In this document: in pieces, positions 1 through 64,000 of the stretch
How positions within the stretch are numbered: the first letter of the stretch is position 1
How the letters are laid out: every line of letters starts with the position of its first letter
Assembly: GCA_963718875.1 (NCBI GenBank)
Contig: OY970378.1
Location: 388,631-452,630, forward strand
Direction: 5' to 3'
From: Candidatus Parcubacteria bacterium
GTDB taxonomy: Bacteria; Patescibacteriota; Saccharimonadia; UBA4664; JBIOIQ01
DNA length: 64,000 bases
Notes under the pieces: model-generated
Told to the model about the DNA's origin: nothing
Database searches by the model: none
What the model saw: only the letters and a program-made list of their open reading frames with translations
Translations under genes and position numbers: made by a program

Positions 1-10
1 GATTGAACCT

Positions 11-2884
11 ATGGATGATCTATTGGAGGGGTTAAATAGTGAGCAGCGCAGGGCAGTCGAGCACGACCAGGGGCCTTTGCTGGTAGTGGCGGGGGCTGGT
101 ACTGGCAAAACCCAGGTGATTACGCGTCGGATAGCTTGGTTGATAAAATCTGGAAAAGCCCAGCCAGGGCAGATTCTAGCCCTGACATTTACCGAAAAAG
201 CAGCAGCTGAGATGGAGCAGAGGATGGTGGAGTTACTTGGGTATCTCCACAATGTAGATTTACTGACTTTTAACGGCTTTGGCGATAACTTGATTAAGCG
301 CTTCGGTAGAGAAATAGGCTTGTCGTCTGACGCAATGTTGTTGTCAGAAATACAACGAAATATCCTGATTAGCGACAATATTGATAGTTTTAATATGGAT
401 TATTTTGCCCCGGTGAGCCGGCCAGACAAATACATAACCGAACTGTTGGCTTATTTTTCTAAACTTAAAAATGAGCTAGTGACATCGGATGAATATCTAA
501 AGCTGGCGCAGTCAATGCGAGACTTAATTAAAGATAAAGCCGATGAAATGGAAGCTAAAAAACAACTGGAATTAGCGGTGGCATTCAAGCGTTATACCGA
601 CATCTGCCGGGAGCAAAGTTTCCTCGACTATGATGACCAAATAAGTTTGGCCATTGAAATCTTAGAACGACGACCAAATGTGTTGCGACAGCTCCAATGG
701 GAGATTAAATATGTTTTAGTTGACGAATTTCAGGATACCAATCGCGCTCAAAACCGGTTGTTGGAGTTGCTGGCACAGGGTCATCATAACTTAATGGTGG
801 TGGGGGATGATGACCAGAGTATTTATAGGTTTAGAGGAGCGGCAATTTCTAATATTCTGGCTTTCAAAGAAAATTATCCTGAAGCTGGGCAAGTAGTGTT
901 GACGCAAAATTACCGTTCTAGCCAGGCGATTTTGGACTGGTCTTATCGGTTGATCCAGCATAATAATCCGGAACGGTTGGAGTTAAAAAACAAAATTGAT
1001 AAACAATTACACGCACAGTTTGAGGGGTTAGAGCCGGAAATTATTGCAAAAAGCGATTATGAATCTGAAATGGAGTGGATTACAAGTCACATAAAGACCC
1101 AACTTCGTTCGGGGACAGAGGCGTCAAATATGGCAGTTTTGGTGCGCAAAAATAGCCAAGGGCTGATTCTTAAAAGGGCCTTTGAGCGGGCTGGGTTGCC
1201 TTGCCGGCTAATTGGCCAGAGTCAAGATTTGTACGAGCAGGCCGAAATAAAATACTTGTTGTATTTTTTTCGGGTTTTGGCTAATCCAAATGATTCTGCC
1301 AGCCTTTATCATTTATTGGCTGGCGAGGTGTTTAATTTTGATATTCGTTTGCTAAGGTTGGCCGCGGATGTGGCAATGATGCGACATAAAAGTCTGGAAC
1401 AGGTCTTACGGGATGGTATGTATGAGGGTGAACCAGAGATTATGGCGGAGCTGGTTAAAAAGATTGATCATTGGAGGGACTTATTGCCGAACCGCAGCGT
1501 AGGTGAGGTGGGCTTTGATTTTTTGGAAACAACTGGTTATGTAAAGATGTTGGTGCGCGGAAGTGATGACGGCCGGCCGGAGTACATTTTAAAATTAAAC
1601 CACCTGAACCAATATTTTAAGACTTTGTTCGACTACGAAAAGATTGCGGTTGATAAGAGCGTGGTTGGATATGTAGATCATTTGGGTGGGTTGATGCGGG
1701 CAGGTGAAACTACCGATGCCAATGACGTGGACGTGTTGGCTGCAGAAGTGCAGATTATGACCGTCCATCGTTCGAAAGGCTTGGAGTTTGAGATAGTTTA
1801 TTTATTCGATTTAACGCGAGGAAACTTCCCGGCTCGCGATAGAGGAGGCGGTTTAGAACTACCACCGGGGTTGATTAAGTCTGTTGAAGGCGATGAAGAT
1901 TGGAATAAGCGCGAGGAGCGCCGCTTGATGTATGTGGCTATGACCAGGGCGAAGCGGTATTTAGCTATGACGTATTCGACTGACCACGGCGGGAAGTTGC
2001 CCCACAAACCGTCGGAGTTTTTGAGCGAGGCGGCGGGGGTTGAAATTGTGGCGCCAGATCGGATGGCGGCAACCGGACAAATTCAGCAAATCGAGATGTT
2101 TAAACCATCTGCTCATGGGATGGATTTGACTCCAAACTTTTGGCAAGATGGTTGGCTGGTTTTGGGAGTCCGGCAAATTGACGATTATTTAAAATGCCCG
2201 GCGGAGTTTAGATGGAAGCATATTTTGAAAGTGCCGGAGCGCCAAAGCGCAAATTTAGCTTATGGTAATTTGTTGCACTCACTGGTGGAGCACTTCCATA
2301 GGGTGCAAATGGGGGGAGGCAGCTTGGATTTGACGGAGTTATTGGATACGTTGGCGGCACAATGGCCAGTGGAAGGGTTTTTTTCGGTCGGAATTGAGGC
2401 ACGTAGCTTAGCGCAGGCAAAAAATGTTATAACGGCCTTCTATAATCGCGAAAGGCAACCCCCCAGACCGCCTCGGTCAGTGGAAGAGAGTTTTGCGGTT
2501 AAAGTGCCAGCAGCCAAGGTGATTATGAAGGGGCGCTACGATGCCGTTTTTGAAACAATCGATGGGGCTATTGAAATTTGCGATTATAAAACTGGCGGGT
2601 CGGGCCTAAGCGACGAGGAGTCGGTGGTGCGGCGGGCTAAAACTAGCGACCAGCTAACGATGTATGCGTTGGCGTGGCAATTGATGCATCAGGAGATACC
2701 CCAAAAACTGACTTTGGATTTTTTAGATCAAGGGTTGGTCGGGTCGGTAGGCAAAACCGCCAAGCAGCTTGAGGCGATGGAACAAAAAATTATCAAAGCG
2801 TCGGAAGGCATTCGTTCTGGAGACTTTGAACCCGGAAGCAGTTGTTTTAACTGTAGCCATACAAATTTGTATCAACAGCACTAA
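11..2884 (+). CDS. UvrD/PcrA-like superfamily I DNA helicase fused to a C-terminal PD-(D/E)XK (RecB/AddB/Cas4-type) nuclease domain
   Basis: Walker A GAGTGKT near the N-terminus plus UvrD-like motifs (TFT, DEFQDTN, VGDDDQSIYRFRGA, QNYRS, TVHRSKGLEF). The C-terminal region has the nuclease motifs CPAEF, GNLLH, IEICDYKTG and DQLTMYALAW, and ends in a CFNC cysteine pair. It is a long ORF with a good start. Confidence 0.8.
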   Translation: MDDLLEGLNSEQRRAVEHDQGPLLVVAGAGTGKTQVITRRIAWLIKSGKAQPGQILALTFTEKAAAEMEQRMVELLGYLHNVDLLTFNGFGDNLIKRFGREIGLSSDAMLLSEIQRNILISDNIDSFNMDYFAPVSRPDKYITELLAYFSKLKNELVTSDEYLKLAQSMRDLIKDKADEMEAKKQLELAVAFKRYTDICREQSFLDYDDQISLAIEILERRPNVLRQLQWEIKYVLVDEFQDTNRAQNRLLELLAQGHHNLMVVGDDDQSIYRFRGAAISNILAFKENYPEAGQVVLTQNYRSSQAILDWSYRLIQHNNPERLELKNKIDKQLHAQFEGLEPEIIAKSDYESEMEWITSHIKTQLRSGTEASNMAVLVRKNSQGLILKRAFERAGLPCRLIGQSQDLYEQAEIKYLLYFFRVLANPNDSASLYHLLAGEVFNFDIRLLRLAADVAMMRHKSLEQVLRDGMYEGEPEIMAELVKKIDHWRDLLPNRSVGEVGFDFLETTGYVKMLVRGSDDGRPEYILKLNHLNQYFKTLFDYEKIAVDKSVVGYVDHLGGLMRAGETTDANDVDVLAAEVQIMTVHRSKGLEFEIVYLFDLTRGNFPARDRGGGLELPPGLIKSVEGDEDWNKREERRLMYVAMTRAKRYLAMTYSTDHGGKLPHKPSEFLSEAAGVEIVAPDRMAATGQIQQIEMFKPSAHGMDLTPNFWQDGWLVLGVRQIDDYLKCPAEFRWKHILKVPERQSANLAYGNLLHSLVEHFHRVQMGGGSLDLTELLDTLAAQWPVEGFFSVGIEARSLAQAKNVITAFYNRERQPPRPPRSVEESFAVKVPAAKVIMKGRYDAVFETIDGAIEICDYKTGGSGLSDEESVVRRAKTSDQLTMYALAWQLMHQEIPQKLTLDFLDQGLVGSVGKTAKQLEAMEQKIIKASEGIRSGDFEPGSSCFNCSHTNLYQQH

Positions 2885-2920
2885 AGCGGCTGGTAATAGA
2901 CGTTTTTATGCACCTATTAT

Positions 2921-2929
2921 TGTTATAAT
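2921..2929 (+). promoter_or_regulatory. extended -10 element TGtTATAAT placed 7 nt upstream of the ATG at 2936 (putative leaderless transcript)
   Basis: TG at 2921-2922 and TATAAT at 2924-2929; the ATG of the next ORF begins exactly 7 nt downstream. Confidence 0.4.
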
Positions 2930-2935
2930 AGTTAT

Positions 2936-3421
2936 ATGGTACGAGATGACACGTGGTTATACGAGCTGTTGGACAGTACATGGGACCAACATTTTGCCGA
3001 TGTACAACAAGATAATGATGTGCGAATTGTTTTTGGCCGGAAAACGAAGAATCGGTTGGGTTCAATCAGAGTTGATTCTAAAGACCCTCGCATAAGCATC
3101 ATTACTCTCAACGGCTTATTTAGAGATGAGCGGGTTCCAGAGTTTATTATAAAAGCTACCTTAGTGCATGAACTCTGCCATTATGCTCATGGGTTTAATT
3201 CCCCAATTGAGCAAAAATATCGTCACCCACATGCTGGTGGGGTGATGCGACGGGAGTTCGCTGAACGCGGTCTTGAGCAATTATGGCGGGATCAACGTAA
3301 ATGGCTTAAAGATAACTGGAGAAATGTTGTTGAATCTACTTTGCCAAAAAGAATGTATCAAAGCAGGATCGTAGCCAAAAGAACAACACGTGTACCAAAA
3401 CCCTTTTGGTTTATCGGATGA
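2936..3421 (+). CDS. SprT-like / DUF45-type zinc metallohydrolase (HExxH)
   Basis: HELCHYAHG zinc-binding motif within a roughly 160-aa protein, N-terminal region typical of SprT/YgjP-like proteins. Confidence 0.55.
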   Translation: MVRDDTWLYELLDSTWDQHFADVQQDNDVRIVFGRKTKNRLGSIRVDSKDPRISIITLNGLFRDERVPEFIIKATLVHELCHYAHGFNSPIEQKYRHPHAGGVMRREFAERGLEQLWRDQRKWLKDNWRNVVESTLPKRMYQSRIVAKRTTRVPKPFWFIG

Positions 3422-4062
3422 TAAAGACACCAGAATCTCCTAAGCTGTTGGTTGAGTTACAGGTTTGGGATAATGGTTCAGTTATAGAAGAAAGATTAGC
3501 GCAAGTAAGTATCGGTGAGCTTGAAATGGACAAGCGAGATCTTAAAAGTCTAGTAATAGATCAGTGCGCCATCAATCAAAGTACGTTTTCGTATGTTGCT
3601 ATGCGCAAGCTTGAACTGACCGATAGCGAGGTAAATGCTTGCGCATTTCTAGCTTGTGATCTAGCCGACTCAACTTGGATAAGAGTTAGTGTCCAAACTA
3701 GTCGACTAACTGGTTTGGATGTGTCGAACGGCGTGTTTAGAGATGTTTTGTTTAAGGAGTGTAAACTAAATGAAATAAACTTTCGAATGAGCAAGCTGAC
3801 GCGCTGTAAATTTATTGACTGCGACCTGACTGACAGTGATTTTTATGGCTCTACTCTGAGTAATGTAGTTTTTCAAAATAGTAATTTAACTCGGGCACAG
3901 TTTTCGGCCTGTAAGTCATCGATACTCGACTTACGAGGGTGCGAAATTACGGGACTCAACGGGCTACTCTCACTAAAAGGCGCATTGATTGATCAAAACC
4001 AAGCAATCACGTTGGGCGCAAGCTTGTTGCGAGAGGTTGGGATTAAAATAGAGGATAGTTAA
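3406..4062 (+). CDS. pentapeptide-repeat protein
   Basis: Tandem A(D/N)LxX-type pentapeptide repeats across most of the protein (CDLADSTWIRVSVQTSRLTGLDVSNGVFRDVLFKECKLNEINFRMSKLTRCKFIDCDLTDSDFYGS...). Confidence 0.7.
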   Translation: MVYRMIKTPESPKLLVELQVWDNGSVIEERLAQVSIGELEMDKRDLKSLVIDQCAINQSTFSYVAMRKLELTDSEVNACAFLACDLADSTWIRVSVQTSRLTGLDVSNGVFRDVLFKECKLNEINFRMSKLTRCKFIDCDLTDSDFYGSTLSNVVFQNSNLTRAQFSACKSSILDLRGCEITGLNGLLSLKGALIDQNQAITLGASLLREVGIKIEDS

Positions 4063-4107
4063 ATCCCGATCATGTTAGTTATTAAGCTTGTATGATACCT
4101 TTGAAAT

Positions 4108-4524
4108 ATGGAAAGAGTTGCAGATATTCATAAAGCTGGCGGCATCATTATACGTGATCGAAAGTTGTTAGTGGAGCGATCCATTGGAAAGCATTTTTTT
4201 ATTGCTCCTGGTGGGGCTATTGAGGCAGGCGAAACTTCCAAGCAAGCTTTGGTTCGTGAGCTTAAAGAAGAATTTTGTATAGATGTGAACGAAACAGATC
4301 TTGAAATTTTTGGCACATTTTATGCTCAAGCTGCTGGAGCAGAGGATAAAATCGTCAAGATGGATGTTTATATAGTAAGAAAGTGGCAAGGAGAACCTAG
4401 GGCTGATAGTGAGGTGGAAGAGATTCGATGGGTCGGTTCGCGTCCAGTTGAGGGGGTAAAAATAGGATCGATATTTGAGCACGATGTTTTGCCAAAACTA
4501 AAAGAGCTTGATCTAATAGATTAG
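4108..4524 (+). CDS. NUDIX hydrolase
   Basis: Nudix box GGAIEAGETSKQALVRELKEEFCI (Gx5Ex7REUxEExGU). Confidence 0.8.
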   Translation: MERVADIHKAGGIIIRDRKLLVERSIGKHFFIAPGGAIEAGETSKQALVRELKEEFCIDVNETDLEIFGTFYAQAAGAEDKIVKMDVYIVRKWQGEPRADSEVEEIRWVGSRPVEGVKIGSIFEHDVLPKLKELDLID

Positions 4525-4621
4525 TACTAGTGTATTTTAAAACCACTCGTAGCAGTATAATCGCTAAGATCCGTGGGCAGCTAAATGAAAACTGAAAATT
4601 GCCGAATTGAAAATTGTATTA

Positions 4622-4697
4622 CGGGGTGTGGCGCAGTTGGTAGCGCGCAGCGTTCGGGACGCTGAGGTCGTGAGTTCGAGTCTCGCCACCCCGACCA
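4622..4697 (+). tRNA. tRNA-Pro (anticodon CGG)
   Basis: 76-nt cloverleaf: acceptor CGGGGTG/CACCCCG, D-stem GCGC/GCGC, anticodon arm CAGCG-TTCGGGA-CGCTG, T-arm GTGAG-TTCGAGT-CTCGC, encoded CCA. A candidate promoter (TATTTT-17-TATAAT) lies about 60 nt upstream. Confidence 0.9.
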
Positions 4698-4719
4698 TAT
4701 TGGACATTTTGAGCCTTTT

Positions 4720-5271
4720 CTAACTTGGAGAAGGCTGACGTGCTAGGAACTCTTTTCTTGCTTGTTCAGCAACCTTGAACATATCGGTCGGGTCGTTTAA
4801 GTAAGTTGGGTAATCCTTGCCATTTATCACTCGGTCAATAGAAGCTCCATCACTCAAGCCCTCTGTATTTACTGTAATCTCTGAGCCATCTTCTAAGATG
4901 GCAGTTATATCCATTGATTTATACCAACCAAATTCAATCATTTCCCACTCTGCAATTAAGGCTCGCTCTTGTAATGATAGTTGGTAGACACAACATGATA
5001 CCTCGCCACCTTTTGCAGGTCGTATAACATACGTTTCAAAATCACTTTCCTCTCCCCAGGCGTCTGCCATAATGGCTTTTGGTGACAATAGTACAGGTGC
5101 TGTAGGCGTAACTATGTCAGGTATTTGGTCAAAGCGTTGAACGCACAATTCCACATCTTTGAGAGTCGCTTGTTTGCCAACCAATCTGACATTGCCTGTT
5201 ATTGCTTTTAACATTTCAGGGTCACGATTAGCCCCGTAAGCTCCGTATAAGATTGTTCCGCTTTGATTCAT
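4720..5271 (-). CDS. hypothetical protein, possibly AIG2/gamma-glutamyl cyclotransferase-like
   Basis: N-terminal LYGAYGANRD resembles the YGSNL motif of the GGCT/AIG2 fold; this is a weak assignment. Confidence 0.4.
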   Translation of the reverse strand: MNQSGTILYGAYGANRDPEMLKAITGNVRLVGKQATLKDVELCVQRFDQIPDIVTPTAPVLLSPKAIMADAWGEESDFETYVIRPAKGGEVSCCVYQLSLQERALIAEWEMIEFGWYKSMDITAILEDGSEITVNTEGLSDGASIDRVINGKDYPTYLNDPTDMFKVAEQARKEFLARQPSPS

Positions 5272-5431
5272 ATTATTTATCTTATTTGGTTAGGGCAACG
5301 CAAGTAAAGCGTCAATGAGTTATCAAGGCGAACTTTTCTTAGCCAAGTCGGATCAGATAGCTCGGTACGAAGTTAAGTAACGGTTATGCTATGATAGTCA
5401 CATGGTGAGGGGAGTTAATTAGGACCTTGGA

Positions 5432-5794
5432 ATGCTTGTAGTAGAGCTAATTTACTGGTGGTATAGTAGCGGGTGGGTAAGCTTAGCTAAGCGCTTATTA
5501 GCTTTTATCACGATCATCTACCGCTATTTTTCAGTTTCACTGTTATCAAAAACTTTGTTTGTTCCTTGGAAACGGATCACCACATATGGTAGTCGCTCGC
5601 TAAATGAACGAATGAGGGCTTTGTTGGATAACTTGATATCGCGGTTGGTAGGTTTTAGCGTGCGAATTATGGTGTTGCTTGTGGCTATGCTTTTGATCCT
5701 GACAAGTTCCATCATGTCGCTAGCTGCTTTGGTCTTGTGGCCTTTGTTGCCAGTAGCGGTGCCACTTTTGGTAGTAAGGACATTTATGCCATGA
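5432..5794 (+). CDS. small multi-pass membrane protein
   Basis: Hydrophobic 120-aa ORF; its TGA stop overlaps the ATG of the next gene (ATGA), which suggests translational coupling. Confidence 0.45.
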   Translation: MLVVELIYWWYSSGWVSLAKRLLAFITIIYRYFSVSLLSKTLFVPWKRITTYGSRSLNERMRALLDNLISRLVGFSVRIMVLLVAMLLILTSSIMSLAALVLWPLLPVAVPLLVVRTFMP

Positions 5795-8199
5795 ACGCTA
5801 TCACTTTTAGCGAAAGTACAAGAGTAAAAAAAGCGCGCTTAGCGCAAAAGCTTAGATTATTCATGAATTTTGTGCCGGGGGCTGCAGGCTTGTTGATAGC
5901 TGGTGCGATATTTTTATACCTTAGTAGCAGTCGTTGGGCTAATGGGATACTAGCATTGGCATTAGGTCAATTAATTCTTTACTGGTGGTACTCATGGGAC
6001 CTGTCGGTACTGGAGGTTAAGGCAGGTGCTGGAGATAATAGTGGCTTGGTTTTAGATGATGTCGTGTCGGCAGACCTAGCGGCAGGGATGGTGTGGCCTA
6101 TAACGACAAGTCAAATGTGGGCCTTAGCTATTCATCAAGCGTCGGGTAAATTTATGGTTGAGCGTTTGGAGCTCGATTTGGCTGCAGCTGAGAATATTAT
6201 TTCAAGCTTAGAAACGCAGTCAGACCTCGTATGGCAAGAAGCCAGAAGTTTGCAGCTACAAGCAATGTTGTCAGCTTTGGACGCAGCCTGTTTGTTAACT
6301 GCTTTTCTAATAACAAATCCTGGTCTATTGGCTGCAGCAAGCCGTTCTTCTATACAAGCACAAGATGTTTTGGAGGCATTCCTATGGTACAGCAGAACTG
6401 TGCACGCAGTTGATGCCAAAAAACATCAAGTGAAGCTTGGTGGGGTGGGTAAAGATTGGGCTTCTGGCTACACACCGCTACTTAATCGCTATGCATACAA
6501 TATTAGTGCAGACATAGCACAGTCCAAATCCAGCTATTTCAATCTAGCTAGAAGCAAAACCTTGGATCAACTGATCACAGACCTGGGTAGAGCAGATAGA
6601 CACAATGTTATTATTGTTGGCGCTCAAGGAAGCGGAAAAACATCTTTGGTCTATGCCTTGGCGGAAAGAATGTTGTATATTAGTCAACAAAAATCAACTA
6701 TTGCGTTTCAAGTTATGGGTTTAAATCCGGCTTTGATAACTTCGTCTAGTCAGGTTCCGGGTGAGATTGAGCAGCTGTTATTAAATCTGCTCGGAGATGC
6801 TGTTCACGCCGGTAATGTACTGTTGTTTCTTGATGAGGCGCAGTTGTTTTTACAACGAGGGGTGGGAGCGCTCGATATTTCCCAACTGCTTTTGTCGGTG
6901 GTACAACAAACTTCCCTACGTATAGTGTTGGCATTAACACCTAGTGATTATCAAAACTTAGTCACAGTTAACTCGGCTTTGGCAGGACTATTTAATGTGG
7001 TTAATATGCCCGAGTTATCTCAACCCGAGGTAGTAGCGTTGTTGCAGGATCGCGCTATAAGCTTAGAAAGGGGTGGTAAAAAAGTGACATATCAAGCGCT
7101 ATCCACTGTATATAGACTGGCGGGACGTCATATTAATACTGAAGCGTTTCCAGGAAAAGCGATTAAATTGCTTGAAGACAGCTTTAACTATCCAGTCGGC
7201 ACGTTAATAACAGCGGCTTCTGTAGAAACCTGTATTGAACAAACTATGGGGATAAAGTCAGGTCCGGCGGGCGAGGAAGAAAAGCAGCAATTGTTAAATT
7301 TAGAAGATTTGCTGCATCAACGCATGATTAACCAGGCTCGGGCAGTCAGTGCTGTTTCAACGGCTTTACGACGCAATCGTGCAGGCGTTGGAAGCACTAA
7401 GCGGCCAGCTGGTAGCTTTTTATTCCTTGGTCCAACTGGAGTAGGTAAAACGGAACTTACTAAAGCTTTGGCAGAAGTCTATTTTGGTGGAGTTGACCAT
7501 GTTATTCGCCTGGATATGAGCGAATATCAACAAGCGGCTGATGTAACACGAATTTTATCGCCTAATACCCAGGGCCAGTCCGGCACAAATTTGTTGACAG
7601 GAGTTCGACGGGCACCTTTTAGTGTGGTGTTGCTTGATGAGCTAGAAAAGGCTCATCCCGATATCCTAAACTTACTACTTCAAATGCTTGATGAGGGGCA
7701 GCTAACGGACACAAGTGGGCAAGTGACTGATTTTAGAAATTGCATAATCATTGCTACCTCAAACGCAGGAGCAGATGCTATTAGACAGCACGTAGCTGCT
7801 GGCGAGGAGCTTGAAAAGTTTGAAAAGCAAATTATAGATGAGCTGATTGCTAGCCACCAATTTCGCCCCGAGCTGATTAACCGCTTTGATGAAGTAGTAC
7901 TTTTTAGGCCTTTGAACAAACCGGAATTAAAACAAGTGGCGGCTTTGCTTTTGAACGAAGTTAATTCTACACTGGCTACCCAAAATATTAGTGTGGAGCT
8001 TACAGACGTTGCAGTTGATTTTTTAATTGAAAAAGGCTACGATCCCCAGTTTGGTGCAAGGCCTTTACGTCGACTTATTCAACAAACTGTTCAAAATCGG
8101 GTGGCTGATGGGATTTTGAGGGGAGAATATGCTCCTGGAGCCAAGATCAATCTGGATAAATCGGATTTAGAGGCCGTTTCAACTTCAAGAAACGGCTAG
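5791..8199 (+). CDS. ClpA/ClpB-family double-AAA+ ATPase with an N-terminal transmembrane region instead of a Clp N-domain
   Basis: The D1 domain has a divergent Walker A (IIVGAQGSGKTS) and the D2 domain is canonical (FLFLGPTGVGKTELTKALA, VVLLDELEKAH, ATSNAG). N-terminal hydrophobic helices are present. The start is more likely 5791 (MNAITF, coupled to the upstream ORF) than the first ATG at 5737. Confidence 0.7.
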   Translation: MNAITFSESTRVKKARLAQKLRLFMNFVPGAAGLLIAGAIFLYLSSSRWANGILALALGQLILYWWYSWDLSVLEVKAGAGDNSGLVLDDVVSADLAAGMVWPITTSQMWALAIHQASGKFMVERLELDLAAAENIISSLETQSDLVWQEARSLQLQAMLSALDAACLLTAFLITNPGLLAAASRSSIQAQDVLEAFLWYSRTVHAVDAKKHQVKLGGVGKDWASGYTPLLNRYAYNISADIAQSKSSYFNLARSKTLDQLITDLGRADRHNVIIVGAQGSGKTSLVYALAERMLYISQQKSTIAFQVMGLNPALITSSSQVPGEIEQLLLNLLGDAVHAGNVLLFLDEAQLFLQRGVGALDISQLLLSVVQQTSLRIVLALTPSDYQNLVTVNSALAGLFNVVNMPELSQPEVVALLQDRAISLERGGKKVTYQALSTVYRLAGRHINTEAFPGKAIKLLEDSFNYPVGTLITAASVETCIEQTMGIKSGPAGEEEKQQLLNLEDLLHQRMINQARAVSAVSTALRRNRAGVGSTKRPAGSFLFLGPTGVGKTELTKALAEVYFGGVDHVIRLDMSEYQQAADVTRILSPNTQGQSGTNLLTGVRRAPFSVVLLDELEKAHPDILNLLLQMLDEGQLTDTSGQVTDFRNCIIIATSNAGADAIRQHVAAGEELEKFEKQIIDELIASHQFRPELINRFDEVVLFRPLNKPELKQVAALLLNEVNSTLATQNISVELTDVAVDFLIEKGYDPQFGARPLRRLIQQTVQNRVADGILRGEYAPGAKINLDKSDLEAVSTSRNG

Positions 8200-8267
8200 A
8201 TGGGCGCGTCACTTGCGTTTTTCAGATAACCTATGTCAGACTTATCTTATAAGTTAAGGGGTTAGGG

Positions 8268-9404
8268 TTGAAACAGCGGGCATATTTGGCGAGTCCATTC
8301 GGGTTTAGCGAAGGTGCCAAGTTATTTATGGAGCGAGTATATGTTCCGCGGTTGGCCGAGGTCGTTGATATTATTAATCCATGGCTTTTGACGAGTGATG
8401 CTGAGATTCATCAGTCTTTTCGTGATGGTAAGGTTGCAGAGTTTAGACATGAGATCGGCAAGCGAAACGCGGATGGAATACAGCGGGCTGATATTGTGAT
8501 TGCTGCTCTTGATGGGCAAGAGCTAGATAGCGGAACGGTGGCTGAGGTTGGGTATGCAGCTGGACTTGGTAAGCCGGTTTATGGTTATCGTAACGACATA
8601 CGTCAAGCAGGCGAGTTACAAGCGACGTTTAACCTGCAGGTGGAATATTTTATTCATTCATCTGGAGGTGTTATTGTTCAAAGTCTAGATGAGTTAGTGG
8701 CAGTAATGGCTAATTTAGATTCGTCTTTGCAAAATTCAGTTGCGCGGGGGCTGAGATCAGATCATGAAATAGAATCGACTGACTCAGACTTGAACGTTTC
8801 AGATAGTTTGCCAGGTTTAGCTGATTTTTTGTTTGAGGTTGGTATTTTAGCAAAGACACCCAGAAGTTTTACCTTTTTGCTAGGTAGCGGTCAGCAATCC
8901 GTGGCCGAACACATAAACAGAATGTCCTACGTGGGCTTAGTATTAGCAACTATGAATGGTGAGGCCGATGTGGGTAAGGTGATTGAAATGTGTTTGCTGC
9001 ATGATTTAGCAGAGGCGCGTACAAGTGACTTAAATTATGTCTACCAAAAGTACGTGGAATCAAATGAGGAGAAAGTTATAAGTGAGATTGCTGATTCTGT
9101 TAGCTTCGGTAAACGCATGCTGGCCGTTCTAAGGGAGTACAAGCAACGCGAAACCATTGAAGCAAAGCTTGCTAAAGACGCGGACAACATTGAGTTTATT
9201 CTCTCGCTCAAAGAACAGATCGACACCGGCAACACACGCGCCGAAACTTGGATGCCGCCGGCTTTGAAGCGTTTAAAAACGTCGGAAGGGCAAAGACTCG
9301 CTGAGGTTATTGTTAAGACAAGTTCGGATGACTGGTGGTTTGGGAATAAGGATGATGATTGGTGGATCAACCGGAAAGGGATGGATCATACAAAAAGATT
9401 CTAG
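8268..9404 (+). CDS. fusion protein: N-terminal nucleoside 2-deoxyribosyltransferase/Rcl-like domain plus C-terminal YfbR-like HD-domain 5'-deoxynucleotidase
   Basis: The N-terminal roughly 160 aa resemble the PF05014-type fold (ASPFGFSEG, VIAALDG, GTVAEVGYAAGLGKPV). The C-terminus has HD motifs (SVAEHINRMS, LLHDLAEARTSD). TTG start with an AAGGGG Shine-Dalgarno. Confidence 0.6.
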   Translation: MKQRAYLASPFGFSEGAKLFMERVYVPRLAEVVDIINPWLLTSDAEIHQSFRDGKVAEFRHEIGKRNADGIQRADIVIAALDGQELDSGTVAEVGYAAGLGKPVYGYRNDIRQAGELQATFNLQVEYFIHSSGGVIVQSLDELVAVMANLDSSLQNSVARGLRSDHEIESTDSDLNVSDSLPGLADFLFEVGILAKTPRSFTFLLGSGQQSVAEHINRMSYVGLVLATMNGEADVGKVIEMCLLHDLAEARTSDLNYVYQKYVESNEEKVISEIADSVSFGKRMLAVLREYKQRETIEAKLAKDADNIEFILSLKEQIDTGNTRAETWMPPALKRLKTSEGQRLAEVIVKTSSDDWWFGNKDDDWWINRKGMDHTKRF

Positions 9405-9612
9405 ATGCAATAAAAATGCTAATTCACCGCATATTTTAATCTGTTAGCTTGATTTTATACATAAGTTTTACCGTAAAAATATATTTGCTTATGCTAGGTA
9501 GATAGCTAAGTAATTACTAATAACATTTGCTAAATTTGGGCCATCAACCAAAGGATTTGAACTGATAGTTCGGTAGTATCAAGACAAGTTGATTAATAAA
9601 TAGGAGGTAGGA

Positions 9613-17516: not shown

Positions 17517-19835
17517 ATGAAAGTATTAGCGAGTTGGTTAAATGAATATTTGTCAACAAAAGTTGACGCAAAAACGGCTGCCGAACGCTTGACAGCGGCT
17601 GGCATAGAGATTGAACAAATAATTGGTTCAATAAAGCTGGATAGAAAAATTGTTGTGGCGCAAGTTAATAAAGTTATTCAGCATCCAAACGCAGACCGTC
17701 TTAAAGTGGTTGAAGTTGATATGGGTACTGGAGTTGTTCAGGTTGTATGTGGTGGGCCAAATGTTGCTAGCCGCCAAAATGTAGCTTTGGCGTTGCCTGG
17801 GGCAAAACTTCCGGATGGCAAAATTATTGAAAAAGCGCTTATACGAGGCGAAAACTCAGAAGGAATGATATGCAGTGCTTTTGAACTCGGCTTAGGAGAT
17901 GATCATGAAGGCATTATGGTGCTTGATTCTGGATTGACACTTGGCGCAACATTGTGCGACATAGTGGATTTTGGCGATATCTTAGACTTGACTACGGCTG
18001 CTAATAGATCAGACCTACTTTGTACAGTAGGGTTGGCTCGAGAAGTGGCTGCTCAAGGCGGGGAAGTTGCATTAGAGCCAATAATTGAGGCCAAGGAATT
18101 TAAGGTTAATGAGGGAATGATCGGTGAGCTAGACGGAGGTCAGGTTAAAAAATATGTACTTACTCATGTCAAATTAAACAAAAACGGGGATAGTCCGCAA
18201 TGGATGCAGCAGCGGTTGCGGGCTGCGGGACTGCGTCCTATAAATACTGTTGTAGATATTACCAACTACGTTATGTTGGAGCTGGGTCAACCGTTGCATG
18301 CGTTTGATAGTAGGAAAGTAACATTGCCAATAAGTGCTCACTCCCCTGGCGAAAACACCAACCTGACTATTTTAGACGGCTCTATACGCGGACTCTCCCC
18401 TAACGATCTTGTAATTTTTGACAAAAATGGTCCTATAGCTTTGGCCGGTCTTATGGGGGGCAAACTTAGTGAAATAACTTCAACAACTAAGGAAATTTAT
18501 CTTGAATCGGCTTGTTTTGACGGGACTAAGGTGCGAAAAATGGCGGTTCGTCAAGGGTTACGGACTGATGCCAGTTCCCGCTTTGAACGTAATCTGCCTC
18601 TCCCCCTTGTAGCTCTTGGTATGAGGCGTGCAATTGAATTGTTAGAAGAATTATGTGATGCCCAGATTACGGCAATTTCCAGTGTTGAGCCCCCCCTATC
18701 CCCGGCTGGGACACTGGAGGTTTCTTTGGATCGAATTAACGCCCGACTGGGCATTAATGTGACCCAACAACAAGCTGTTTTGGCATTATCAAACTTAGGG
18801 TTTGAAATAAATGGTAGCGACCAAAGGTTTAACCTCTCTATCCCCTGGTGGCGAACCGATGTTTTGGATGAGGCAGATATTGTGGAAGAGCTAGGTAGAA
18901 GCATTGGCTATGATGCCCTACCCCCCACACTTCCTACCTGGACACCTACAAAGGTAGACTTTGATGAGTATTGGCCAAAACTTTGGCGGCTTAAGGCGCT
19001 TTTGCGTGGTTTGGGCTTGGACGAAGTAGTTACCTACTCTTTTGTAAGCGAGAAACAGTTGGATGACTTTAATCATGATAAGCAAAGCCATTTAAAGCTT
19101 AAGAACCCCCTTTCGGTAGAGCAAGCTTACTTACGTAGCAGTTTGGCGCCCAGTTTGGTGGCAACAGTAGCGCGTAATGCTCGGAACTTCCCTAGCTTTG
19201 GTATATATGAGATTTCTAAAGTATATTTAGCGACAGATGATCATACGCAACAGCCGGCTGAGCCAATGCGTTTGGGTGTAGCGTGGCGAATTGATAACCC
19301 GTATGCAAAGGTAAAGAGCGTAGTAGATACTTTATCTCGTGATTTTGCACAGTTTAAGGTTAAGCCGAATGAAAACTCTATTTTCACGCATGGTAAAAGT
19401 GCACAAATCTTGTTGGATAATCAGCCAATTGGCTGGATTGGTGAAATTAACAAGGCCATTTTGAAAAGCAATAAAATTACTAGTGATGTAGGCTATCTGG
19501 AAATTGACTTGATGCCGTGGCTGACACAGCCAAATAGTAAAAAAGCTACCCCAATAAGTCGCTTCCCTGCTATTACCCGAGACTTATCGATTATTGTGAG
19601 TTCTGACAAGCTATGGAGTGACATTAATGAAATTGTGCAAAATGCCAACGTAGGAAAAGTTGAATACTTAAATGAGTATTATGGTTTGGATTTGGAGAAA
19701 GGTACAAAAAGTGTGTCTATGCGGTTAACCTTTAGTTCTCTAGAGCGGACCTTGGCAGATGGGGAGGCCGATGCGGCGACTGTGAAGGCGATGGACGCAT
19801 TATCGCAAGAACTTGGGGCAATTCAGAGGGGTTAA
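17517..19835 (+). CDS. pheT: phenylalanyl-tRNA synthetase beta subunit
   Basis: N-terminal tRNA-binding (EMAPII-like) region (VVAQVNKVIQHPNADRLKVVEVDMG), B3/4 and B5 regions, C-terminal FDSA-like domain; adjacent to pheS. Confidence 0.9.
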   Translation: MKVLASWLNEYLSTKVDAKTAAERLTAAGIEIEQIIGSIKLDRKIVVAQVNKVIQHPNADRLKVVEVDMGTGVVQVVCGGPNVASRQNVALALPGAKLPDGKIIEKALIRGENSEGMICSAFELGLGDDHEGIMVLDSGLTLGATLCDIVDFGDILDLTTAANRSDLLCTVGLAREVAAQGGEVALEPIIEAKEFKVNEGMIGELDGGQVKKYVLTHVKLNKNGDSPQWMQQRLRAAGLRPINTVVDITNYVMLELGQPLHAFDSRKVTLPISAHSPGENTNLTILDGSIRGLSPNDLVIFDKNGPIALAGLMGGKLSEITSTTKEIYLESACFDGTKVRKMAVRQGLRTDASSRFERNLPLPLVALGMRRAIELLEELCDAQITAISSVEPPLSPAGTLEVSLDRINARLGINVTQQQAVLALSNLGFEINGSDQRFNLSIPWWRTDVLDEADIVEELGRSIGYDALPPTLPTWTPTKVDFDEYWPKLWRLKALLRGLGLDEVVTYSFVSEKQLDDFNHDKQSHLKLKNPLSVEQAYLRSSLAPSLVATVARNARNFPSFGIYEISKVYLATDDHTQQPAEPMRLGVAWRIDNPYAKVKSVVDTLSRDFAQFKVKPNENSIFTHGKSAQILLDNQPIGWIGEINKAILKSNKITSDVGYLEIDLMPWLTQPNSKKATPISRFPAITRDLSIIVSSDKLWSDINEIVQNANVGKVEYLNEYYGLDLEKGTKSVSMRLTFSSLERTLADGEADAATVKAMDALSQELGAIQRG

Positions 19836-20007
19836 AGTAGGAATCAGGGATTAGTAGATAGGTTTACCTTTCTCCATTGCCCCCATCTATTGGTCCTTGA
19901 TCTTTTCATCTGATGTATAATGATACTACCCTGTAGCTAATCTGCTACACAAGATCTGCTGCGTTTTTTCGTCGGCTGACGGATGACGGGCGGGAGGGAG
20001 TACCCAA

Positions 20008-20649
20008 ATGACCACTACGCTTGTTGGCACCCCGGATCCTGAAGACCGAGGTGATGGCGACTCAGAGGAGAACGCAGTAAATCCCGTACCTCAACACGAG
20101 CGGATGCCTCGTAGACGGGATTCCAAGACATTCAGTTTTCGCGTGGCCGACTGTCATGGCTATGTAACTGTTGGGTTGTACGACGACGGTAGGCCCGGAG
20201 AGATTTTTCTTCGGCTCACTAAGCAAGGCACTACTTTGGCGGGAGTATTGGATGCCTTTGCGTCAGCCGTGAGTATTGGCTTGCAGTGCGGCATTTCACT
20301 GCGTGCATATGTACAAATGTACATAAACATGCGATTCGAGCCAGCGGGGATAACTGCTGATCCCGAGATTCGTTTCGCCAGCTCCGTAATTGATTATGTG
20401 TTTCGTCGGCTGGCACTGGAATATATGCCGTTCGATGAACGGGCACAGCTGGGTATTTTGACTACCACAGAAAGGTTGCATCCAGTATCAGATCAAGGTC
20501 CTTTGCCAGGGGAAGAGCCAGACGTGGACCAAGGCACTTCGCCACAATCGAAGGACGCCCCGTACTGCTACGTCTGTGGTGTAGTGATGCAGCGGGCGGG
20601 AGCCTGTTTCGTCTGCAGCAGCTGCGGTACCACTAGCGGCTGTTCGTAG
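20008..20649 (+). CDS. orphan C-terminal fragment of adenosylcobalamin-dependent (class II) ribonucleotide reductase, NrdJb-like; GC-rich
   Basis: HGYVTVGLYDDGRPGEIFLRLTKQGTTLAGVLDAFASAVSIGLQCGISLRAYVQMYINMRFEPAG and a C-terminal Cys cluster (CYVCG...CFVCSSCG) match the last 200 aa of NrdJ. GC is about 55 percent against a backbone near 43 percent. No N-terminal partner gene is in the window. Confidence 0.55.
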   Translation: MTTTLVGTPDPEDRGDGDSEENAVNPVPQHERMPRRRDSKTFSFRVADCHGYVTVGLYDDGRPGEIFLRLTKQGTTLAGVLDAFASAVSIGLQCGISLRAYVQMYINMRFEPAGITADPEIRFASSVIDYVFRRLALEYMPFDERAQLGILTTTERLHPVSDQGPLPGEEPDVDQGTSPQSKDAPYCYVCGVVMQRAGACFVCSSCGTTSGCS

Positions 20650-20730
20650 TCGTACAAAACGTTCGATGGGTTGGCCCGGCTTCCTCTGGGGGATGCTCGG
20701 GTCGACCTAGATTTTTGTTGAAGCAACGGG

Positions 20731-20760
20731 TTGTCTACCCGTAACCATAAGTGGTATAAT
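20731..20760 (+). promoter_or_regulatory. promoter TTGTCT-18 nt-TGgTATAAT with the ATG (20767) 7 nt downstream of the -10 (putative leaderless)
   Basis: -35 at 20731-20736, extended -10 at 20752-20760; the in-frame ATG at 20731 listed in the ORF track lies inside this promoter. Confidence 0.4.
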
Positions 20761-20766
20761 TTATTC

Positions 20767-21204
20767 ATGAATCCAACTCAACCAACACCGGCTCCATCAC
20801 CAGAGCTGCCAAAAGTACCTCAAGTAGAAAACATACCTAATAACCAACCTTCAGCTCCGGAACAACCTGCTGCGACAGAGGCAGCTCCGCAACCGGGACA
20901 GGCAGTGGTTATGCCTACATCTGTGGCGGCCGTACCTACTCCGCCTTCAGTCACGCCTGTTGTTCCACCTCTGGTGGCTACATCCCCGGCTGTTCCAGTT
21001 GTGCCGGGGCCTGCTATTGCCGATGACGTTGATGTGATTGAAAAAGAATGGGTCGACCAAGCCAATGCAATTATTGCGGCTACCAAGGAAGATCCTTACA
21101 AAGAAGAAGAAGCCATTGAGGACTTGCAGGTTGATTACATGAACAAGCGCTACGGTAAAGTGATTAAGAAAGACGAGCCAAAAGACAATGGACCACAAAC
21201 GTAA
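20767..21204 (+). CDS. proline/alanine/valine-rich hypothetical protein
   Basis: Low-complexity P/A/V-rich N-terminal two-thirds with a conserved-looking charged C-terminal tail. The start is set at 20767 because of the promoter; the ORF track alternative is 20731. Confidence 0.4.
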   Translation: MNPTQPTPAPSPELPKVPQVENIPNNQPSAPEQPAATEAAPQPGQAVVMPTSVAAVPTPPSVTPVVPPLVATSPAVPVVPGPAIADDVDVIEKEWVDQANAIIAATKEDPYKEEEAIEDLQVDYMNKRYGKVIKKDEPKDNGPQT

Positions 21205-21238
21205 ACACTATAGTGGTAAAAGCTAAAGACGGAGCTAT

Positions 21239-24200
21239 ATGGTTGCAGTAGTCCTAGTTATTTTAATATTGGCTATAGGTTTTGCGTGCGTTGCCTATGT
21301 GCTTTATCGGCGAACTTTACGCAGGGCAAAAAACATTGAGCGTGGCCTCAAAATGGTGCCTTTATTGATCCATTTGCCGCCTAGAAGTGCTGACACTGAG
21401 GCTGGTTCGCGGGACGTGCGTGAAGTGATGCGGGAAAAGGTGGCGCAAGCCGAGGTTTTGTATAATCTTATATCTGGTACAGCCACAACTGGATTTAAAA
21501 GCCGATTTTATGGTCAACGCCACGTTGCATTGGAAATTATAGCGACTGACGGAATGGTACATTTTTACGCGGCTGTACCGATAGCGTTGGTGCCGGTCAT
21601 CACTAACGCTATTCAAACTGCCTATGCAGGGGCAAAAATTGAAGAGGCCGAAGACCATAACATCTTTAACCCACACGGAAAGTTATCAAGTACTGCTGGC
21701 GGTGAACTGGTACTTAAGGCTAAGGCTGCCTACCCAATTGCAACAATTGAAAAACTGGAGCGGGATCCCATAGAAGCTCTTATAAATGCCTTGAGTAACT
21801 TAAAGCCTGGTGAAGGTGTCGGTATTCAGATTATGCTTCGCCCAGCCGCTAAGGGGTGGGAGAAAAAAAGCCTAGAGCTGGTTAAAAAAATGCGACATCA
21901 TGCTGGGGCGAAAGCTTCTTCTACCTATAGTACCCGTGATGTTTTAATGGCGGCGGTTAAAGCTCCTGAAGAGCGCCGCCAAGAAGTTGCAGCTAATTCT
22001 CCGCAAGCTCTATATATGAGCGACTTAGAACAGTCGGTCGTAAAAGCTATCGAAGAAAAAACTACTTTGGCTGCTTATGAAAGTTTGGTAAGAGTGTTGG
22101 TTTCGGCTAATAGCGCCCAAGAAGCGCAAAATTTACTACGTGAGGTAAGCTCTAGCTTCTCATTGCTGGATGCCCCTGGGCTTAACGGCTTTAAGTTTTT
22201 GCCTGCGAATGACATTGCCGGCTTGGTAACGGCTTTTATATTGCGTTTTTTCCCTCCAGAACTAAATCACACCATACTTAATAGTAAGGAACTGGCAACT
22301 TTGTTCCATTTGCCCGACGCCCAGTTTACGGCAAATTCGGAAGTTGAGCGACTGGCGAGCAAAGAGGTGGACGGACCGCCAGCTATTCCCTCCACTGGCC
22401 TATTGATGGGATATAACATTTTTCGAGGGACTAAAAAAGAAATTCATCTTTCGCCTGAGGACCGTCGCAGGCATACCTACATTGTAGGACAAACCGGTAC
22501 AGGTAAAAGTACTATCTTACAGAATTTGGCGGTTCAAGACATGCTGGCAGGCAATGGCTTTGCTTTTATTGACCCTCATGGTGATGAGGCAGAAAAAATG
22601 CTTTCAATGGTGCCCAAAAACCGCTCTGAAGATGTAATTTATTTTAATCCAGGGGATACCGATCATCCGTTAGGACTGAATTTATTTGAGTTTAGTGACC
22701 CGGCGCAGAAAGATTTTTTGATTCAAGAAACTATTAATATGCTTTATAAGCTGTACGATCCGAATGGAACGGGTGTTATTGGTCCTCGGTTTGAACAATG
22801 GTTTCGTAATGCCGCCCTTACACTGATGAGTGATCCAAATGGGGCTACTTTTATTGAAATTCCAAAAGTCTTTACTGATAACGATTATCTCAAGCAAAAG
22901 TTCAAATACATTCAAGACCCAACAGTTATGGAGTTTTGGACTAAAGAAATGGGCCAAACCAGCGACTACCATAAAAGTGAAATGTTGGGTTATTTTGTAA
23001 GTAAGTTTGGTGCGTTTCAGCAAAATGAAATTATGCGTAATATTATTGGCCAAACCAAAAGCGCATTTAACCTGCGTGACATTATGGATAACAAAAAAAT
23101 CCTAATTGTAAACTTGAGTAAGGGTAAATTGGGCGAGCTTAACTCGAGGTTGTTAGGTATGATGTTTGTAATTAAATTCCAGGCGGCGGCTATGAGTCGT
23201 GCAAATGTCCCTGAGGCTGACAGACCGGATTTTTGCTTATATGTAGACGAGTTCCAAAATTTTTCAACCGATTCATTTGCTTCAATTTTGAGTGAAGCTC
23301 GTAAATATCATTTGAACTTGATTGTGGCGAACCAGTTTATAGGGCAGCTCAGTGATGAAATTCGGGACGCAGTGTTTGGCAACGTTGGGACTATTATGAG
23401 CTACCGAACTGGCCCGGAAGATGCGGAGTTTTTAGTTAAGCAGTTTGCTCCTATTTTTGATGCTCACGATATGGTCAATATACCCAACCACAATGCCGTT
23501 ATCCGACTGATGATTAGCGGGTTACCTTCACAGCCCTTTAGCATAACAGCTTTACCGCCGCTGGGAGTCGAAAATCCAGAGCTGGGCGAAGCCATGAAAC
23601 AGTTGTCGAGGGCTAAGTTTGGTTCAAGTCGAGCGCAGGTGGAACAGGAGATATTTGCGCGATTGAGTAGTAAGCCAGTGCAATCTCCAATTGCGAGCCA
23701 AACACCTGTAGCTGGGTTAAATTCAGGCGTACCACAGCCAACTTCTATGCCTAATCCACAATCGCCAATGTCGGCACTGCCTGGTCCCAATAGAGCTTTG
23801 CCTGGGGCTGCAGTTGGTGGTATTAATCCTACGGTAGCACCGGTTTTGTCTGGCAGCTCTTCGTCTCCAGTACCTTCTACGTCTACAGCGATGCCTGCAC
23901 AACCAAGAGTAGCTTCCGCTTCGGTCTTAAAACCGCTGGATAGCCAGCCTATAGTAGACACCCAGGCTCCTGGAGCAAATCCCAATAATGTTGCCACAAC
24001 TAACCCTACAGCTATAAGTCTGTTAACTCCAGCTTCGGTAGTAGGCGCGCCGCCTGCATCTTTGGTTTCTGTGGCGCCACCTAACGATAAAATAGATAAA
24101 AGCCAAGCTCAGGGGCAACCTCCTTCAAGTCAGGTAGCTCCGGTAGTTTCGCTGCACCATGATGCCGTTCCGCCAGCGCCGGCATCTATTCCGGCAAGTC

Positions 24201-25726
24201 CCAGCACCTTAAACACAGGTTACAGTTTTCAAAAGTCTGCTAGCCCGGTCGCTCAGCCAAACCAGCCCTTACCTTCTCCAGATGTTTCTACATCTGCACC
24301 TAATCAATTTGAAAAACCACAGTTGGTTCCTATCCCAATAGCTCGCGCTCAGTCCGAAAAAACAATCGCGCCTAGATTAGACCCTGTACAGGATATTCCT
24401 GGCGAAGGTAGTTTAAATGAGTCAGTCATTAAGCCGCCAACTCCAGTATTGAATTCGGCTCTTACGCCCGCCCGAGAAGTTCAATCACTGCCTTTTAATG
24501 CCACTACTGCTGATGCGGCAATCCCAGTTCGTCCAGCTGTTGTAGCTGCTCCTGCGACACATTCGAGTATGGCTAACCAACCAATTTCGCATTTGGCTAC
24601 CACACCCACACCCACACCCACACCCACACCCACACCCACACCCACACCCACACCCACACCCACACCCACACCCACACCCACACCCACACCCACACCCACA
24701 CCCACACCCACACCCACACCCACACCCACACCCACACCCACACCCACACCCACACCCACACCCACACCCACACCCACACCCACTATTGATAAACCGAAAA
24801 ATGAGCCAGCTTTAGATTTAGAAAAATATCAAATTACAATTGCACCTGCTTTTCAGCAGTTGAGAGATAAACCTTTTGAGGCGCAAAATTCGGGGGCAAT
24901 GATTGCTTCTGAGTTATCATCAAATCCGATGTCGATGCCTTTGCCAGTAGCCGATAAACCTCAGTTTCATGGGGAGCAAGTTGTGGCGGAAAAGCCGCAA
25001 GATAAGATTATAGATTCTGTAGCGTCTCAAAGCAGCCATGACGATGTAAATAATGTTTTTGCTGCTCAAACTTCTTTAGAAAAGTCAGATCAGATGGGCT
25101 CAGCGATAGCCGAACCTGGTCCAGGCCAGGAAGCTCTTATTCCGCCGCCGCAATCCAGTGAAAAAAAATCAACTTTGTCCGAGTCTGATACTGTTGATCA
25201 CCACGAATCTGTGATCAAACACGATCCCAAAGGACGGTTGATTGTTACGCCTAGGCCCGCAGTAGAATGGTTGCCTGAGGAGAAAACCGATAGCCTTCCG
25301 CCGCCCGCTAAGGAGCCATACAAACCGGCATTGGAGGCTTTGGCAGCTTTGGACAAACAAAAGGCTTTAGAGGCAGCGGCAGCCAAGGCTAGAGCCGATG
25401 CGGAAGTTAAATTAGAAGCCGAGGTCAAGCGACCCACGACTATTAAAGCAAATCTTAAAAAAGTTAAAGCTGAAGCTAAGCCTATGGGTAAGGCTATTGA
25501 CTCAGCTAAGGCAGAAAAAATTATTAAGCCTATCCGTTCAGGTGCTACGCGTCACAATCCACCAACTCCCACAATTATTCTACCCAGTAAAAATCCAGAT
25601 ACAGTAACGCCCCAGGTTGGGTTGTCAACTGTAAATCAGCCACCTACTCCAGTAATAGAAAAACCATCGGTATTGGCTCCAGGAGAAATATATGTGGACG
25701 AAAAGGGCAACGTAGTTACGGGCTAA
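21239..25726 (+). CDS. large membrane-anchored P-loop ATPase of the TraD/TraG/VirD4 (type IV coupling protein-like) family with a roughly 750-aa disordered Pro/Ser/Thr/Ala-rich C-terminal tail
   Basis: N-terminal TM helix. Walker A YIVGQTGTGKST, FIDPHGD (the DPKGD-like motif of coupling proteins), Walker B LYVDEFQNF, and NLIVANQ. The tail contains (TP)n and a Lys/Ala-rich segment. Confidence 0.65.
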   Translation: MVAVVLVILILAIGFACVAYVLYRRTLRRAKNIERGLKMVPLLIHLPPRSADTEAGSRDVREVMREKVAQAEVLYNLISGTATTGFKSRFYGQRHVALEIIATDGMVHFYAAVPIALVPVITNAIQTAYAGAKIEEAEDHNIFNPHGKLSSTAGGELVLKAKAAYPIATIEKLERDPIEALINALSNLKPGEGVGIQIMLRPAAKGWEKKSLELVKKMRHHAGAKASSTYSTRDVLMAAVKAPEERRQEVAANSPQALYMSDLEQSVVKAIEEKTTLAAYESLVRVLVSANSAQEAQNLLREVSSSFSLLDAPGLNGFKFLPANDIAGLVTAFILRFFPPELNHTILNSKELATLFHLPDAQFTANSEVERLASKEVDGPPAIPSTGLLMGYNIFRGTKKEIHLSPEDRRRHTYIVGQTGTGKSTILQNLAVQDMLAGNGFAFIDPHGDEAEKMLSMVPKNRSEDVIYFNPGDTDHPLGLNLFEFSDPAQKDFLIQETINMLYKLYDPNGTGVIGPRFEQWFRNAALTLMSDPNGATFIEIPKVFTDNDYLKQKFKYIQDPTVMEFWTKEMGQTSDYHKSEMLGYFVSKFGAFQQNEIMRNIIGQTKSAFNLRDIMDNKKILIVNLSKGKLGELNSRLLGMMFVIKFQAAAMSRANVPEADRPDFCLYVDEFQNFSTDSFASILSEARKYHLNLIVANQFIGQLSDEIRDAVFGNVGTIMSYRTGPEDAEFLVKQFAPIFDAHDMVNIPNHNAVIRLMISGLPSQPFSITALPPLGVENPELGEAMKQLSRAKFGSSRAQVEQEIFARLSSKPVQSPIASQTPVAGLNSGVPQPTSMPNPQSPMSALPGPNRALPGAAVGGINPTVAPVLSGSSSSPVPSTSTAMPAQPRVASASVLKPLDSQPIVDTQAPGANPNNVATTNPTAISLLTPASVVGAPPASLVSVAPPNDKIDKSQAQGQPPSSQVAPVVSLHHDAVPPAPASIPASPSTLNTGYSFQKSASPVAQPNQPLPSPDVSTSAPNQFEKPQLVPIPIARAQSEKTIAPRLDPVQDIPGEGSLNESVIKPPTPVLNSALTPAREVQSLPFNATTADAAIPVRPAVVAAPATHSSMANQPISHLATTPTPTPTPTPTPTPTPTPTPTPTPTPTPTPTPTPTPTPTPTPTPTPTPTPTPTPTPTPTPTIDKPKNEPALDLEKYQITIAPAFQQLRDKPFEAQNSGAMIASELSSNPMSMPLPVADKPQFHGEQVVAEKPQDKIIDSVASQSSHDDVNNVFAAQTSLEKSDQMGSAIAEPGPGQEALIPPPQSSEKKSTLSESDTVDHHESVIKHDPKGRLIVTPRPAVEWLPEEKTDSLPPPAKEPYKPALEALAALDKQKALEAAAAKARADAEVKLEAEVKRPTTIKANLKKVKAEAKPMGKAIDSAKAEKIIKPIRSGATRHNPPTPTIILPSKNPDTVTPQVGLSTVNQPPTPVIEKPSVLAPGEIYVDEKGNVVTG
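24599..24783 (+). repeat. perfect hexanucleotide microsatellite (CACACC)x30 inside the CDS, encoding (Thr-Pro)n
   Basis: Three consecutive 60-nt sequence lines are identical and consist solely of CACACC units; the repeat is in frame (2 codons per unit). Confidence 0.95.
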
Positions 25727-25791
25727 GCAAATAATGCTTATATATGTGCTAATATTTGAGCTTTTTGGGGGTATTGCTAGGTACGTGTTTT

Positions 25792-26337
25792 TTAGCGTTT
25801 AGGCTTAATAATTTTAGCTAATCCTTCGATAATAAGACCAAGGACTCCTCCGACTACTAGTGACAGAATAAATTCTGAGCCAGACAAGCTAAATCCGCCG
25901 ACTCTAGCTGTTACGTATAAAAATCCACCTAGTAGTGCGGCGGTGGTGGTGGCTCCGAGCAAAACCGAGGGTCTTGCAACCGTAGCACCGGCTATCTCGC
26001 TAGTTTTTTCGACGGTCGGACTATGAATTACTTTACTAAACTGGCGACTGGCTGGCGATAGGTGTCGCTGAAGGCTTCGAAGCGTATCAACGTATGCTAC
26101 TTCTTTGTCTAGACGCGTAGGTTTGTTGGTGACTATAGTGTCTTTTTCAGCCGCTGATGCCTGTGGTTCCGGTTGTTGTTCTAGTTTTAAACGGGCTGCT
26201 TCCAGTTGCTCGAACCGTTCATTTCGGCCTTCTTCTAGTTGTTCTGGGCTAAGCTCGCGACGTTCAGGCCCCTGAAGCTGTTCGTTGCCTTCAGGAGTTT
26301 TAGCTAATTCTGGGTTTTTAGATTCGTATTCTGGCAT
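25792..26337 (-). CDS. hypothetical membrane protein (acidic N-terminal region, two C-terminal TM helices)
   Basis: ORF immediately downstream of the LPXTG protein gene on the same strand; charged coiled-coil-like N-terminus, hydrophobic C-terminus. Confidence 0.4.
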   Translation of the reverse strand: MPEYESKNPELAKTPEGNEQLQGPERRELSPEQLEEGRNERFEQLEAARLKLEQQPEPQASAAEKDTIVTNKPTRLDKEVAYVDTLRSLQRHLSPASRQFSKVIHSPTVEKTSEIAGATVARPSVLLGATTTAALLGGFLYVTARVGGFSLSGSEFILSLVVGGVLGLIIEGLAKIIKPKR

Positions 26338-26345
26338 TGGTACCT

Positions 26346-28151
26346 TTATATCCCTGGGTTATGTTCAACTCGAAGAATCTTAACCTCTTTGCTTAATTGA
26401 CGGTTTCGTAAGTAAAAGTAAACGATGAGGCTAAATGAGGCTAACATTATTGTAGCACTGGTAGTGGCTCCGGTCTCAGGTAAAGTTTGGGCGGCTGCCT
26501 CAAGTTGTTTTATAGGCGGTGCGGCCACTGGGATAATAACTGTATTTCCGTAAACATTATTCATTTGTAAATCAAACGAAAAAATATCGGATGTTGATCG
26601 AGCTGTGGTTGGAACTGGATTTTTAATTTTAATTTGAAATACATTCGTAGTGCCGCTGCCGGGTGAGATGTTAACGGCAGGCCAGACTAGGGTTCGATTA
26701 ACCATGGTTGCACCACCTAGGTTAACGACTTCGGCGTATTCTAATATATCGGTGATGTTCTCACTAAGTTGGTAGGCATTTTGAATCCCTGCGCCGCTAT
26801 TGGTGGTTCTAAGGGTGTATTCGATAATGTCTCCAGCGCCGGCTTTAATATTGGGGTTGTTGGCATCAAGCATGTTTCCGTCTTTCCCGTCGCGTTGGAT
26901 GTAGGCAGCGGATTTAAATTGGTTAATATGAGGAAGTTGAGGGGTTGTAGCGGGAGTCGGAGTAGGAACGGGGACTGGAGTTGGTACCGGCACAGGAGTA
27001 GGTACGGGCGTAGGGACTGGTACGGGGGTAGGTACAGGAACTGGTGTAGGTACAGGAGTAGGCACTGGTGTTGGTGCAGTTGGGGTGACTGGTGAAGGAT
27101 TAGGCAGTATGGCCACACCGCATTTGAATTGTCCTGAGGTCGAGCCGTTTGAATAGGCAGTAATCTCAGGGTTGTTGGCGTCACCGTCTATTCCGCCACC
27201 GTTGCCTGCAGTGTCAACGCCTCTGGCATAGATGTAGAACCGATGGGTTTTGCCGTCACGGTATTTTGCCGGAATCTGCCAACTAAAGCCGTGATTGCCG
27301 GATATACCAAAGGTTTTATTAACATCTGGTCTTGATATGTTGGTAGCTCCATAGTCGTATGCATCGGTTGTTGGTATTTGACGCGAAGCTGAAGCTGGGG
27401 AGTCTACATATATATGAATACCAATGGCAGTAGTAGGGCTGTCGGAGTCGTAGGCCCATCCGGGGACGTTAAAACAATCCCAGGGATCAATGGTTCCTAA
27501 TGGTATTTTTTGAGATGGTGGAGGGGGTGGTGGAGGAGGGGAGGTTTGTGTGGGCAGGTTTTCAACAGCAATATTGCCACATGACATTAGTATGGCAAAA
27601 TAAGTTCCTTGGCTATTACGTCCTTCAATAACTCGAGCGTTGGTAGTTACTGCTACCGATCCGAGAGTACGGGCGTAGTAGGTATAGCTACCGACGTTAA
27701 TTACTTGGTCGGTTGAATCATACCGTTCGCGACCGATGGAAATTAGGCTGCTACCTTGGGCGGGAATATATTTTGGCTCGCTAGCATTACGAATGTCGTC
27801 ATCAGAGATGTGGTAATAATCGCGGTAAAGCGCTCGAAGCTCGGCACTGCCGTTGATGCTTTGGATGAGGTCGTCTTTGTCGCTAATGCCTCCTTGAATA
27901 ATGTCATTTGGTGATGAGTTATTAGCGCCTACTGGAGGCACAGAAATGGCGAAAAATTGCATTAGGATGGCAAAAATACCAGTAATTAATGACAATCGCC
28001 TTGTAAGGTTCTCGCGACGCAAGCGCTTTGCGTAAAACGCCAGTTGACTAGTAATCTGAGGGCTGAAATTTAAATTTGAAACTAACTTTTTGAACATTTG
28101 TCTTTCAATCTTCTTATGTTTAATTAAAGCACAGGTGTACCCAATGTGCAA
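26346..28151 (-). CDS. sortase-anchored (LPXTG) cell-surface protein with poly-Pro and (PTPV)n linkers
   Basis: N-terminal signal/TM segment. The C-terminus has LPETG followed by a hydrophobic stretch and RNRQ (a canonical cell-wall sorting signal). Internal PPPPPPPP and a PTPVPTPVPV repeat are present. The start may be the second ATG at 28097. Confidence 0.75.
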   Translation of the reverse strand: MHIGYTCALIKHKKIERQMFKKLVSNLNFSPQITSQLAFYAKRLRRENLTRRLSLITGIFAILMQFFAISVPPVGANNSSPNDIIQGGISDKDDLIQSINGSAELRALYRDYYHISDDDIRNASEPKYIPAQGSSLISIGRERYDSTDQVINVGSYTYYARTLGSVAVTTNARVIEGRNSQGTYFAILMSCGNIAVENLPTQTSPPPPPPPPSQKIPLGTIDPWDCFNVPGWAYDSDSPTTAIGIHIYVDSPASASRQIPTTDAYDYGATNISRPDVNKTFGISGNHGFSWQIPAKYRDGKTHRFYIYARGVDTAGNGGGIDGDANNPEITAYSNGSTSGQFKCGVAILPNPSPVTPTAPTPVPTPVPTPVPVPTPVPVPTPVPTPVPVPTPVPVPTPTPATTPQLPHINQFKSAAYIQRDGKDGNMLDANNPNIKAGAGDIIEYTLRTTNSGAGIQNAYQLSENITDILEYAEVVNLGGATMVNRTLVWPAVNISPGSGTTNVFQIKIKNPVPTTARSTSDIFSFDLQMNNVYGNTVIIPVAAPPIKQLEAAAQTLPETGATTSATIMLASFSLIVYFYLRNRQLSKEVKILRVEHNPGI

Positions 28152-28196
28152 ACGGGGGCGTAGTTTTAAAGGGCTAATGAACTATTAAGTCGTTGG

Positions 28197-30695
28197 TCAG
28201 AGATCTTTTAGGAGCTTTTGGACGGCTCGCGTAATTTCAGGGATTGATAAATCGGGGTCGATTTTGGCAGCGGGACCGATTTTAATCGTGACTTTTCCAA
28301 AGTGAGGAAGCTGGTGTTTGTCTCCTGCCATGATTTTTTCTAGCCCCATATGTTTAATTGGCACTACGGGTACTTGTAGTTCTTTAACCATCCAGCCAAT
28401 TCCGTTTTTGAAAGACTGCAATTGGCCGCTAGGTGAATGTTCGCCTTCGGGGAAAAACAAGACGTTCCAACCGGAATCTAGTAATTCGCCGGTGTATTCC
28501 AAGCTGCGCTTAAAGCCTGTTTGCTTGGGGAGTGGGTAAGAATTAACCATTAATGCAGTGTAGTAGTCGTAAAGGCGCCATAATAAATGGTTTAGGGATT
28601 GGCTTTTAAATAATGGGTCTCCGGCATTTAAGAAATATTCTTTCCAGGTTGCCACAGCTATATTTTGCCTGACATTCCAAGGTAAAGACATAAGAACGTT
28701 GGGAGCGTCAAAGTAGCCGATGTGATTGGATATAAAAATGACTGGTTGGTCGAGATTATTTAGATTGTGACGCCCGATAACCTGGCGGCGGCAAAATAAT
28801 CGGATGACGTTATCGGCTATTATCAAATTAAAGCTGGCTCTGATAATTTTAGGCACAGGACTAAGTAGCCAGCGTCGAAATGTAGTGGAGTCTTTCCCGG
28901 TTTGACGGTTTTTGATAAGTGCTTCCAGTTCCGAAACAGTAGTATTGGCCTTTATATCTTCTTCGACTAAGTCGATATTGAACTCTTGCTCCAAGGCGGT
29001 TATAAGCTCAACTCGACCGACGGACGTCAGATTAAGATCCAAAGCTAATCTTGCTTGTGGTCGGATCAAGTGGGGTTGAGTTTGGCAGACCTGAGATATT
29101 AGGTGGTAAAGTTTTGTTTGTGGGTTGAGTGGGGGTGTGGCAGAAGCGTTAGGACTATCGGTGAGTTTTTCAATTACCAGGGGCTTTTTGATCTTCATTG
29201 TGGTAGTGCGCGGAAAGTCGTCTTGGTGCCAGATTCCGGAAGAGGTAATGCGCTGATTTTCGTTCAACTGCAAATTGGTGGAATCGATGATTTGTTTTAG
29301 GTTGGCCTGGTTATTGCTGAGTATTACTTCTGCGTGAATTTGCTCGCCTTGCTTGCTAGGAAGGGCAACGACGCATATGGCTTTCACCCCCGGCTGCTTG
29401 CTTAAGATAGCTTCGATGTCTTCAGGGTAAATATTTAAGCCCGCACTGGTGACGATAACGTCTTTTTTACGTCCTTTGAGATAAACATAGCCATTACTAT
29501 CAACCCCGCCAATGTCACCAGTTTTCATCCAGCCGTCTTCAAACAGGGTCGTGGTTTTGTCGGAGTCTAGGTAGTAACCCGAAGTAATGTTGCCCCCACG
29601 AGCGTAGATTTCTCCATCTGGCCCAAACTTTAGCTCTACTCCAGGTAGAGCTTTGCCGACTGATCCAGTTACGACTGTGTCTAGCGGGTTGGCGGTAAGG
29701 ACAGGAGCAGATTCGGTAAGGCCATAGCCCTGGATTACGCGAAAGCCTAGGTTATGCCAAAATGACTCCAGATCGTCACCTAGTGGTGCCCCGCCGCAGA
29801 TAAAATATTCAAAATGAGTGCCGAAACGTTGCCAGACTTTTCGAAATAAGATTTTTTTGCCCCATGCGGGTGCTTTGATTTGAGCTAAACGATTAAAGAT
29901 TTTGGTTTTGCCGTGTTTTTCGACTTCACGGGTGATGCCATCTGCAAGTAGTTGAAGCAAGCGAGGCACTATTACAATATTGGTGACATGCTCTTCTGCT
30001 AGGGTTTTAAAAATTAGCTTAGGGCGTAGGCCTTTCATATATATAATGGTGCAGCCTGCGCTTAGGGGTGTCAGGAAGCCGGGGTTTTGTTCGAATAAAT
30101 GACTAAGAGGAAGCAGGGATAGAAAGGTTTGGTCGGGGCGTACCTGAATGGTTTGTTTGATGGCTTGGATGTTGGCGATAAGGTTGCCGTGGGTTAGTAG
30201 GACTCCTTTGGGGTCGCCAGTTGTACCCGAAGTGTAGACGATTTCGAGCAAGTCGGAGCTGGCGATGGTTGGGTTGTTGGCTAGAGCGGGATCCAGGTCT
30301 TGAATTTGACTTAACAGTCTATCTAAAACCAGGGTTTTGACATCTATTTTGGAGGGAAGTTTATATTCGGAGTGGATTAACAACTTAGAATTAACTAGTT
30401 TTTGAATTTTGGCGACGTATTCGGCCGTAGCCAGGTAATCGATCGGGACTATAACAATTCCAGAACGGGCAGCAGCTAAAAAAATTATTCCCCAGTTCGG
30501 GCTATTAAAGCCCCATAAGATAAGTTGGTCTCCTTGCTTAAGTCCCAGTTGGTCGAGAAGGACGCAGGCTTGCAGGATCTGGTGGTGTAGTTCTAGGTAG
30601 GTGGTGCTGAAAGTACGAAACCCAGTTTTATATCTCAGGGCAGGCTTGTCTCCCTGGCTAGGGAAGGAACTGATAATGTCGCCAATTGTTTTCAC
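28197..30695 (-). CDS. tri-domain fusion: acyl-AMP ligase (acyl-ACP/CoA synthetase) - acyl carrier protein domain - 1-acyl-sn-glycerol-3-phosphate (lysophospholipid) acyltransferase
   Basis: AMP-binding motifs (YTSGTTGDPKGV, GYGLTE, KKDVIV). The central carrier-like segment (LDLNLTSVGRVELITALEQEFNIDL) has a candidate phosphopantetheine Ser. C-terminal PlsC motifs are present (NHIGYFD, FPEGEHS). It resembles a rearranged Aas-type enzyme. Confidence 0.7.
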   Translation of the reverse strand: MKTIGDIISSFPSQGDKPALRYKTGFRTFSTTYLELHHQILQACVLLDQLGLKQGDQLILWGFNSPNWGIIFLAAARSGIVIVPIDYLATAEYVAKIQKLVNSKLLIHSEYKLPSKIDVKTLVLDRLLSQIQDLDPALANNPTIASSDLLEIVYTSGTTGDPKGVLLTHGNLIANIQAIKQTIQVRPDQTFLSLLPLSHLFEQNPGFLTPLSAGCTIIYMKGLRPKLIFKTLAEEHVTNIVIVPRLLQLLADGITREVEKHGKTKIFNRLAQIKAPAWGKKILFRKVWQRFGTHFEYFICGGAPLGDDLESFWHNLGFRVIQGYGLTESAPVLTANPLDTVVTGSVGKALPGVELKFGPDGEIYARGGNITSGYYLDSDKTTTLFEDGWMKTGDIGGVDSNGYVYLKGRKKDVIVTSAGLNIYPEDIEAILSKQPGVKAICVVALPSKQGEQIHAEVILSNNQANLKQIIDSTNLQLNENQRITSSGIWHQDDFPRTTTMKIKKPLVIEKLTDSPNASATPPLNPQTKLYHLISQVCQTQPHLIRPQARLALDLNLTSVGRVELITALEQEFNIDLVEEDIKANTTVSELEALIKNRQTGKDSTTFRRWLLSPVPKIIRASFNLIIADNVIRLFCRRQVIGRHNLNNLDQPVIFISNHIGYFDAPNVLMSLPWNVRQNIAVATWKEYFLNAGDPLFKSQSLNHLLWRLYDYYTALMVNSYPLPKQTGFKRSLEYTGELLDSGWNVLFFPEGEHSPSGQLQSFKNGIGWMVKELQVPVVPIKHMGLEKIMAGDKHQLPHFGKVTIKIGPAAKIDPDLSIPEITRAVQKLLKDL

Positions 30696-31018
30696 TTTTC
30701 TAGCACCACCGTTGCAATAGCGTAGTCACCATCATGGCTAATTGAAACGTTGTGTGAGAGGTAGTGGTCGAAAGTGGGGGAGAGTGCAATCTGGGGTTTG
30801 CCGTTTTGGTCGTAGGTTATGGCGATGTCGCGAAACTTTGGGATTATACCAACAGCTTTGAAGAAAGCTTCTTTGGCGGCAATGATCCCCGCAATGTGTT
30901 CAGGTTTGTGTCCTGGTAGTTCGCTTTCTTGAAAGAACTTTGCCAAGGTTTCAGGTTGATCAATCAACTTGGTGATGTTGGGAATATATACGATGTCTGT
31001 TCCGCAATGTATACTCAA
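30692..31018 (-). CDS. acpS: holo-[acyl-carrier-protein] synthase (4'-phosphopantetheinyl transferase)
   Basis: Roughly 108 aa with GTDIVYI at the N-terminus, KEAFFKA and SISHDGDYA motifs; its stop overlaps the start of the downstream fusion gene by 4 nt. Confidence 0.75.
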   Translation of the reverse strand: MSIHCGTDIVYIPNITKLIDQPETLAKFFQESELPGHKPEHIAGIIAAKEAFFKAVGIIPKFRDIAITYDQNGKPQIALSPTFDHYLSHNVSISHDGDYAIATVVLEK

Positions 31019-31236
31019 AAACCCACACTCCTTTGATACTTTGACTATAACATGAGTTTAAGGAATTGGGTGAAAGCTCTGCCTGGGGATTCAAGAGAAC
31101 CTCCAGGCAGAGCGAGACTATTCGCCCGACTCTGGGTCGGGGAAGTAGAAGGTGCCGTCGTCGTTCATGGCGGGCATGCCAGAGTAGAGAAGCATGTGTC
31201 CAGCGCGCATGGATCGATGAGCCATGCGCACGCGTG

Positions 31237-31644
31237 AAAAAGATCGAACCTTCAGATAAGATCTTTTTAGACCAGTCGACTATACCTGGTGCCGGGAGAG
31301 GGGTTTTTGCAAAACGAGCTCTTACTAAAGGGGAAGTCATCGAAGTATGTCCGGTTATCGAGATTCCGCTGACCGACTCATCGAACGACGATCAAAATGG
31401 ATCGTTAACTAACTACTTCTTTTACTTTGGGAATGGGCTTGCAGTGGTTCTTGGTTTCGGATCAATCTATAACAATTCTTACACTCCTAACGCAACCTAT
31501 ATCAAAAAGCCATCTGATGGCGTGGTAGAATTCCAGGCTACAGAAGATATTGAGGCCGGTATAAATATAATTGTAAATTACAACAACGGGGATCCTGATG
31601 ATAAATCGACATCTATGAATAAAGGTGTTCTCCTCGTAAGCTGA
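31237..31644 (+). CDS. bacterial SET-domain protein (putative lysine methyltransferase)
   Basis: GAGRGVFAKRALTKGEVIEVCPV (the SET N-terminal GxG motif), NNSYTPNA (the NHSxxPN equivalent) and a C-terminal ...INIIVNYNNG. The start is uncertain: the ORF is open from 31066 (TTG) through a GC-rich Arg-rich stretch, and a GTG at 31237 is given here. Confidence 0.5.
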   Translation, partial: KKIEPSDKIFLDQSTIPGAGRGVFAKRALTKGEVIEVCPVIEIPLTDSSNDDQNGSLTNYFFYFGNGLAVVLGFGSIYNNSYTPNATYIKKPSDGVVEFQATEDIEAGINIIVNYNNGDPDDKSTSMNKGVLLVS

Positions 31645-31828
31645 TATGGGTCTCGCCGTATGCGTATTTGCGTTAAGACCAGGTTAAGCGTTATAATGGA
31701 GTGAGTAATTTTCAGTTCACAATTTACAATTTTCCATTTTCAGCGGGCAAATCTATGACGGAAAATTGATAAATGAAAATTGAAAATTATATTTTGTTGT
31801 TGAATAAGGTGGACTTAGAAAAGAATTT

Positions 31829-33898
31829 ATGGCAGATAAACAAAACTATGGTGCGGCACAGATCCAGGTACTTGAGGGGCTAGATCCAGTTCGCAAGCGG
31901 CCGGGAATGTATATTGGTGGAACCGGTCCGGAAGGGCTCCAACATCTGATAACGGAGGTTGTCGATAACTCGATTGATGAGGCCATGGCCGGGCACGCCA
32001 CATTTGTAGAGGTGGTACTGATGGCCGATGGTGGTGTGCGCGTAACCGATGACGGCCGGGGAATCCCAGTCGATAAAGTTGCTTCCACCGGCAAAAGCGC
32101 TCTCGAGACCGTTTTAACTGTATTGCATGCCGGTGGTAAGTTTGGTGGCGATAGTGGATATAAAGTATCCGGGGGACTGCATGGCGTCGGTATTAGCATT
32201 GTTAATGCGCTTTCAACCAAAGTTGTAGCTGAGGTTAAGCGTGATGGCAAACTATATCGCCAAGAGTTCCAAATGGGTAAACCGATGGCTGACGTAAAGG
32301 TTGTGGGTACAGCCGAAGGTACAGGGACAACCATTACATTTTGGCCAGATGCCAGCATATTTGAAACTGTGGAATTTAATTACGACACTGTTTTGGAGCG
32401 CTTAAGGCATGAGGCATATTTAACAAAAGGTATCTTAACTAAGGTCATTGACGAGCGGACGAGCAAGCGTTTTAGCTTTTATTTTGAAGGTGGGATAAGA
32501 TCATACGTTGACCATCTGAATAGGAACAAAGAGGTCTTAAACGTGCCGCCTTTTTACGTCGAAAAGACCGTTAAAGATGCTGTAGTAGAACTGGCTATCC
32601 AATATAATGACGGTTACATCGAAAACGTAAAAGCATTTGCAAATCATATTTATAATCCCGATGGTGGAACGCATCAGGAAGGCTTCCGACGTGCTCTTAC
32701 ACGAGTTATTAATGAGTATGCTCGCAAGAATGGCTTATTGAAAGATAGCGAAGAAAATCTTACCGGTGAGGATGTTCGTGAAGGTATTACTGCGGTTATA
32801 TCCGTTAAATTACCTGATCCGCAGTTTGAAGGCCAGACAAAATCAAAATTAGGCAATCCTGAAATCCGTGCTTATGTGGAGCAAGTGTTGACCGAGTGGC
32901 TCAACTATTACATGGAAGAAAACCCCAATGAAGGGCGTAAGATTGTTGGTAAAGCGGCTCTTTCTGCCCGGGCTCGGATTGCGGCCAGGGCGGCTCGAGA
33001 TACGGTTATACGCAAAGGGGCACTTGATGGTATGACGCTGGCCTCAAAGCTGAGCGATTGTCGCACCAAAGACGTGCATAGGAGCGAATTATTCATTGTA
33101 GAGGGTGATTCTGCTGGTGGTTCTGCCAAAATGGGGCGTGATAGTGAATTTCAGGCCATTCTTCCGTTACGTGGGAAAATATTGAATGTTGAGAGAGCTA
33201 GACTTGATCGCATGTTGGGCAATAACGAAATCAAGAATTTAATTATTGCAATGGGTACTGGTATTGCTGACCAGTTTGAAGTTATCAAATTGCGTTATGG
33301 CCGCATTATTATTATGACTGATGCAGATGTTGATGGCGCCCATATTAGAACTTTGTTACTGACTTTTTTCTTTCGACATATGCCCGAGATTATAAATGAA
33401 GGTCATCTATATATTGCCCAACCTCCGTTGTATTTGCTGCAAGCGGGTAAACGTAAAAAATATTACGCTTATACAGATGAGCAGCGTGACCAACAGTTAG
33501 AAGAATTGATTGCTGCCCGAGCTAGCGGTAAGGCAGATCCTGAGGTGGAGGCGGAAATTATTGCTAGTAACGAAGAGGTTGCTGCGTCAGAAGGGATAGA
33601 TACTGAAGTGGTTGAAATAGACGAGCTTGAAACAGTAGTAATTGATGATGAAACTTCTGGTCGTCTGAAACGAGCCGGCATTACAAATATTCAGCGTTAT
33701 AAAGGCCTGGGTGAGATGAATGCAGAGCAACTTTGGGAAACAACTATGGATCCAGCAAATCGTATTTTATTAAAGGTGTCGGTAGAGGATGCCGAAAAAG
33801 CCGATGCCATTTTTAATAAGCTTATGGGTGAAGAGGTGCTTTTACGAAAAAACTTTATCCAAGCTAATGCTACCAGTGTAGAAAATTTGGATATCTAA
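31829..33898 (+). CDS. gyrB: DNA gyrase subunit B
   Basis: GHKL ATPase motifs, TOPRIM (EGDSAGG), a gyrase B C-terminal region, 689 aa. Confidence 0.95.
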   Translation: MADKQNYGAAQIQVLEGLDPVRKRPGMYIGGTGPEGLQHLITEVVDNSIDEAMAGHATFVEVVLMADGGVRVTDDGRGIPVDKVASTGKSALETVLTVLHAGGKFGGDSGYKVSGGLHGVGISIVNALSTKVVAEVKRDGKLYRQEFQMGKPMADVKVVGTAEGTGTTITFWPDASIFETVEFNYDTVLERLRHEAYLTKGILTKVIDERTSKRFSFYFEGGIRSYVDHLNRNKEVLNVPPFYVEKTVKDAVVELAIQYNDGYIENVKAFANHIYNPDGGTHQEGFRRALTRVINEYARKNGLLKDSEENLTGEDVREGITAVISVKLPDPQFEGQTKSKLGNPEIRAYVEQVLTEWLNYYMEENPNEGRKIVGKAALSARARIAARAARDTVIRKGALDGMTLASKLSDCRTKDVHRSELFIVEGDSAGGSAKMGRDSEFQAILPLRGKILNVERARLDRMLGNNEIKNLIIAMGTGIADQFEVIKLRYGRIIIMTDADVDGAHIRTLLLTFFFRHMPEIINEGHLYIAQPPLYLLQAGKRKKYYAYTDEQRDQQLEELIAARASGKADPEVEAEIIASNEEVAASEGIDTEVVEIDELETVVIDDETSGRLKRAGITNIQRYKGLGEMNAEQLWETTMDPANRILLKVSVEDAEKADAIFNKLMGEEVLLRKNFIQANATSVENLDI

Positions 33899-33902
33899 TC
33901 AT

Positions 33903-34045
33903 GCAAGAAACAAGAAACAAGAAACAAATAACAAACAAGTTCCAAGCTACAAGACTTCAAATTCCAAATTGGTCGAATCTTTTGAATATTGGTGCTTGTG
34001 ATTTGTCTGTATCTTGTCCCTTGTATATTGTCCCTTGGAGTGAGA
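33903..34045 (+). repeat. intergenic repeat structure between gyrB and gyrA: (CAAGAAA)x3 followed about 60 nt later by inverse CTTGT/TTGTCCC repeats
   Basis: caagaaacaagaaacaagaaacaaataacaaacaag ... cttgtgatttgtctgtatcttgtcccttgtatattgtccc; it can form a long imperfect hairpin. Confidence 0.6.
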
Positions 34046-34049
34046 TCTA

Positions 34050-36596
34050 ATGGACGAAGAAATCAAAACACCAGTTGAAGATGTGATTGATCGCGAGCCA
34101 AATCGCAGCATAGAAACTGAAATGGAGTCAAGCTACCTCGAGTACGCAATGAGCGTAATTGTAGCCAGGGCCTTACCGGACGTGCGTGATGGTTTAAAGC
34201 CAGTTCATCGACGCATCTTGTATGCCATGAATAATATGGGATTACGCTATACAGCCAAGTTTCGTAAAAGTGCCTTGGTAGTAGGAGATGTTTTAGGTAA
34301 GTATCACCCTCATGGTGACTCGGCGGTCTACGAATCAATGGTGCGCATGGCCCAAGATTTTTCGTTGCGGTACCCTTTGATTGATGGTCAAGGAAACTTT
34401 GGCTCGCTGGATGGTGATTCTGCCGCCGCCATGCGATATACCGAAGCGCGCATGACTAAGCTAGCAGGCGAATTGCTTCATGATATCGATAAGGATACGG
34501 TTGATTTTAGGCCTAATTTCGATGGTTTTGATAAAGAGCCCGTGGTGCTTCCTGCCAAAGTACCAAACTTACTTTTAAACGGCGTTATGGGTATTGCAGT
34601 TGGAATGGCCACCAATATCCCGCCGCACAACTTGAGGGAACTTATTGAGGCTTGTATATATTTGATCGAAAATCCCAACGCTACCACTGGCGAGTTAATG
34701 CAATTTGTTAAAGGGCCTGATTTTCCAACTGGTGGGATCATTTATGGGACGGAGGCAATTCGAGCGGCCTATGGTACAGGTAAAGGTTCGATTGTAGTGA
34801 GAGCGGTGGCAGAGATTGTAGAGGATAAAAAGGGCAATCAAAGCATTGTCGTGACTGAGATTCCCTATGCACTCAATCGAAGCGTTTTAGTAGATAAGAT
34901 TGCTGAGCTTCATCGCGATAAAAAAATTGTAGGTATTTCCGATTTGCGCGATGAAAGCAGTATGCGTGGAAGTACTAAAAGCTTAACGGGCGGCACAAAG
35001 ATCGTTATTGAATTGAAAAAAGATGCTTATCCCAAAAAGATCTTAAACCAGCTTTATAAGCTTACGCCTATGCAAACGGCTTTTCATGTAAACATGCTTG
35101 CTTTAGTCGATGGTATTCAGCCTCGTGTTATGACTCTAGAAATGATGTTAGCAGAGTTTCTTAAGCACCGCCGTAGCGTAGTAAGAAGGCGCAGTGAGTT
35201 TGAGTTGCGCAAGGCAAAGGATCGAGCCCATATCCTTGAAGGCTTAAAGATTGCACTTGATCACATTGATGAGGTAATCAAAACCATTCGTGCGTCAAAG
35301 AATGCTGAAGAAGCAAAAGTTAGCTTAATGTCCAAATTTAAACTGAGTGAGCTTCAGGCTAAAGCTATATTAGCAATGCAACTTAGGACCCTAACAGGCT
35401 TGGAGCGTGGGCGAATAGAAGCAGAACTGGCCGATTTAATGAAGCTAATAGCAGAGCTGGAAAAAATTCTAGGCGAAGAAAGTGAATTGTTAAGAGTAGT
35501 TCGGGAAGAGCTTGAAGAAATGAAAGAAATGTATGGAGACGAGCGGCGTACGCTGATTGTCCCAACTGAGCTTGGTAAATTTAGCGAAGAAGAGCTGGTT
35601 CCAAATGAGCAAGTGATAGTAACGCTGACAAACAGCAACTATATTAAGCGCATTCCATCTAATACTTACAAATCCCAGGGTCGGGGAGGAAAGGGTATTA
35701 TTGGGATGGGGACAAAAGAAGAAGATGTGGTTGACCACTTAGTACTAACACAGAACCATGATTATATTATGTTCTTTACAAATAAGGGTCGTGTATTCCG
35801 CTTGAAGGTGCACGAAATTCCGACTGCATCAAGGACAGCTAAGGGTCAGGCAATTGTGAATTTGTTGCAGCTACAGCCAGAAGAACGAGTGACTTCACTA
35901 ATTACAATGGAGTCTGACGCAAAGGCCGGATATTTGTTCATGGCAACCAAAATGGGTACGGTTAAAAAAACCTCGCTGTCTGATTACGCTAATGTGCGGG
36001 GGAGTGGGTTGATTGCAATTAAGCTTGATCCTGGTGATGAGCTACGTTGGGTTAAGGTTACGAGCGGGAAAGATGAAATTGTTATTTCGACAGCCTTGGC
36101 TCAAGCACTGCGTTTTAAAGAAATTGATGTTCGGCCGATGGGTCGAGCTACCCGAGGTGTAAGAGGAATTAGGCTACGGCCTGGAGACATGGTGGTGGGG
36201 GTAGACATTGCAATGCCCAACTCAGAGATATTAGTTATTATGGAAAACGGTTATGGGAAACGGACCAAGATTGACCAGTTTACAACTCATGCTCGAGGGG
36301 GCGTGGGTATAAAAGCTGGGGTGGTTACGGCTAAAACGGGTAAGACTGTTGAGGTGCGGGCTATAACTGATTTAACGGAGGACCTGGTTGTAGTTTCGAC
36401 TCAAGGACAAGTTATTCGCCTTGCTCTTAAAGGTATCTCGTCGATTGGAAGGGCGACTCAAGGAGTCCGCATTATGCGCATGAAAGAAGGCGACAAGGTA
36501 GCTTCGGTGGCGTTGATCGGTGAGACTAAGCTGGAAGCAGAGTTAGAAACGCACACAAGTTCTGAAACTGAACCTGATGTCAAGGAAGAAAAATAA
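34050..36596 (+). CDS. gyrA: DNA gyrase subunit A
   Basis: Active-site region AMRYTEARM (catalytic Tyr), the QRDR-like [11 protein letters not shown]-terminal beta-pinwheel repeats, 848 aa. Confidence 0.95.
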
Positions 36597-36762
36597 CGTT
36601 TTTCCTCATTGTTAATTTTTACAAAACCTAAAGGTTCTTTCCGACATTCTTTAGTAATATTTCACAGTGCTGTCATGGCGAACTGGTTGTATTCTGTATA
36701 ACAGATCGTAAATAGGTGGGTGCATATCGGGTCCACTATTTATTTTTCTCTAATGGGGGCTT

Positions 36763-37752
36763 TTGGTGGCTAAAAGAGCAGCTAAATTTGTAACAACTTC
36801 TATAGTAACGGGTGTACTTTCGCTCGGTTTTGCTGTTGCCACTCATGCTGCAGATACCTCTGCAGCCGAAGTCGATAATTATTCAACAACTGTAGTAACG
36901 ACCCACAAAACTCAAACCATTTCTGTTGCAGAAAGTAATAGTAATATTAATAATGATTCGGACGGGAATGACTCAACTGAGCAATCTTTGTCGCAATATT
37001 CCAATGATGTTAATGTAACCCTACAAAGTTCTGTTAGTTCTAATGATTTAGAACTTAGCAATACAACTACTAGTACGAAAGTTGATACTACGGCAACTGA
37101 TGTTGACGGTAAGAGGTTGGGTTCTTCGGATTCTCATCTAAGTATGAGTCTGGTTGGTGCTGTGAACCCTGAGCTTAATAGTGGTTCTTTCGGACCCTCC
37201 TCTTCTAGTAGTTCTGCCCAAAAAACTTTAGCTGCGCCGACACCTGTAACTCCAGAGTTTCAAGCTCGTTTGCAGGCTAAAATGTCGCAATTAAGCGGAG
37301 GACATTCTGCAATTAGACACGCAGAGCCTTCGTACGGATTGGCGGCCTTAGATACGTCTGCCAACTTGCCTGATACGCCTGTAGCACCGGCTCCAGCCAA
37401 AGATTTGCCTATCCAAGGTGCTCTGGCAGGCATTTCTAATACTTTGTCGAATATTACTTTGCCTACAGTCCGTGAGTTTATGGTGGCCATGGTAGCTTCT
37501 CTTCGCACGACTATAACAGTAGGCTTAATTCTGGCCATTACCCTGATATCGCTTGTTTCTTTATCGGTAAAACGTCGCTTTGTTGATGAGTTAAAATCAT
37601 CGGGATACAGTCATGCTGCGCGGGCCGACGTCTCAGATTCTATTCTTTTTGCTACTCCTACAAAAGTGAGTTTTGCTTGGGCCGTACAGCCCAGCCAGAA
37701 GCTCACTTTTTTTGGTGTCAGAAACAAAGTATTAACGTTCCAAATCCAATAA
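36763..37752 (+). CDS. secreted/membrane Ser/Thr-rich hypothetical protein
   Basis: N-terminal signal-like hydrophobic segment, low-complexity S/T/N-rich body, C-terminal TM helix. Confidence 0.4.
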   Translation: MVAKRAAKFVTTSIVTGVLSLGFAVATHAADTSAAEVDNYSTTVVTTHKTQTISVAESNSNINNDSDGNDSTEQSLSQYSNDVNVTLQSSVSSNDLELSNTTTSTKVDTTATDVDGKRLGSSDSHLSMSLVGAVNPELNSGSFGPSSSSSSAQKTLAAPTPVTPEFQARLQAKMSQLSGGHSAIRHAEPSYGLAALDTSANLPDTPVAPAPAKDLPIQGALAGISNTLSNITLPTVREFMVAMVASLRTTITVGLILAITLISLVSLSVKRRFVDELKSSGYSHAARADVSDSILFATPTKVSFAWAVQPSQKLTFFGVRNKVLTFQIQ

Positions 37753-37771
37753 GAAAGGAGGTGAAGATATA

Positions 37772-38455
37772 ATGACAGTCAAACGTGCAATTGCAGTAAC
37801 AAGTGTAGCCAGCATGCTTAGTTTTGGATTAACTGGATTAGCTCACGCAGATGAAGTGTCGGTAAGCTTGACCGGTCCAGGTTCCACTACAAATACTAGT
37901 ATTAACGAAACTACCAATGTCACGTCTAATACTAACAATAATGTAGCGGTTACAAACGTGAACACGCAGATTGCTACAAGCGGTAGCGCCAACGTAAGCG
38001 GTAATACAGTTGGAGGTTCAGCCACAACTGGCAACGCAAGCAATAATGCTACTACAACAACTGTAGTTGCGATTAATAATCCAGCTCCTGTATTCCCAGG
38101 AATGGGTAGTGCCGGTACACCAGGAGGTACTGGTGTTGGTGGTAGTAGTAATGTCGGTGGCGGAGGAGGTAGCGTTGGTGCAAGCGGAAGCGGTGGTTCG
38201 AGCCGCATTCTAGGTGCAGGTAGTGGTGGTAGCGGCGTTGGAGCAGCTATGACCTTGCCTCAAACTGGACCAAGCGACCAAATCGATGTTTCGGCTCTTC
38301 GCAGCCAAACCTTGAGCGCATCTGCCCCAGCACCAAGCATTGTTAAAAAGACCAATGGTTTTTCAACAATGTTGTTGGTAATCGCAGCCGCCCTAAGTTT
38401 GCTCGGGGCAGTTGGGAGCGCAGTGTTCTCTATTCGCCAAAAGCGAATGGTTTAA
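37772..38455 (+). CDS. secreted Asn/Thr/Gly-rich repeat protein with LPQTG motif and C-terminal TM plus basic tail (putative sortase substrate)
   Basis: Signal peptide; the module LTGPGSTTNTS...NTNNNVAVTNVN...SGSANVSGNTVGGSATTG is shared with the two downstream genes; LPQTGP; C-terminal hydrophobic segment followed by RQKR. Confidence 0.5.
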   Translation: MTVKRAIAVTSVASMLSFGLTGLAHADEVSVSLTGPGSTTNTSINETTNVTSNTNNNVAVTNVNTQIATSGSANVSGNTVGGSATTGNASNNATTTTVVAINNPAPVFPGMGSAGTPGGTGVGGSSNVGGGGGSVGASGSGGSSRILGAGSGGSGVGAAMTLPQTGPSDQIDVSALRSQTLSASAPAPSIVKKTNGFSTMLLVIAAALSLLGAVGSAVFSIRQKRMV

Positions 38456-38467
38456 GGAGGGTGTTCC

Positions 38468-38944
38468 ATGCAAGTTAGAAGTACCTTAACGAAAACATCG
38501 GCTATAGCACTCGCTATAACAGTAATATTACTAGGACTCTTGGCTTTCTTGAATCGGCAGCCCAAGTCCCTCAGCAAGGTAAAAGCTACCACCGAGTCTA
38601 GTAGCAATGTTGTTACTGCAGATCCAAAAGTGGATAGTGTAAAAAGTGCACCGGTTGATGTGACGGTTAACGGCCAGCATATAGATATGCCGGAAAATGG
38701 TTCGAAAACCATCCATTTAAATAGTGGCGAAAAGGTTGAGGTCAGTTCTACCCAAGAGGGTGGTTCTTCTACTGTAACTACGTCGCCCAATGGTTCGATC
38801 CAGGTTTCGACCCAAACGTCCAATAACAACTCTTCGGCTAGTTCGACAACCCAGGTTTTTAGCAGCAGCTTCAACCAGTCATCGAATTCGTCGCAAGATC
38901 ATGTGTTCTCGACTAGCAACAACAGCGTGCAAGTCACTCATTAG
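38468..38944 (+). CDS. secreted Ser-rich hypothetical protein
   Basis: N-terminal TM/signal segment followed by an S/T/N-rich low-complexity body. Confidence 0.35.
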   Translation: MQVRSTLTKTSAIALAITVILLGLLAFLNRQPKSLSKVKATTESSSNVVTADPKVDSVKSAPVDVTVNGQHIDMPENGSKTIHLNSGEKVEVSSTQEGGSSTVTTSPNGSIQVSTQTSNNNSSASSTTQVFSSSFNQSSNSSQDHVFSTSNNSVQVTH

Positions 38945-39030
38945 AAAAGACTATGTCAAATAGCAGCCCATAGCGGGCCCTCGGGCCCGGTACTACAAAA
39001 AATAATTAACTAAAGAAGGAGTTTTCAAAT

Positions 39031-39618
39031 ATGAAAACAGCACACGTTTTACGATACGCCGCTATCGGTATGGCAACCCTAGGTCTAGGCCTTGGTACAG
39101 TCGCCGCTAGCACCGTAACCGTTGGCACAACTGGCCCAGGTTCAACGACCAACACCAGCGCCAACACAACCCACAACGCCACAGTCAACACCAACAACAC
39201 AGTTGGTGCCCTGAACTTGAACGCACAGGGTGCTTCAAGTGGCAACACTAATGTTAGCGGAAACACCACCGGCGGTTCAGCCACCAGTGGAGCCGTTAAC
39301 AACAACGCCGTATCCACCACAACTGTAGCAGTCAACAATGCTGCTTCAGCAGGTGCCGGTGCCGGTTTCTGGACCGGTGGTAATGACTCAGTATCAGTCA
39401 ACTTGACTGGCCCTGGTTCAACCACAAACACTAGTGTAAACAACACCAACAACTGGACTCAGAACACTAACAACAATGTTAATGTTACCAACTTGAACTT
39501 CCAGTCTGCTGGAAGCGGTAGTGCAAACGTAAGCGGTAACACCGTTGGCGGAAGTGCTACGAGTGGTAGTGCTTCAAACACTAGCTCAACTTCAACTTCA
39601 GTTACTCTAAGTAACTAG
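39031..39618 (+). CDS. secreted Asn/Thr/Gly-rich repeat protein (paralog of 37772-38455)
   Basis: Signal peptide and two copies of the GPGSTTNTS...NTNN...N(L/V)N...SGNT(V/T)GGSATSG module. Confidence 0.5.
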   Translation: MKTAHVLRYAAIGMATLGLGLGTVAASTVTVGTTGPGSTTNTSANTTHNATVNTNNTVGALNLNAQGASSGNTNVSGNTTGGSATSGAVNNNAVSTTTVAVNNAASAGAGAGFWTGGNDSVSVNLTGPGSTTNTSVNNTNNWTQNTNNNVNVTNLNFQSAGSGSANVSGNTVGGSATSGSASNTSSTSTSVTLSN

Positions 39619-39677
39619 TTCGAGGTCGCTCACGATGGGGAGCTTAGCTCTCCATCCGCAATTATCCAAATATCTCA

Positions 39678-42056
39678 ATGTCTAAAACATTTAATGCGGG
39701 GGCTCACATGAAAAATCGAAAACTTATTTCAAGCATACTAGTAGGTCTATTGCTAGGCGCACAGGTTAGTTTTGTGGGCGCTGCTTATGCCGAAGAAACT
39801 GTTCCTCCGGCCGAGCCAACTTCAATTAGTCAGGAGGTGGTTAACGAGGAACCTGCTACCGAGTCAGACACTTCGACTGAGGAAAATGACGCTTCGAACC
39901 AAGCTGTCGACAATACCCCGCTCAGTACTACTGAGCCATCAACTCCAGAGACTGAGGGTACCACAGCTCTATCCAGCGAAACACCTGTGTCGCAGCCACT
40001 TGTAACGGGTCCTACTGCGCCGACCGGCCCATCAAGCCAAACTGGTGTTGATCTAGCCGAGACAGGCCCAGAAGAGCCTACAGGAACTGTTCCTGATTGG
40101 GTGTTTAACACTCAGACAGGACAGTGGCAAGAGTCTGATAAAAGCTCGTTTACTTGGGATAAAAAATCAGGTTACTGGTTGTCGCCCTTATATTGGTACG
40201 ATACACGCATCGGTTGGTACAAAGTTTTAACTCCAGCGCAGATAAGCGACCCAAATCGACCCACGTATCTGATTACTGCTCCTAAGCCACCGCAAATGAT
40301 TGTTACTCCTTTTGGGAACATGATCGTTGGATCTCCTGAATACAACATGGCGGTTGCTATGGGAGTAATTAATCCTGTTAGTAGTCCTAATGATCCTTCA
40401 ATAAGCAATACTGGGCCAAACTCTACCAATAATGCATTAGTGAGCAATGCTAATAATGGTTGGTTAGACTTTACTAATTTGGTGAATGTGGTTAACACTT
40501 TGCAGTCAAGCGCAGCTTCAGGTGCAGCTAGCTCTAATGGCAATACTGTTGGAGGAGACGCCGTAACTGGTGCTGCAACAGTGCTTATGAATGTCTTTAA
40601 TTTGTTGTCGGCGGCATGGTCTTGGAGCAATGGTAATCTTCATACGTTCTTTGCTAACTTCTTTAACCACAAAGGTGACATTACCTTGAACCCGATTGCA
40701 AGCCAAGGTGGGGGTGGAGGCTTTGGTACGGCTGGTGGAACAAGTGCTGTTTCAAATACGGGGGCAGGATCGACCAACAATGCCGGAATCTCCAATGACA
40801 ATAACCTTAATGTGAACGCAAGTAATGGCGCTACCATTAACAATAATATTGACGCATCGGCTCGTTCTGGTAGTGCTGATGTAAATGGCAACAGCATTGG
40901 CGGAAGCGCTACCTCGGGGGATGCGCTGGTGGAGCTCAATATCATTAATATGATCAACTCGTTTATAAACTCCGGAGAATCATTCTTTGCAGTTTTGAAC
41001 TTGTTTGGTGATTTTCATGGCAACATATTGTTCCCCGACGGCTTCTTCAATGGAGTTATCTCAGGGCAGGACGGAGGGAGTCAGGTCGCTTCAGCTACTA
41101 ACACCGGACCGAACTCAACCAATAATCTTTCGACAGGTACAACCAATAACACGATTTTAAACAACACTAACAATGCTGCCTTTAACAATGACATCAGTGC
41201 CAATGCTGTATCTGGAAGCGCTGACGTGGTAGGTAATGGTGAGGCGGGGGCTGCTGCTACTGGTAAGGCTAAAACTTCACAAAGCTTGTTTAATTTTTTT
41301 AACACCAGCTTATTTGCAGATAATGCAGTACTTGTAATGGTAAATGTAGCTGGACGTTGGTTAGGTAAAATCGTAGGAGCATCAACCTTGGGGGGCAACC
41401 AATCAGCCTTACTAACCAGTAACGGTCAAGTAAGCGCTACCAATACCGGACCGAACTCAACCAACTCAGCGTCAAGTGCAACGACAAACAATACTACCGC
41501 GAACAACAGTGTGAATGGAGTCATCAATAATAATGTTGACTTGGAAGCTAGGAGTGGTAACGCGACTGTAGCATCAAACACTAAGGGTGGGGATGCAAAA
41601 AGTGGGGATGCAACCATAGTTTCAAACGTCGCTAACTTTTACAACAGTGCCATAAATGTGAAGCGATGGTTTGGGGTACTAATTATCAATGTGTTTGGGA
41701 ATTGGTTCGGGTGTGCTGCCGAAAAATGTGATACCACCGGTCAGCCCGTATCTGCCCAAGCTGCCGTAGCGCTAGCGCAGATTGTGCCTCCTCCGGCTTT
41801 GCTCGGCAATGCCGTGAGTAATACTGGAACAAATAATGTGGCCTCATCTATAACTGCAAATCCAGTTCAACCAGAATCGTCTACTGAGATTGCTCCCAAC
41901 CGTATTCAAGTAGCATCTGCTCAATTGACTCCTCAGCAGACAGGTGCAGCTCAGACGACAAAAATGATGAGCTGGCTGATGGGACTAGCCGCATTGGTAT
42001 TGCTGGCAGCGGGTGGCTTGGCTGGCCTAGAGCGCAAGCTCAAAGTGCGCGGATAA
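39678..42056 (+). CDS. large secreted repeat protein carrying four copies of the same Asn-rich module, C-terminal TM anchor
   Basis: Signal peptide, acidic S/T/P-rich stalk, four roughly 80-aa modules each starting (S/T)NTGPNSTNN and ending SGxA(D/T)VxGN(S/T)(V/I)GG(S/D)A(T/K)SGDA, and a C-terminal hydrophobic helix plus ERKLKVRG tail. Confidence 0.55.
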   Translation: MSKTFNAGAHMKNRKLISSILVGLLLGAQVSFVGAAYAEETVPPAEPTSISQEVVNEEPATESDTSTEENDASNQAVDNTPLSTTEPSTPETEGTTALSSETPVSQPLVTGPTAPTGPSSQTGVDLAETGPEEPTGTVPDWVFNTQTGQWQESDKSSFTWDKKSGYWLSPLYWYDTRIGWYKVLTPAQISDPNRPTYLITAPKPPQMIVTPFGNMIVGSPEYNMAVAMGVINPVSSPNDPSISNTGPNSTNNALVSNANNGWLDFTNLVNVVNTLQSSAASGAASSNGNTVGGDAVTGAATVLMNVFNLLSAAWSWSNGNLHTFFANFFNHKGDITLNPIASQGGGGGFGTAGGTSAVSNTGAGSTNNAGISNDNNLNVNASNGATINNNIDASARSGSADVNGNSIGGSATSGDALVELNIINMINSFINSGESFFAVLNLFGDFHGNILFPDGFFNGVISGQDGGSQVASATNTGPNSTNNLSTGTTNNTILNNTNNAAFNNDISANAVSGSADVVGNGEAGAAATGKAKTSQSLFNFFNTSLFADNAVLVMVNVAGRWLGKIVGASTLGGNQSALLTSNGQVSATNTGPNSTNSASSATTNNTTANNSVNGVINNNVDLEARSGNATVASNTKGGDAKSGDATIVSNVANFYNSAINVKRWFGVLIINVFGNWFGCAAEKCDTTGQPVSAQAAVALAQIVPPPALLGNAVSNTGTNNVASSITANPVQPESSTEIAPNRIQVASAQLTPQQTGAAQTTKMMSWLMGLAALVLLAAGGLAGLERKLKVRG

Positions 42057-42112
42057 GTATAGTCTTAGCTTTGGCTGGTATGATGTCTGTATGGAGTTAA
42101 AGATAATTTGCG

Positions 42113-42562
42113 ATGCCTAATATCATAGTGTCAATGAAGACAATGCTTTTAAAAAATGGTAAGTTTCTAGTATTAAAACAAACTCGACCAACACTTTTCT
42201 ATTGGGATCTTCCTGGAGGAAAGTTGGAGTATGGTGAAACCCCTGAGACAGCGCTAAAACGTGAAGTAAAAGAAGAGACCGGTATAGATATTGAACCTGG
42301 TAAATATATTGGATTATGGTGGTTTTTTAGCCCAACTAATAAACATCAGCTAATTTGTCCGACGTTTTTAAGCACGATCTCAGAAGACTCAGTTGACACT
42401 GTGAATATTGAGAATAACCCAGCAGAGGAGCACATTAAAGACTACGCTTGGGTGGAGAAAGATAAATTTCTTAAAGGGGATTACCCTGTTTTGAATGAGA
42501 GCTTGAAAGACCTTATTAATGATCTTAATATTAAAGTCCTCAAAGATTTAAATAACGTCTAA
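42113..42562 (+). CDS. NUDIX hydrolase
   Basis: Nudix box GGKLEYGETPETALKREVKEETGI. Confidence 0.75.
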   Translation: MPNIIVSMKTMLLKNGKFLVLKQTRPTLFYWDLPGGKLEYGETPETALKREVKEETGIDIEPGKYIGLWWFFSPTNKHQLICPTFLSTISEDSVDTVNIENNPAEEHIKDYAWVEKDKFLKGDYPVLNESLKDLINDLNIKVLKDLNNV

Positions 42563-42628
42563 TTTGATGGCGGCAATATGCTCGCCTCGGTTGTGCTACA
42601 ATATACCAGATAAGAGAATTCAAAAAGC

Positions 42629-43471
42629 GTGTATTACAATCCTTACATATTAATACCTTTTGCAACTTGGGCGATTGCTCAGGCAATCAAGTTTGCGCTA
42701 GCCGCATGGCGAGGCAATTTGGACTTTAAATACTTATACGCTTCGGGTGGTATGCCCAGTGTCCATTCGGCTGTGGTTTGCTCACTGGCGACCACCTCTT
42801 TATTGATAGACGGGCCAGAAAGCCATTTATTCGGCTTCATCTTGCTGTTTGCTGCAATCGTTATGTACGACTCTTTTGGTGTCCGCCGAAGTACTGGTGA
42901 ACAAGCGGTTGCTATAAATGTAATCTTATCAAGTCTTGAGCACGACCGGATTAAAATGGATATGCCTCAGCATAAGTTGAGGGAAGTTTTGGGTCACAAG
43001 CCAGCCGAAGTAGCGATAGGGGCGTTATTGGGTATTGCACTAGGAGGACTCTTTAACTTTTCTCGTCTTGGCACTCAGTACAACTATATTAGTAGTACAC
43101 CGGGCAAAATTGAAATGCTGGCTTATGCGGTGTTGTTTGCAACGATGTTGGTGGTAGGTGTAGTCATAAGATTGGTTTTTAGCAGACGTTATCGTAAATC
43201 CACGGTTATGAAGCGTTTGGGTAGACAGATAGTGTTGCTGTCACAGACGGTTGGATGGCTGGGTTTAGTCGCGGCATTTGGGCAGTACCAACGCTTACCT
43301 TATTTAGCTGGGCGCGGATGGTCCTGGGTAATGGCGGCTGTTTTAGTTATTTGGGCTGTTTACCTAGTGGCTAAGTTCAGCTCGATTGTACCAGCAGAGC
43401 TTGCATTAGAATTAGAGCAGCAGCGCAAAAAAAAATGGCTGACTAAAAAGCCGAAGAAAAGACGAAAATAA
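42629..43471 (+). CDS. DUF212 / divergent PAP2-superfamily membrane protein with an extra C-terminal membrane domain
   Basis: Signature YASGGMPSVHSA and the overall TM layout of the acid-phosphatase/vanadium-haloperoxidase-related family. Confidence 0.55.
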   Translation: MYYNPYILIPFATWAIAQAIKFALAAWRGNLDFKYLYASGGMPSVHSAVVCSLATTSLLIDGPESHLFGFILLFAAIVMYDSFGVRRSTGEQAVAINVILSSLEHDRIKMDMPQHKLREVLGHKPAEVAIGALLGIALGGLFNFSRLGTQYNYISSTPGKIEMLAYAVLFATMLVVGVVIRLVFSRRYRKSTVMKRLGRQIVLLSQTVGWLGLVAAFGQYQRLPYLAGRGWSWVMAAVLVIWAVYLVAKFSSIVPAELALELEQQRKKKWLTKKPKKRRK

Positions 43472-43527
43472 GCTCGATTTAGTTAGTCGTTTTAGCATAA
43501 GCGTTTTTTGCGTTATAATTGTTCTAA

Positions 43528-45897
43528 ATGGCACAGAAATATCATTTTGAACACCATCGTCGAGAAGCGTTGCTAAACAAAAAGCGTTTTACTGTTGTAA
43601 ATGCAATTATGGTGGCTGCACTAGTTATAGCAGGGGGTTGGGTGTATTTTAGCGCTAGCAAAGCAGCTTTCAATGGCTTAGACGCAGCTATGCTTAATGT
43701 AACAGGTAATAATGTAGTTGTTCGTCCAGGAGATAGAATTCAGTATCGGGTGGGTTATGTTAATAACGGCCCAGCATCGTATAATAGCCTCTTTGTCCTA
43801 GATGGTAGGATACCTGCTTATACTCATATAGTTAGCCAAAGCGATGGGAGCGTGAACGGGCAGCAAAACCCTTACGTTAAGAGCTACTCAGTAACGAGCT
43901 TCTCGGCTAGATGGGAGCTAAGTGGGATTCCTGCAAGTGGGGCTCCGTATAATGCTTGGGAAGGGTTTTATTACACGGTTGAAGTAGATGCAAATGCCCC
44001 TTCAAATTACAGCATTAGTGCGCGGGCTGAGTTAGTTAAAGGTGATGGTACTATCCAGCTCTTTTCTGCCTCTACCTCCAATCCAACGCCCGCACCTCCA
44101 CCCCCACCCCCACCCGCTACCGTTAGTATTTCGGCTAGCAGCACGCAAATAACTCAAAATTCCCCCTTGACCATAACGTGGTCCTCGCAAAATGCCACAG
44201 CATGTAATGCCTCTGGTACGACTTGGTCAGGAGCCCGTGCAGGCTCGGGTTCGGAAAATCGAAATTCCGATACTGGGGCCATACGTACTATTACCTATAC
44301 TATGACATGCAACAACTCTACTTATGGGGGTAATAGTGCTTCCGTGAATGTTAATGTTGTGAGCGCTCCACCTCAGCCTCCGCCGCCGACGCCTCCACCA
44401 AGCGTCAGCGTTACAGCTAGCCCAACTACGGTGTATCAATATACGGGCTTGAATGTTTCTTGGGCGACTCAGAATGCTTCTTCATGCAATGCCTCGGGAA
44501 CAACATGGAGCGGAGCCAAAATCCCTGGCAATAATACCGAGAACCGAAACGCTGACACCAATATTATTCGCACGCTTAATTATATTTTGACCTGTGTGAA
44601 TTCTGGCGGGAGTGCTAGCGGTTCGGCTAATGCTAGTGTTATAAAATCGGCTTCTCCAAGTGTTCCTGCAGGATTAAGAATTGATTCGCAGACTGCATCT
44701 AGTTTGCGTGTAACATGGCAAGCGTCTTCGGCGGCTCAAGGTAGTAGTATTAACTATTATCAAGTTCGAAATAGTGGAGGTACGCCTATTGGTACGACTG
44801 CATTGACCAATTTTGTGGTAAATTCGGGCTTACAGCCGTGTAGGTCATATTCTTTTACGGTTGTTGCTGTAAATAACCAAGATACTGTTTCGGCGCCCTC
44901 GAGTAGTATAACCGGATCGACAACTGGTTGTCCTCCAGCCACCAAGCCGACGACAGCGCCTCCAGCTCCGCCTCAATCGTCCGCTCCTAAGCCACAAGCT
45001 GGGCCGAAACCAAATGTAACAGGACAAACCAATGGCGCAACAGTGGTGATTCCGGACACAAATGCCCCGACAGCTCCTACTAATCTCAAGGCTAAGGTGG
45101 AAGATGATGGTTCAACAGTTCGGCTTAGTTGGGCTGCTGCTAAAGACGACAAGGAGGTTGCTAGCTATCAGGTAGAACGTTCGACAGACAAATCTACCTG
45201 GGACGTCCTTACTACAAAAGCCACCTCTACAAATTATGCGGATACAGCAACTACCTTTAGTATCCATTATTTTTATCGAGTCAAAGCTATTGATGCAGCA
45301 GGAAATGCTGGTCTTTTTGCAAATGTTGATGTAACAACTAAAGCATTTGTCGCAAATACCAATAACTCGCAGTCAACGGCTATAGTTTCCTCCGATGGCT
45401 TGGTGACGGTTAAGTTGCCAAGCGGTGCAGTAGACTCGCAAACTTCTTGCAGTGTTGTCAAGGATGCTTCAAATAATGATGGCATAAAATCTACTAAATT
45501 GATCTTGGCAGCTGGACCATATAGTTTTAGCTGTAAACAGGCTGACGGTACTATAGTTGATCATTTTAGTACTGTGGTGACGGTAGAGGTATCAAAAAAA
45601 TCCAAAGTCTTTGGCAAGTACAGTAGCATCAAGATTTATACCCACGATAATGCTAATAACCGATGGATGAGCATGATCTCATCGTTGAACAAAAAAACTC
45701 AGGTCATTAGTGCAACAAGTTCAACGCCGTTGCAGTTTGCAGTTCTTGGTGTGGCGAAAAAAGGCATACCGTTTAGCCTAATCGTTATAGTGGTGTTCAT
45801 CCTAATCTTAGTTGGATTGTTCTTTAGCTGGAGAGTCCGCCAACAGCAAAAAGTACAATACAACGAATATATACGACATAAGTACTACGACTTATAG
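43528..45897 (+). CDS. cell-surface protein with tandem roughly 95-aa repeat domains, fibronectin type III-like domain(s), poly-Pro linkers and a C-terminal TM anchor
   Basis: N-terminal TM. Two homologous domains (…TWSSQNATACNASGTTWSGA…NRN(S/A)DT…) are each preceded by a P-rich linker. An FN3-like segment (PTAPTNLKAKVEDDGSTVRLSWAAAKDDKEVASYQVERS) is present. C-terminal hydrophobic helix plus RVRQQQK. Confidence 0.55.
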   Translation: MAQKYHFEHHRREALLNKKRFTVVNAIMVAALVIAGGWVYFSASKAAFNGLDAAMLNVTGNNVVVRPGDRIQYRVGYVNNGPASYNSLFVLDGRIPAYTHIVSQSDGSVNGQQNPYVKSYSVTSFSARWELSGIPASGAPYNAWEGFYYTVEVDANAPSNYSISARAELVKGDGTIQLFSASTSNPTPAPPPPPPPATVSISASSTQITQNSPLTITWSSQNATACNASGTTWSGARAGSGSENRNSDTGAIRTITYTMTCNNSTYGGNSASVNVNVVSAPPQPPPPTPPPSVSVTASPTTVYQYTGLNVSWATQNASSCNASGTTWSGAKIPGNNTENRNADTNIIRTLNYILTCVNSGGSASGSANASVIKSASPSVPAGLRIDSQTASSLRVTWQASSAAQGSSINYYQVRNSGGTPIGTTALTNFVVNSGLQPCRSYSFTVVAVNNQDTVSAPSSSITGSTTGCPPATKPTTAPPAPPQSSAPKPQAGPKPNVTGQTNGATVVIPDTNAPTAPTNLKAKVEDDGSTVRLSWAAAKDDKEVASYQVERSTDKSTWDVLTTKATSTNYADTATTFSIHYFYRVKAIDAAGNAGLFANVDVTTKAFVANTNNSQSTAIVSSDGLVTVKLPSGAVDSQTSCSVVKDASNNDGIKSTKLILAAGPYSFSCKQADGTIVDHFSTVVTVEVSKKSKVFGKYSSIKIYTHDNANNRWMSMISSLNKKTQVISATSSTPLQFAVLGVAKKGIPFSLIVIVVFILILVGLFFSWRVRQQQKVQYNEYIRHKYYDL

Positions 45898-46052
45898 GGT
45901 TTTTGCGTGGTCTAGATTCATTACACTAAAACGGAACAAGCTACAATCTAACCAAGACAAGCCAGTTTATAAAGAGGTATCCCAAACCCATGGTTGCTTA
46001 GCGACAGCTTTTAAGTTCCAATATTGTTCCACCATCTTACCTTGATTTAAGC

Positions 46053-46249
46053 TAGGTACCACCAAACTGTCAGTACTTTTTATTTTTAGCTCTAGAAACC
46101 CACCTAAGATTACTTGAAGTGATTTATGTTCTTTTCGAGATTATCTCAAGTTTCATCCCGTTAAAGCCTAAGCTTTATATCGACGGTAACTATAATTCCT
46201 TTGGTTACCCGCGGTAGCACTTTGACTACTGACAGTTTGGTGGTACCTA
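46053..46249. mobile_element. MITE-like element: 23-bp perfect terminal inverted repeats (TAGGTACCACCAAACTGTCAGTA / TACTGACAGTTTGGTGGTACCTA) flanking about 150 bp of AT-rich non-coding DNA
   Basis: Left arm 46053-46075, right arm 46227-46249, checked base by base; no ORF inside; both flanks contain TTAA. Confidence 0.4.
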
Positions 46250-46776
46250 ATTAAAACATCATCACCGGATGCGTATGGAAGCGTATGACTGGTACTTTTA
46301 GAAATGGCATTGGTGATGAATCCCGGTATTGTTAAGTGAGCTTAGGGTCGAAAAAAGCTACCGTGAGTTCTTTGAAGATCCAGTCACAGTACTTAAGAGT
46401 TTGGTTGTTGCTTTCTGCTGGAAGAACCCTGGCCACAAAGTCTTGACAGAGTAGAGGCTAATCTGTAACATTGCTAGTGAAGTCTTGAAATGTAATAAGC
46501 ATAAAAAGACACCTTGGTAGAAGGGGTGTTTTTTATGCGCACACACATTCAGGTCTGTACATTGAAAGCTTAAGTTGTGCAGTGTAACTAGAAAAGTGTA
46601 AAAGTTAAGTAATTCTAACTTTTCACTTACTTTAAGAAAATTTCTTTTGGGACAAAACTTTCTCGTTCGTCAGTGGACGAGAATACCAAGTTTCAAACAC
46701 TCTAAAGCGTTTAACGACTAACGTCCAACGTGTTAAGTTTACTTCTTGCGTTTTACGAGAAGCGTTTCACGTATTT

Positions 46777-48326
<1,550 letters not shown>

Positions 48327-48558
48327 AGGGAGCATTGACGTCGCAAGACGTTCCCTGACCCCGAGTCAGGGCCAGAGTTAATGTAATTGAGCTGTTGCAA
48401 AACGTGCTCTTACAAAAATTTCTGCGATATCCTAGGTCGACCATTCCTAAGTTACGAGTTAAGAGTAGAGAGTTTTGAGTTTACTCATGACTCACCACTC
48501 AAGACTCATGACTATGTGAATGAAGAGTTTACACTGCACAACTTAGGTTTTTAACAAT

Positions 48559-48584
48559 AAAAGCCGCCCAACGGGCGGCTTTTA
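48559..48584 (+). terminator. intrinsic terminator about 230 nt downstream of 16S
   Basis: AAGCCGCCC-AAC-GGGCGGCTT hairpin followed by TTAT/T-rich sequence. Confidence 0.6.
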
Positions 48585-48674
48585 TTGTGCTCAGACAAAT
48601 TATAAAGTCCTATTAATGAATGTGGGCGCCTACGGATGACTGAAGTCATCCGTAGGTTTGCGCGCCCGAGTAAT

Positions 48675-49121
48675 TCAGTGCATGGCGCTGACGAGATCGT
48701 CGTGCCGCTTGAGCAAGGCGTCGAACCACTCCAGATCCTCACCTTCGAGGAAGAAGGCGACGAACTCGCGCCAGCCACACACCATGCTGTCGTCGGTGTC
48801 GATGGGAAGCTCATCCAGCGGGAGCAGATGACGGGTCCTTATTTCAGCAGTTCGCTCTCGGCTGATGGTGGTGGGCCCGAAGAAGCGGTCGGATTCCTCC
48901 GAAGCGAAGGCGAACTCGTGCACCATCTGGGTGAAGAGTGGGGTTTGCTGGCGGAACCAAATCTGCATGAGCATGCGTAGGACTGAGTATGCAGACTCGG
49001 CGGGAAACCTCTTCAGATACCTGGGAAGGTCTGCTCGCAGCTGAGCTCTGACTGCGGCCTGCAGGCAGTCTCGCTCGATCTGGGTCTTGTCGGAAAACTG
49101 CATTTTGGTGGGCTCGGGCAT
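48675..49121 (-). CDS. hypothetical protein in a GC-rich island
   Basis: 148-aa ORF; local GC is about 57 percent against a backbone near 43 percent; a perfect 12-bp stem hairpin (CCTACGGATGAC/GTCATCCGTAGG) lies just downstream. Confidence 0.4.
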   Translation of the reverse strand: MPEPTKMQFSDKTQIERDCLQAAVRAQLRADLPRYLKRFPAESAYSVLRMLMQIWFRQQTPLFTQMVHEFAFASEESDRFFGPTTISRERTAEIRTRHLLPLDELPIDTDDSMVCGWREFVAFFLEGEDLEWFDALLKRHDDLVSAMH

Positions 49122-49252
49122 GACAACCTCTTTTGCTCGTAGGAACTACTCGGACTTGTCGGTAATAATGGCAGATTTGTGCTGAAAAGTCAAATTTTAG
49201 AAAGATTATTTATTCAATGTCGTGTATGATTGATGTGCAATAAGGAAATTAT

Positions 49253-49687
49253 ATGACACCTGATACTGCTGGCTTGCCGGAACAAGAGTTTGAAGTGACT
49301 GAGCCTAAAGCAAATGAGCTAGCTCCATCAGATGATGCTCAAGAGGTGGTGGCTTCGGTTGTTCCGATACGGCCAGGGATTGAAGTTCCGCAGGCAGTTC
49401 CAATTCCCGATCAAGCTAAAGGTAATGAGAATTATGCGCTTGAGTACTTGGCTGATCAGGTAGCGGCTGCTCAAACTCGCTACGATAATATGGAGAGAAC
49501 TTTTCATGAGGCTCAGGCTAAAGATAAACCACCGGCAACTCAAGAGGCATTAGCAGACTTACGTGAGGCTGCAGATAACGCCTATACTAGCCTTAATACC
49601 TGGAAAGCACGGTTAGAAGCTGCCGAAAGCTTGCAACAACCAACTGTTTCCGAATCAAACGACGAGCCTGCGAGCTCAACGGCTTAA
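49253..49687 (+). CDS. hypothetical acidic protein
   Basis: 144-aa ORF, charged and low-complexity; no recognisable motif. Confidence 0.3.
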   Translation: MTPDTAGLPEQEFEVTEPKANELAPSDDAQEVVASVVPIRPGIEVPQAVPIPDQAKGNENYALEYLADQVAAAQTRYDNMERTFHEAQAKDKPPATQEALADLREAADNAYTSLNTWKARLEAAESLQQPTVSESNDEPASSTA

Positions 49688-49945
49688 TTATTGTGGGAAC
49701 AGACCAATTATTGGTGCTAGTGCCCAATCTAGAACCGGGCGGTAGAGTCCGGTGAGGTATAAAATGCCACCTAAAACCAGTAAGACTGATAAGATTTTAT
49801 AAACCAAATAAGTAGTTCCGTACCCAAGTTTGTCTTCAATGAATTCCAATCTAGAGGTGTTGTTGACGATTTGAAAATTGTATTTAAGGGTAATTACGCC
49901 CAAAACGATGGCAATAAGTCCGTAAACAATTTGTTGAATAACCAT
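49688..49945 (-). CDS. small two-TM membrane protein
   Basis: 85-aa ORF with two hydrophobic helices. Confidence 0.35.
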   Translation of the reverse strand: MVIQQIVYGLIAIVLGVITLKYNFQIVNNTSRLEFIEDKLGYGTTYLVYKILSVLLVLGGILYLTGLYRPVLDWALAPIIGLFPQ

Positions 49946-50039
49946 GAGCGTAGTATAGCAGATAGTTAATAAAGTTGATGGCTGATGAGGGCGCTGAATG
50001 CGCCCTCATCAGCGAACTAAGGGACCTGGTGAAACTGGG

Positions 50040-50420
50040 TTAGGTCGAAGCCGATACTTCGCTGGCTGACTCCTCTCCTGAGAGGCTTGGTTCCTTGACT
50101 CCCAGAAGCAGCAGCTGGTTGCCTGCCAGCCAGAGGAAGCTTGCCGTTGCACTGCCTTCGGGGACGCTCTTTCCGGTCGCCGACACGTAGTTGTCCGGAA
50201 TAAGATAGACCGGAGACAGGTTGGTGACCTGGAGTACTCCATCGACAAAAACTCCAGTTGAGTCGGCGAAGTAGAAGCAGAGCGTCTGTCGAGGAAGTCG
50301 AAGCCCTGATGGATTGCGACTGTCGACCCTGATGCTCAGGAAGCGAGGATCTTGATCTTGAGGGGGAAGTTGGGTTTGGTAGCACAACATGGTTTGGGGA
50401 ATGCTGGGCTCGTCGGACAT
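50040..50420 (-). CDS. hypothetical protein (GC-rich island)
   Basis: 126-aa ORF in DNA of about 55 percent GC; no recognisable motif. Confidence 0.3.
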   Translation of the reverse strand: MSDEPSIPQTMLCYQTQLPPQDQDPRFLSIRVDSRNPSGLRLPRQTLCFYFADSTGVFVDGVLQVTNLSPVYLIPDNYVSATGKSVPEGSATASFLWLAGNQLLLLGVKEPSLSGEESASEVSAST

Positions 50421-50537
50421 GTGTCCTCCTCGGGTTGGAAACAGGTTGCTACTTTATAGCATTATTTAACAAAAAAGCAACCCTTATATAAAGAATTGCA
50501 CCCCTCCCCGCAAGTGCGGAGAGGGGTGATGACGAGC

Positions 50538-50948
50538 TCAACCGGTTTGGAAGAGGCCTTCCGGGAGTCTGGCTCTGAACTGGGCTAGTACGGGGGCAGG
50601 CTTCTGGAAAAGCGAGTATGACTCACGGTATGCCTTCCAAAGGCCACAGAGCTCTATCAGCGCCGACGGGACGTGGGCTAGGTAGGCGCCAGGGAAAAGA
50701 CTGCTAAGTATGGCATGGATTCCTACCGGGCCAACCATACCGATTGCAAGAATGACGACAGAAGTGCGAGCGTAGAATCTTATTTCCCTTTGCCTCATGG
50801 CGCTTTCGCCAAGCCTACGCATTTCGAGCTCTACCCCAGCTCCGGCAGCCAAAGTTTCCCAGCCGGCGTAGGCAAACGCGACTGCTAGGCCTGCTGCCAG
50901 CATGGAGAGGGGGACGGCAATGAGGAGTGCGATAATACGAAGGGTCAC
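50538..50948 (-). CDS. hypothetical membrane protein (GC-rich island)
   Basis: 136-aa ORF with about 4 TM helices, GC about 55 percent. Confidence 0.35.
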   Translation of the reverse strand: MTLRIIALLIAVPLSMLAAGLAVAFAYAGWETLAAGAGVELEMRRLGESAMRQREIRFYARTSVVILAIGMVGPVGIHAILSSLFPGAYLAHVPSALIELCGLWKAYRESYSLFQKPAPVLAQFRARLPEGLFQTG

Positions 50949-51072
50949 GGTGTCTCCTTGGTCGAAATCCGTTTTAATATTTTAACATATAATCAGTTTT
51001 TTATCAATCCTAAAAAATACGCTGAAGCTTCTTAATATGGTAGGGTTTTAGTGTAATAATAGTAGGAGTACG

Positions 51073-51501
51073 ATGGCGGAGCCAAAACAATTGAGCTGGG
51101 ATGACGTTAATAGTTTGGTTAGTCAGATTGTTCAACAAATACAAAAAGGGTCGTGGCGGCCAGATGTGATTATTGGTATGAGTCGAGGAGGGTTTATACC
51201 GGCTACGATGATTGCTCAAAAGCTAGGAGTTAAATCACTAGTTGGACTTGATGTGGCCAAAGATTCTAACGGTGTAAGGTCACTGGGAAAATTAGTCAGA
51301 CTCAATGACTTGTCGCAACAAAACGTTTTGATAGTTGATGATTCAATAATTACGGGTAGGTTGCTAAGCTTGGCTGCAGGAGCTGTTCGAGCCAAAGGTG
51401 GCGATCCGCGTACCTGCGCTTTGATCTCAGAAGGGATTACTGCTGATCCGGATTACTTTGTAGAAACCCAGGCTCCGATACCAGTTTTCCCTTGGGAGTA
51501 A
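51073..51501 (+). CDS. type I phosphoribosyltransferase (purine PRTase-like)
   Basis: PRPP-binding motif VLIVDDSIITGRLL and an overall roughly 140-aa PRT fold, as in xanthine-guanine/hypoxanthine PRTases. Confidence 0.65.
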   Translation: MAEPKQLSWDDVNSLVSQIVQQIQKGSWRPDVIIGMSRGGFIPATMIAQKLGVKSLVGLDVAKDSNGVRSLGKLVRLNDLSQQNVLIVDDSIITGRLLSLAAGAVRAKGGDPRTCALISEGITADPDYFVETQAPIPVFPWE

Positions 51502-51628
51502 ATAATTTAAGCGTGCCAACTAGACTTTTTTGACCACCATAAAGTAGTAGATAATAGTGCTGATCGGGTTGAAAAAAGGCACAAATGCCTGCTTGGCCCG
51601 GTTTTGTAACTGTCTCTTGAAGATTTGC

Positions 51629-51700
51629 TGGTGGAGATGACAGGAGTCGAACCTGCACCCTCCCGCCGCTGGAGGGATGCTCGAGAGCTTAGGCACGACC
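51629..51700 (-). other. degenerate tRNA-like element (canonical T-arm and CCA end, non-pairing 5' half)
   Basis: On the minus strand: ...CCCTCC-AGCGGCG-GGAGGG-T-GCAGG-TTCGACT-CCTGT-CATCTCC-A-CCA. The 3' 30 nt closely resemble bacterial selC (GCAGGTTCGACTCCTGTGATCTTCCGCCA), but the 5' 9 nt (GGTCGTGCC) cannot pair with the 3' acceptor strand and the D-arm is vestigial. Confidence 0.4.
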
Positions 51701-51776
51701 TGGTGGAGCATGTCGGGATCGAACCGACCACCTCCTGCTTGCAAAGCAGGCGCTCTACCGAATGAGCTAATGCCCC
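51701..51776 (-). tRNA. tRNA-Ala (anticodon TGC)
   Basis: Reverse complement GGGGCATTAGCTCATTCGGTAGAGCGCCTGCTTTGCAAGCAGGAGGTGGTCGGTTCGATCCCGACATGCTCCACCA; G3-U70 pair, anticodon loop CTTTGCAAG. Confidence 0.9.
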
Positions 51777-51861
51777 TCCAGCTCGTGCCTAATATATGAA
51801 TGAGCTTAGTGTGCAAAGGGCTCCAAGCTTCAATACTATGTTGCTTGATGTTTGACTTGCT

Positions 51862-51938
51862 TGGTGGGCGCACAGGGACTCGAACCCCGGACCTCGTCAT
51901 TATCAGTGACGCGCTCTAACCAGCTGAGCTATGCGCCC
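51862..51938 (-). tRNA. tRNA-Ile (anticodon GAT)
   Basis: Reverse complement GGGCGCATAGCTCAGCTGGTTAGAGCGCGTCACTGATAATGACGAGGTCCGGGGTTCGAGTCCCTGTGCGCCCACCA; anticodon loop CTGATAA. Confidence 0.9.
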
Positions 51939-52055
51939 ACAATTGTGGGAGTGTCAAATTTTACCTGTGGCAGGTAGGTCAGGTACTGCTGGTTTCTTGT
52001 CTGGAACCTTGTAATTTAAGCAGAAATACGCTGGTTTCGCAAGGGTGGTTAAAAG

Positions 52056-53561
52056 TTAAACTTTTTCGAGTACAGCAGCTTCGGGCTGGTGAGTAGGCTT
52101 TGTGCGACCAATTGGAGAGGATGTGGGTTTGATGGAAGTAGCAACCTTGGCCTCTTGAGGTCCAAAACCAAAGGCTTTACTCAAAACTGGCCAAAACCAA
52201 AACGTCATCATGGCAATGTAGCCAAAATTAACCATGCCAAATAGTGTCAAATGATGGTCAACCAATACTGTTCGCCATATTATTATTGCCAGGCTGCCCC
52301 CAACCAGTAGTAAATGAGGAGCTGCTAAGCGAATATTCACCCTGTTAATTGGCCCGGTCTTGCGAGTTACGATATATCGAGGTTTTTTCTTCCTTAAAGC
52401 TAAAACAAGAGCTTTAAAATAGACGGGAAAGAGTGATACATAGTATTGGGCAGAAGCAAAACTACGCTCGTTTACAACGTAAACAAAAACGAGTAGGCAC
52501 ACGAGAGAGGGAATCCGTAAAATGGCATAAACAGTATCTCCGGTAAAGGCGGTTTGTCCAGTAATAAGAGTTAGAGCCGGTAAGCAAAATATTAGTGGCA
52601 CCGCGGTACCGGAAACTAGGTATGCCACCGATAATTCGCTGTAGTGAATGCGTTGGCGCCAAGTTAACTGGCGGTTTAAAAGCGGGTTTTTCCAGAAGAA
52701 AACGCGCAGAGTGTCTATACCCCAAGTGCCACGCTGTTTATAAATGGTGCCTAGGTCTAGAGGGGCGGTACCGGTAGTATAAGGCCGGTCGATGTAGAGG
52801 CTAGTAAAGCCATTTGAATGCATTAGGTATGATGTATATAAATCTTCAACTAAGTTCCAGGTGGGAAATTTGTCAATTTTCTCTAAAGCCGAGCGCCTGT
52901 AAAACACTCCAGAACCGGTTGAAATAGCGGCGTTGCAATTGTTTTTGCCCGGTTGAGCGTGATCGTAAAAAGCATGATCATGATTAAAGTCTTTAGGCGG
53001 TACTAGAAAGCGCTGTTTGGTTGTGACTATGGCTAATTTGGAGTCGGTGCCAAAGTAGCCGAGCAGATCTGTGGCAATTTGAGGCTCAACAACTTGGTCG
53101 GCATCAAGTACCAGTACGAATTTGCCGTCAGAGCGACCAAGCCCGTAGTTGAGGTTGCCAGATTTTGCGCCACCGTGCTCACTACGCGCCATATATGTGG
53201 CTTCATATTTATGTGCTAGTTTGGCTATTTGTGGGCGATTCCCGTCATCAAGTACGTAAACGTGCTTATTGTCATATTCAATCATGCTGGCGGCAGCAAG
53301 CGTGTCCTCAAACATTTCGAGTGGCTCATTGACGACGGTAATAAAAACATCAAGTGAGCCTGTTGGAGGTAAGGAGGTGGCTCCAACGTGTTTTTGTTGC
53401 CAATGGTTGATCATAAAAAATGCTAGTGCAGTGTAAAACAGTACTTCAGAGCCGAATAAAATGTGTCCTAGAACCCCTTGGGTATTAAGAGCTAGCCAAA
53501 ATACATAGGCTCCGTTTGTGGCTAATGTCAGTACTCCAAGAATTTTAATTTTGAGTGGCAT
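52056..53561 (-). CDS. family 2 processive glycosyltransferase (cellulose/chitin synthase-like) with multiple TM helices
   Basis: DVFITVVNEP, YVLDDG, LDADQV, a VED(TED-like) motif, and KQRGTWG (the QxxRW equivalent); N- and C-terminal TM segments. Confidence 0.65.
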   Translation of the reverse strand: MPLKIKILGVLTLATNGAYVFWLALNTQGVLGHILFGSEVLFYTALAFFMINHWQQKHVGATSLPPTGSLDVFITVVNEPLEMFEDTLAAASMIEYDNKHVYVLDDGNRPQIAKLAHKYEATYMARSEHGGAKSGNLNYGLGRSDGKFVLVLDADQVVEPQIATDLLGYFGTDSKLAIVTTKQRFLVPPKDFNHDHAFYDHAQPGKNNCNAAISTGSGVFYRRSALEKIDKFPTWNLVEDLYTSYLMHSNGFTSLYIDRPYTTGTAPLDLGTIYKQRGTWGIDTLRVFFWKNPLLNRQLTWRQRIHYSELSVAYLVSGTAVPLIFCLPALTLITGQTAFTGDTVYAILRIPSLVCLLVFVYVVNERSFASAQYYVSLFPVYFKALVLALRKKKPRYIVTRKTGPINRVNIRLAAPHLLLVGGSLAIIIWRTVLVDHHLTLFGMVNFGYIAMMTFWFWPVLSKAFGFGPQEAKVATSIKPTSSPIGRTKPTHQPEAAVLEKV

Positions 53562-53650
53562 CTTAATAGGTTAACCTGAAATCCACTTCTTGCTCAAGCA
53601 TAAGCGTAAGTTAATGGTTCCATTAGAGCGGTTTTGGTACAATAACTGTA

Positions 53651-54082
53651 ATGTTTTTAACAAACCATACTCTGAGCGGTGCAGTACTAGCCCTGAATAT
53701 TCATAATCCAATACTACTGGCGCCTGCGGCTTTTATGTCGCACTTGGCTCTGGATAGTTTGCCGCATTTTGGCCATCCAGGGCTTAGCTTTAAAAGATTG
53801 CCCGGTACGGCTATTGCCGCCGTTGATTGTGCCTTGGCTCTCACAAGCTACCTACTGATCATTAATCATTGGCCTAGTCACTGGTTTATAATTACTATTG
53901 GTATTTTTTTTGCTTGTTTACCAGACTTACTTTATATACCTGAAGTTTTTTTTAATATTCGCTTATGGAAAAGCTTATATACGTTGCATCATGCCGTGCA
54001 ATGGGGGGAATTTCCAGGCGGAGTAGCTATCGAGGGTATCTGGGCAGCGGCAATGCTACATTTGTTGCGGGGATTACATTAG
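53651..54082 (+). CDS. hypothetical membrane protein
   Basis: 143-aa hydrophobic ORF; no motif recognised. Confidence 0.3.
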   Translation: MFLTNHTLSGAVLALNIHNPILLAPAAFMSHLALDSLPHFGHPGLSFKRLPGTAIAAVDCALALTSYLLIINHWPSHWFIITIGIFFACLPDLLYIPEVFFNIRLWKSLYTLHHAVQWGEFPGGVAIEGIWAAAMLHLLRGLH

Positions 54083-54453
54083 GGATTTTCGGGTTTTCCC
54101 CTGCCTTTTTCGAGCGATTCTCTAGCAGCCTTCATGGCACCCTTGCGGGTTTGGGTGGGCGGCTTGTTTGAAGATTTGGCGGGGATATCGGGTCTAGAGT
54201 CTGGGTTTAAGATGGCTCGGATACGAGCGGTTGTTTCAAGGCTATTTATGCGGCTTCCTGTCGCGTTAACCCAACGCCGCTGCGGATTCGTCTGGTTGTA
54301 ATGATTCAGGATTGCTCATCTAGCTCATACTATAATAAACATCAGCCTTAAACCACAAAAATGTGTAAAAAAGTACTAGCAAAAAAATTACCACAAGCGC
54401 TATAATAAAAGTCCAGTTCGATAAAAGTAGATAAAAAACATTAGGAGGGGAAC

Positions 54454-54579
54454 ATGTTCGAGAACGATCAGAAGCAAGACCAGTCACAGGCGCCCGTAAT
54501 CAGTTTACCAGATGATATTGATACCAAAGAAATTAAACTTTGTCGTATTGATGACCCAAATTGCGAGTCTTGCCAATAG
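54454..54579 (+). CDS. small Cys-containing peptide (41 aa) with a strong SD
   Basis: AGGAGGGG 5 nt upstream of the ATG; sequence MFENDQKQDQSQAPVISLPDDIDTKEIKLCRIDDPNCESCQ (acidic N-terminal part, C-terminal C-x8-C-x2-C). It is not in the supplied ORF track because it is under 60 aa. Confidence 0.3.
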   Translation: MFENDQKQDQSQAPVISLPDDIDTKEIKLCRIDDPNCESCQ

Positions 54580-54753
54580 CCTAAAAAGCAACAAAAAACA
54601 AAAACGTACCTACAGTCTAGTGGGGCGTTTTTTTTGTTGGATCAGTGTTATTGCTGGGCAAAATTTCTAAGTAAGAGCTTGCGCTTCGCAGAGATGTTTT
54701 ATTGTAGTCGCTGTTAGTGAAAGCTATAATGCAAGCATAATGGCGGAGGCAGT

Positions 54754-55179
54754 ATGGCGCATGAGGTACAAGAAGGCGAAGTAGTGGAGACAGAACAGCC
54801 AACGCGTGATCCCAAACGGACATGGCGCTATAACAGCTGGATTTCTGGGTTTGTGCTGGTTGTGATAGGCATAATGGTGTTATTGCAAAACTACGGTGTA
54901 GTGACTTTTGTGAGTATTCATAATTGGTGGGCATTATTTATTTTGATCCCTACTTTAGGTGCTTGGAGTACGGCGCTCGGCATGTACTTGGCCAATGGGC
55001 GCAAACTTAACCGCGCGGTGCTGGGGGTGGCTTACGGCGGAGTGTGGCCGTTGTTTATTTCAATTGTATTCTTATTTGATTTGGATTGGGGCAGAGTTTG
55101 GCCATTCTTTTTGATTTTGGCTGGGGTTAGTTCGCTGATCTGGGGCGGTAGGAACAAACACTCGCATCGGCACGAGTAG
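54754..55179 (+). CDS. hypothetical 4-TM membrane protein
   Basis: 141-aa ORF, four hydrophobic helices, His-rich C-terminal end. Confidence 0.35.
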   Translation: MAHEVQEGEVVETEQPTRDPKRTWRYNSWISGFVLVVIGIMVLLQNYGVVTFVSIHNWWALFILIPTLGAWSTALGMYLANGRKLNRAVLGVAYGGVWPLFISIVFLFDLDWGRVWPFFLILAGVSSLIWGGRNKHSHRHE

Positions 55180-55418
55180 TAGTCTGATCGATTCTACCCC
55201 TTGACTGTCATCCCGGATCGGAAGCCGAGCCGAACCATTCTGTAGCTCGGTGCTCCGGATCCGGGATCTTTTAACTGTATTCACTACCTGGCCTTTCGAC
55301 AAACTCAGGGAATAAGCGTTAAATTAAACCATAACAACTTTGTTGTCAGCTATTATTTACACATTTTACTTGCAGTGGTATAACAATGGGACAACCAGTC
55401 CGCCGATCAAGGTGAGGG

Positions 55419-55787
55419 ATGATGAGTGAGTGGAGTTTGGTCGTGGAGACGCGATTTCAGGTGGAGGATCTACTTGGATCGACTCGGGCGTCGCAAGAGA
55501 CACGAGAAGAAGTTCTGACCCTTCTAGACGGCAAAGTGGTAGAAATCCTCAAGCCATTTGTGCTGAGGGCCGTCATGAATGTCTGTGATTCAGAGCATCT
55601 AGATGTATCCTTGGGGGAAGTTCGTACACGGCTGGTGCAGCTGGGATTTTCTCAAGTGACATTGAGCGATGTGGACATTCTGGTTGCGTTCAAGCAGCTG
55701 GAAGTCGAGGGCGAGCTGCGGATCCGTAAGGAAAATGGCGATATTGTCATCCGGGTTGTTCCGATTGCATTTCCAATCAACCGGTAG
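55419..55787 (+). CDS. small winged-helix-like protein, paralog 1 of 4 (GC-rich island)
   Basis: SD AAGGTGAGGG. The C-terminal segment SDVDILVAFKQLEVEGELRIRKENGDIVIRV fits a recognition-helix plus wing pattern (hxxALxxLxxxGxLxxxxxxGxxxxY/I). Confidence 0.4.
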   Translation: MMSEWSLVVETRFQVEDLLGSTRASQETREEVLTLLDGKVVEILKPFVLRAVMNVCDSEHLDVSLGEVRTRLVQLGFSQVTLSDVDILVAFKQLEVEGELRIRKENGDIVIRVVPIAFPINR

Positions 55788-55857
55788 TTTTGCGAAAGCT
55801 TGTATCGTTGAAATGGCCACTCCGGCCGTTGGGCTCATCGAGAGAAGAGGTTAGGCT

Positions 55858-56199
55858 ATGAGTGCTGTAGAATCGGTTCTGGATCTGTTGCAGCGTCGGC
55901 AGCAAGGTCCGGTGGACGAGAAAGCATTGGTTCAGGTGCTGGTGGTGCTGATCGAGCAGTGGCTCTCCGCAGAACTTTCAGAGAAGTCGCCCAGAACATG
56001 GGTCGGTAGTGTCAGGGGGATTATCATAAATCTGGAACGGCGGCATCCCGAGTTGACAGACCTTCTGGACGAAGAGGATGTGCGCAGGGCATTGGTTCCG
56101 CTGCTTCGGGAAGGGATTCTCGAGGCCCCGGCAAGTGAGGACAGGGATCTTCACGGCAGCCCCACCCTTTATATAGCTCGCTCAGGAGTGAGGGCGTAA
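55858..56199 (+). CDS. small winged-helix-like protein, paralog 2 of 4
   Basis: Same architecture; C-terminal EEDVRRALVPLLREGILEAPASEDRDLHGSPTLYIA. Confidence 0.4.
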   Translation: MSAVESVLDLLQRRQQGPVDEKALVQVLVVLIEQWLSAELSEKSPRTWVGSVRGIIINLERRHPELTDLLDEEDVRRALVPLLREGILEAPASEDRDLHGSPTLYIARSGVRA

Positions 56200-56267
56200 C
56201 ATGTTTGTTGCGTAGTTTATCCGGTCATTCCGGCTGCAAATGTAGCATACGACAAGGGAGATGAGAG

Positions 56268-56609
56268 ATGGTAAGTGCATTGGACAGGTTTCCCTATATC
56301 TGGGGGGTCCGAAACAGGACTCTAGCTGCAGTACGAAGCGAACAAGATGCTTTGGCGGCCTTCCATCTGGCTGAGGTCGTCAGAGAGTTCCTTCGCGGTC
56401 TCGGGAAGGAAGTCGAGTTTCAGGGGCTTGAGCTCTACGCTAGGCTCTTTCATCACAACGAGACTCGGGCGGAAATGACCGCCAACGACGCCGACGCCGT
56501 CTTTGTCGGGGCGCTCGAAAAGATGGTTAAGGACGGAGAATTGTTCTGGGGGAGAGAAGGGGGATGGTATCACTGGCGCCCCTCGGTTCCCAGCGCATCG
56601 ACTAGTTGA
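56268..56609 (+). CDS. small winged-helix-like protein, paralog 3 of 4
   Basis: SD GGGAGATGAGAG; C-terminal DADAVFVGALEKMVKDGELFWGREGGWYHW. Confidence 0.4.
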   Translation: MVSALDRFPYIWGVRNRTLAAVRSEQDALAAFHLAEVVREFLRGLGKEVEFQGLELYARLFHHNETRAEMTANDADAVFVGALEKMVKDGELFWGREGGWYHWRPSVPSASTS

Positions 56610-56784
56610 TGATCGACATGAGAGGATGCTCTTTCGGCCTGCCACTGGGGTGGGCCGAAAGAGCAGTTTTTATTTTTGACGATAAACCGATGGATATGCA
56701 TTGTTTTTGAATCGTGTTATAACTCTAAAGCAAGTGGGATACTATTCTGGGCCTAATGCAATATCGGACGAAAAGGGAGCAAGG

Positions 56785-57222
56785 ATGGTTCAGCAGGTGG
56801 CAGTGTCAGGTGATGTGAGCGCTGAGCTGATGGTTCGGCTGAGGAGGCTCGTCAGCGATTACCAGGGGTACGGTGTGAGTACCGTGTTGGTCTGGTGGGC
56901 GCTCGGCCGCATTCGCAAGGCCATGGGTCCTGCAGGTAACTCCATCAGTGGGCGAGAGTTCGTACTGGCTTTGCGTCAGCTCGAAGCTGCTGGCAAGGTG
57001 ACGGCGGTAAGGCTGGAGGGATCAAAACCAACCTTCGAGATTACGGATGTATGGCGGCCCCGGAGTGGCCCCTTCTGGGGGAGTCCGGTGTTGGCTAGTC
57101 CAGTGAAGCACAGTTCCTCAGGACCACAAAGCTCCTCAAGGGCATCAAGCGCGAGCGACCAGCGGTCGCGACTTTACCGCGAAGAGGATCTCTACTCGAG
57201 TACTTATGTGAATAGCTGGTAG
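56785..57222 (+). CDS. small winged-helix-like protein, paralog 4 of 4 (with S-rich C-terminal extension)
   Basis: ATG at 56785 preceded by AAGGGAG (preferred over the TTG at 56701 used by the ORF track); SGREFVLALRQLEAAGKVTAVRLEGSKPTFEI motif; followed by a 12-bp stem hairpin terminator at 57228-57266. Confidence 0.4.
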   Translation: MVQQVAVSGDVSAELMVRLRRLVSDYQGYGVSTVLVWWALGRIRKAMGPAGNSISGREFVLALRQLEAAGKVTAVRLEGSKPTFEITDVWRPRSGPFWGSPVLASPVKHSSSGPQSSSRASSASDQRSRLYREEDLYSSTYVNSW

Positions 57223-57767
57223 AAGCAGGTTCCTGCGGTCCCTTTGTTTTTGGTACCGCAGGAACCATCGGTTTTGTTCAAAATGGGTCTTGACCCTAGA
57301 ATCACTCCTGTGATAAACTTTTGAAAGGTCAAATTGGAGTTCACGTATGAGTAGACAACTAACCAGTCGTAACGGAGAGCACATTCTCTAGCGTAAGTAA
57401 GTTGCCTTTTTTAATGTGAGCTCCGCGCCAATACCGCGGAGTTTTTGAATCTTAACAAACAACGGCCCTTTCATTTGGTGCATTTCGTCGTCAGATCCTC
57501 CGTTCCGCATTCGACGTAGGTCAAACTACGCCTCATTTGCGGTACTCGGCTATTCCTAGAACTACACTCAACTGAAAGTCCCTACCGTTTATAAGTAAAT
57601 TTTAAGATTAGCGCTTGATTAAACCAAAAGCGTTAATCTGGGTAAACTGTTGTACCGTACTGGTATAACAGTAAAATGACAATTTCAACCGATCCGCCGA
57701 CAAAGCGGATCAACAAATGTGTATTAGCAATTTGTCTTTACAAATTGCTAGTCAAATTCTTGTAAGA

Positions 57768-61143
<3,376 letters not shown>

Positions 61144-61408
61144 TTTTTTTACAACACTTTCTATTGTCATATTGGATGAAAGTTCAAGATGATAGTGAAA
61201 GTGCCGATTTGACTAGCAATTTGTGACGACAACGTCATTTACAACCCAAATTAAAATTTACGATAAGTTTCATTTCACAAAGTTTTTCGAAGTATCATTT
61301 AGGACTACAGCAATAGTTGGCGTTCGAAAATGGAAAGTGAAAATTGTATAAATGAGATTGACTGGGCAAAAGCCCCAGTCTCTATGGGAGAAATTATTCG
61401 CCCAGTGA

Positions 61409-61518
61409 GGCCGGTGCTTTTGGCGAGGAGGATACACCGGTTCCCATCCCGAACACCGAAGTTAAGCTCCTCAGCGGCGATGATACTGCATATAGCGGGA
61501 AAGTAGCACGGTGCCGGA
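61409..61518 (+). rRNA. rrf: 5S ribosomal RNA
   Basis: CCGGTTCCCATCCCGAACACCGAAGTTAAGC core and a pairing 5'/3' helix I; about 110 nt, 265 nt downstream of the 23S. Confidence 0.85.
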
Positions 61519-61524
61519 TTAATC

Positions 61525-61552
61525 AAAAACCATCGCGAACGCGGTGGTTTTT
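61525..61552 (+). terminator. intrinsic terminator of the 23S-5S unit
   Basis: CCATCGCG-AA-CGCGGTGG hairpin followed by TTTTT. Confidence 0.6.
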
Positions 61553-61964
61553 GGCGTTTTAGCTTAAGATTGTTTTTTTTGTCACTTTTTGGACAGCAAA
61601 AGGTGACGCCAGTCCGTCAGCTGACGGTTGGCCGAGCGCGTCCAAACACGGTGCTCTCATTATCAACTTTGGCTTATTGCCCTGCGGGACTCGCCCTCCT
61701 AGTGTCGGGACTCAAATAGTCCTCGGGCGGATACAATAAAACAATCTAGACTAAGCCAAGTCGATCCTTCGCTACCGGTTTGTCCGAAGCTCGGGACTTT
61801 TTTGAAGTTGTTTTTTGCTTAGCTTTATGCGAAGTTGGGAGAGATAATTGGATGTATATGCCAGAAAAATCAGGTTCTAATTTTGAAGGGTCGGGGACTC
61901 AGAGAAAGAAGCAGCTATTCAGAGGGCCGAAGAGTACAGCGACGAGGTACGCGAGCTGAGCGCA

Positions 61965-62180
61965 TTGCTAGAGACAACCAGGCGTTGGGCGCGATCAGCA
62001 GGTACTAACGATGCTCACGAGGCTGTATTTTTAGCAGCCTCTGCGCAGGGGAGTGCTCTGCTAGGAGCAACGTTAGAGATTGAGCGCGGACTAGCTGCTG
62101 ACCTAAATGCGGGGTGGCGAGCGGCTGCTAAATCGGATATTGAAAATATACGACAATTACTGCCGGACTTTTTGCGTTAG
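61965..62180 (+). CDS. hypothetical protein (possible fragment; GC-rich)
   Basis: 71-aa ORF inside a roughly 600-bp GC-rich patch; the reading frame is open upstream without a start, which suggests a remnant. Confidence 0.2.
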   Translation: MLETTRRWARSAGTNDAHEAVFLAASAQGSALLGATLEIERGLAADLNAGWRAAAKSDIENIRQLLPDFLR

Positions 62181-62338
62181 CTGAATGTTTGAATAGTCTA
62201 GCTACTCGTATCGTGGCTTTCTATGTCGGCTCATAGTTCTTTCTCCATTCTTCGTATGCCTATGATTGTACTTTCGCCTTTTGTTCGGTATAATTACCGT
62301 GAGGGTTGTTTTACAATTAAGGCAACAGGGAGCAAAAA

Positions 62339-62629
62339 GTGAACGAGGCAAAGATAGATAAGTTAATTGATAGTGTGGGGACCCTTGGTGGGGAGATGAC
62401 CCAGCTTGCATCTGATAATATGCGGACGCAAGTTTTAATGGAGGAATTGAGGTCTCAGAATGAGGCGGTCTTGGAATATGTTAAAGATATACCTGAGATC
62501 AAAGACCGTTTGACAAAAGTCGAAGAAAAGATTGATGGGCTAGCTGTAGAAATGCGGTTAGTGAAAGGTGTCGTTCGAGAGCATTCAGCTGATATGACCG
62601 AGCTAAAAAGTAAATCGCACAGTCATTAA
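62339..62629 (+). CDS. hypothetical coiled-coil protein
   Basis: 96-aa ORF, heptad-like charged composition, ends 2 nt before purD. Confidence 0.35.
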   Translation: MNEAKIDKLIDSVGTLGGEMTQLASDNMRTQVLMEELRSQNEAVLEYVKDIPEIKDRLTKVEEKIDGLAVEMRLVKGVVREHSADMTELKSKSHSH

Positions 62630-62631
62630 GG

Positions 62632-63891
62632 ATGAAAGTACTAATCATCGGCAGCGGCGGTAGAGAGCATGCACTGGCTTGGAAGATTGCACAATCGTCC
62701 AAGCTAACCAAATTATATATTGCACCAGGTAATCCCGGGACGGCGGAGGTGGGCGAGAATATCGATATCAAAGTTACCGATATTTCAGGCTTGGTAGAGT
62801 TTGCCAAAGCTAATCAGATTGGACTAACGGTGGTTGGGCCAGATGATGTTTTGGCGGCTGGTGCGGTAGACGCTTTTAGGGTTGAAGGTTTGCGCATTTT
62901 TGGGCCAACCAAAGAAGCAGCCAAAATTGAATGGAGTAAAGTTTTTGCTAAGCAATTTATGGCTGAGAATGATGTGCCGACGGCTGAATTTAGGACATTT
63001 GACGATTACAAAGTGGCAAGTGAGTATTTGAGTGCACATGCGCTACCAGTTGTTATAAAAGCTAGTGGCTTGGCCCTGGGCAAAGGCGTGACTATATGTC
63101 AGTCTCAGGATGAAGCTCAAAAGGTTTTGCGGAGCGTGATGGTAGAAAAGATTTTTGGTGATGCTGGTAATAGCGTGGTAATTGAGGAGTGTTTAACAGG
63201 AGAAGAAGTTTCTATCCATGCTCTGAGCGATGGGAGTAATAGTGTAGTTTTTCCGGTGTCTCAAGATCACAAGCCTATTTTTGAAGGCAATAAAGGTCCA
63301 AATACGGGTGGCATGGGGACATATGTACCAGTACCATGGGTAGATTCGGCTGAACTAGCCGATATTAAGCGTAAAGTGGTTGATCCAGTTGTCCCTGGGT
63401 ATGTGGGGTGCATATATCCGGGATTGATGGGAAAGCCTCCAAAAGTTATTGAGTATAATGCTCGGTTTGGGGATCCTGAGACACAATCCTATGTACGCCT
63501 ATTGAAAACTGATTTATTGGAGCTACTTGAAGCATGCGTAGATGGCCGTTTGGCTGAGGTTGGGGTTAAGTGGCGCGACGGTTCAGCCGTTTGTGTGGTT
63601 TTGGCTTCAGGGGGATATCCGGGGACATACGAGAGGGAAAAACTGATTAATGGTTTAGCAGAGGCTCAAATTGATCCTGACGTAATTGTTTTTCAGGCAG
63701 GGACTATTATGACGGCGAATGGGTTGCTTACAGCTGGCGGAAGGGTGCTGAACGTAACGGCTACCGGTCAAACACTGCAAGAGGCTCGAGATAAAGCCTA
63801 TGCTGCGGCGGCTAAGATTCAATTCGAGGGGGTGTATTTCCGCAAGGATATTGGGCTAAAGGGTGTCGAGTGGAGCGCTAAACAAGCGTAA
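62632..63891 (+). CDS. purD: phosphoribosylamine--glycine ligase
   Basis: N-terminal MKVLIIGSGGREHALAWK and ATP-grasp motifs; 419 aa, the typical PurD length. Confidence 0.9.
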   Translation: MKVLIIGSGGREHALAWKIAQSSKLTKLYIAPGNPGTAEVGENIDIKVTDISGLVEFAKANQIGLTVVGPDDVLAAGAVDAFRVEGLRIFGPTKEAAKIEWSKVFAKQFMAENDVPTAEFRTFDDYKVASEYLSAHALPVVIKASGLALGKGVTICQSQDEAQKVLRSVMVEKIFGDAGNSVVIEECLTGEEVSIHALSDGSNSVVFPVSQDHKPIFEGNKGPNTGGMGTYVPVPWVDSAELADIKRKVVDPVVPGYVGCIYPGLMGKPPKVIEYNARFGDPETQSYVRLLKTDLLELLEACVDGRLAEVGVKWRDGSAVCVVLASGGYPGTYEREKLINGLAEAQIDPDVIVFQAGTIMTANGLLTAGGRVLNVTATGQTLQEARDKAYAAAAKIQFEGVYFRKDIGLKGVEWSAKQA

Positions 63892-64000
63892 GCGGCTTGA
63901 AAAAATAGCTGCTTTGGTGCAAAATGTTACTAGTGAAAACTAATACTAGTTTGACTCCGATTCAGCGCTTTAGTCCTTTTATAATGGCGGCTTTGGTGGT

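Follow-up and report, generated by a model that had tools for sequence, protein, structure and literature searches.

The closest described counterparts of the gene analyzed here are the cysteine-rich domains (CRDs) of dimeric class II ribonucleotide reductases (RNRs) of the NrdJd type and the separately encoded NrdJb proteins, which Loderer 2017 equated with the CRD (PMC5704485). In Pseudomonas aeruginosa, NrdJb (229 aa) is required in vivo and serves NrdJa through thiol-disulfide exchange (Crona et al. 2015, PMC4520616), and the known split class II systems carry nrdJa and nrdJb in one operon. Even for the model enzyme, what the IscU-like part of the domain does and which reductant acts physiologically are still unsettled (PMC5704485, PMC9669993), and our literature search turned up nothing on RNR tail domains in Saccharibacteria or the function of stand-alone TSCPD proteins.

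The 64-kb stretch of DNA analyzed here (the window) encodes such a domain by itself (Table 1). Its 213-aa product contains HGYVTVGLYDDGRPGEIFL and a Cys-rich C-terminal end, and it matches the Pfam TSCPD family (PF12637) over aa 48 to 137 (E 1.2e-9, 38.7 bits; gathering cut-off, 22.8 bits). The best NCBIfam model is NF005122 (B12-dependent RNR; E 5e-59), with the match confined to model positions 735 to 875 of 960; the score of 199.9 bits stays below the full-length equivalog cut-off of 859 bits, and the catalytic barrel and B12-binding region are absent. A tblastn search with a full Acidimicrobiales NrdJ aligned query residues 729 to 929 to positions 20089 to 20643 (67% identity, E 7e-78) and gave no other match within the 64 kb. 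No RNR catalytic domain (PF02867/PF08471 type) was found in Pfam scans of the window ORFs, and no catalytic RNR gene was present in the window or in ∼100 kb of syntenic DNA of relatives. The N-terminal limit of the domain falls near the end of the catalytic barrel of fused proteins (after YRDNCK). We identify the ORF, from these sequence matches, as the complete C-terminal CRD of a dimeric class II RNR of the NrdJd type. The original prediction that it matches only the C-terminal module of an adenosylcobalamin (AdoCbl)-dependent RNR, directly after pheT and with no nrdJa nearby, is borne out on all three counts.

Table 1. Features of the stand-alone CRD gene and its surroundings (positions in the window)
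Feature	Position	Strand	Remarks
Extra DNA, from pheT stop to conserved promoter of downstream gene	19836..20742	+	907 nt
-10-like box TGTATAAT	19914..19921	+	No acceptable -35 at 16- to 18-nt spacing
Small 5'-leader hairpin UGUAGC-uaaucu-GCUACA	19932..19949	+	MFE fold; 5-bp core GTAGC/GCTAC
Second leader stem-loop, containing CGTCGGCTGACG (19970-19981)	19956..19993	+	MFE fold
Shine-Dalgarno GGGAGGGAG	19992..20000	+	Ends 7 nt before ATG
Stand-alone CRD gene	20008..20649	+	ATG start, 213 aa plus stop; ORF and profile matches
Acidic N-terminal extension, aa 1-30	20008..20097	+	Predicted disordered, pLDDT 45-59
IscU-like alpha+beta (TSCPD) domain, aa 38-157	20119..20478	+	
Variable linker, aa 158-184	20479..20559	+	pLDDT 50-60; highest dN of the protein
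Six-Cys zinc ribbon, aa 185-213	20560..20646	+	CX2CX9CX2CX2CX5C
Terminator-like hairpin (20667-20709), then T-rich run (TTTTTGTT)	20667..20722	+	Fold z -3.07
AACCATAAGTGGTATAAT, conserved promoter of downstream 145-aa gene	20743..20760	+	Promoter scan match 20731-20760

The zinc ribbon contains C187, C190, C200, C203, C206, and C212, all invariant in three orthologs (the window protein and those of two related genomes); C187, C190, C203, and C206 are predicted to be the Zn ligands and C200 and C212 the redox pair. The linker preceding the ribbon holds a degraded form of QPTLPGVEE, a motif near-invariant in fused CRDs. The N-terminal extension, in which MTT-LVGTPDPED is conserved across the three orthologs, occupies the position of the barrel-to-CRD linker of fused NrdJ. 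A Foldseek search of the PDB gave no significant match. The resemblance to IscU/NifU-type Fe-S scaffolds is no evidence of an Fe-S function, and the IscU-like part has no cluster-ligand cysteines; the only cysteines in this part are C49, which is family-conserved (Val in P0003), and C94, which is unique to the window protein. A split-intein C-extein joined by trans-splicing was considered and rejected, there being no Pfam intein match and the N-terminal 30 aa being acidic and disordered without an HN-then-C/S/T motif; intein (PF14890) matches lie in the catalytic parts of donor-type proteins.

Among 257 confirmed genome matches, the 80 listed carry Actinomycetota-type titles, mostly Acidimicrobiia/Acidimicrobiales, with a single exception labelled Burkholderiales, while the relatives of the GyrB encoded in the window are named Candidatus Saccharimonadia. 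A neighbor-joining (NJ) phylogeny places the three orthologs as a monophyletic group in 197 to 199 of 200 bootstraps, adjoining 17 Acidimicrobiales NrdJ sequences in a tree that does not include proteobacterial NrdJb. In Acidimicrobiales genomes the CRD forms the end of an open frame of 930 to 3000 aa, except in a few cases where the frame is interrupted or cut by the end of the contig. The phylogeny and a comparison of codon usage, both suggested with the original prediction, agree with its suggestion that the DNA was acquired horizontally, possibly from an actinobacterium, here in a genome of the Saccharibacteria type, and we conclude from sequence relationships that the gene was in all probability acquired horizontally from the 3' end of an Acidimicrobiia-type actinobacterial nrdJ. 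The ORF has a GC content of 53.7% and a GC3 of 52.8%, against 45.5 ± 3.1% and 41.2 ± 5.5% for the 31 other window ORFs (z ∼2.7 and ∼2.1, respectively), so that the predicted elevation of GC is real but its size, given as 55 versus 43%, was slightly overstated (the window as a whole is at 45.6%). The donor clade stands at ∼97% GC3 and 71% GC; GC3 has fallen from ∼97% to 53%, with window genes at 41%, and most of the shift toward the recipient's codon composition is complete.

This shift bears on whether the gene could be an assembly or binning artefact, either a chimeric actinobacterial join or a complete nrdJ that sequencing errors have interrupted. Many of the matches listed are indeed fragmented or frameshifted Acidimicrobiia nrdJ genes from long-read assemblies, but a GC3 of 53% is far from the Acidimicrobiales value, Saccharimonadia genes lie on both flanks within one 1.19-Mb contig, and pheT is only 172 nt away. 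The exact 213-aa protein is present both on this contig (1,189,924 bp) and on a Logan contig, the same gene order recurs in the Logan assembly of ERR12037361 (possibly from the same reads), and contigs from SRR27544730, JGI 3300071358, and JGI 3300064033 share this architecture. We regard an artefact as extremely unlikely, and the idea that repair of assembly errors would restore a full-length NrdJ founders on the same proximity of pheT and the same recurrence in other samples.

The site itself has the appearance of an insertion. The pheT stop is at 19835, and positions 19836 to 20743 have a GC content of 52.3%. In relatives with an empty site (L165/L166, L167, and L169), pheT is followed after 35 to 98 nt by a gene of 141 to 167 aa ("GPAIADDVDVIEKEWVD"), and the spacing from the pheT stop to the promoter is ∼61 to 73 nt rather than the 907 nt seen here, from which we estimate an insertion of ∼840 nt. 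The AACCATAAGTGGTATAAT promoter motif recurs immediately past pheT in L165 and L167, where the site is empty, and downstream of the CRD copy in another relative, L170, and by this comparison it marks the right edge of the insertion. The insertion is not flanked by direct or inverted repeats of the kind that mobile elements have, and a search of phage and plasmid collections gave no plausible vector; the best phage match, from a record marked "unverified," corresponds to the 3' end of a high-GC nrdJ truncated by its contig. For the empty-site relatives, the gene may either have been lost or never have been acquired.

The inserted gene comes with signals of its own, as had been predicted, and TGTATAAT, CGTCGGCTGACG, and GGGAGGGAG are all present, but the promoter amounts to a -10-like box, a sigma-70 scan upstream of the gene having called no full promoter. 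Equivalents of this box are TGGTATGGT in L003 (one of the two orthologous loci) and AGTATAAT in L170. L003 also has a Shine-Dalgarno sequence, GGAAGGGAG, 6 nt before its ATG, and at the place of the small leader hairpin it has GCAAC-aatccg-GTTGC, in which two of the pairs are compensatory while the flanking ACCCTG and CAAG.TCTGCT are conserved; the leader hairpin of L164 is CCACGGG-taaa-CCCGTGG. Conservation of this hairpin, judged from three sequences with fold z of -1.5 to -1.9, is weak, and the leader as a whole does not fold with significant energy (z -1.86). An Rfam search of 19800 to 20800 at E values up to 10 gave no riboswitch (cobalamin included) and no known leader. At the 3' end, a simple terminator scan did not call the hairpin at 20667 to 20709; the L003 CRD stop is followed by a perfect 14-bp hairpin and GGTTTTATT (z -4.41), and a hairpin is also present 3' of the L170 copy. 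An origin of the CRD promoter by duplication of that of the downstream gene was dropped, the similarity being too weak.

At least two other Saccharimonadia relatives have the CRD gene at the same site, with 66% and 63% identity. In L003 it follows the 3' end of pheT, and in the P0004 contig it has the same two downstream genes as in the window. L170, a more distant relative, encodes a divergent 176-aa copy (∼43% identity) between pheT and the same downstream promoter, with Ser in place of the last Cys, a member of the redox pair. This copy sits on a long branch and joins the clade in 75 of 200 NJ bootstraps, a grouping unsupported by sequence alone, and we take it to be orthologous because of its position and shared right junction. 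The ORF is intact in all four genomes. A metagenome search with a profile of the three orthologs gave, among the matches listed, no further stand-alone ortholog, all of them being fused actinobacterial NrdJ. A search of 1.84 billion representatives gave 8323 matches, but at 50% identity the clade is absorbed by a cluster of Acidimicrobiia sequences. Several Met-initiated CRDs of ∼205 to 230 aa occur elsewhere, known without genomic context.

Comparison of the window gene with one ortholog gave a saturated pS of 0.81, a pN of 0.23, and a dN of 0.27, and the zinc ribbon has a dN/dS of 0.05 (versus L003). Of 120 columns at least 90% conserved in fused CRDs, 83 are identical in all three orthologs, 6 belong to the barrel region upstream of the stand-alone proteins, and most of the other changes are conservative. 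These values show that strong purifying selection has kept the gene in three or more related genomes; a fourth carries a divergent copy. They also speak to the "orphan fragment" of the original prediction, by which an nrdJ transferred whole would have decayed to a remnant or pseudogene. Such a remnant would account for the presence of just the last ∼200 aa of NrdJ, the elevated GC, and the absence of the gene from several close relatives, and the window does contain at least one apparently frameshifted gene (tRNA_edit, 12159 to 12616). Against it, the Shine-Dalgarno sequence, start, terminator, and ORF are intact in the window and L003, and the ORF is intact in the P0004 contig and L170 despite saturated synonymous sites; pN is far below pS; the six cysteines and most near-invariant residues are kept; and the gene is limited at a domain border, with no catalytic-domain debris in any frame of the upstream leader. 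A remnant is thus most improbable, and we abandon that description. We are highly confident of the identity of the gene and of its evolutionary history as set out above, in which the tail domain alone appears to have crossed phyla, from Actinomycetota to Patescibacteria (Saccharimonadia), and to have been maintained for a long time.

The function of the protein is a more tentative matter. By analogy, it may be a trans-acting RNR subunit, which we place slightly on the doubtful side of an even balance. It would then act as Pseudomonas NrdJb does, with the IscU-like domain docking on, or oligomerizing with, a catalytic RNR subunit whose gene lies in another part of the 1.19-Mb genome, and the flexible linker allowing the Zn-ribbon tail to bring the C200/C212 pair into the active site. 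The pair would re-reduce the catalytic disulfide after each turnover and would in turn be regenerated by a reductant of the cell. A class II partner is plausible because an AdoCbl-dependent RNR has been reported in environmental Saccharibacteria, where it is annotated as a ribonucleoside-triphosphate reductase (McLean 2020, PMC7427843). If that enzyme is a monomeric NrdJm, it would be an unlikely partner, since NrdJm never carries a CRD (Loderer 2017, PMC5704485). Separately expressed CRD also failed to reconstitute S. nassauensis NrdJd-ΔCRD (PMC5704485).

Several features of the locus were counted against a trans-acting subunit. The gene is solitary after pheT, whereas known split systems share one operon, and a search of the whole window for the NrdR-box consensus, allowing up to 3 mismatches, gave 0 matches; neither the 64 kb nor the ∼100 kb of syntenic DNA supplies a catalytic partner. 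The degraded QPTLPGVEE, the Ser of L170, the close relatives without the gene, and a salvage gene were weighed in the same direction. The last of these, coding for a nucleoside 2-deoxyribosyltransferase-HD fusion, is suggestive of deoxynucleoside salvage.

Much of this evidence is also what a repurposed domain, the other possibility raised in the original prediction, would lead one to expect; the captured CRD would then have become a small zinc-ribbon/IscU-like thiol-redox or protein-binding factor with a non-RNR client. The window has no other RNR gene or NrdR box and does have deoxynucleoside salvage genes, the CRD gene is accessory, the motif of fused CRDs has been lost, and the L170 copy keeps an intact ORF at ∼43% identity without the terminal redox Cys. 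Stand-alone TSCPD proteins with no assigned role are common. Yet the near-invariant residues of RNR-fused CRDs are largely kept in the window clade and the six cysteines are exactly spaced, as would be expected if the protein still served an NrdJ-like core; the IscU-like part has no Fe-S-type ligand set, C49 alone being family-conserved and even this being Val in P0003; and the gene neighborhood points to no alternative client. We consider repurposing unlikely, though the most credible of the alternatives.

A further alternative is directed at the host. Cultivated Saccharibacteria are episymbionts of Actinomycetota, and the CRD copy could engage the host's own dimeric NrdJ, if that host is an actinobacterium, as a tail mimic or competitor, manipulating its dNTP supply. 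In its favor, the window protein is nearer in corrected distance to a donor-clade (Acidimicrobiales) CRD (0.29) than to its own orthologs (0.35 to 0.36), the gene adjoins a large DUF8128/DUF87-type ATPase and surface-protein genes, and the conserved acidic, disordered N-terminal extension of the three orthologs is missing from fused proteins. This reading is entirely inferential, however, with no signal peptide or known secretion signal as part of its support, and nothing points to an Acidimicrobiia host. The same neighbor genes occur in empty-site relatives, and adjacency therefore does not equate to functional linkage. We judge host manipulation very improbable, only a little less so than decay. 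A broader conjecture, that CRD-positive Saccharimonadia lack an NrdJd catalytic subunit of their own and keep the tail for an RNR-independent Zn-ribbon thiol relay or as a mimic of host NrdJ, is improbable in our view; if true, this would be the first RNR tail domain leading an independent life. The reading that we favor, taken as a whole, is of a functional, horizontally acquired Saccharimonadia gene for an NrdJd-type CRD alone, working NrdJb-like in trans, and we see the chances for and against it as evenly weighted.

Because the tail alone appears to have crossed phyla and been kept, the CRD is best regarded as an autonomous, selectable module. The Saccharimonadia protein offers a natural system for asking what this domain does, and its role bears on the deoxynucleotide supply of these reduced cells.

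Comparison with known systems places the protein among several of them. Relative to stand-alone TSCPD proteins, it matches the family model above the gathering score but has neither the TSCPD motif nor the in-domain four-Cys set and does have an NrdJ-specific Zn ribbon, so that on sequence it is clearly derived from an RNR tail. Against Acidimicrobiia/Acidimicrobiales RNRs of the NF005122 type it has 60 to 67% identity over aa 28 to 213, with the window clade sister to or nested within them (NJ), while those enzymes are 930 to 3000 aa with inteins, at 71% GC and 97% GC3, compared with 213 aa, 54% GC, and 53% GC3 here. The NrdJd CRD of S. nassauensis has the identical six-Cys spacing (C920/923/933/936/939/945, an offset of 733) and the length here falls within the 150 to 220 aa described for the domain (Loderer 2017, PMC5704485); that CRD is fused to its barrel, whereas the window CRD is free-standing, has a new N-terminal extension that is acidic, and shows QPTLPGVEE in degraded form. 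The split NrdJa plus NrdJb system is the precedent for a CRD acting in trans, and the analogy drawn in the original prediction is apt at the level of architecture: there too the CRD is a separate polypeptide of ∼210 to 230 aa with an IscU-like domain and a Zn ribbon, and here it likewise has a gene of its own, with its own Shine-Dalgarno sequence and ATG. In those systems nrdJa lies upstream, while here pheT does, with no nrdJa within 20 kb upstream or 43 kb downstream. The origin also appears to be independent, the nearest relatives being fused Acidimicrobiia NrdJ in a tree without proteobacterial NrdJb, and the event would have been insertion of the domain alone after pheT rather than the in-place splitting of a resident nrdJ, a second, independent route to a free-standing CRD.

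The gene immediately behind pheT, which stops at 19835, encodes only the C-terminal cysteine-rich domain (CRD) of NrdJ, the class II ribonucleotide reductase (RNR), in agreement with the original prediction. The product carries a TSCPD domain at residues 48-137 (Pfam, E 1.2e-9, above the gathering score) and covers only model positions 735-875 of 960 in NF005122, the NCBIfam model of actinobacterial-type vitamin B12 RNR, scoring 199.9 bits versus the 859 required for the full enzyme. With a full-length Acidimicrobiales NrdJ as the tblastn query, only residues 729-929 match the window (67% identity, E 7e-78). The same query gave no second match anywhere in the 64-kb window and Pfam scans found no RNR domains in its other ORFs, consistent with the earlier statement that no NrdJa is adjacent; the upstream elements listed there were likewise located (see table). 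The claimed GC contrast of 55 versus 43% is real but somewhat smaller, at 53.7% GC for the CRD ORF versus 45.5 ± 3.1% for the 31 other window ORFs (GC3, 52.8% versus 41.2 ± 5.5%).

Features of the CRD gene, its product, its divergent relative and the surrounding window
Feature	Position	Strand	Remark
CRD gene	20008-20649	+	ATG start, 213 aa
Shine-Dalgarno GGGAGGGAG	19992	+	ends 7 nt before ATG of CRD gene
TGTATAAT upstream element	19914	+	-10-like box of CRD gene
CGTCGGCTGACG upstream element	19970	+	in leader of CRD gene
Product, N-terminus	aa 1-30		acidic, disordered (AlphaFold2 model)
Product, domain	aa 38-157		three strands plus helices, confident (AlphaFold2 model)
Product, linker	aa ~158-184		low confidence (AlphaFold2 model)
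Product, small ribbon	aa 185-213		AlphaFold2 model
CRD ORF on relative's contig L170	12403-12933		176 aa; JGI 3300064033, between pheT and same downstream promoter
16S rRNA	46777-48324		
23S rRNA	57764-61152		
5S rRNA	61410-61519		
tRNA-Ile/tRNA-Ala	51701-51938	-	strand opposite to rRNA genes
Nucleoside 2-deoxyribosyltransferase-HD phosphohydrolase fusion	8268-9404	+	
NUDIX gene	4108-4524		
NUDIX gene	10566-11012	-	
NUDIX gene	42113-42562		
purD	62632-63891		
YbaK-like aminoacyl-tRNA editing domain (PF04073)	12159-12616	-	N-half and C-half on two overlapping ORFs
Aas-like protein plus 4'-phosphopantetheinyl transferase	28197-31018	-	Aas-like protein 832 aa; AMP-binding/PP-binding/acyltransferase
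(ACCCCA)n tract	24481-24783		long, perfect; ~50 Pro-Thr repeats, in ORF 21239-25726
173-aa ORF	56701-57222	+	just upstream of 23S
SET-domain protein	31066-31644	+	192 aa, immediately upstream of gyrB

An AlphaFold2 model built from 92 homologs (mean pLDDT 81.8) resolves the product into the regions tabulated. Its cysteines (187, 190, 200, 203, 206, and 212) reproduce exactly, at an offset of 733, the spacing in the dimeric-type NrdJd of S. nassauensis, where C920, 923, 933, 936, 939, and 945 serve in zinc binding and pass electrons on to the active site (Loderer et al., PMC5704485). Loderer et al. treat the CRD as equivalent to NrdJb, a subunit of the split enzyme in Pseudomonas, and Burnim et al. 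2022 (PMC9669993) divide the module into an IscU-like alpha+beta domain and a zinc finger.

Two orthologs were recovered: P0003 (213 aa, 66% identity, Logan SRR27544730), behind the 3' end of a pheT and equipped with an SD of its own and a strong terminator hairpin, and P0004 (217 aa, 63% identity, JGI 3300071358), after which, as in the window, come a 145-aa gene and next a large one. Against the P0003 locus (L003), the window gene shows saturated synonymous divergence (pS 0.81) with pN of 0.23 (dN 0.27), falling to 0.18 in the IscU-like core, and a dN/dS of 0.05 in the Zn ribbon; only in the linker do the orthologs differ by indels. An alignment of 89 CRDs, fused or fragmentary, has 120 columns with conservation of 90% or more, 83 of which are identical in all three orthologs; another 6 fall in the barrel region missing from the stand-alone proteins, and the remaining changes are mostly conservative (V/L/I/M), except that the QPTLPGVEE motif behind the IscU-like domain is degraded in the orthologs. 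Judged by these substitution patterns, the product is a maintained protein and not a decaying piece, and the earlier description of an orphan fragment or remnant does not hold; a remnant or artifact is clearly disfavored.

A source in a high-GC actinobacterium, as first suggested, is borne out by the homologs. Of 257 confirmed matches in species-representative genomes, 79 of the 80 listed have Actinomycetota-type titles, mostly Acidimicrobiia/Acidimicrobiales, with one labeled Burkholderiales; identity among those listed is at most 67% over residues 28-213. In these genomes the domain ends a 930- to 3,000-aa open frame, the longer ones with inteins, except where a contig end cuts the frame and in a few cases of short frames from assemblies that are long-read or bear inteins. 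Many Acidimicrobiia nrdJ frames run to 1,300-3,000 aa with intein/LAGLIDADG domains (L002 5666-10765; loci L004-L083), and several long-read assemblies break nrdJ into pieces, which accounts for many short "TSCPD" database entries. Neighbor-joining (NJ) trees built from 162 CRDs recovered the three orthologs as monophyletic in 197-199 of 200 bootstraps, with 17 Acidimicrobiales sequences as sister (117/200) and further Acidimicrobiia layers outside. CRD DNA of this donor clade has 71% GC and 97% GC3, compared with a GC3 of 53% in the window gene and 41% in its background, so that the gap has narrowed by about four fifths. In a weak alignment, the N-terminal limit of the protein falls at the VAQPL segment, directly past YRDNCK, where the catalytic barrel ends, and no catalytic-domain remains were found upstream of the ORF. 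The gene descends from an actinobacterial NrdJd by capture of the domain only, with no split of a resident gene.

The insertion itself is visible in syntenic contigs of relatives, reached via PheT homologs. In L165/L166, L167 (GCA_044449985.1), and L169, only 35-98 nt separate pheT from a homolog of the 145-aa gene (Pro-rich N-terminus, C-terminal half GPAIADDVDVIEKEWVD), which is followed by a large DUF8128 ATPase gene; the P0248 contig probably shares this arrangement. A promoter-like motif, AACCATAAGTGGTATAAT, lies 61-73 nt past pheT in L165 and L167 versus 907 nt (at 20743) in the window, leaving ~840 nt extra, which comprises a -10-like box, leader, SD, ORF, and terminator-like hairpin (fold z -3.07). 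This DNA has neither repeats at its flanks nor ends like those of a transposon, and no vector for the gene was found among phages or plasmids.

The contig with the closest PheT (L164, 62%) stops 192 nt past pheT, before the downstream promoter, but has a leader-like hairpin there and probably carries the insertion too. Upstream of the CRD promoter region, L003 (125-160) and L164 (12448-12482) share an imperfect palindrome, TTGTAAYACA...TGTRTTACRA, that was not observed in the window; it is a possible operator but not an NrdR box. A more distant relative, L170 (PheT 52%, GyrB 75%), has a divergent CRD (tblastn E 3e-29, ~43% identity) with a shortened linker, no Pfam match on record, and a GC3 of 77% in a 57% background. 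It shares with the window the right-hand junction GGGTTGTCYA...AACCATAAGTGG and, read off the aligned sequences, derived states such as RFASSV and GI(S/P) with the three orthologs; its last, redox-pair Cys is Ser by a single-base difference (agt versus tgt). In the PheT NJ tree the window and L164 group at 79%, within a 99% clade with L165, L169, and L167, and L170 is sister (100%). Most simply, the gene was gained once, before the node joining L170, and then lost in the lineages with an empty site. Because NJ does not join the long L170 branch to the other CRD copies (75/200 bootstraps), the site may instead have gained the gene twice.

The host genome is of the Saccharibacteria/TM7 type: the nearest GyrB homologs (70-88% identity) bear the name Candidatus Saccharimonadia, the window's proteins lie on one 1,189,924-bp contig, and the rRNA genes are unlinked, with protein genes in the 9.4 kb between 16S and 23S. 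At 3,389 nt, the 23S match exceeds its 2,925-nt model, implying one or more insertions that add up to ~460 nt; no match to a group I intron family reached the gathering score. The 173-aa ORF has the top GC of the window (55.7%, GC3 59.8%) and no Pfam match, and is either another foreign piece or no real gene. The Aas-like gene and the 4'-phosphopantetheinyl transferase gene are both missing between the CLIPPER-domain gene and gyrB in L165 and L167, which marks them as a further accessory insertion close to the CRD gene. The Pro-Thr tract protein has 1,495 aa (1,137-1,392 aa in relatives), and its homologs carry DUF8128/DUF87. The SET-domain gene recurs in the same organism's Logan contig, and the split PF04073 gene is a frameshifted gene or sequencing error.

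The gene forms its own transcription unit and encodes a free CRD that is under selection and retains an intact cysteine array in its Zn ribbon. NrdJb, at 229 aa, supplies NrdJa with thiol-disulfide exchange and is indispensable in vivo (PMC4520616), and environmental Saccharibacteria are reported to have an AdoCbl-dependent RNR (PMC7427843). By analogy, we tentatively propose, as the most likely role, a trans-acting partner of an RNR encoded elsewhere: the IscU-like domain would dock on or oligomerize with the catalytic subunit, whose active site would then receive the C200/C212 dithiol from the shuttling tail. Near-invariant residues of the fused enzymes are largely kept, which argues for the same molecular contacts. 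Against this partnership, no partner gene or NrdR box was found within the window, and known split systems are operonic (PMC4520616); the RNR reported for Saccharibacteria may be a monomeric one, a type that never occurs with a CRD, and in-trans reconstitution of the S. nassauensis enzyme failed (PMC5704485). The gene is also dispensable in close relatives, and the L170 copy lacks a redox Cys. The deoxyribosyltransferase-HD fusion (also in L164; HD part only in L165 and L167) and NUDIX genes suggest deoxynucleoside salvage, which likewise counts against the partnership, and, with purD, they bear on the organism's source of deoxynucleotides. RNR-independent repurposing of the CRD is the less likely account, and a host-directed mimic is very improbable.

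In architecture the window protein is an NrdJb, the small partner of split class II RNR, but its ancestry places it outside the proteobacterial NrdJa+b subclass. Its source is the NrdJd of actinobacteria, where the CRD is fused and not stand-alone as here, and it is a domain-only capture, unlike the splitting of a resident gene.

Follow-up and report, generated by a model that had tools for sequence, protein, structure and literature searches.

The gene at 21239..25726 of the window (the whole 64-kb stretch of DNA analysed) encodes the Saccharibacteria version of an ATPase, with a DUF8128 domain and a VirD4/VirB4 fold, whose chromosomal genes occur throughout Patescibacteria. With moderate confidence, we favour a reading in which its drifting C-terminal tail tethers a terminal peptide, and in which the (TP)30 array within that tail is a recent slippage expansion in an unconstrained spacer. 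The features of the locus are listed in Table 1.

Table 1. Features of the ATPase gene and its neighbours, in window coordinates.
Feature	Position	Strand	Residues	Basis or remark
c3	20767..21204	+	145 aa	ATG at 20767, ORF opens at TTG 20731; small conserved partner gene
ATPase gene	21239..25726	+	1,495 aa	Membrane-anchored DUF8128 + VirD4/VirB4-fold ATPase, predicted-disordered C-terminal tail
N-terminal TM helix, then basic RRTLRRAK	21239..21310	+	~1-22	Kyte-Doolittle; model helix 2-35
DUF8128 (PF26449) alpha/beta N-domain	21344..22378	+	~36-380	Homolog annotation, model
RecA-like ATPase domain, VirD4/VirB4/HerA group	22400..23665	+	~388-809	Sequence, fold, Pfam
Walker A GQTGTGKS	22487-22510	+	417-424	
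FIDPHGD	22565-22585	+	443-449	
All-helical insertion	22703-23089	+	489-617	Model; between Walker A and B
Walker B LYVDEF	23237-23254	+	667-672	
Tail spacer	23666..25669	+	810-1477	P/A/S/T-rich, rapidly evolving, predicted disordered
Microsatellite, 30 x (ACA CCC) at 24601-24780	24600..24783	+		TRF; (TP)30, antisense (GGGTGT)n
Conserved C-terminal peptide VLAPGEIYVDEKGNVVTG	25670..25723	+	1478-1495	
c6	25792..26337	-	181 aa	Conserved convergent neighbour; charged N-terminal half, hydrophobic, apparently membrane-spanning C-terminal region
c7	26346..28151	-		Surface protein, LPETG-type sorting signal, imperfect (PVPT)n repeat

The original prediction of a protein of roughly 1500 aa, with an N-terminal TM segment and a P-loop ATPase carrying FIDPHGD and Walker A and B motifs, is borne out by the translated ORF, in which all of these motifs and one TM helix were located. 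Kyte-Doolittle hydropathy over 19 residues has its maximum (3.15) at residue 1, with no other TM-grade segment along the whole protein; the tail reaches 1.44 at most and holds no TM segment. The predicted topology is N-out, C-in. As the basic RRTLRRAK follows the single TM helix and hydrophobic segments are lacking in the tail, the ATPase and tail should be cytoplasmic, and the suggestion of a surface-associated ATPase is not upheld. The protein was also called giant, which is fair for its length but nothing special to the source genome, since relatives in the clade reach 2,006 aa. The structural model has a pLDDT of 82, with the helical insertion separating the Walker motifs, and its DUF8128 domain is mostly at 80-90; this domain has no relative among solved structures by sequence. 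Like its structural relatives, the ATPase may assemble as a membrane-anchored ring.

More than 5,900 homologs were found, every one of them from CPR bacteria, and nearly all carry a precomputed PF26449:DUF8128 annotation. An exhaustive search placed DUF8128 in 1,212 representative clusters, at a constant position (~residues 39-380). The best solved relatives by sequence are TrwB (2.7e-7) and DotL (1e-6); together with the all-helical insertion between Walker A and B, these agree with the initial description of a coupling-protein-like P-loop ATPase. In the same search of solved structures HerA scored 0.035, while chains of VirB4 and FtsK were absent among the matches at E<=1. Thus, classification with FtsK, raised earlier as an alternative, does not hold, and classification with HerA is only weakly approached. 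The best fold matches are the VirB4 C-terminal domain, DptH, TrwB and HerA, with FtsK distant, in a search that cannot tell VirD4 from VirB4 or DptH. The VirB4 C-terminal domain and the C-terminal ATPase of DptH/DndH are matches at the level of fold, and CPR genomes hold a separate VirB4 within the T4SS cluster, distinct from this ATPase. Scanned alone, the ATPase domain scores 21.4 bits with TrwB_AAD_bind (cutoff 20.5). TIGR00929 scores only 19.9 bits (cutoff 643), and all curated type IV coupling protein (T4CP) models are far under their cutoffs. The VirB4-specific Pfam family matches none of 30 members scanned with Pfam. The ATPase is 32% identical to a Rhodococcus plasmid DUF87 protein.

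The T4CPs TrwB (R388), TraD (F), VirD4, DotL/IcmO and Cag-beta share with this protein the fold, a membrane anchor, the all-helical insertion and a DPxGD motif after Walker A. However, the usual T4CP anchor consists of two TM helices, whereas here a single TM helix is combined with a DUF8128 domain of 340 aa. The gene shows no linkage to virB4, to a relaxase or to mobile elements, and its syntenic Southlakia counterpart (see below) is needed for growth, as a conjugation gene would not be. F TraD and DotL have partner-binding C-terminal extensions as well. The tail here is 5-10 times the length of that of TraD, and its terminal motif differs.

In Saccharibacteria the gene lies in a fixed block, c3-ATPase-c6-c7-gyrB-gyrA. 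No T4SS genes were found within +-10 kb in 80 related loci, nor VirB4, VirB6, VirB8 or relaxase domains in the scanned window ORFs of at least 120 aa, in line with the earlier remark that the window holds no other T4SS components. Unannotated neighbours of the ATPase have no P-loop. The small gene c3 stops 34 nt before the ATPase gene begins, is directly upstream of it in 37 related loci, and is called as an identical 145-aa protein in an independent assembly; the best promoter-like site nearby is at 20731-20760. It has no Pfam or NCBIfam match; its N-terminal half is P-rich, and its C-terminal part is a conserved helical module (DVDVIEKEWVDQ...DPYKEE...DYMNKRYGK). The presence of c3 is weakly associated with that of the tail, and phylogeny confounds the association (both in 32 cases, neither in 21, only the tail in 14 and only c3 in 4). 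The c6 gene is found in 32 loci and c7 in 30-33, where relatives of c7 are of the CLIPPER/DUF11 type; the CLIPPER/DUF7927 matches on a c7 ortholog are marked weak or faint.

An identical block is present in 'Ca. Southlakia epibionticum' ML1: a small TM protein, a small hypothetical protein, the ATPase, DUF5353-like and DUF11/CLIPPER-like genes on the opposite strand, gyrB and gyrA. Gene sizes match, and the annotations 'TraM recognition domain-containing' and 'ATP-binding protein' agree between the Southlakia gene and the homologs. On the basis of gene order, gene size and annotation, we infer that the ATPase is orthologous to SEML1_0142, although the latter is not among the best 120 homolog matches listed. 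SEML1_0142 is annotated as a 'TraM recognition domain-containing protein', scored ES/ES/ES and placed in class I of the essential genes (61 genes), and its family, DUF8128 (PF26449), is flagged as core and Patescibacteria-enriched; it is distinct from SEML1_0293, a dispensable (NE) 't4cp' paralog. The protein encoded here is thus probably essential. By position, SEML1_0141 corresponds to c3 (GD/ES/ES, 0/9 insertions recovered), and SEML1_0143 (DUF5353-like) and SEML1_0144, both non-essential, to c6 and c7. SEML1_0142 has 1,019 aa, with a P-loop domain at ~residues 381-800 and a tail of ~210 aa, against 1,495 aa for the ATPase here, and no microsatellite is mentioned for it in the sources consulted. 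The DUF8128 N-domain, the C-terminal hairpin peptide described below, the c3/c6/c7/gyrBA order and the essential syntenic gene were all absent from the original prediction.

This position bears on the possibility that the protein supplies the coupling ATPase that the essential T4SS of Patescibacteria lacks, with the tail recruiting substrates or docking on VirB4, and the array altering the geometry of recruitment. The T4SS cluster of Southlakia is without a recognisable coupling protein (PMC10633639), T4CP genes are often located away from virB4, and a C-terminal recognition tail has a precedent in TraD (PMC7555446). The family is also VirD4-like by sequence, with the helical insertion, and its Southlakia counterpart is essential, as are T4SS genes. 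However, T4CP-type homologs are reported in 2,918/3,035 CPR genomes and VirB4 in only 2,417. Furthermore, SEML1_0142 falls in class I, being essential from T0 on, whereas most genes of the Southlakia T4SS cluster are GD and then ES. The lack of T4SS linkage in the 80 loci, the unusual anchor and the low scores with curated T4CP models also argue against such a role, as do the closest non-CPR relatives, which are mostly on non-mobilizable plasmids. Thus, a coupling function is conceivable, but we consider it rather doubtful.

The tail covers residues 810-1495. It is predicted to be disordered, as originally proposed, but with a length of 686 aa rather than ~750 aa, and in the full-length model of a homolog (P0043) the equivalent tail has a pLDDT of 30-38. 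The spacer is rich in P (18%), A (12%), S (10%) and T (10%), and is not alignable with the tail of the relative whose core is 83% identical. The last 18 residues (PGEIYVDEKGNVVTG) are the only segment of the tail that aligns with the closest relative, P0001 (E 1e-4). The terminal motif is present within the last 40 aa in 92/109 complete homologs, and in the P0043 model the terminal peptide is a beta-hairpin (pLDDT ~70). Thus, (TP)30 is not in a linker, as first described; it does not join two domains, but lies inside a C-terminal disordered tail that ends in a conserved peptide. Microgenomates-type members have no tail (core ~785 aa), while tails of 400-1,200 aa in the source clade contrast with ones of mostly ~90-300 aa among the other Saccharibacteria. 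As tail length ranges from ~0 to ~1,200 aa among relatives and the gene is nevertheless retained, length looks unconstrained in evolution. However, the tails of giant relatives hold several conserved islands, so in some lineages the spacer is more than an inert filler.

In the reading that we favour, the ATPase is encoded with the small partner c3, apart from T4SS genes, and the Saccharibacteria core would have acquired a C-terminal tail of freely drifting sequence and length, with predicted disorder and a predicted cytoplasmic location. The last ~15 residues are a conserved peptide with a predicted hairpin, and the tail is most likely a flexible tether by which this peptide is offered to a partner or to the motor itself. 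The analogy is with F-plasmid TraD, where a flexible C-terminal tail offers its last residues to TraM (PMC7555446).

The claim of 30 perfect CACACC units at 24601-24780 encoding (TP)n was confirmed in full. TRF reports one array, with period 6, 30.7 copies, 100% matches and zero indels, and the 18-mer (CACACC)3 has 28 in-register matches from 24601 to 24780, with 0 expected in shuffles. The array is in frame, reading ACC + 30 x (ACA CCC) + ACT, or T-(TP)30-T (residues 1121-1182). All 30 units share one codon pair, with CCC the rarest Pro codon of the genome (13-20% elsewhere), while elsewhere in the tail T and P are each encoded by all four of their codons. Its supposed rarity also held up: the window and 1.38 Mb of related CPR DNA hold no other long perfect short-unit array, and the runners-up are a (CCCAAC)~54 array of a different gene (81% match) and (GTAGGT)12.7 (94%). 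The longest perfect dipeptide run among 197 family members has 5 copies, and no tandem repeat is present in the ATPase gene of the two closest relatives (cores 83% and 77% identical). The PT linkers of cellulases, the Pro-rich spacer of TonB and the FtsK linker are likewise low-complexity, proline-rich, extended and length-variable among relatives. Such spacers normally have mixed codons and join folded domains, whereas the array here is a perfect single-codon-pair microsatellite in a terminal tail. The neighbouring c7 carries the usual degenerate form of repeat (26959-27069, 77-82% matches by TRF).

These observations are consistent with the favoured reading, in which (TP)30 would have arisen by recent replication slippage of one ACA-CCC unit in an unconstrained spacer, and would persist because the 6-nt unit keeps the frame, leaving intact the terminal peptide of a protein that is probably essential. 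The array adds 62 residues to a 624-aa coil (~9% of the tail), an addition that the diversity of tail lengths suggests is near-neutral. Its copy number is expected to be unstable and its functional effect is probably small.

A less favoured possibility is that the array is real, but that its length or perfection was made by the assembler or by polishing, so that '30' is biologically meaningless. At 184 bp it exceeds typical short reads, and an independent short-read assembly of the same organism (Logan, ERR12037361) fails to cross it, stopping at ~24487 on one side, ~110 nt short of the array, and at 24755 on the other, 29 nt into it from the 3' side. A genuine long perfect repeat would be expected to cause such a break, and the entry into the array through a matching flank indicates a real repeat. 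The exact 1,495-aa product is absent from the records, although a contig of >1 Mb carries its immediate neighbours; a differing copy number in that assembly is one possible reason. However, the contiguous 64 kb with complete 16S, 23S and 5S genes suggests a long-read or finished assembly, and the downstream frame and conserved C-terminal peptide are intact. An assembly effect on the repeat number therefore appears unlikely.

We give slightly less credence still to the array as a selected, contingency-like variator, in which slippage would alter (TP)n and tune the reach of the tail, with useful heterogeneity in the population. Perfect arrays of 30 short units are of the tract type that slips at high rates, and the contingency loci of Haemophilus, Neisseria and Campylobacter are similarly long perfect short-unit coding tracts, which are mutational hotspots. 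Here the array is unique in the ATPase family, the in-frame unit leaves the protein intact, and small changes could matter given the essential Southlakia counterpart. However, as the 6-nt unit, unlike the units of those loci, spans whole codons, there is no phase (ON/OFF) switching, and the predicted cytoplasmic product would be hidden from phage or host surveillance. Tail length looks unconstrained, the array contributes a small part of it, and the nearest relatives, without a repeat at this site, give no sign of a maintained variator. Thus, of the contingency-locus-like length variator originally proposed, frame preservation stands, but an adaptive role is unsupported. Finally, a role at the DNA level, in which the antisense (GGGTGT)n would fold as tandem G-quadruplexes and so stall replication or transcription or favour recombination, is very improbable: the 30 antisense G3 tracts yield 7 non-overlapping canonical motifs, all 7 on that strand across the 64-kb window, but this is a predicted motif count alone, the G-rich strand is the template strand rather than the one displaced during transcription, and the absence of the array from relatives argues against a conserved role.

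The reading favoured here, as rather probable, is that the array-bearing gene encodes a membrane-anchored, VirD4-like ring ATPase that is probably essential. Its tail would form a disordered cytoplasmic tether displaying a conserved hairpin peptide at its end, and (TP)30 would be a recent slippage expansion of one unit within this spacer, young, probably unstable and near-neutral. On its own the microsatellite is a curiosity; what it leads to is a gene family worth experimental work. Earlier literature covers the family, its resemblance to VirD4 and its placement apart from virB4; according to literature searches, the tail architecture, the conserved terminal peptide and the microsatellite appear to be new.

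The core of the protein ends with ...VEQEIFARL at residue 809, leaving a tail of 686 amino acids rather than the approximately 750 originally estimated. The motifs recognized in the original prediction are all found (Walker A GQTGTGKS, residues 417-424; FIDPHGD, 443-449; Walker B LYVDEF, 667-672), as is the N-terminal membrane segment, a single hydrophobic helix. With Pfam and NCBIfam models, the whole protein gives sub-threshold matches to TrwB_AAD_bind, DUF87/HerA, TraG-D_C, SXT_TraD and a CD1115-type VirD4-like model. Of the three families proposed as a check, TrwB_AAD_bind just passes when the domain is scanned in isolation (21.4 bits, cutoff 20.5), TraG-D_C stays below threshold and T4SS-DNA_transf (PF02534) is absent from the window protein. 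Among 30 family members, Pfam matches are found to DUF87 (29/30), TrwB_AAD_bind (27/30), TraG-D_C (22/30) and T4SS-DNA_transf (10/30), and no member matches a VirB4-specific Pfam family. The alternative classification raised in the original prediction is not borne out for FtsK and gains little support for HerA: in a PDB sequence search with a profile of the family, TrwB (E 2.7e-7) and DotL (1e-6) score well ahead of HerA (0.035), and no FtsK or VirB4 chain appears at E<=1. Residues 1-820 were modelled with AlphaFold (mean pLDDT 82); the model comprises the TM helix, an alpha/beta N-domain (39-360), a RecA-like domain, and an all-helical insertion between the Walker motifs (489-617). Together, the sequence matches and the parts of this model place the motor in the VirD4/VirB4/HerA group; judged by sequence, it is nearest VirD4-type proteins and clearly not FtsK-like.

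The label of coupling-protein-like ATPase thus stands for sequence and fold, but several defining features of coupling proteins are missing. Like VirD4, TraD and TrwB, the window ATPase is a P-loop NTPase with both Walker motifs and the VirD4/HerA-FtsK fold, and, according to the predicted structure, it has the all-alpha domain inside the nucleotide-binding domain. However, type IV coupling proteins have a two-TM anchor directly before the ATPase, whereas the window protein has a single TM-grade segment (1-22) followed by the 340-aa DUF8128 domain, and their association with a T4SS, relaxase or mobile element has no counterpart here. Curated coupling-protein models fall below threshold (TIGR03743, 38.5 bits vs 366; TIGR03754, 21.3 vs 647.55; NF045973, 26.6 vs 250). 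VirB4 shares only the C-terminal ATPase fold (TIGR00929, 19.9 bits vs 643), and the alpha/beta/gamma motor domains and 4-TM anchor of FtsK/SpoIIIE are lacking.

The N-domain corresponds to Pfam DUF8128 (PF26449, residues ~39-380, ahead of the ATPase), an assignment taken from homologs that are 60-83% identical over residues 1-790 and carry precomputed PF26449, there being no local Pfam match. An exhaustive search with this domain alone yields 1,212 representative clusters, always aligned at residues ~39-380. In homolog searches the family has thousands of members, exclusively from Patescibacteria; among the source names are Saccharimonadia, Microgenomates and Woesebacteria, and the loci derive from Saccharibacteria as well as Doudna-, Berkel-, Curtiss-, Davies-, Roizman- and Gottesmanbacteria. 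The DUF8128/VirD4-like ATPase is close to universal in Patescibacteria, and a literature search for PF26449 gives no matches. Relatives outside CPR are found for the ATPase module alone (32-37% identity, without DUF8128), mostly on plasmids typed as non-mobilizable. One, a DUF87 protein of Rhodococcus ruber pYYL1.1, is 32% identical between residues 402 and 770 (E 5e-64); the small DUF5663 gene behind it was rejected as a relative of the window's c3 gene as the two do not align. Another is a 395-aa stand-alone ATPase on a Sulfitobacter plasmid, with transposase genes immediately downstream. Three non-Saccharibacteria CPR loci (L065, L073, L075) carry two family members within a few kb of each other, with one or two genes between them, one of which is conserved (cluster 18); this suggests that the ATPase was duplicated locally in some lineages of CPR.

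ORF clustering over 80 related loci defines a fixed Saccharibacteria gene block in the order small TM protein, c3, ATPase, c6 and c7 (both on the opposite strand), gyrB and gyrA. The order from c3 to gyrA is that of the window, of most Saccharibacteria loci and of Southlakia; in three loci c3, ATPase, c7 and c6 are co-oriented. The setting in the window is chromosomal and rich in housekeeping genes (a class I Trp/Tyr-type tRNA synthetase, PheS/PheT, gyrB/gyrA, ClpB, an AddA/UvrD-type helicase-nuclease and rRNA genes). The absence of other T4SS components from the window was correctly noted at the outset: T4SS genes (virB4 etc.), relaxase and mobile-element genes are found neither there nor within +-10 kb in the 80 loci. 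Hidden T4SS genes among the unannotated ORFs of the window were considered and rejected, as these have mostly signal-peptide-like N-termini and no P-loops. On the evidence of co-occurrence, a partnership of c3 with the tail was likewise rejected: the association is weak and confounded, and in three loci c3 accompanies an ATPase that has hardly any tail. Because the promoter-like site (see table) ends 6 nt ahead of the c3 ATG, the c3-ATPase transcript may be leaderless or nearly so.

Coordinates of features in the window and in related loci
Feature	Sequence	Position	Strand	Description
Promoter-like site	window	20731-20760		best sigma-70-like site of the region; TTGTCT, 18 nt, TATAAT, with upstream TG; 10/12 matches
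c3	window	20767-21204	+	small P-rich protein, helical C-terminus conserved
ATPase	window	21239-25726	+	1,495 aa
Antisense ORF	window	24481-24783	-	100 aa, MGVGVGVG...; reverse reading of the array, not a gene
Array, Tandem Repeats Finder	window	24600-24783		only one in the gene; period 6, 30.7 copies, 100% matches, 0 indels
Array, perfect units	window	24601-24780		30 units; 28 in-register (CACACC)3 18-mers
c6	window	25792-26337	-	conserved neighbour gene
c7	window	26346-28151	-	LPxTG-type surface protein (LPETG in the window), CLIPPER/DUF11 type in relatives
c7 repeats	window	26959-27069		(PVPT)n-like spacer; degenerate 18- and 48-nt repeats, 77-82% matches (TRF)
gyrB	window	start 31829
gyrA	window	start 34050
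Unannotated series	window	36763-42056		signal-peptide-like N-termini, no family matches
ORF of this series	window	start 37772		paralog-like to the next
ORF of this series	window	39031-39618		paralog-like to the previous
18-nt repeat	window	39150-39203		within ORF 39031-39618
rRNA genes	window	46777-48324, 51701-51938, 57764-61152, 61410-61519		unlinked
Nested ORF	window	59646-60098	-	within 23S
(CCCAAC)n	L042, Saccharibacteria	19390-19722		other gene; degenerate
(CCCAAC)n	L044, Saccharibacteria	19412-19680		other gene; degenerate
DUF87 protein	L082, R. ruber pYYL1.1	6134-8812
Stand-alone ATPase	L081, Sulfitobacter plasmid	6977-8164

The same block is listed in the supplementary tables of Wang et al. 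2023 (PMC10633639) for 'Ca. Southlakia epibionticum' ML1, the only Patescibacteria Tn-seq found in the literature. From gene order, gene sizes and annotation, we infer that the window gene corresponds to SEML1_0142, which is absent from the top 120 matches of the homolog search. SEML1_0142 belongs to class I, which holds only the 61 genes scored ES at T0; it tolerates 11 insertions. Around it, the hypothetical genes SEML1_0140 (354 bp) and SEML1_0141 (420 bp, the counterpart of c3 by position) are scored NE/GD/GD and GD/ES/ES, the latter with 0/9 insertions recovered; the DUF5353-like SEML1_0143 and DUF11-like SEML1_0144 are NE, and SEML1_0145 (gyrB) and SEML1_0146 (gyrA) are ES/ES/ES and GD/ES/ES (PMC10633639). 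A more canonical T4CP-like paralog, SEML1_0293 (PF10412, 3e-15), is NE at every time point (PMC10633639). Quinonero-Coronel et al. 2025 report 5,713 VirD4-type homologs in 2,918 of 3,035 CPR genomes, 148 of the 5,713 near virB4, and call the Southlakia t4cp homolog non-essential, a description that SEML1_0293 fits. The 'T4CP homolog' of CPR is taken as dispensable in the T4SS literature consulted, and the essentiality of the family is recorded only in a supplementary table (PMC10633639). As the dispensable T4CP-like gene in the Tn-seq table is SEML1_0293, the two paralogs are worth separating; the distinction between an essential SEML1_0142 and a dispensable SEML1_0293 appears to be unstated in the literature consulted.

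Compatible with the tether reading is that the motor would be the coupling ATPase missing from the essential T4SS of Patescibacteria. This attractive idea is regarded as possible though doubtful, as the family is more widely distributed than VirB4 and its essentiality class differs from that of the T4SS genes. Replacement of FtsK was rejected, since Southlakia has a canonical, essential FtsK (SEML1_0096), so that the window gene is no substitute for it, and the fold is distant from that of FtsK.

Microgenomates-type members have no tail and end with the core, at ~785 aa, and the tails of most other Saccharibacteria members have roughly 90-300 aa. Tails of the 109 nearest complete homologs have a median length of 261 aa (range 27-567), against ~686 aa in the window. 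Within the window's clade, the sequences first retrieved have tails of 376-1,032 aa, and the exhaustive search extends this to ~1,200 aa (in a protein of 2,006 aa). Composition is rich in P, A, S, T and V, with 18-37% Pro. The window tail and that of the closest relative, P0001, do not align beyond the last 18 residues (VLAPGEIYVDEKGNVVTG vs VVAAGEIYVDDDGNIVQG, E 1e-4), although the cores are 83% identical. Of the 109 complete homologs, 92 have a terminal motif, (P)GE[IV]x[IV]D[DE]xGN[IV]xxG or DTI[YF]IDxxGN[LI], within their final 40 residues. In some clades an acidic strand, ...DDxEVSIKLR, is added or substituted, and two loci (L005 and L045) carry both modules in succession. In a full-length model of P0043, a naturally short-tailed homolog of 933 aa, the tail has pLDDT 30-38 and the final ~20 residues form a beta-hairpin with pLDDT up to ~70. 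This anatomy, a drifting spacer of ~0 to 1,200 residues and a conserved hairpin end, offers experimental handles.

Four giant relatives of 1,773-2,006 aa (P0121, P0123, P0127 and P0129, loci L001 and L032) share islands within their tails that look like linear motifs for partners: PPIGAPPV (two to three times per tail), DITGG, DPYANIDILG, IHFVDP, AEHxIDDLLSxSLI, KVIQPLEPIVP, DVAKAR and GKLILP. The window tail keeps almost none of these. It also has no TM-grade segment (maximum KD 1.44), and basic residues follow the single TM helix, so motor and tail are predicted to be cytoplasmic. On this predicted topology the ATPase and tail should lie inside the cell, contrary to the surface-associated option first entertained.

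The array itself was described accurately from the start: Tandem Repeats Finder, the register of the 18-mer (no occurrence in 100 shuffles) and translation agree on 30 perfect CACACC units encoding (TP)n. The reading frame runs ACC, 30 x (ACA CCC), ACT, giving T-(TP)30-T at residues 1121-1182. All 30 units use the identical codon pair, including CCC, the rarest Pro codon of the genome (13-20% outside the array), whereas elsewhere in the tail every Thr and Pro codon (four of each) occurs and the only further TP run is a single PTPT. No tandem repeats are found in the ATPase genes of the two closest relatives, even at a TRF score of 30. The longest perfect dipeptide run among 197 family members has five copies, and no other short-unit array of equal length and purity is found in 1.38 Mb of related DNA. 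The single codon pair with its rare CCC, the purity and the absence in relatives argue for recent slippage rather than selection at the codon or peptide level. The array may be regarded as a clean snapshot of how low-complexity tails possibly grow through slippage.

An assembly artefact in the copy number of 30 is considered unlikely. The Logan short-read assembly of ERR12037361 represents the same organism according to exact look-ups of neighbour proteins. One of its contigs carries the TSCPD gene, c3 and ATPase codons 1-1,083 and stops near window position 24487; a second runs from gyrB through c7 and c6 to the last 323 ATPase codons and stops at 24755, 29 nt inside the array. Breaks of this kind are what a k-mer assembler produces at long perfect repeats, and the array therefore exists independently of the window assembly. 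For c3, c6 and the TSCPD gene, the exact products are recorded on a contig of >1 Mb and in ERR12037361; exact full-protein look-ups give no record of the 1,495-aa ATPase product, which may be due to indexing or to a different allele, and the homolog search did not retrieve the 100%-identical Logan ATPase fragment. In metagenome contigs the exact 23-mer at the left flank of the array has no match and the tail protein downstream of the array has no relatives; no contig of the same species was found there. If the copy number does vary, the array would be a convenient strain marker for an uncultured lineage.

The original suggestion that gain or loss of units keeps the frame is sound: the 6-nt unit is in frame with the coding sequence, so any change also spares the terminal peptide. 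An in-frame array is probably the only type of long array able to persist in a gene with an essential counterpart. A graded effect of length, in which a hypermutable in-frame array supplies populations with varied tether lengths in an essential cytoplasmic machine, is improbable, as is its corollary that the spread of tethers modulates engagement of the motor with a partner (c3, the T4SS or the motor itself). Such an effect would differ from an on/off surface-antigen switch. The 30 perfect 6-nt units do match the long uninterrupted short-unit tracts of simple-sequence contingency loci. However, unit number in those loci switches expression through frame shift or promoter spacing, which an in-frame 6-nt array cannot do, and their products are exposed to a changing external agent, whereas the window ATPase and its tail are predicted to be cytoplasmic. 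A paper on simple sequence repeats (PMC3315296) does not treat hexanucleotide or in-frame repeats. Under the favoured reading of a tether with a young expansion, the array is a real and unusual sequence feature whose functional meaning is probably modest.

The degenerate repeats in c7 show what an older coding repeat looks like, 2 kb from the perfect array. In L042 and L044, another gene carries degenerate (CCCAAC)n of ~42-54 units with 77-81% matches, which may be an older product of the same process. Read on the antisense strand, the array is (GGGTGT)n and has 30 G3 tracts forming seven non-overlapping canonical G-quadruplex motifs; these are the only such motifs on the minus strand of the 64-kb window, and the plus strand has one, elsewhere. 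In the series of unannotated proteins, the two paralog-like ORFs have a common N-terminal motif, TGPGSTTNTS...N-rich. The 16S and 23S genes lie ~9.4 kb apart, with protein genes and, on the opposite strand, tRNA-Ala(tgc) and tRNA-Ile(gat) between them. At 3,389 nt, the 23S match exceeds the 2,925-nt model, pointing to ~460 nt of extra sequence.

Follow-up and report, generated by a model that had tools for sequence, protein, structure and literature searches.

In E. coli, the enzyme Aas consists of an acyltransferase (residues 1-203) followed by a synthetase (residues 204-719), and the ACP it works with is supplied in trans (PMC11416262). A second relevant system is ElbD of M. xanthus, which belongs to ether-lipid biosynthesis; in vitro assays have demonstrated its ACS and ACP activities but revealed no acyltransferase activity, and ElbD-like homologues without the FAR domain, which is the architecture of the protein described here, have been reported in other phyla (PMC9131029). 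Fusions of FAALs to 'LPAT_AGPAT_like' domains have also been noted (PMC12820801). A search of the literature on CPR bacteria, Geobacter and DPANN archaea found no characterised member of the ligase-ACP-acyltransferase family. The protein analysed here is an uncharacterised member of this widespread enzyme family. Because the family is widespread and its architecture has already been recognised, the advance would lie in functional assignment and not in a new kind of system.

The locus under study consists of two genes (Table 1) within a 64-kb stretch of a 1.19-Mb genome, hereafter the window. The first-pass annotation had described it as an acyl-AMP ligase, a carrier protein and a lysophospholipid acyltransferase fused in one protein, with acpS directly upstream and overlapping by four nucleotides. 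Inspection of the ORFs and of their junction, which reads GAA AAG TGA with the GTG start overlapping as GTGA, bears out this layout, and an independent gene call on a 9.7-kb Logan contig gave the identical two genes. The overlap suggests that the two genes are translationally coupled, and it is the sole basis for their presumed co-transcription; a scan for promoters and terminators at the locus gave counts no different from those of shuffled controls. Within the window, none of fabD/F/G/Z/I, acc or acpP was found, nor any lipase, transporter, pls or cds gene that could complete a pathway, nor any cassette-linked alpha/beta-hydrolase, PAP2, FMN_red or AcpP-like gene. As separate observations on the same DNA, an insertion in the 23S rRNA of the window contains no recognisable homing-endonuclease ORF, and TM7/Saccharibacteria-specific 16S primer and probe signatures gave no match; the organism is presumably not of the classical TM7 16S type.

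Table 1. Features of the acpS/tri-domain locus (positions in the window).
Feature	Position	Strand	Details
Tri-domain gene, adenylation - ACP - acyltransferase	28197..30695	-	832 aa + stop, GTG start
acpS, holo-ACP synthase (group I phosphopantetheinyl transferase)	30692..31018	-	108 aa, TTG start
Shine-Dalgarno AAGGAG	31028..31033	-	9-nt spacing to the TTG start of acpS; direct sequence reading
GTGA overlap, acpS stop TGA / tri-domain GTG start	30692..30695	-	4 nt
ANL-superfamily fatty-acid adenylation domain, N- and C-terminal subdomains	29166..30695	-	Residues 1-510
In-cis acyl carrier protein domain	28902..29123	-	Residues 525-598
Ser558 codon (LTSVG), predicted 4'-phosphopantetheine site	29022..29024	-	Invariant in 46/46 homologs
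PlsC/LPLAT-type glycerolipid O-acyltransferase	28200..28883	-	Residues 605-832
HIGYFD = HX4D catalytic motif (His658, Asp663)	28707..28724	-	Alignment
FPEG (748-751), acyltransferase block III, acceptor-binding motif	28443..28454	-	Alignment

The tri-domain nature of the protein is confirmed by the Pfam scan, which found AMP-binding (residues 14-375, 4.6e-67), PP-binding (PF00550, residues 529-594, 30.1 bits against a cutoff of 20.8) and Acyltransferase (PF01553, residues 638-780, 50.5 bits against a cutoff of 23, 2.3e-13), and by three folds that agree with these assignments. AMP-binding_C gave a weak match below its cutoff (residues 427-470). The domain and ORF matches are far beyond chance. 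Both AF2 models are confident, that of the 832-aa protein with a mean pLDDT of 85.5 and a pTM of 0.81, and the other with a pLDDT of 83.5.

The N-terminal domain belongs to the FadD/Aas-like part of the ANL superfamily, with all core motifs and the two-subdomain fold present. The motifs comprise the P-loop TSGTTGDPKG (155-164, A3), GYGLTE (323-328, A5), TGD (392-394, A7), the hinge GRKKD (408-412, A8) and the catalytic Lys501 (A10), and their residues are invariant in an alignment of 46 homologs with 37-60% identity to the window protein. Foldseek matches reach 1e-40, with TM scores of up to 0.84 relative to the target; the AF2 model shows the domain in its thioester-forming conformation, at about 4 Å rmsd to ANL structures in that conformation, including the acyl-ACP synthetase-ACP structure 8i8d, and aligns with A-PCP di-domains. 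Its best PDB sequence match is FadD13 (3r44, 4.5e-45), while the FAAL 3pbk scores 7e-22. The spacing of 69 aa from A5 to A7 leaves no obvious extra segment, the FAAL insertion being judged here by spacing. The term 'acyl-AMP ligase' can thus be kept only as a loose label, since the closest PDB relatives are acyl-CoA ligases and not FAALs and the spacing gives no sign of the FAAL insertion.

The middle segment is a true ACP fold by both Pfam and Foldseek, and the serine of LTSVG, which had been singled out as the residue to check, is the invariant Ser558, situated at the N-terminus of helix 558-572 in the AF2 model. The fold is that of a type-II FAS ACP (TM 0.83-0.85, rmsd 1.7-2.0 Å), with 2ehs at 0.85 and 1.9 Å and E. 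coli 1l0i at 0.84 and 1.7 Å, and TIGR00517 acyl_carrier also matches (3.2e-9). This is the class of carrier primed by AcpS-type enzymes. The 108-aa protein is itself an AcpS by its single ACPS domain (PF01648, 33.2 bits against a cutoff of 25), its motifs and its match to TIGR00556 (65.7 bits against 45.35); the TIGR00516 acpS score of 56.1 bits falls marginally below the cutoff of 59.8. The Asp of GxDI, the Glu/Lys of AAKEA and the SISH motif align with the AcpS proteins of five linked loci and with B. subtilis AcpS.

The C-terminal domain is preceded by a long helix (613-634), and a hydropathy scan found no transmembrane segment. Its membership in the PlsC/LPLAT family (PF01553) is evident from the HX4D motif, block III and the PlsC fold. 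Across the 46 homologs N657, H658 and D663 are invariant, as are P749 and G751, and E750 is at least 90% conserved. The top Foldseek match is the lyso-phosphatidic acid acyltransferase PlsC of T. maritima (5kym, 5.5e-10), which is also the only significant PDB sequence match and in which the FPEG aligns to the motif FPEGTRS. These matches suggest a reading in which the chemistry is the same and the acyltransferase substitutes for PlsC or PlsB, acylating lyso-phosphatidic acid and/or glycerol-3-phosphate, so that scavenged fatty acids would go into making phosphatidic acid de novo and not into restoring imported or damaged lysophospholipids. Consistent with it are a match to TIGR00530 AGP_acyltrn (1.1e-8), the presence of PAP2 phosphatases near the cassette in two related loci (L002 and L005) and the name that annotators gave to a Geobacter sulfurreducens homolog (WP_010942320.1), 'Acyl-(acyl carrier protein) ligase, acyl carrier, [acyl-]glycerolphosphate acyltransferase fusion protein'. 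However, the domain aligns end-to-end with the acyltransferase of Aas and merely locally with E. coli PlsC, and the Aas-type models score higher: the profile gives 39.7 bits to Aas and 28.1 bits to PlsC, and the best NCBIfam match is the acyltransferase part of an LplT-Aas fusion (2.3e-12). In addition, no genes of a glycerol-3-phosphate or phosphatidic acid pathway were seen nearby, and the lipase-like hydrolases and the MFS transporter adjacent to the cassette in related loci better suit a lysolipid cycle. Substitution for PlsC or PlsB consequently appears unlikely. The domain leans modestly to the Aas type over the PlsC type, and the most likely acceptor would be a lysophospholipid, failing which lyso-phosphatidic acid or glycerol-3-phosphate. 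This preference comes from weak score differences, and the best structural match is to a lyso-phosphatidic acid acyltransferase.

The fusion is conserved as a whole. In each of the three modules the catalytic residues are either invariant or at least 90% conserved across the 46 homologs, and among 90 full-length cluster representatives HX4D is present in all and the carrier serine motif in 86. The adenylation, ACP and acyltransferase domains have diverged equally, which argues for an old functional fusion under selection. For the ACP-acyltransferase half, matches were found in at least 208 cluster representatives (clustering at 50% identity). Two other searches added little: a word-based search with the same half was uninformative, most of its matches being fragments, and a search of genome contigs for relatives gave, among the matches listed, only an unrelated Ferrimonas ligase (26% identity).

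Among ten related loci examined, acpS lies immediately upstream of the fusion gene in eight and is parted from it by a single MFS gene in a ninth (L006), so that the coupling with acpS proposed in the first-pass annotation extends to nine of the ten. The identical 4-nt overlap recurs in five of them (L002, L003, L007, L010 and L012). An alpha/beta-hydrolase (lipase/lysophospholipase-like) adjoins the cassette in five of the ten; the surrounding genes otherwise vary, also on archaeal contigs. The MFS protein of L006 was considered as an LplT and rejected, having neither a match to the LplT model nor similarity to E. coli LplT. The conserved linkage supports the view that AcpS may be a dedicated priming partner of the fusion protein. 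It also bears on the simplest reading of the gene, namely a plain long-chain acyl-CoA synthetase with a vestigial ACP and acyltransferase and with acpS adjacent by chance. [quoted passage not shown] Nevertheless, it is strongly disfavoured and very improbable, given that Ser558, HX4D and PEG remain invariant or at least 90% conserved despite deep divergence, that no domain diverges faster than the others and that the acpS linkage persists in bacteria and archaea alike.

Taken together, the locus probably encodes a self-contained two-gene module of acyl activation and transfer for the incorporation of fatty acids. In the proposed mechanism, AcpS would move 4'-phosphopantetheine from CoA to Ser558. 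The FadD/Aas-like domain would use ATP to adenylate a long-chain free fatty acid and then thioesterify it onto the holo-ACP arm in cis, from which the acyl group would be handed to the PlsC-type acyltransferase. There the His658/Asp663 dyad would join it to a free hydroxyl group on a glycerolipid acceptor, on the cytoplasmic side of the membrane. The net result would be the conversion of exogenous fatty acids, from a host or community, to diacyl membrane lipids without a free pool of acyl-CoA or acyl-ACP, a role that may amount to lipid scavenging or remodelling.

The lipids of CPR bacteria give this module a possible setting. CPR cells contain fatty-acid ester lipids, with lysolipids enriched among them, although they have no known genes for making these; most CPR bacteria lack lipid synthesis, and one survey reported no enzyme that produces or requires ACP in the CPR genomes it covered (PMC7242380). 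For a cultured CPR/Patescibacteria representative the route of lipid acquisition 'remains unclear' (PMC12281837). Tentatively, in ultra-small symbionts that lack FAS the cassette may be the last ACP-dependent system and the missing enzyme by which host fatty acids or lysolipids become the cell's own diacyl lipids, and it may have been transferred between CPR and DPANN; we regard this as possible, though somewhat doubtful. A cassette that needs priming would give a minimal genome a reason to keep AcpS. The acpS and fusion genes are present on genuinely archaeal (DPANN) contigs at 54% protein identity, which, if this reading is true, would imply movement between CPR bacteria and DPANN archaea. 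Some DPANN archaea would then handle bacterial-type ester lipids, and the occurrence of the cassette in archaeal DNA is relevant to how lipids are exchanged across the 'lipid divide'. The cassette may thus offer a concrete candidate for membrane acquisition in CPR bacteria, one that is usually masked by generic labels.

Comparison with the known systems places the window protein more precisely. In NRPS/FAAL-type A-PCP di-domains an adenylation domain likewise loads an in-cis carrier, and by Foldseek McyG A-PCP and EntE-EntB align with residues 1 to about 600 of the 832-aa protein. What sets this protein apart from these systems is an adenylation domain whose nearest relatives are acyl-CoA ligases and a carrier that is closest to FAS-type ACP and not to PCP; it also has no condensation, thioesterase or reductase domain. 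The LplT-Aas fusions (PRK08633 / PRK06814, 'acyl-[ACP]--phospholipid O-acyltransferase') match in both their acyltransferase and synthetase parts, but they are MFS-acyltransferase-synthetase proteins, about 1140 aa long, that contain no carrier domain; the window protein lacks an MFS domain and has its modules in the opposite order.

ElbD, compared by description, shares the order ACS-ACP-AGPAT-like in one polypeptide, and this, with the reductase-less homologues in other phyla (PMC9131029), raises the alternative of an ElbD-like enzyme for a specialised lipid, such as an ether-lipid precursor, a glycolipid or a lipid-anchored polymer, instead of a phospholipid scavenger. The Foldseek neighbours of the PlsC fold do include the glycolipid acylators PatA and LpxM. 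Yet ElbD has an additional N-terminal FAR1-like reductase and an elbA-E operon, and the 832-aa protein has no FAR/reductase domain and none of the ten loci has elb-like neighbours (elbB/elbE-like genes included). Moreover, only two of the best 150 matches to the ACP-acyltransferase half are at least 900 aa long and none exceeds 939 aa, indicating that ElbD-type proteins are not close relatives, and the cassette is found in minimal genomes, where a dedicated pathway for a specialised lipid is less likely. An ElbD-like function is thus improbable, and the module of fatty-acid incorporation remains the preferred reading.

The Geobacter homolog (WP_010942320.1 / AAR35055.1) is the full-length counterpart, with 824 aa, 39% identity at 100% coverage, the identical three domains and conserved motifs; no experimental characterisation of it was found in the literature searched. 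It differs in having no adjacent acpS and a P-type ATPase downstream. The Geobacter homologs in general are about 40% identical to the window protein and likewise have no acpS beside them. Geobacter is free-living and makes its own fatty acids. The fusion is therefore not specific to organisms lacking fatty-acid synthesis, contrary to the tie drawn in the earlier annotation, and scavenging is not inherent to the family.

Aas is a close parallel in its chemistry. Its partner is the flippase LplT, and no lplT is present in the 64-kb window; its equivalog model NF005959 gives the window protein 17.8 bits against a cutoff of 886, so that the protein is homologous to Aas but not a member of that group. 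[quoted passage not shown] The adenylation domain is 25% identical to Aas residues 259-657 (2e-28) and the acyltransferase 22% identical over 202 aa to residues 8-178 (BLASTP, 1.6e-6), and with both halves thus homologous to Aas the original proposal of Aas-like chemistry modules in reversed order around an embedded carrier stands. The acyltransferase comes first in Aas and last in the window protein, and while Aas contains no carrier of its own and relies on the AcpP of the cell, the window protein has an embedded ACP and a co-encoded acpS.

The 832-aa protein of the window is an uncharacterised member of the Aas-like, or reductase-less ElbD-like, proteins, and it is encoded in a tight pair with acpS. 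Both reading frames lie exactly where the first-pass annotation had placed them; at the junction (GAA-AAG-TGA) the downstream GTG start overlaps as GTGA, and an AAGGAG Shine-Dalgarno sequence is found 9 nt 5' of the acpS TTG. The identical pair, adjoining gyrB and a SET-domain gene, is also called independently on a second assembly. SET-domain proteins are unusual in bacteria. The 108-aa product is an ACPS-family phosphopantetheinyl transferase (PF01648, 33.2 bits, cutoff 25; TIGR00556, 65.7 bits, cutoff 45.35). No terminator was found between the tri-domain gene and the two same-strand genes downstream of it, which may be co-transcribed with the cassette. A 601-aa protein encoded downstream carries (PxP)n repeats and ends in a sortase-type anchor (LPETG, a hydrophobic stretch and RNRQ).

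Coordinates of the cassette, the domains of its 832-aa product and neighbouring features (Lxxx, loci of tri-domain relatives)
Feature	Position	Strand	Remarks
Tri-domain gene	28197..30695	-	832 aa, GTG start
acpS	30692..31018	-	108 aa, TTG start
AMP-binding	residues 14-375		Pfam 4.6e-67
AMP-binding_C	residues 427-470		Pfam, weak
PP-binding	residues 529-594		Pfam 30.1 bits, cutoff 20.8
Acyltransferase PF01553	residues 638-780		Pfam 50.5 bits, cutoff 23
SET-domain protein gene	31066-31644	+	PF00856, 2.7e-10; divergent from acpS, between acpS and gyrB
Two genes without Pfam match	26346-28151, 25792-26337	-	directly downstream of tri-domain gene, gaps 45 and 8 nt
1495-aa protein	21239-25726		N-terminal membrane anchor, VirD4/TrwB/HerA-like P-loop ATPase core (weak Pfam matches)
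Nucleotide-salvage-type cluster	4108-4524, 8268-9404, 10006-10557, 10566-11012, 42113-42562
DUF212 "divergent PAP2"	42629-43471	+	1.5e-37; extra C-terminal membrane region, 280 aa total
rRNA region	46777-48324 (16S), 51701-51938, 57764-61152 (23S), 61410-61519		rRNA genes unlinked
Alpha/beta-hydrolases, one 223-227-aa family	L002:6998-7681, L003:6966-7649, L007:7003-7674		44-56% mutual identity; upstream of acpS
Other alpha/beta-hydrolases	L006:10444-11304, L011:6624-7397		downstream of tri-domain gene
MFS transporter	L006:6785-7999		404 aa; between acpS and tri-domain gene, tight four-gene cluster
Cyclopropane-fatty-acid-synthase-type methyltransferases (PF02353)	L002:2309-3472, L011:10156-11310, L012:3601-4221		few kb from cassette
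PAP2 phosphatases	L002:12091-12765, L005:13938-14672		few kb from cassette

A Pfam scan recovers the AMP-binding, PP-binding and Acyltransferase domains that had been read from the sequence. In an alignment of 46 full-length homologs (37-60% identity to the window protein), the residues that are invariant or nearly so (≥90%) include the P-loop T155-G164, E328 (GYGLTE), D394 (TGD), R409/K411 (GRKKD) and catalytic K501 of the adenylation domain, Ser558 of the carrier LTSVG motif, and N657-H658...D663 (HX4D) of the acyltransferase, in whose FPEG motif P749 and G751 are invariant and E750 is ≥90% conserved. HX4D occurs in all 90 full-length sequences that represent 50%-identity clusters, and a carrier serine motif in 86. 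Identity to relatives is alike across the three modules (43.5, 35.1 and 35.7% against Geobacter); the fusion is therefore old, with selection acting on each of its three parts.

The whole-protein AlphaFold2 model is confident (mean pLDDT 85.5, pTM 0.81) and places Ser558 at its canonical position, where helix 558-572 begins. Foldseek comparison with the PDB identifies residues 1 to ~510 as an ANL adenylating enzyme, with the lowest rmsd (~4 Å) to thioester-forming structures (4CL with AMP and CoA, the MenE ternary complex and acyl-ACP synthetase-ACP 8i8d), and alignments of 650-677 columns extend into the carrier domain of the A-PCP di-domains McyG and EntE-EntB. In a separate model of residues 515-832 (pLDDT 83.5), the middle module matches type-II FAS ACPs (Aquifex 2ehs, TM 0.85, 1.9 Å; E. 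coli butyryl-ACP 1l0i, 0.84, 1.7 Å). The carrier fold and conserved serine on which the first-pass reading of this segment turned are both present. For the C-terminal module the best match of that model is T. maritima PlsC (5.5e-10), followed by PatA, LpxM and GPAT1. No transmembrane segment was found in the protein, and its acyltransferase core is preceded by a long helix (613-634); like Aas and PlsC, it is thus predicted to be peripheral.

Of the new evidence, the linkage to acpS is the strongest. Of ten loci compared (the window, L002-L007 and L010-L012), eight have acpS directly upstream of the tri-domain gene, in most cases with an identical 4-nt overlap; a ninth (L006) has the order acpS-MFS-tri-domain, and only the Geobacter locus lacks an adjacent acpS. 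The linked AcpS proteins have the catalytic GxDI, AAKEA and SISH motifs in common. Since the genes around it otherwise vary, the acpS and tri-domain pair acts as a single unit. The MFS protein of L006 was considered as the lysophospholipid flippase LplT and rejected, being a generic MFS without similarity to it. An alpha/beta-hydrolase (PGAP1/Abhydrolase/Hydrolase_4-like) adjoins the cassette in five of the ten loci and might serve as a lipase or lysophospholipase partner; no homolog of it was found within the 64-kb window. Recurring PF02353 methyltransferases and PAP2 phosphatases near the relatives' cassettes hint at a wider lipid-remodelling neighbourhood.

The best 120 database matches all share the architecture at ~810-860 aa and form three groups: MAGs of Patescibacteria and Saccharimonadales (50-60% identity), those labelled DPANN archaea (41-54%), and cultured members of Geobacter, Geomonas and Geotalea (about 39-41%). 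When used by itself as query in an exhaustive HMMER search, the ACP-AT half retrieved 208 cluster representatives (50% identity) at E<=1e-30 and 1063 at E<=1e-10; 90 of the best 150 matches are at least 750 aa long with the match C-terminal. The G. sulfurreducens homolog (WP_010942320.1) already bears the name [quoted passage not shown], and "ElbD-like homologues" without the FAR domain are known in other phyla (PMC9131029). The architecture is thus neither new nor rare, and its distinctiveness had been overstated. M. xanthus ElbD itself is FAR-ACS-ACP-AGPAT, with ACS and ACP activities shown in vitro and acyltransferase activity undetected (PMC9131029); FAAL-LPLAT fusions are mentioned in a recent survey (PMC12820801). 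A literature search found no paper characterising a reductase-less family member or discussing the family in CPR.

Two cassette-bearing contigs labelled Woesearchaeota, L010 (cassette at 4681-7478) and L006 (6462-10442), are genuinely archaeal: L010 encodes archaeal uS15 (198.8 bits, cutoff 154) and archaeal RecJ (416 bits, cutoff 360), and L006 an archaeal-type GluRS (533 bits, cutoff 401.75). Yet the L010 tri-domain protein is 54% identical to that of the window, which suggests, from sequence comparison, that the cassette has been transferred between CPR bacteria and DPANN archaea. Earlier work reported that Woesearchaeota MAGs carry fab and cyclopropane-fatty-acid synthase genes of bacterial type (PMC10936187).

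The window itself looks like part of a small-genome, CPR-type bacterium. Its source contig is 1.19 Mb, many of its proteins have no Pfam match, and all those checked are singletons at 90% identity. The 16S gene matches universal primers and EUB338 exactly, and is without the primer and probe signatures presumed specific to TM7/Saccharibacteria. It lies 9.4 kb from the 23S gene, with protein genes and opposite-strand tRNA-Ala/tRNA-Ile between; the 23S gene, 3389 nt long where the model has 2925 positions, contains an insertion of ~460 nt in which no Pfam-recognisable ORF was found. The 1495-aa protein has a long, low-complexity, Pro/Thr-rich tail with a perfect (TP)n repeat at 24481-24783. Three NUDIX hydrolases, a nucleoside 2-deoxyribosyltransferase-HD fusion and a second, weak deoxyribosyltransferase-like ORF make up the nucleotide-salvage-type cluster, which would fit an organism that lives by scavenging. 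Surveyed with Pfam, the genes of the 64-kb window include none of the fab, acc, pls or cds types and no standalone ACP gene, the DUF212 protein being the only other lipid-related match.

The enzymology proposed in the first-pass annotation holds up largely as read in its domains, catalytic residues, folds and acpS linkage, and is probably correct. AcpS would prime Ser558 with phosphopantetheine, the FadD-like domain would adenylate a free fatty acid and load the in-cis ACP, and the latter would hand the acyl group to the PlsC-type domain, whose His658/Asp663 dyad would esterify a glycerolipid acceptor. Within this scheme an Aas-like lysophospholipid acceptor is favoured over LPA or G3P. A lipid-scavenging role fits CPR biology: the ester lipids of CPR cells are enriched in lysolipids, with no known synthesis genes, and one study identified no ACP-producing or ACP-requiring enzymes in the CPR genomes it covered (PMC7242380). 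Going by the same literature, the source organism may itself lack fatty-acid synthesis. Scavenging does not belong to the family as such, because family members also occur in Geobacter. The cassette is a candidate for assembling membrane lipids in CPR and DPANN symbionts, and one that can be tested directly.

In sequence, the adenylation domain most resembles long-chain acyl-CoA ligases (NCBIfam PRK06187, 2.4e-76); its top PDB match is M. tuberculosis FadD13 (4.5e-45), whereas the bona fide FAAL 3pbk reaches only 7e-22. No FAAL insertion is obvious in the A5-A7 spacing (69 residues), and the term "acyl-AMP ligase" is thus a loose one. Against the E. coli K-12 references (aas, lplT and plsC), the adenylation domain matches Aas 259-657 (25% identity, 2e-28) and the acyltransferase matches that of Aas end-to-end (residues 8-178; 22% identity over 202 aa, 1.6e-6), with only a 37-residue local stretch aligning to PlsC (0.004). 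The family profile of this region likewise scores Aas at 39.7 bits versus 28.1 for PlsC, and the acyltransferase alone best matches the corresponding part of the NCBIfam LplT-Aas fusion model (2.3e-12), ahead of a generic AGP acyltransferase model (1.1e-8). The 832-aa protein is not a member of the Aas equivalog. E. coli Aas consists of AT(1-203) and synthetase(204-719) and relies on holo-ACP supplied in trans (PMC11416262). The first-pass annotation accurately described the tri-domain protein, whose predicted chemistry is that of Aas; unlike Aas, it has the domain order reversed and the carrier embedded between the two catalytic halves.

Follow-up and report, generated by a model that had tools for sequence, protein, structure and literature searches.

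A conserved five-gene locus beside gyrBA in Saccharimonadia, with a shared CPR-specific module, that may encode a beta-solenoid-like envelope structure

What do five secreted or membrane-anchored proteins encoded beside gyrBA in a Saccharibacteria (candidate phyla radiation, CPR) genome build, if they build anything together? Attachment to host bacteria is the way of life of Saccharibacteria and other CPR bacteria, and beyond type IV pili and the recently reported Pam pili no proteins of their envelope or of close host contact are known. The window analysed here is a 64,000-nucleotide stretch of one such genome. A sequence-only reading of it had placed five genes at 36763-42056, and all five are confirmed there as co-directional plus-strand ORFs 3' of gyrA:

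36763-37752, plus strand: g1 (G1 family), 329 aa, TTG start
37772-38455, plus strand: g2 (G2 family), 227 aa
38468-38944, plus strand: g3 (G3 family), 158 aa
39031-39618, plus strand: g4 (G4 family), 195 aa
39678-42056, plus strand: g5 (G5 family), 792 aa

The genes lie on one strand with intergenic gaps of 12-86 nt, Shine-Dalgarno sites are strong for g2-g4, and terminator-like sites in the cluster are not above shuffled expectation. The cluster had been called an island, a description that has to be dropped: its G+C (0.466) is close to that of the window (0.456) and so gives no compositional sign of one, and the order gyrA-G1-G2-G3-G4-G5-DUF212-fn3 recurs in 33 Saccharimonadia loci. Searches returned 240 homologues of g5 and 145 of g4, and 179 matching stretches in species-representative genomes, from which 80 loci were kept. 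These are labelled Saccharibacteria/Saccharimonadia, Patescibacteria or simply "bacterium", with one "Nomurabacteria". The cluster is thus a conserved core locus of the class Saccharimonadia, situated beside housekeeping genes.

Three of the five proteins are tied together by a common Asn/Thr/Gly-rich module, present once in g2, twice in g4 and four times in g5. These copy numbers agree with the sequence-only reading, but the module HMM and the alignment give a core of ~60 aa rather than the ~80 aa first proposed, with the pattern TGPxSxN…NxNxVxVxNxNxQxAxSGxAxVxGNTxGGxAxSG. The cores located by the module HMM, with the extensions seen in the structural model of g5, are:

37859-38041, plus strand: g2 single module core, aa 30-90, 55.3 bits
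39118-39300, plus strand: g4 module 1 core, aa 30-90, 46.6 bits
39394-39576, plus strand: g4 module 2 core, aa 122-182
40398-40580, plus strand: g5 module 1 core, aa 241-301, 54.9 bits; modelled extension strands to ~aa 340
40746-40928, plus strand: g5 module 2 core, aa 357-417; modelled extension to ~aa 455
41091-41273, plus strand: g5 module 3 core, aa 472-532; modelled extension to ~aa 570
41433-41615, plus strand: g5 module 4 core, aa 586-646; modelled extension to ~aa 680

The seven copies align with 13 invariant columns. Their spacing differs, with a period of 92 aa in g4 and one of ~115 aa in g5; in g5 hydrophobic/aromatic strands that g4 lacks come after each core, and the extension of g5 module 4 carries the family motif WFGVLxINVFGxWxG. 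A family HMM built from 60 G4-family (two-module) proteins, with 200 residue-shuffles per protein as control, gives 74.8 bits for g2 (E 4e-22) and 121.5 bits for g5 (E 2e-36); scores of the module proteins span 75-184 bits. Shuffles of g2 and g5 (200 each) reached at most -4.4 bits or gave no reported match, all shuffles of the five proteins stayed at or below 7.5 bits, and g1 and g3 themselves do not match this HMM. Because the real sequences score so far above their shuffles, the sharing of the module reflects homology and not composition.

The module could not initially be assigned to a known family, and this holds: by sequence it matches no curated family or solved structure, and the Pfam scan of g2, g4 and g5 reported no match at E<=1 for chaplin, Curlin, TasA, Fap, pilin, Cna or SLH. 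The family is uncharacterised, with no member studied, and its claimed novelty stands at the family level but not as a peculiarity of one genome, since at least 2,696 clusters from various CPR phyla belong to the wider family, every one of them "hypothetical". The module was found only in CPR bacteria.

Within Saccharimonadia the module counts scarcely vary: four in 82/84 G5 proteins, two in 80/81 G4 proteins and one in 54/54 G2 proteins. The two-module G4 lies directly upstream of the four-module G5 in 73/73 assessable loci, so that similar loci in related genomes, which the first reading had named as a check, are found both as the full gene order and as this pair. The near-invariant 4/2/1 numbers argue for a defined architecture; copy numbers in variable-length adhesin stalks are not fixed in this way. 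It is nonetheless conceivable, if unlikely, that g2, g4 and g5 are independent adhesins or lectins, clustered only through duplication, with the module as a self-contained domain that binds a ligand (a glycan, for example) or acts as a spacer. Single proteins of other CPR lineages contain 3 to 8 or more modules in tandem, some with dockerin domains, so the module can work inside a single chain, and protein-protein contacts are not a necessary role for it. Furthermore, anchor, linker, rod and tip domain are arranged in g5 alone as in a classic adhesin, and close-range surface adhesins of Saccharibacteria have been proposed but not identified (PMC11623550). Independent adhesins sit poorly, however, with g4, which has neither anchor nor other domain and would diffuse off unless bound to the wall or a partner, with the near-invariance of the 1/2/4 copies and of G4-G5 adjacency over ~80 species, unlike adhesin repeat arrays, and with the covariation of g2 and g4 modules within genomes.

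The longest protein, g5, begins with a signal peptide and a disordered Pro/Thr/Glu/Ser-rich linker of ~100 aa, followed by a Trp/Tyr-rich beta-hairpin domain and the four extended modules; a second disordered linker of ~80 aa then leads to a C-terminal membrane segment (aa 766-784) and a basic tail. The length of 792 aa given earlier is correct for the ORF, but the database version (P0001) has 782 aa and starts at Met11 (nt 39708), which is probably the true start. The N-terminal domain is:

40065-40373, plus strand: g5 Trp/Tyr-rich domain, aa ~130-232; six short strands, AlphaFold2 pLDDT ~90

Its family motif is WVFD…GYWLSPxYxYDxxxGWY, and its best sequence matches (OCRE, E=0.029; PDB 4r03, E=0.078) are insignificant. 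No Pfam domain was found in g5 or in its 240 homologues.

The fold of the module is predicted to be beta-helix- or solenoid-like, the alternative being beads of beta-sandwich domains. Its structural neighbours are beta-helices, at only 4-12% sequence identity and with large rmsd, so the suggestion of a beta-helix or fibre-like surface structure survives as a predicted fold class. Likeness to SufD/SufB, the RsaA S-layer, RTX blocks and beta-helical antifreeze proteins is one of fold class only, and the GGxGxD calcium-binding nonapeptides of the RTX type are absent from the module. S-layer proteins are very abundant and lattice-forming, with an SLH or other wall-anchoring domain. Such a layer or surface coat, with the module proteins as the Saccharimonadia lattice and g5 and g2 as its anchoring subunits, would suit a class-wide core locus adjoining housekeeping genes, and a preprint predicts S-layer proteins, of unnamed families, in Patescibacteria (10.1101/2024.05.28.596244). 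Against this, the Pfam search revealed no SLH or other S-layer anchoring domain and the resemblance to RsaA is generic beta-helix similarity; I regard an S-layer as improbable, and the least probable of the readings considered here.

The two-module protein, g4, consists of a weakly hydrophobic signal peptide and two modules and has no anchor. Mature g4 carries almost no charge (1 Asp, 0 Glu), Cys is absent from it as from g2, and the C-terminal end of the G4 family is conserved (…VxVxN). Modelled alone it comes out poorly (pLDDT 48), which, together with its missing extension strands, fits a subunit that depends on partners. The same features could befit an amyloid-like or templated beta-solenoid fibre in the manner of curli or chaplins, in which anchored g2 would nucleate g4 polymerisation into a fibre or coat, with g5, g1 and g3 in accessory or anchoring roles. 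The near-uncharged, Asn/Thr/Ser/Gly-rich composition of g4 and its alternating N.N.V.V.N.N.Q.A.SG.A.V pattern are typical of beta-arcade ladders, a short anchored and an unanchored paralogue recall long versus short chaplins, the modules match within a genome, and the top Foldseek PDB match is the FapC amyloid, although not significantly so (E=1.4). However, an hhalign profile comparison with E. coli CsgA gave no sign of a relation, with a probability of 5% and an alignment of the signal peptide only, no window protein scanned had a curli or Fap match in Pfam, nor did chaplin or TasA appear there for the module proteins, and the g5 modules are modelled by AlphaFold2 as a stable monomeric fold. 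An amyloid of this kind therefore seems to me a poor bet, if a better one than an S-layer.

The matching of modules within genomes deserves closer attention. Module 2 of g4 and the module of g2 share 79% protein identity with synonymous sites nearly saturated (pS 0.68). Across genomes, g2 and g4 modules from the same genome are 54-59% identical, compared with 39-42% for cross-genome paralogue pairs and 41-46% for orthologues, and in 47-63% of cases no module from any other genome matches better than the same-genome partner (chance ~2%). The g2 and g4 modules thus undergo concerted evolution within genomes. Their DNA has no long identical tracts and its synonymous sites are near saturation; the pattern could reflect old gene conversion of neighbouring paralogues and not selection for matching interfaces.

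How g2 is held at the surface appears to differ between clades. Its N-terminus, MTVKRAIAVTSVASMLSFGLTGLAHA followed by DE, is a signal peptide as judged by eye, and after it come the module, a Gly-rich linker, LPQTGP, a conserved spacer of the VDVSALR type, a membrane segment (aa 201-219) and a basic tail. The motif is:

38255-38269, plus strand: g2 LPQTG, aa 162-166; non-canonical geometry, membrane segment 35 aa downstream

The sequence-only reading had LPQTGP upstream of the membrane segment; the motif is there, but not directly before the segment, with 35 residues between them. In 17 distant loci the LPxTG of the one-module protein is canonical: the membrane segment follows 3-9 aa later, the tail measures 29-37 aa (61 aa in g2), and the gene order is G2-sortase-GT2 glycosyltransferase. 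From these sequences I take the G2 of distant relatives to be a genuine sortase substrate. Among 30 orthologues in gyrA-type loci, by comparison, 19 have LPxTG and 11 have LPxVG, so that the Thr, the cleavage site, is not conserved. Neither a TLxTC scan nor a jackhmmer sortase profile detected a sortase in the 64-kb window (of a genome totalling 1.19 Mb), and the sought-for sortase is thus seen only beside G2 in distant relatives. A canonical LPETG protein elsewhere in the window (26346-28151, minus strand) implies that a sortase exists somewhere in the genome. With the motif ~35 aa before the membrane segment and LPxVG in 11/30 orthologues, sortase anchoring of g2 in this clade is doubtful, and I do not take g2 to be a straightforward sortase substrate.

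The remaining two proteins lack the module. In g1 a signal peptide precedes a Ser/Thr-rich low-complexity ectodomain of ~220 aa, a membrane segment (aa 251-269) and a conserved C-terminal tail of ~60 aa (…SGY..AAR.D…ATP.K…). G1 homologues lie 5' of G2 in gyrA-type loci, and in two loci G1 and G2 form a single continuous ORF (L007, 571 aa; L015, 588 aa). G3, found in 56 loci, lies upstream of G4 in both locus types; in g3 itself an N-terminal membrane anchor is followed by a small beta-rich ectodomain and then by a Ser/Asn/Thr/Gln-rich tail, and its Pfam matches are only sub-threshold (DUF4330, PilZNR). By eye its N-terminal segment is strongly hydrophobic without an obvious cleavage site, and for this reason it is more likely a signal anchor than a cleaved peptide. 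The claim that all five proteins have signal peptides therefore applies with the probable exception of g3, and that of two proteins with a C-terminal membrane segment and basic tail is right for g2 and g5 but overlooks the membrane segment of g1. Signal peptides, membrane anchors and the sortase association in relatives all support the original view that these are extracytoplasmic proteins.

Taken together, the locus somewhat more probably than otherwise encodes a CPR-specific, multi-subunit, beta-solenoid-like envelope structure (a stalk, fibre or coat) of the monoderm Saccharimonadia. All five products would be exported by Sec, and the shared module would fold or stack into a beta-helix- or solenoid-like rod. 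The long subunit would be g5, with a membrane tail-anchor, a disordered wall-spanning linker, a four-module rod and, distally, the Trp/Tyr-rich domain as the likeliest ligand-binding (perhaps glycan-binding) part. The short, surface-tethered one-module subunit would be g2, here probably held by its own membrane segment, with G1, while g4 would be a soluble, nearly uncharged two-module subunit retained on the cell only by binding other proteins. Since g4 has no anchor of its own and must bind others, I propose that module-module contacts (beta-edge or stacking) hold g2, g4 and g5 together as a single stalk, fibre or coat, for which g1 and g3 may be membrane-bound assembly or anchoring partners. 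Such a co-assembly might serve envelope integrity or host attachment. A bolder and rather unlikely version makes it a CPR-specific heteromeric surface polymer of a hitherto unrecognised kind, a monoderm counterpart of curli or chaplins for episymbiont attachment: g2, together with G1, would be the template on which g4 stacks to give a beta-solenoid fibre or coat, the tip of the accompanying membrane-anchored g5 stalk would bind host cell-wall glycans, and selection for templating would maintain the matching of modules within genomes.

The module occurs in thousands of unannotated CPR proteins, and the components of the cluster carry clear export and anchoring signals. If they form a defined surface structure, a large piece of CPR "dark matter" acquires a name, and work on the few strains that can be cultivated, by genetics, cryo-ET and binding assays, gains g4, g5 and the g5 tip domain as concrete targets. 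If this is merely another repeat-adhesin family, the value is mainly one of annotation.

Which known systems does the cluster resemble? Gram-positive pilins have CnaB/Ig-like domains, a pilin motif, an E-box and an adjacent class C sortase; sortase-assembled pilins of this type can be set aside, given the lack of Pfam pilin or Cna domains, the beta-helix fold neighbours and the lack of an adjacent sortase in this clade. A homologue (P0030) bears the JGI label of trimeric autotransporter adhesin, but such adhesins combine a YadA-type anchor with head and stalk domains in cells that have an outer membrane, and the Pfam result for g5 and its homologues gives the label no support. S. pneumoniae PfbA is an LPXTG-anchored beta-helix surface protein of the Gram-positive type; I detected no sequence relationship to it, it is one protein where the cluster has three paralogues, and the LPxTG of the cluster is distant from the membrane segment and often LPxVG.

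Pam pili are closer in setting: like the cluster they are CPR-restricted, Sec-exported Saccharimonadia surface proteins in a conserved operon with membrane-anchored accessory proteins. Their pilins (PamA/PamB) are 39-55 kDa two-domain proteins with an Ig-like NTD and a truncated Ig-like CTD with donor strand, paired cysteines and donor-strand exchange, encoded beside ATP synthase (bioRxiv 10.64898/2026.03.03.709456). By this description the cluster, with its Cys-free Asn/Thr/Gly-rich module, predicted beta-helix-like fold and place beside gyrBA, is set apart from Pam in both architecture and gene context. The suggestion that it is pilus-associated is consequently not supported, there being no pilin domains or pilin-type motifs in it, and Pam pili being different proteins from a different locus.

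Curli (CsgA/CsgB) and Fap share with the module Asn/Gln/Gly/Ser/Ala-rich imperfect repeats, alternating conservation and a beta-solenoid-like fold (predicted for the module), and the cluster may include a curli-like pairing of nucleator and subunit. However, the repeat unit is 60-115 aa in the cluster against ~20-23 aa in curli, and the organism has no outer membrane. Finally, in the chaplins of Streptomyces, long ChpA-C have two chaplin domains and a sortase signal and short ChpD-H have one domain. Conserved Cys and a hydrophobic character mark the chaplin domain, the cluster module being polar and Cys-free; there is no sequence similarity, and chaplin membership is rejected for g2, g4 and g5. 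The cluster also differs in that its anchored protein has the fewest modules and in its third member, a four-module protein that is anchored in the membrane and bears a tip domain. Yet both are sets of secreted paralogues with one small module in varying copy number, in which a sortase-type C-terminal anchor (in the cluster, on one paralogue) occurs beside paralogues that have none, and the two may share a logic by which an anchored base and free subunits assemble into a surface layer or fibre.

The five-gene cluster downstream of gyrB and gyrA is a conserved core locus, and three of its products (g2, g4 and g5) share an Asn/Thr/Gly-rich module with a core of about 60 aa. Module copies, located with a module HMM, are listed with their genes.

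31829-33898, gyrB, upstream of the cluster
34050-36596, gyrA, upstream of the cluster
36763-37752, + strand, g1, 329 aa
37772-38455, + strand, g2, 227 aa, one module copy (aa 30-90)
38468-38944, + strand, g3, 158 aa
39031-39618, + strand, g4, 195 aa, two module copies (aa 30-90, 122-182)
39678-42056, + strand, g5, 792 aa (the database version begins at Met11), four module copies (aa 241-301, 357-417, 472-532, 586-646)

The genes are spaced 12-86 nt apart with strong Shine-Dalgarno sequences at g2, g3 and g4, and a sequence scan found no promoter-like or terminator-like sites of the cluster beyond shuffled expectation. On the 3' side of g5, which is located on a 1.19-Mb contig, are a NUDIX gene, a DUF212 (divergent PAP2) membrane protein (42629-43471) and a 789-aa fn3 surface protein (43528-45897, + strand) with Pro-rich linkers and a membrane segment at each end.

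The sequence-only reading had proposed a module shared by three paralogues in one, two and four copies, and both the module HMM and a profile built from 60 g4-family proteins confirm this. With this profile, g2 scored 74.8 bits and g5 121.5, whereas shuffles of these two reached at most -4.4 bits or gave no reported match; shuffled versions of the five proteins never rose above 7.5 bits, and neither g1 nor g3 matched. Because the profile scores lie far above the shuffles, the module represents real homology and not an effect of Asn/Thr-rich composition. Its family-wide consensus is TGPxSxN…NxNxVxVxNxNxQxAxSGxAxVxxNTxGGxAxSGxAxN. In g5, hydrophobic/aromatic strands (e.g. WFGVLxINVFGxWxG) take up about 50 aa after each core; g2 and g4 have no such strands.

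When 1.84 billion representatives were searched with a profile, 2,696 clusters matched at E<=1e-3, and 1,549 still did so at E<=1e-10; among them are tandem arrays with 3 to 8 or more modules per protein. The named homologues of one such array belong to Parcubacteria, Staskawiczbacteria, Woykebacteria, Amesbacteria and Gottesmanbacteria, and no Pfam domain was found to cover the module in this wider family. The module is uncharacterised and found throughout the candidate phyla radiation (CPR). A few CPR tandem-array proteins (e.g. the database homologues P0379, P0381 and P0384) also contain a dockerin domain (PF00404), a domain content suggestive of surface assemblies of the cohesin-dockerin type in these lineages.

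Homologues number 240 for g5 and 145 for g4; where an organism is named, which is seldom, it is Saccharimonadia, Saccharibacteria or Patescibacteria. Nearly all of the products are unnamed or "hypothetical" (one is a "trimeric autotransporter adhesin" at JGI, another "mucin7-like" at NCBI), and none has an informative Pfam domain. A one-genome-per-species scan gave 179 matching stretches; 80 loci were retrieved, and their ORFs were called and then sorted by HMMs into families G1-G5, corresponding to g1-g5. The order gyrA, G1, G2, G3, G4, G5, DUF212, fn3 occurs in 33 loci including the window, while more distant genomes have G3, G4, G5 and, at a distance of about 1.7 kb, a one-module LPxTG protein. 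G4 lies no more than 400 nt upstream of G5 in all 73 loci with upstream DNA, and module copy number is four in 82/84 G5, two in 80/81 G4 and one in 54/54 G2 proteins. That the cluster is a genomic island I reject on this synteny and on composition (G+C 0.466 against 0.456 for the window). The synteny of the DUF212 and fn3 genes downstream of the cluster is kept in the gyrA-type loci, and the fn3 protein may be part of the same envelope locus.

In the distant loci, a sortase gene directly follows the one-module LPxTG protein (17 loci in which G5 was called as well), usually with a GT2 glycosyltransferase next (16 of 19 sortase matches). At the related locus L002 (10349-12693, - strand) and 15 others all three are consecutive on the same strand, a hint that the anchored protein or the wall may be glycosylated. 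Where G2 is next to a sortase, its sorting signal is of the textbook kind, with LPxTG followed after 3-9 aa by a membrane segment and then by a tail of 29-37 aa. G2 of the window's clade instead carries LPx(T/V)G and a conserved VDVSALR-type element, its membrane segment comes 26-37 aa on and its tail measures 55-65 aa; 11 of 30 orthologues have Val in place of the motif Thr, and G1 occupies the place of the sortase. G1 and G2 are a single ORF in two Saccharimonadia loci (L007, 3748-5463, 571 aa; L015, 3524-5290, 588 aa), where the G2 signal peptide has turned into an internal membrane segment. From the different motif geometry, the presence of G1 where the distant loci have a sortase and the two G1-G2 ORFs, I read the ancestral G2 as sortase-anchored, with the anchoring altered in the window's clade. 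Considering the motif-membrane distance, the Thr to Val change and the failure to find a sortase in the 64-kb window, g2 does not pass as a plain sortase substrate; in the window's organism it may be cleaved between LPQT and G, but this is doubtful.

A canonical LPETG protein at 26346-28151 (- strand; 601 aa, no Pfam domain), in which the motif is directly followed by a membrane segment and basic tail, suggests that a sortase is encoded elsewhere in the genome. Downstream of this gene, a 181-aa ORF (25792-26337, - strand) is also without a match, and a 1,495-aa protein at 21239-25726 (+ strand) has only weak P-loop/HerA/TrwB-type coupling-protein matches, at about aa 400-500. Elsewhere in the window, the 16S (46777-48324, + strand) and 23S (57764-61152, + strand) rRNA genes are unlinked, 9.4 kb apart, with ORFs and, on the opposite strand, tRNA-Ala (51701-51776) and tRNA-Ile (51862-51938) between them; 5S rRNA is at 61410-61519. 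The 23S match spans 3,389 nt against a 2,925-nt model, an insertion of about 460 nt that is possibly an intron, and a 150-aa ORF (59646-60098, - strand) lies within the match. Introns in 23S rRNA are common in CPR.

Topology was assigned by sequence inspection. The first protein, g1, has a signal peptide, a Ser/Thr-rich ectodomain, a membrane segment and a conserved 60-aa tail, and in g3 a signal anchor at the N-terminus precedes a small beta-rich ectodomain. In g2, a signal peptide, the module and a Gly-rich linker precede LPQTGP, a 35-aa spacer including the conserved VDVSALR element, a membrane segment and a basic tail. No anchor is present in g4, which consists of two modules behind a signal peptide; its mature form contains one Asp and no Glu. 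In g5, the signal peptide leads into a disordered linker (about 100 aa) and a Trp/Tyr-rich domain (aa 130-232), which are followed by the four modules, a second disordered linker (about 80 aa), a membrane segment and a basic tail.

Pfam, NCBIfam and PHROGs gave nothing above threshold for the five proteins, isolated sub-domains or 10 large family members, and sub-threshold matches to Ntox35, DUF4330, PilZNR, OCRE and phage sheath domain II were judged noise. Searching PDB sequences produced no match with the g4-family profile and only a Pro/Thr linker match and insignificant ones with the g5-family profile. An AlphaFold2 model of g5 (53 homologues) had a mean pLDDT of 64, with 80-95 in the four module regions and about 90 in the aa 130-232 domain, all of them beta, and disordered linkers. 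Foldseek against PDB and BFVD viral structures returned nothing significant; g4 alone (60 sequences) reached a pLDDT of 48, too poor for a fold search. Curli homology was rejected, hhalign against CsgA being negative. The export and anchor signals and the lack of a curated-family match uphold the sequence-only reading as far as it saw surface proteins of an unassigned family, and its beta-helix-like fold stands as a prediction; a pilus is rejected like the island and the plain sortase substrate. The Pam pili (10.64898/2026.03.03.709456), built of Ig-like proteins, were set aside as another system. Type IV pili have been described in Saccharibacteria and further close-range adhesins called for (PMC11623550). 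I found no description of the family in literature on the module or on Saccharibacteria sortase, S-layer or beta-helix surface proteins.

Within a genome, g2 and g4 modules are 54-59% identical, against 39-42% for paralogue module pairs and 41-46% for orthologues across genomes, and in 47-63% of cases (chance about 2%) the one best match over all genomes is the partner encoded in the same genome, a pattern of concerted evolution. This effect is weak for G5 modules (9-21%). The window's g2 module and the second module of g4 share 79% protein identity with pS 0.68 and pN 0.19. Recent gene conversion is excluded as the source of this likeness: synonymous sites are close to saturated, and the window's module copies share no long stretches of identical DNA; old conversion and selection for matching modules are both possible.

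The most economical reading is that the cluster would encode a lineage-specific envelope structure, with g5 as a membrane-anchored stalk bearing a distal, aromatic-rich putative binding domain, g2 as a short tethered subunit and g4 as an unanchored subunit that would stay on the cell only by binding something. The three proteins may instead be independent adhesins. The fixed 1/2/4 copy numbers, strict gene adjacency, co-variation of modules within genomes, G1-G2 fusions and the lack of core-forming strands in g2 and g4 lead me to infer one multi-subunit structure joined by module-module contacts. The cluster may also make a templated amyloid-like fibre, or its products an S-layer. The family is conserved enough to merit experimental attention in CPR biology, and it is a new family inside a known kind of system, that of anchored beta-rich surface repeat proteins.
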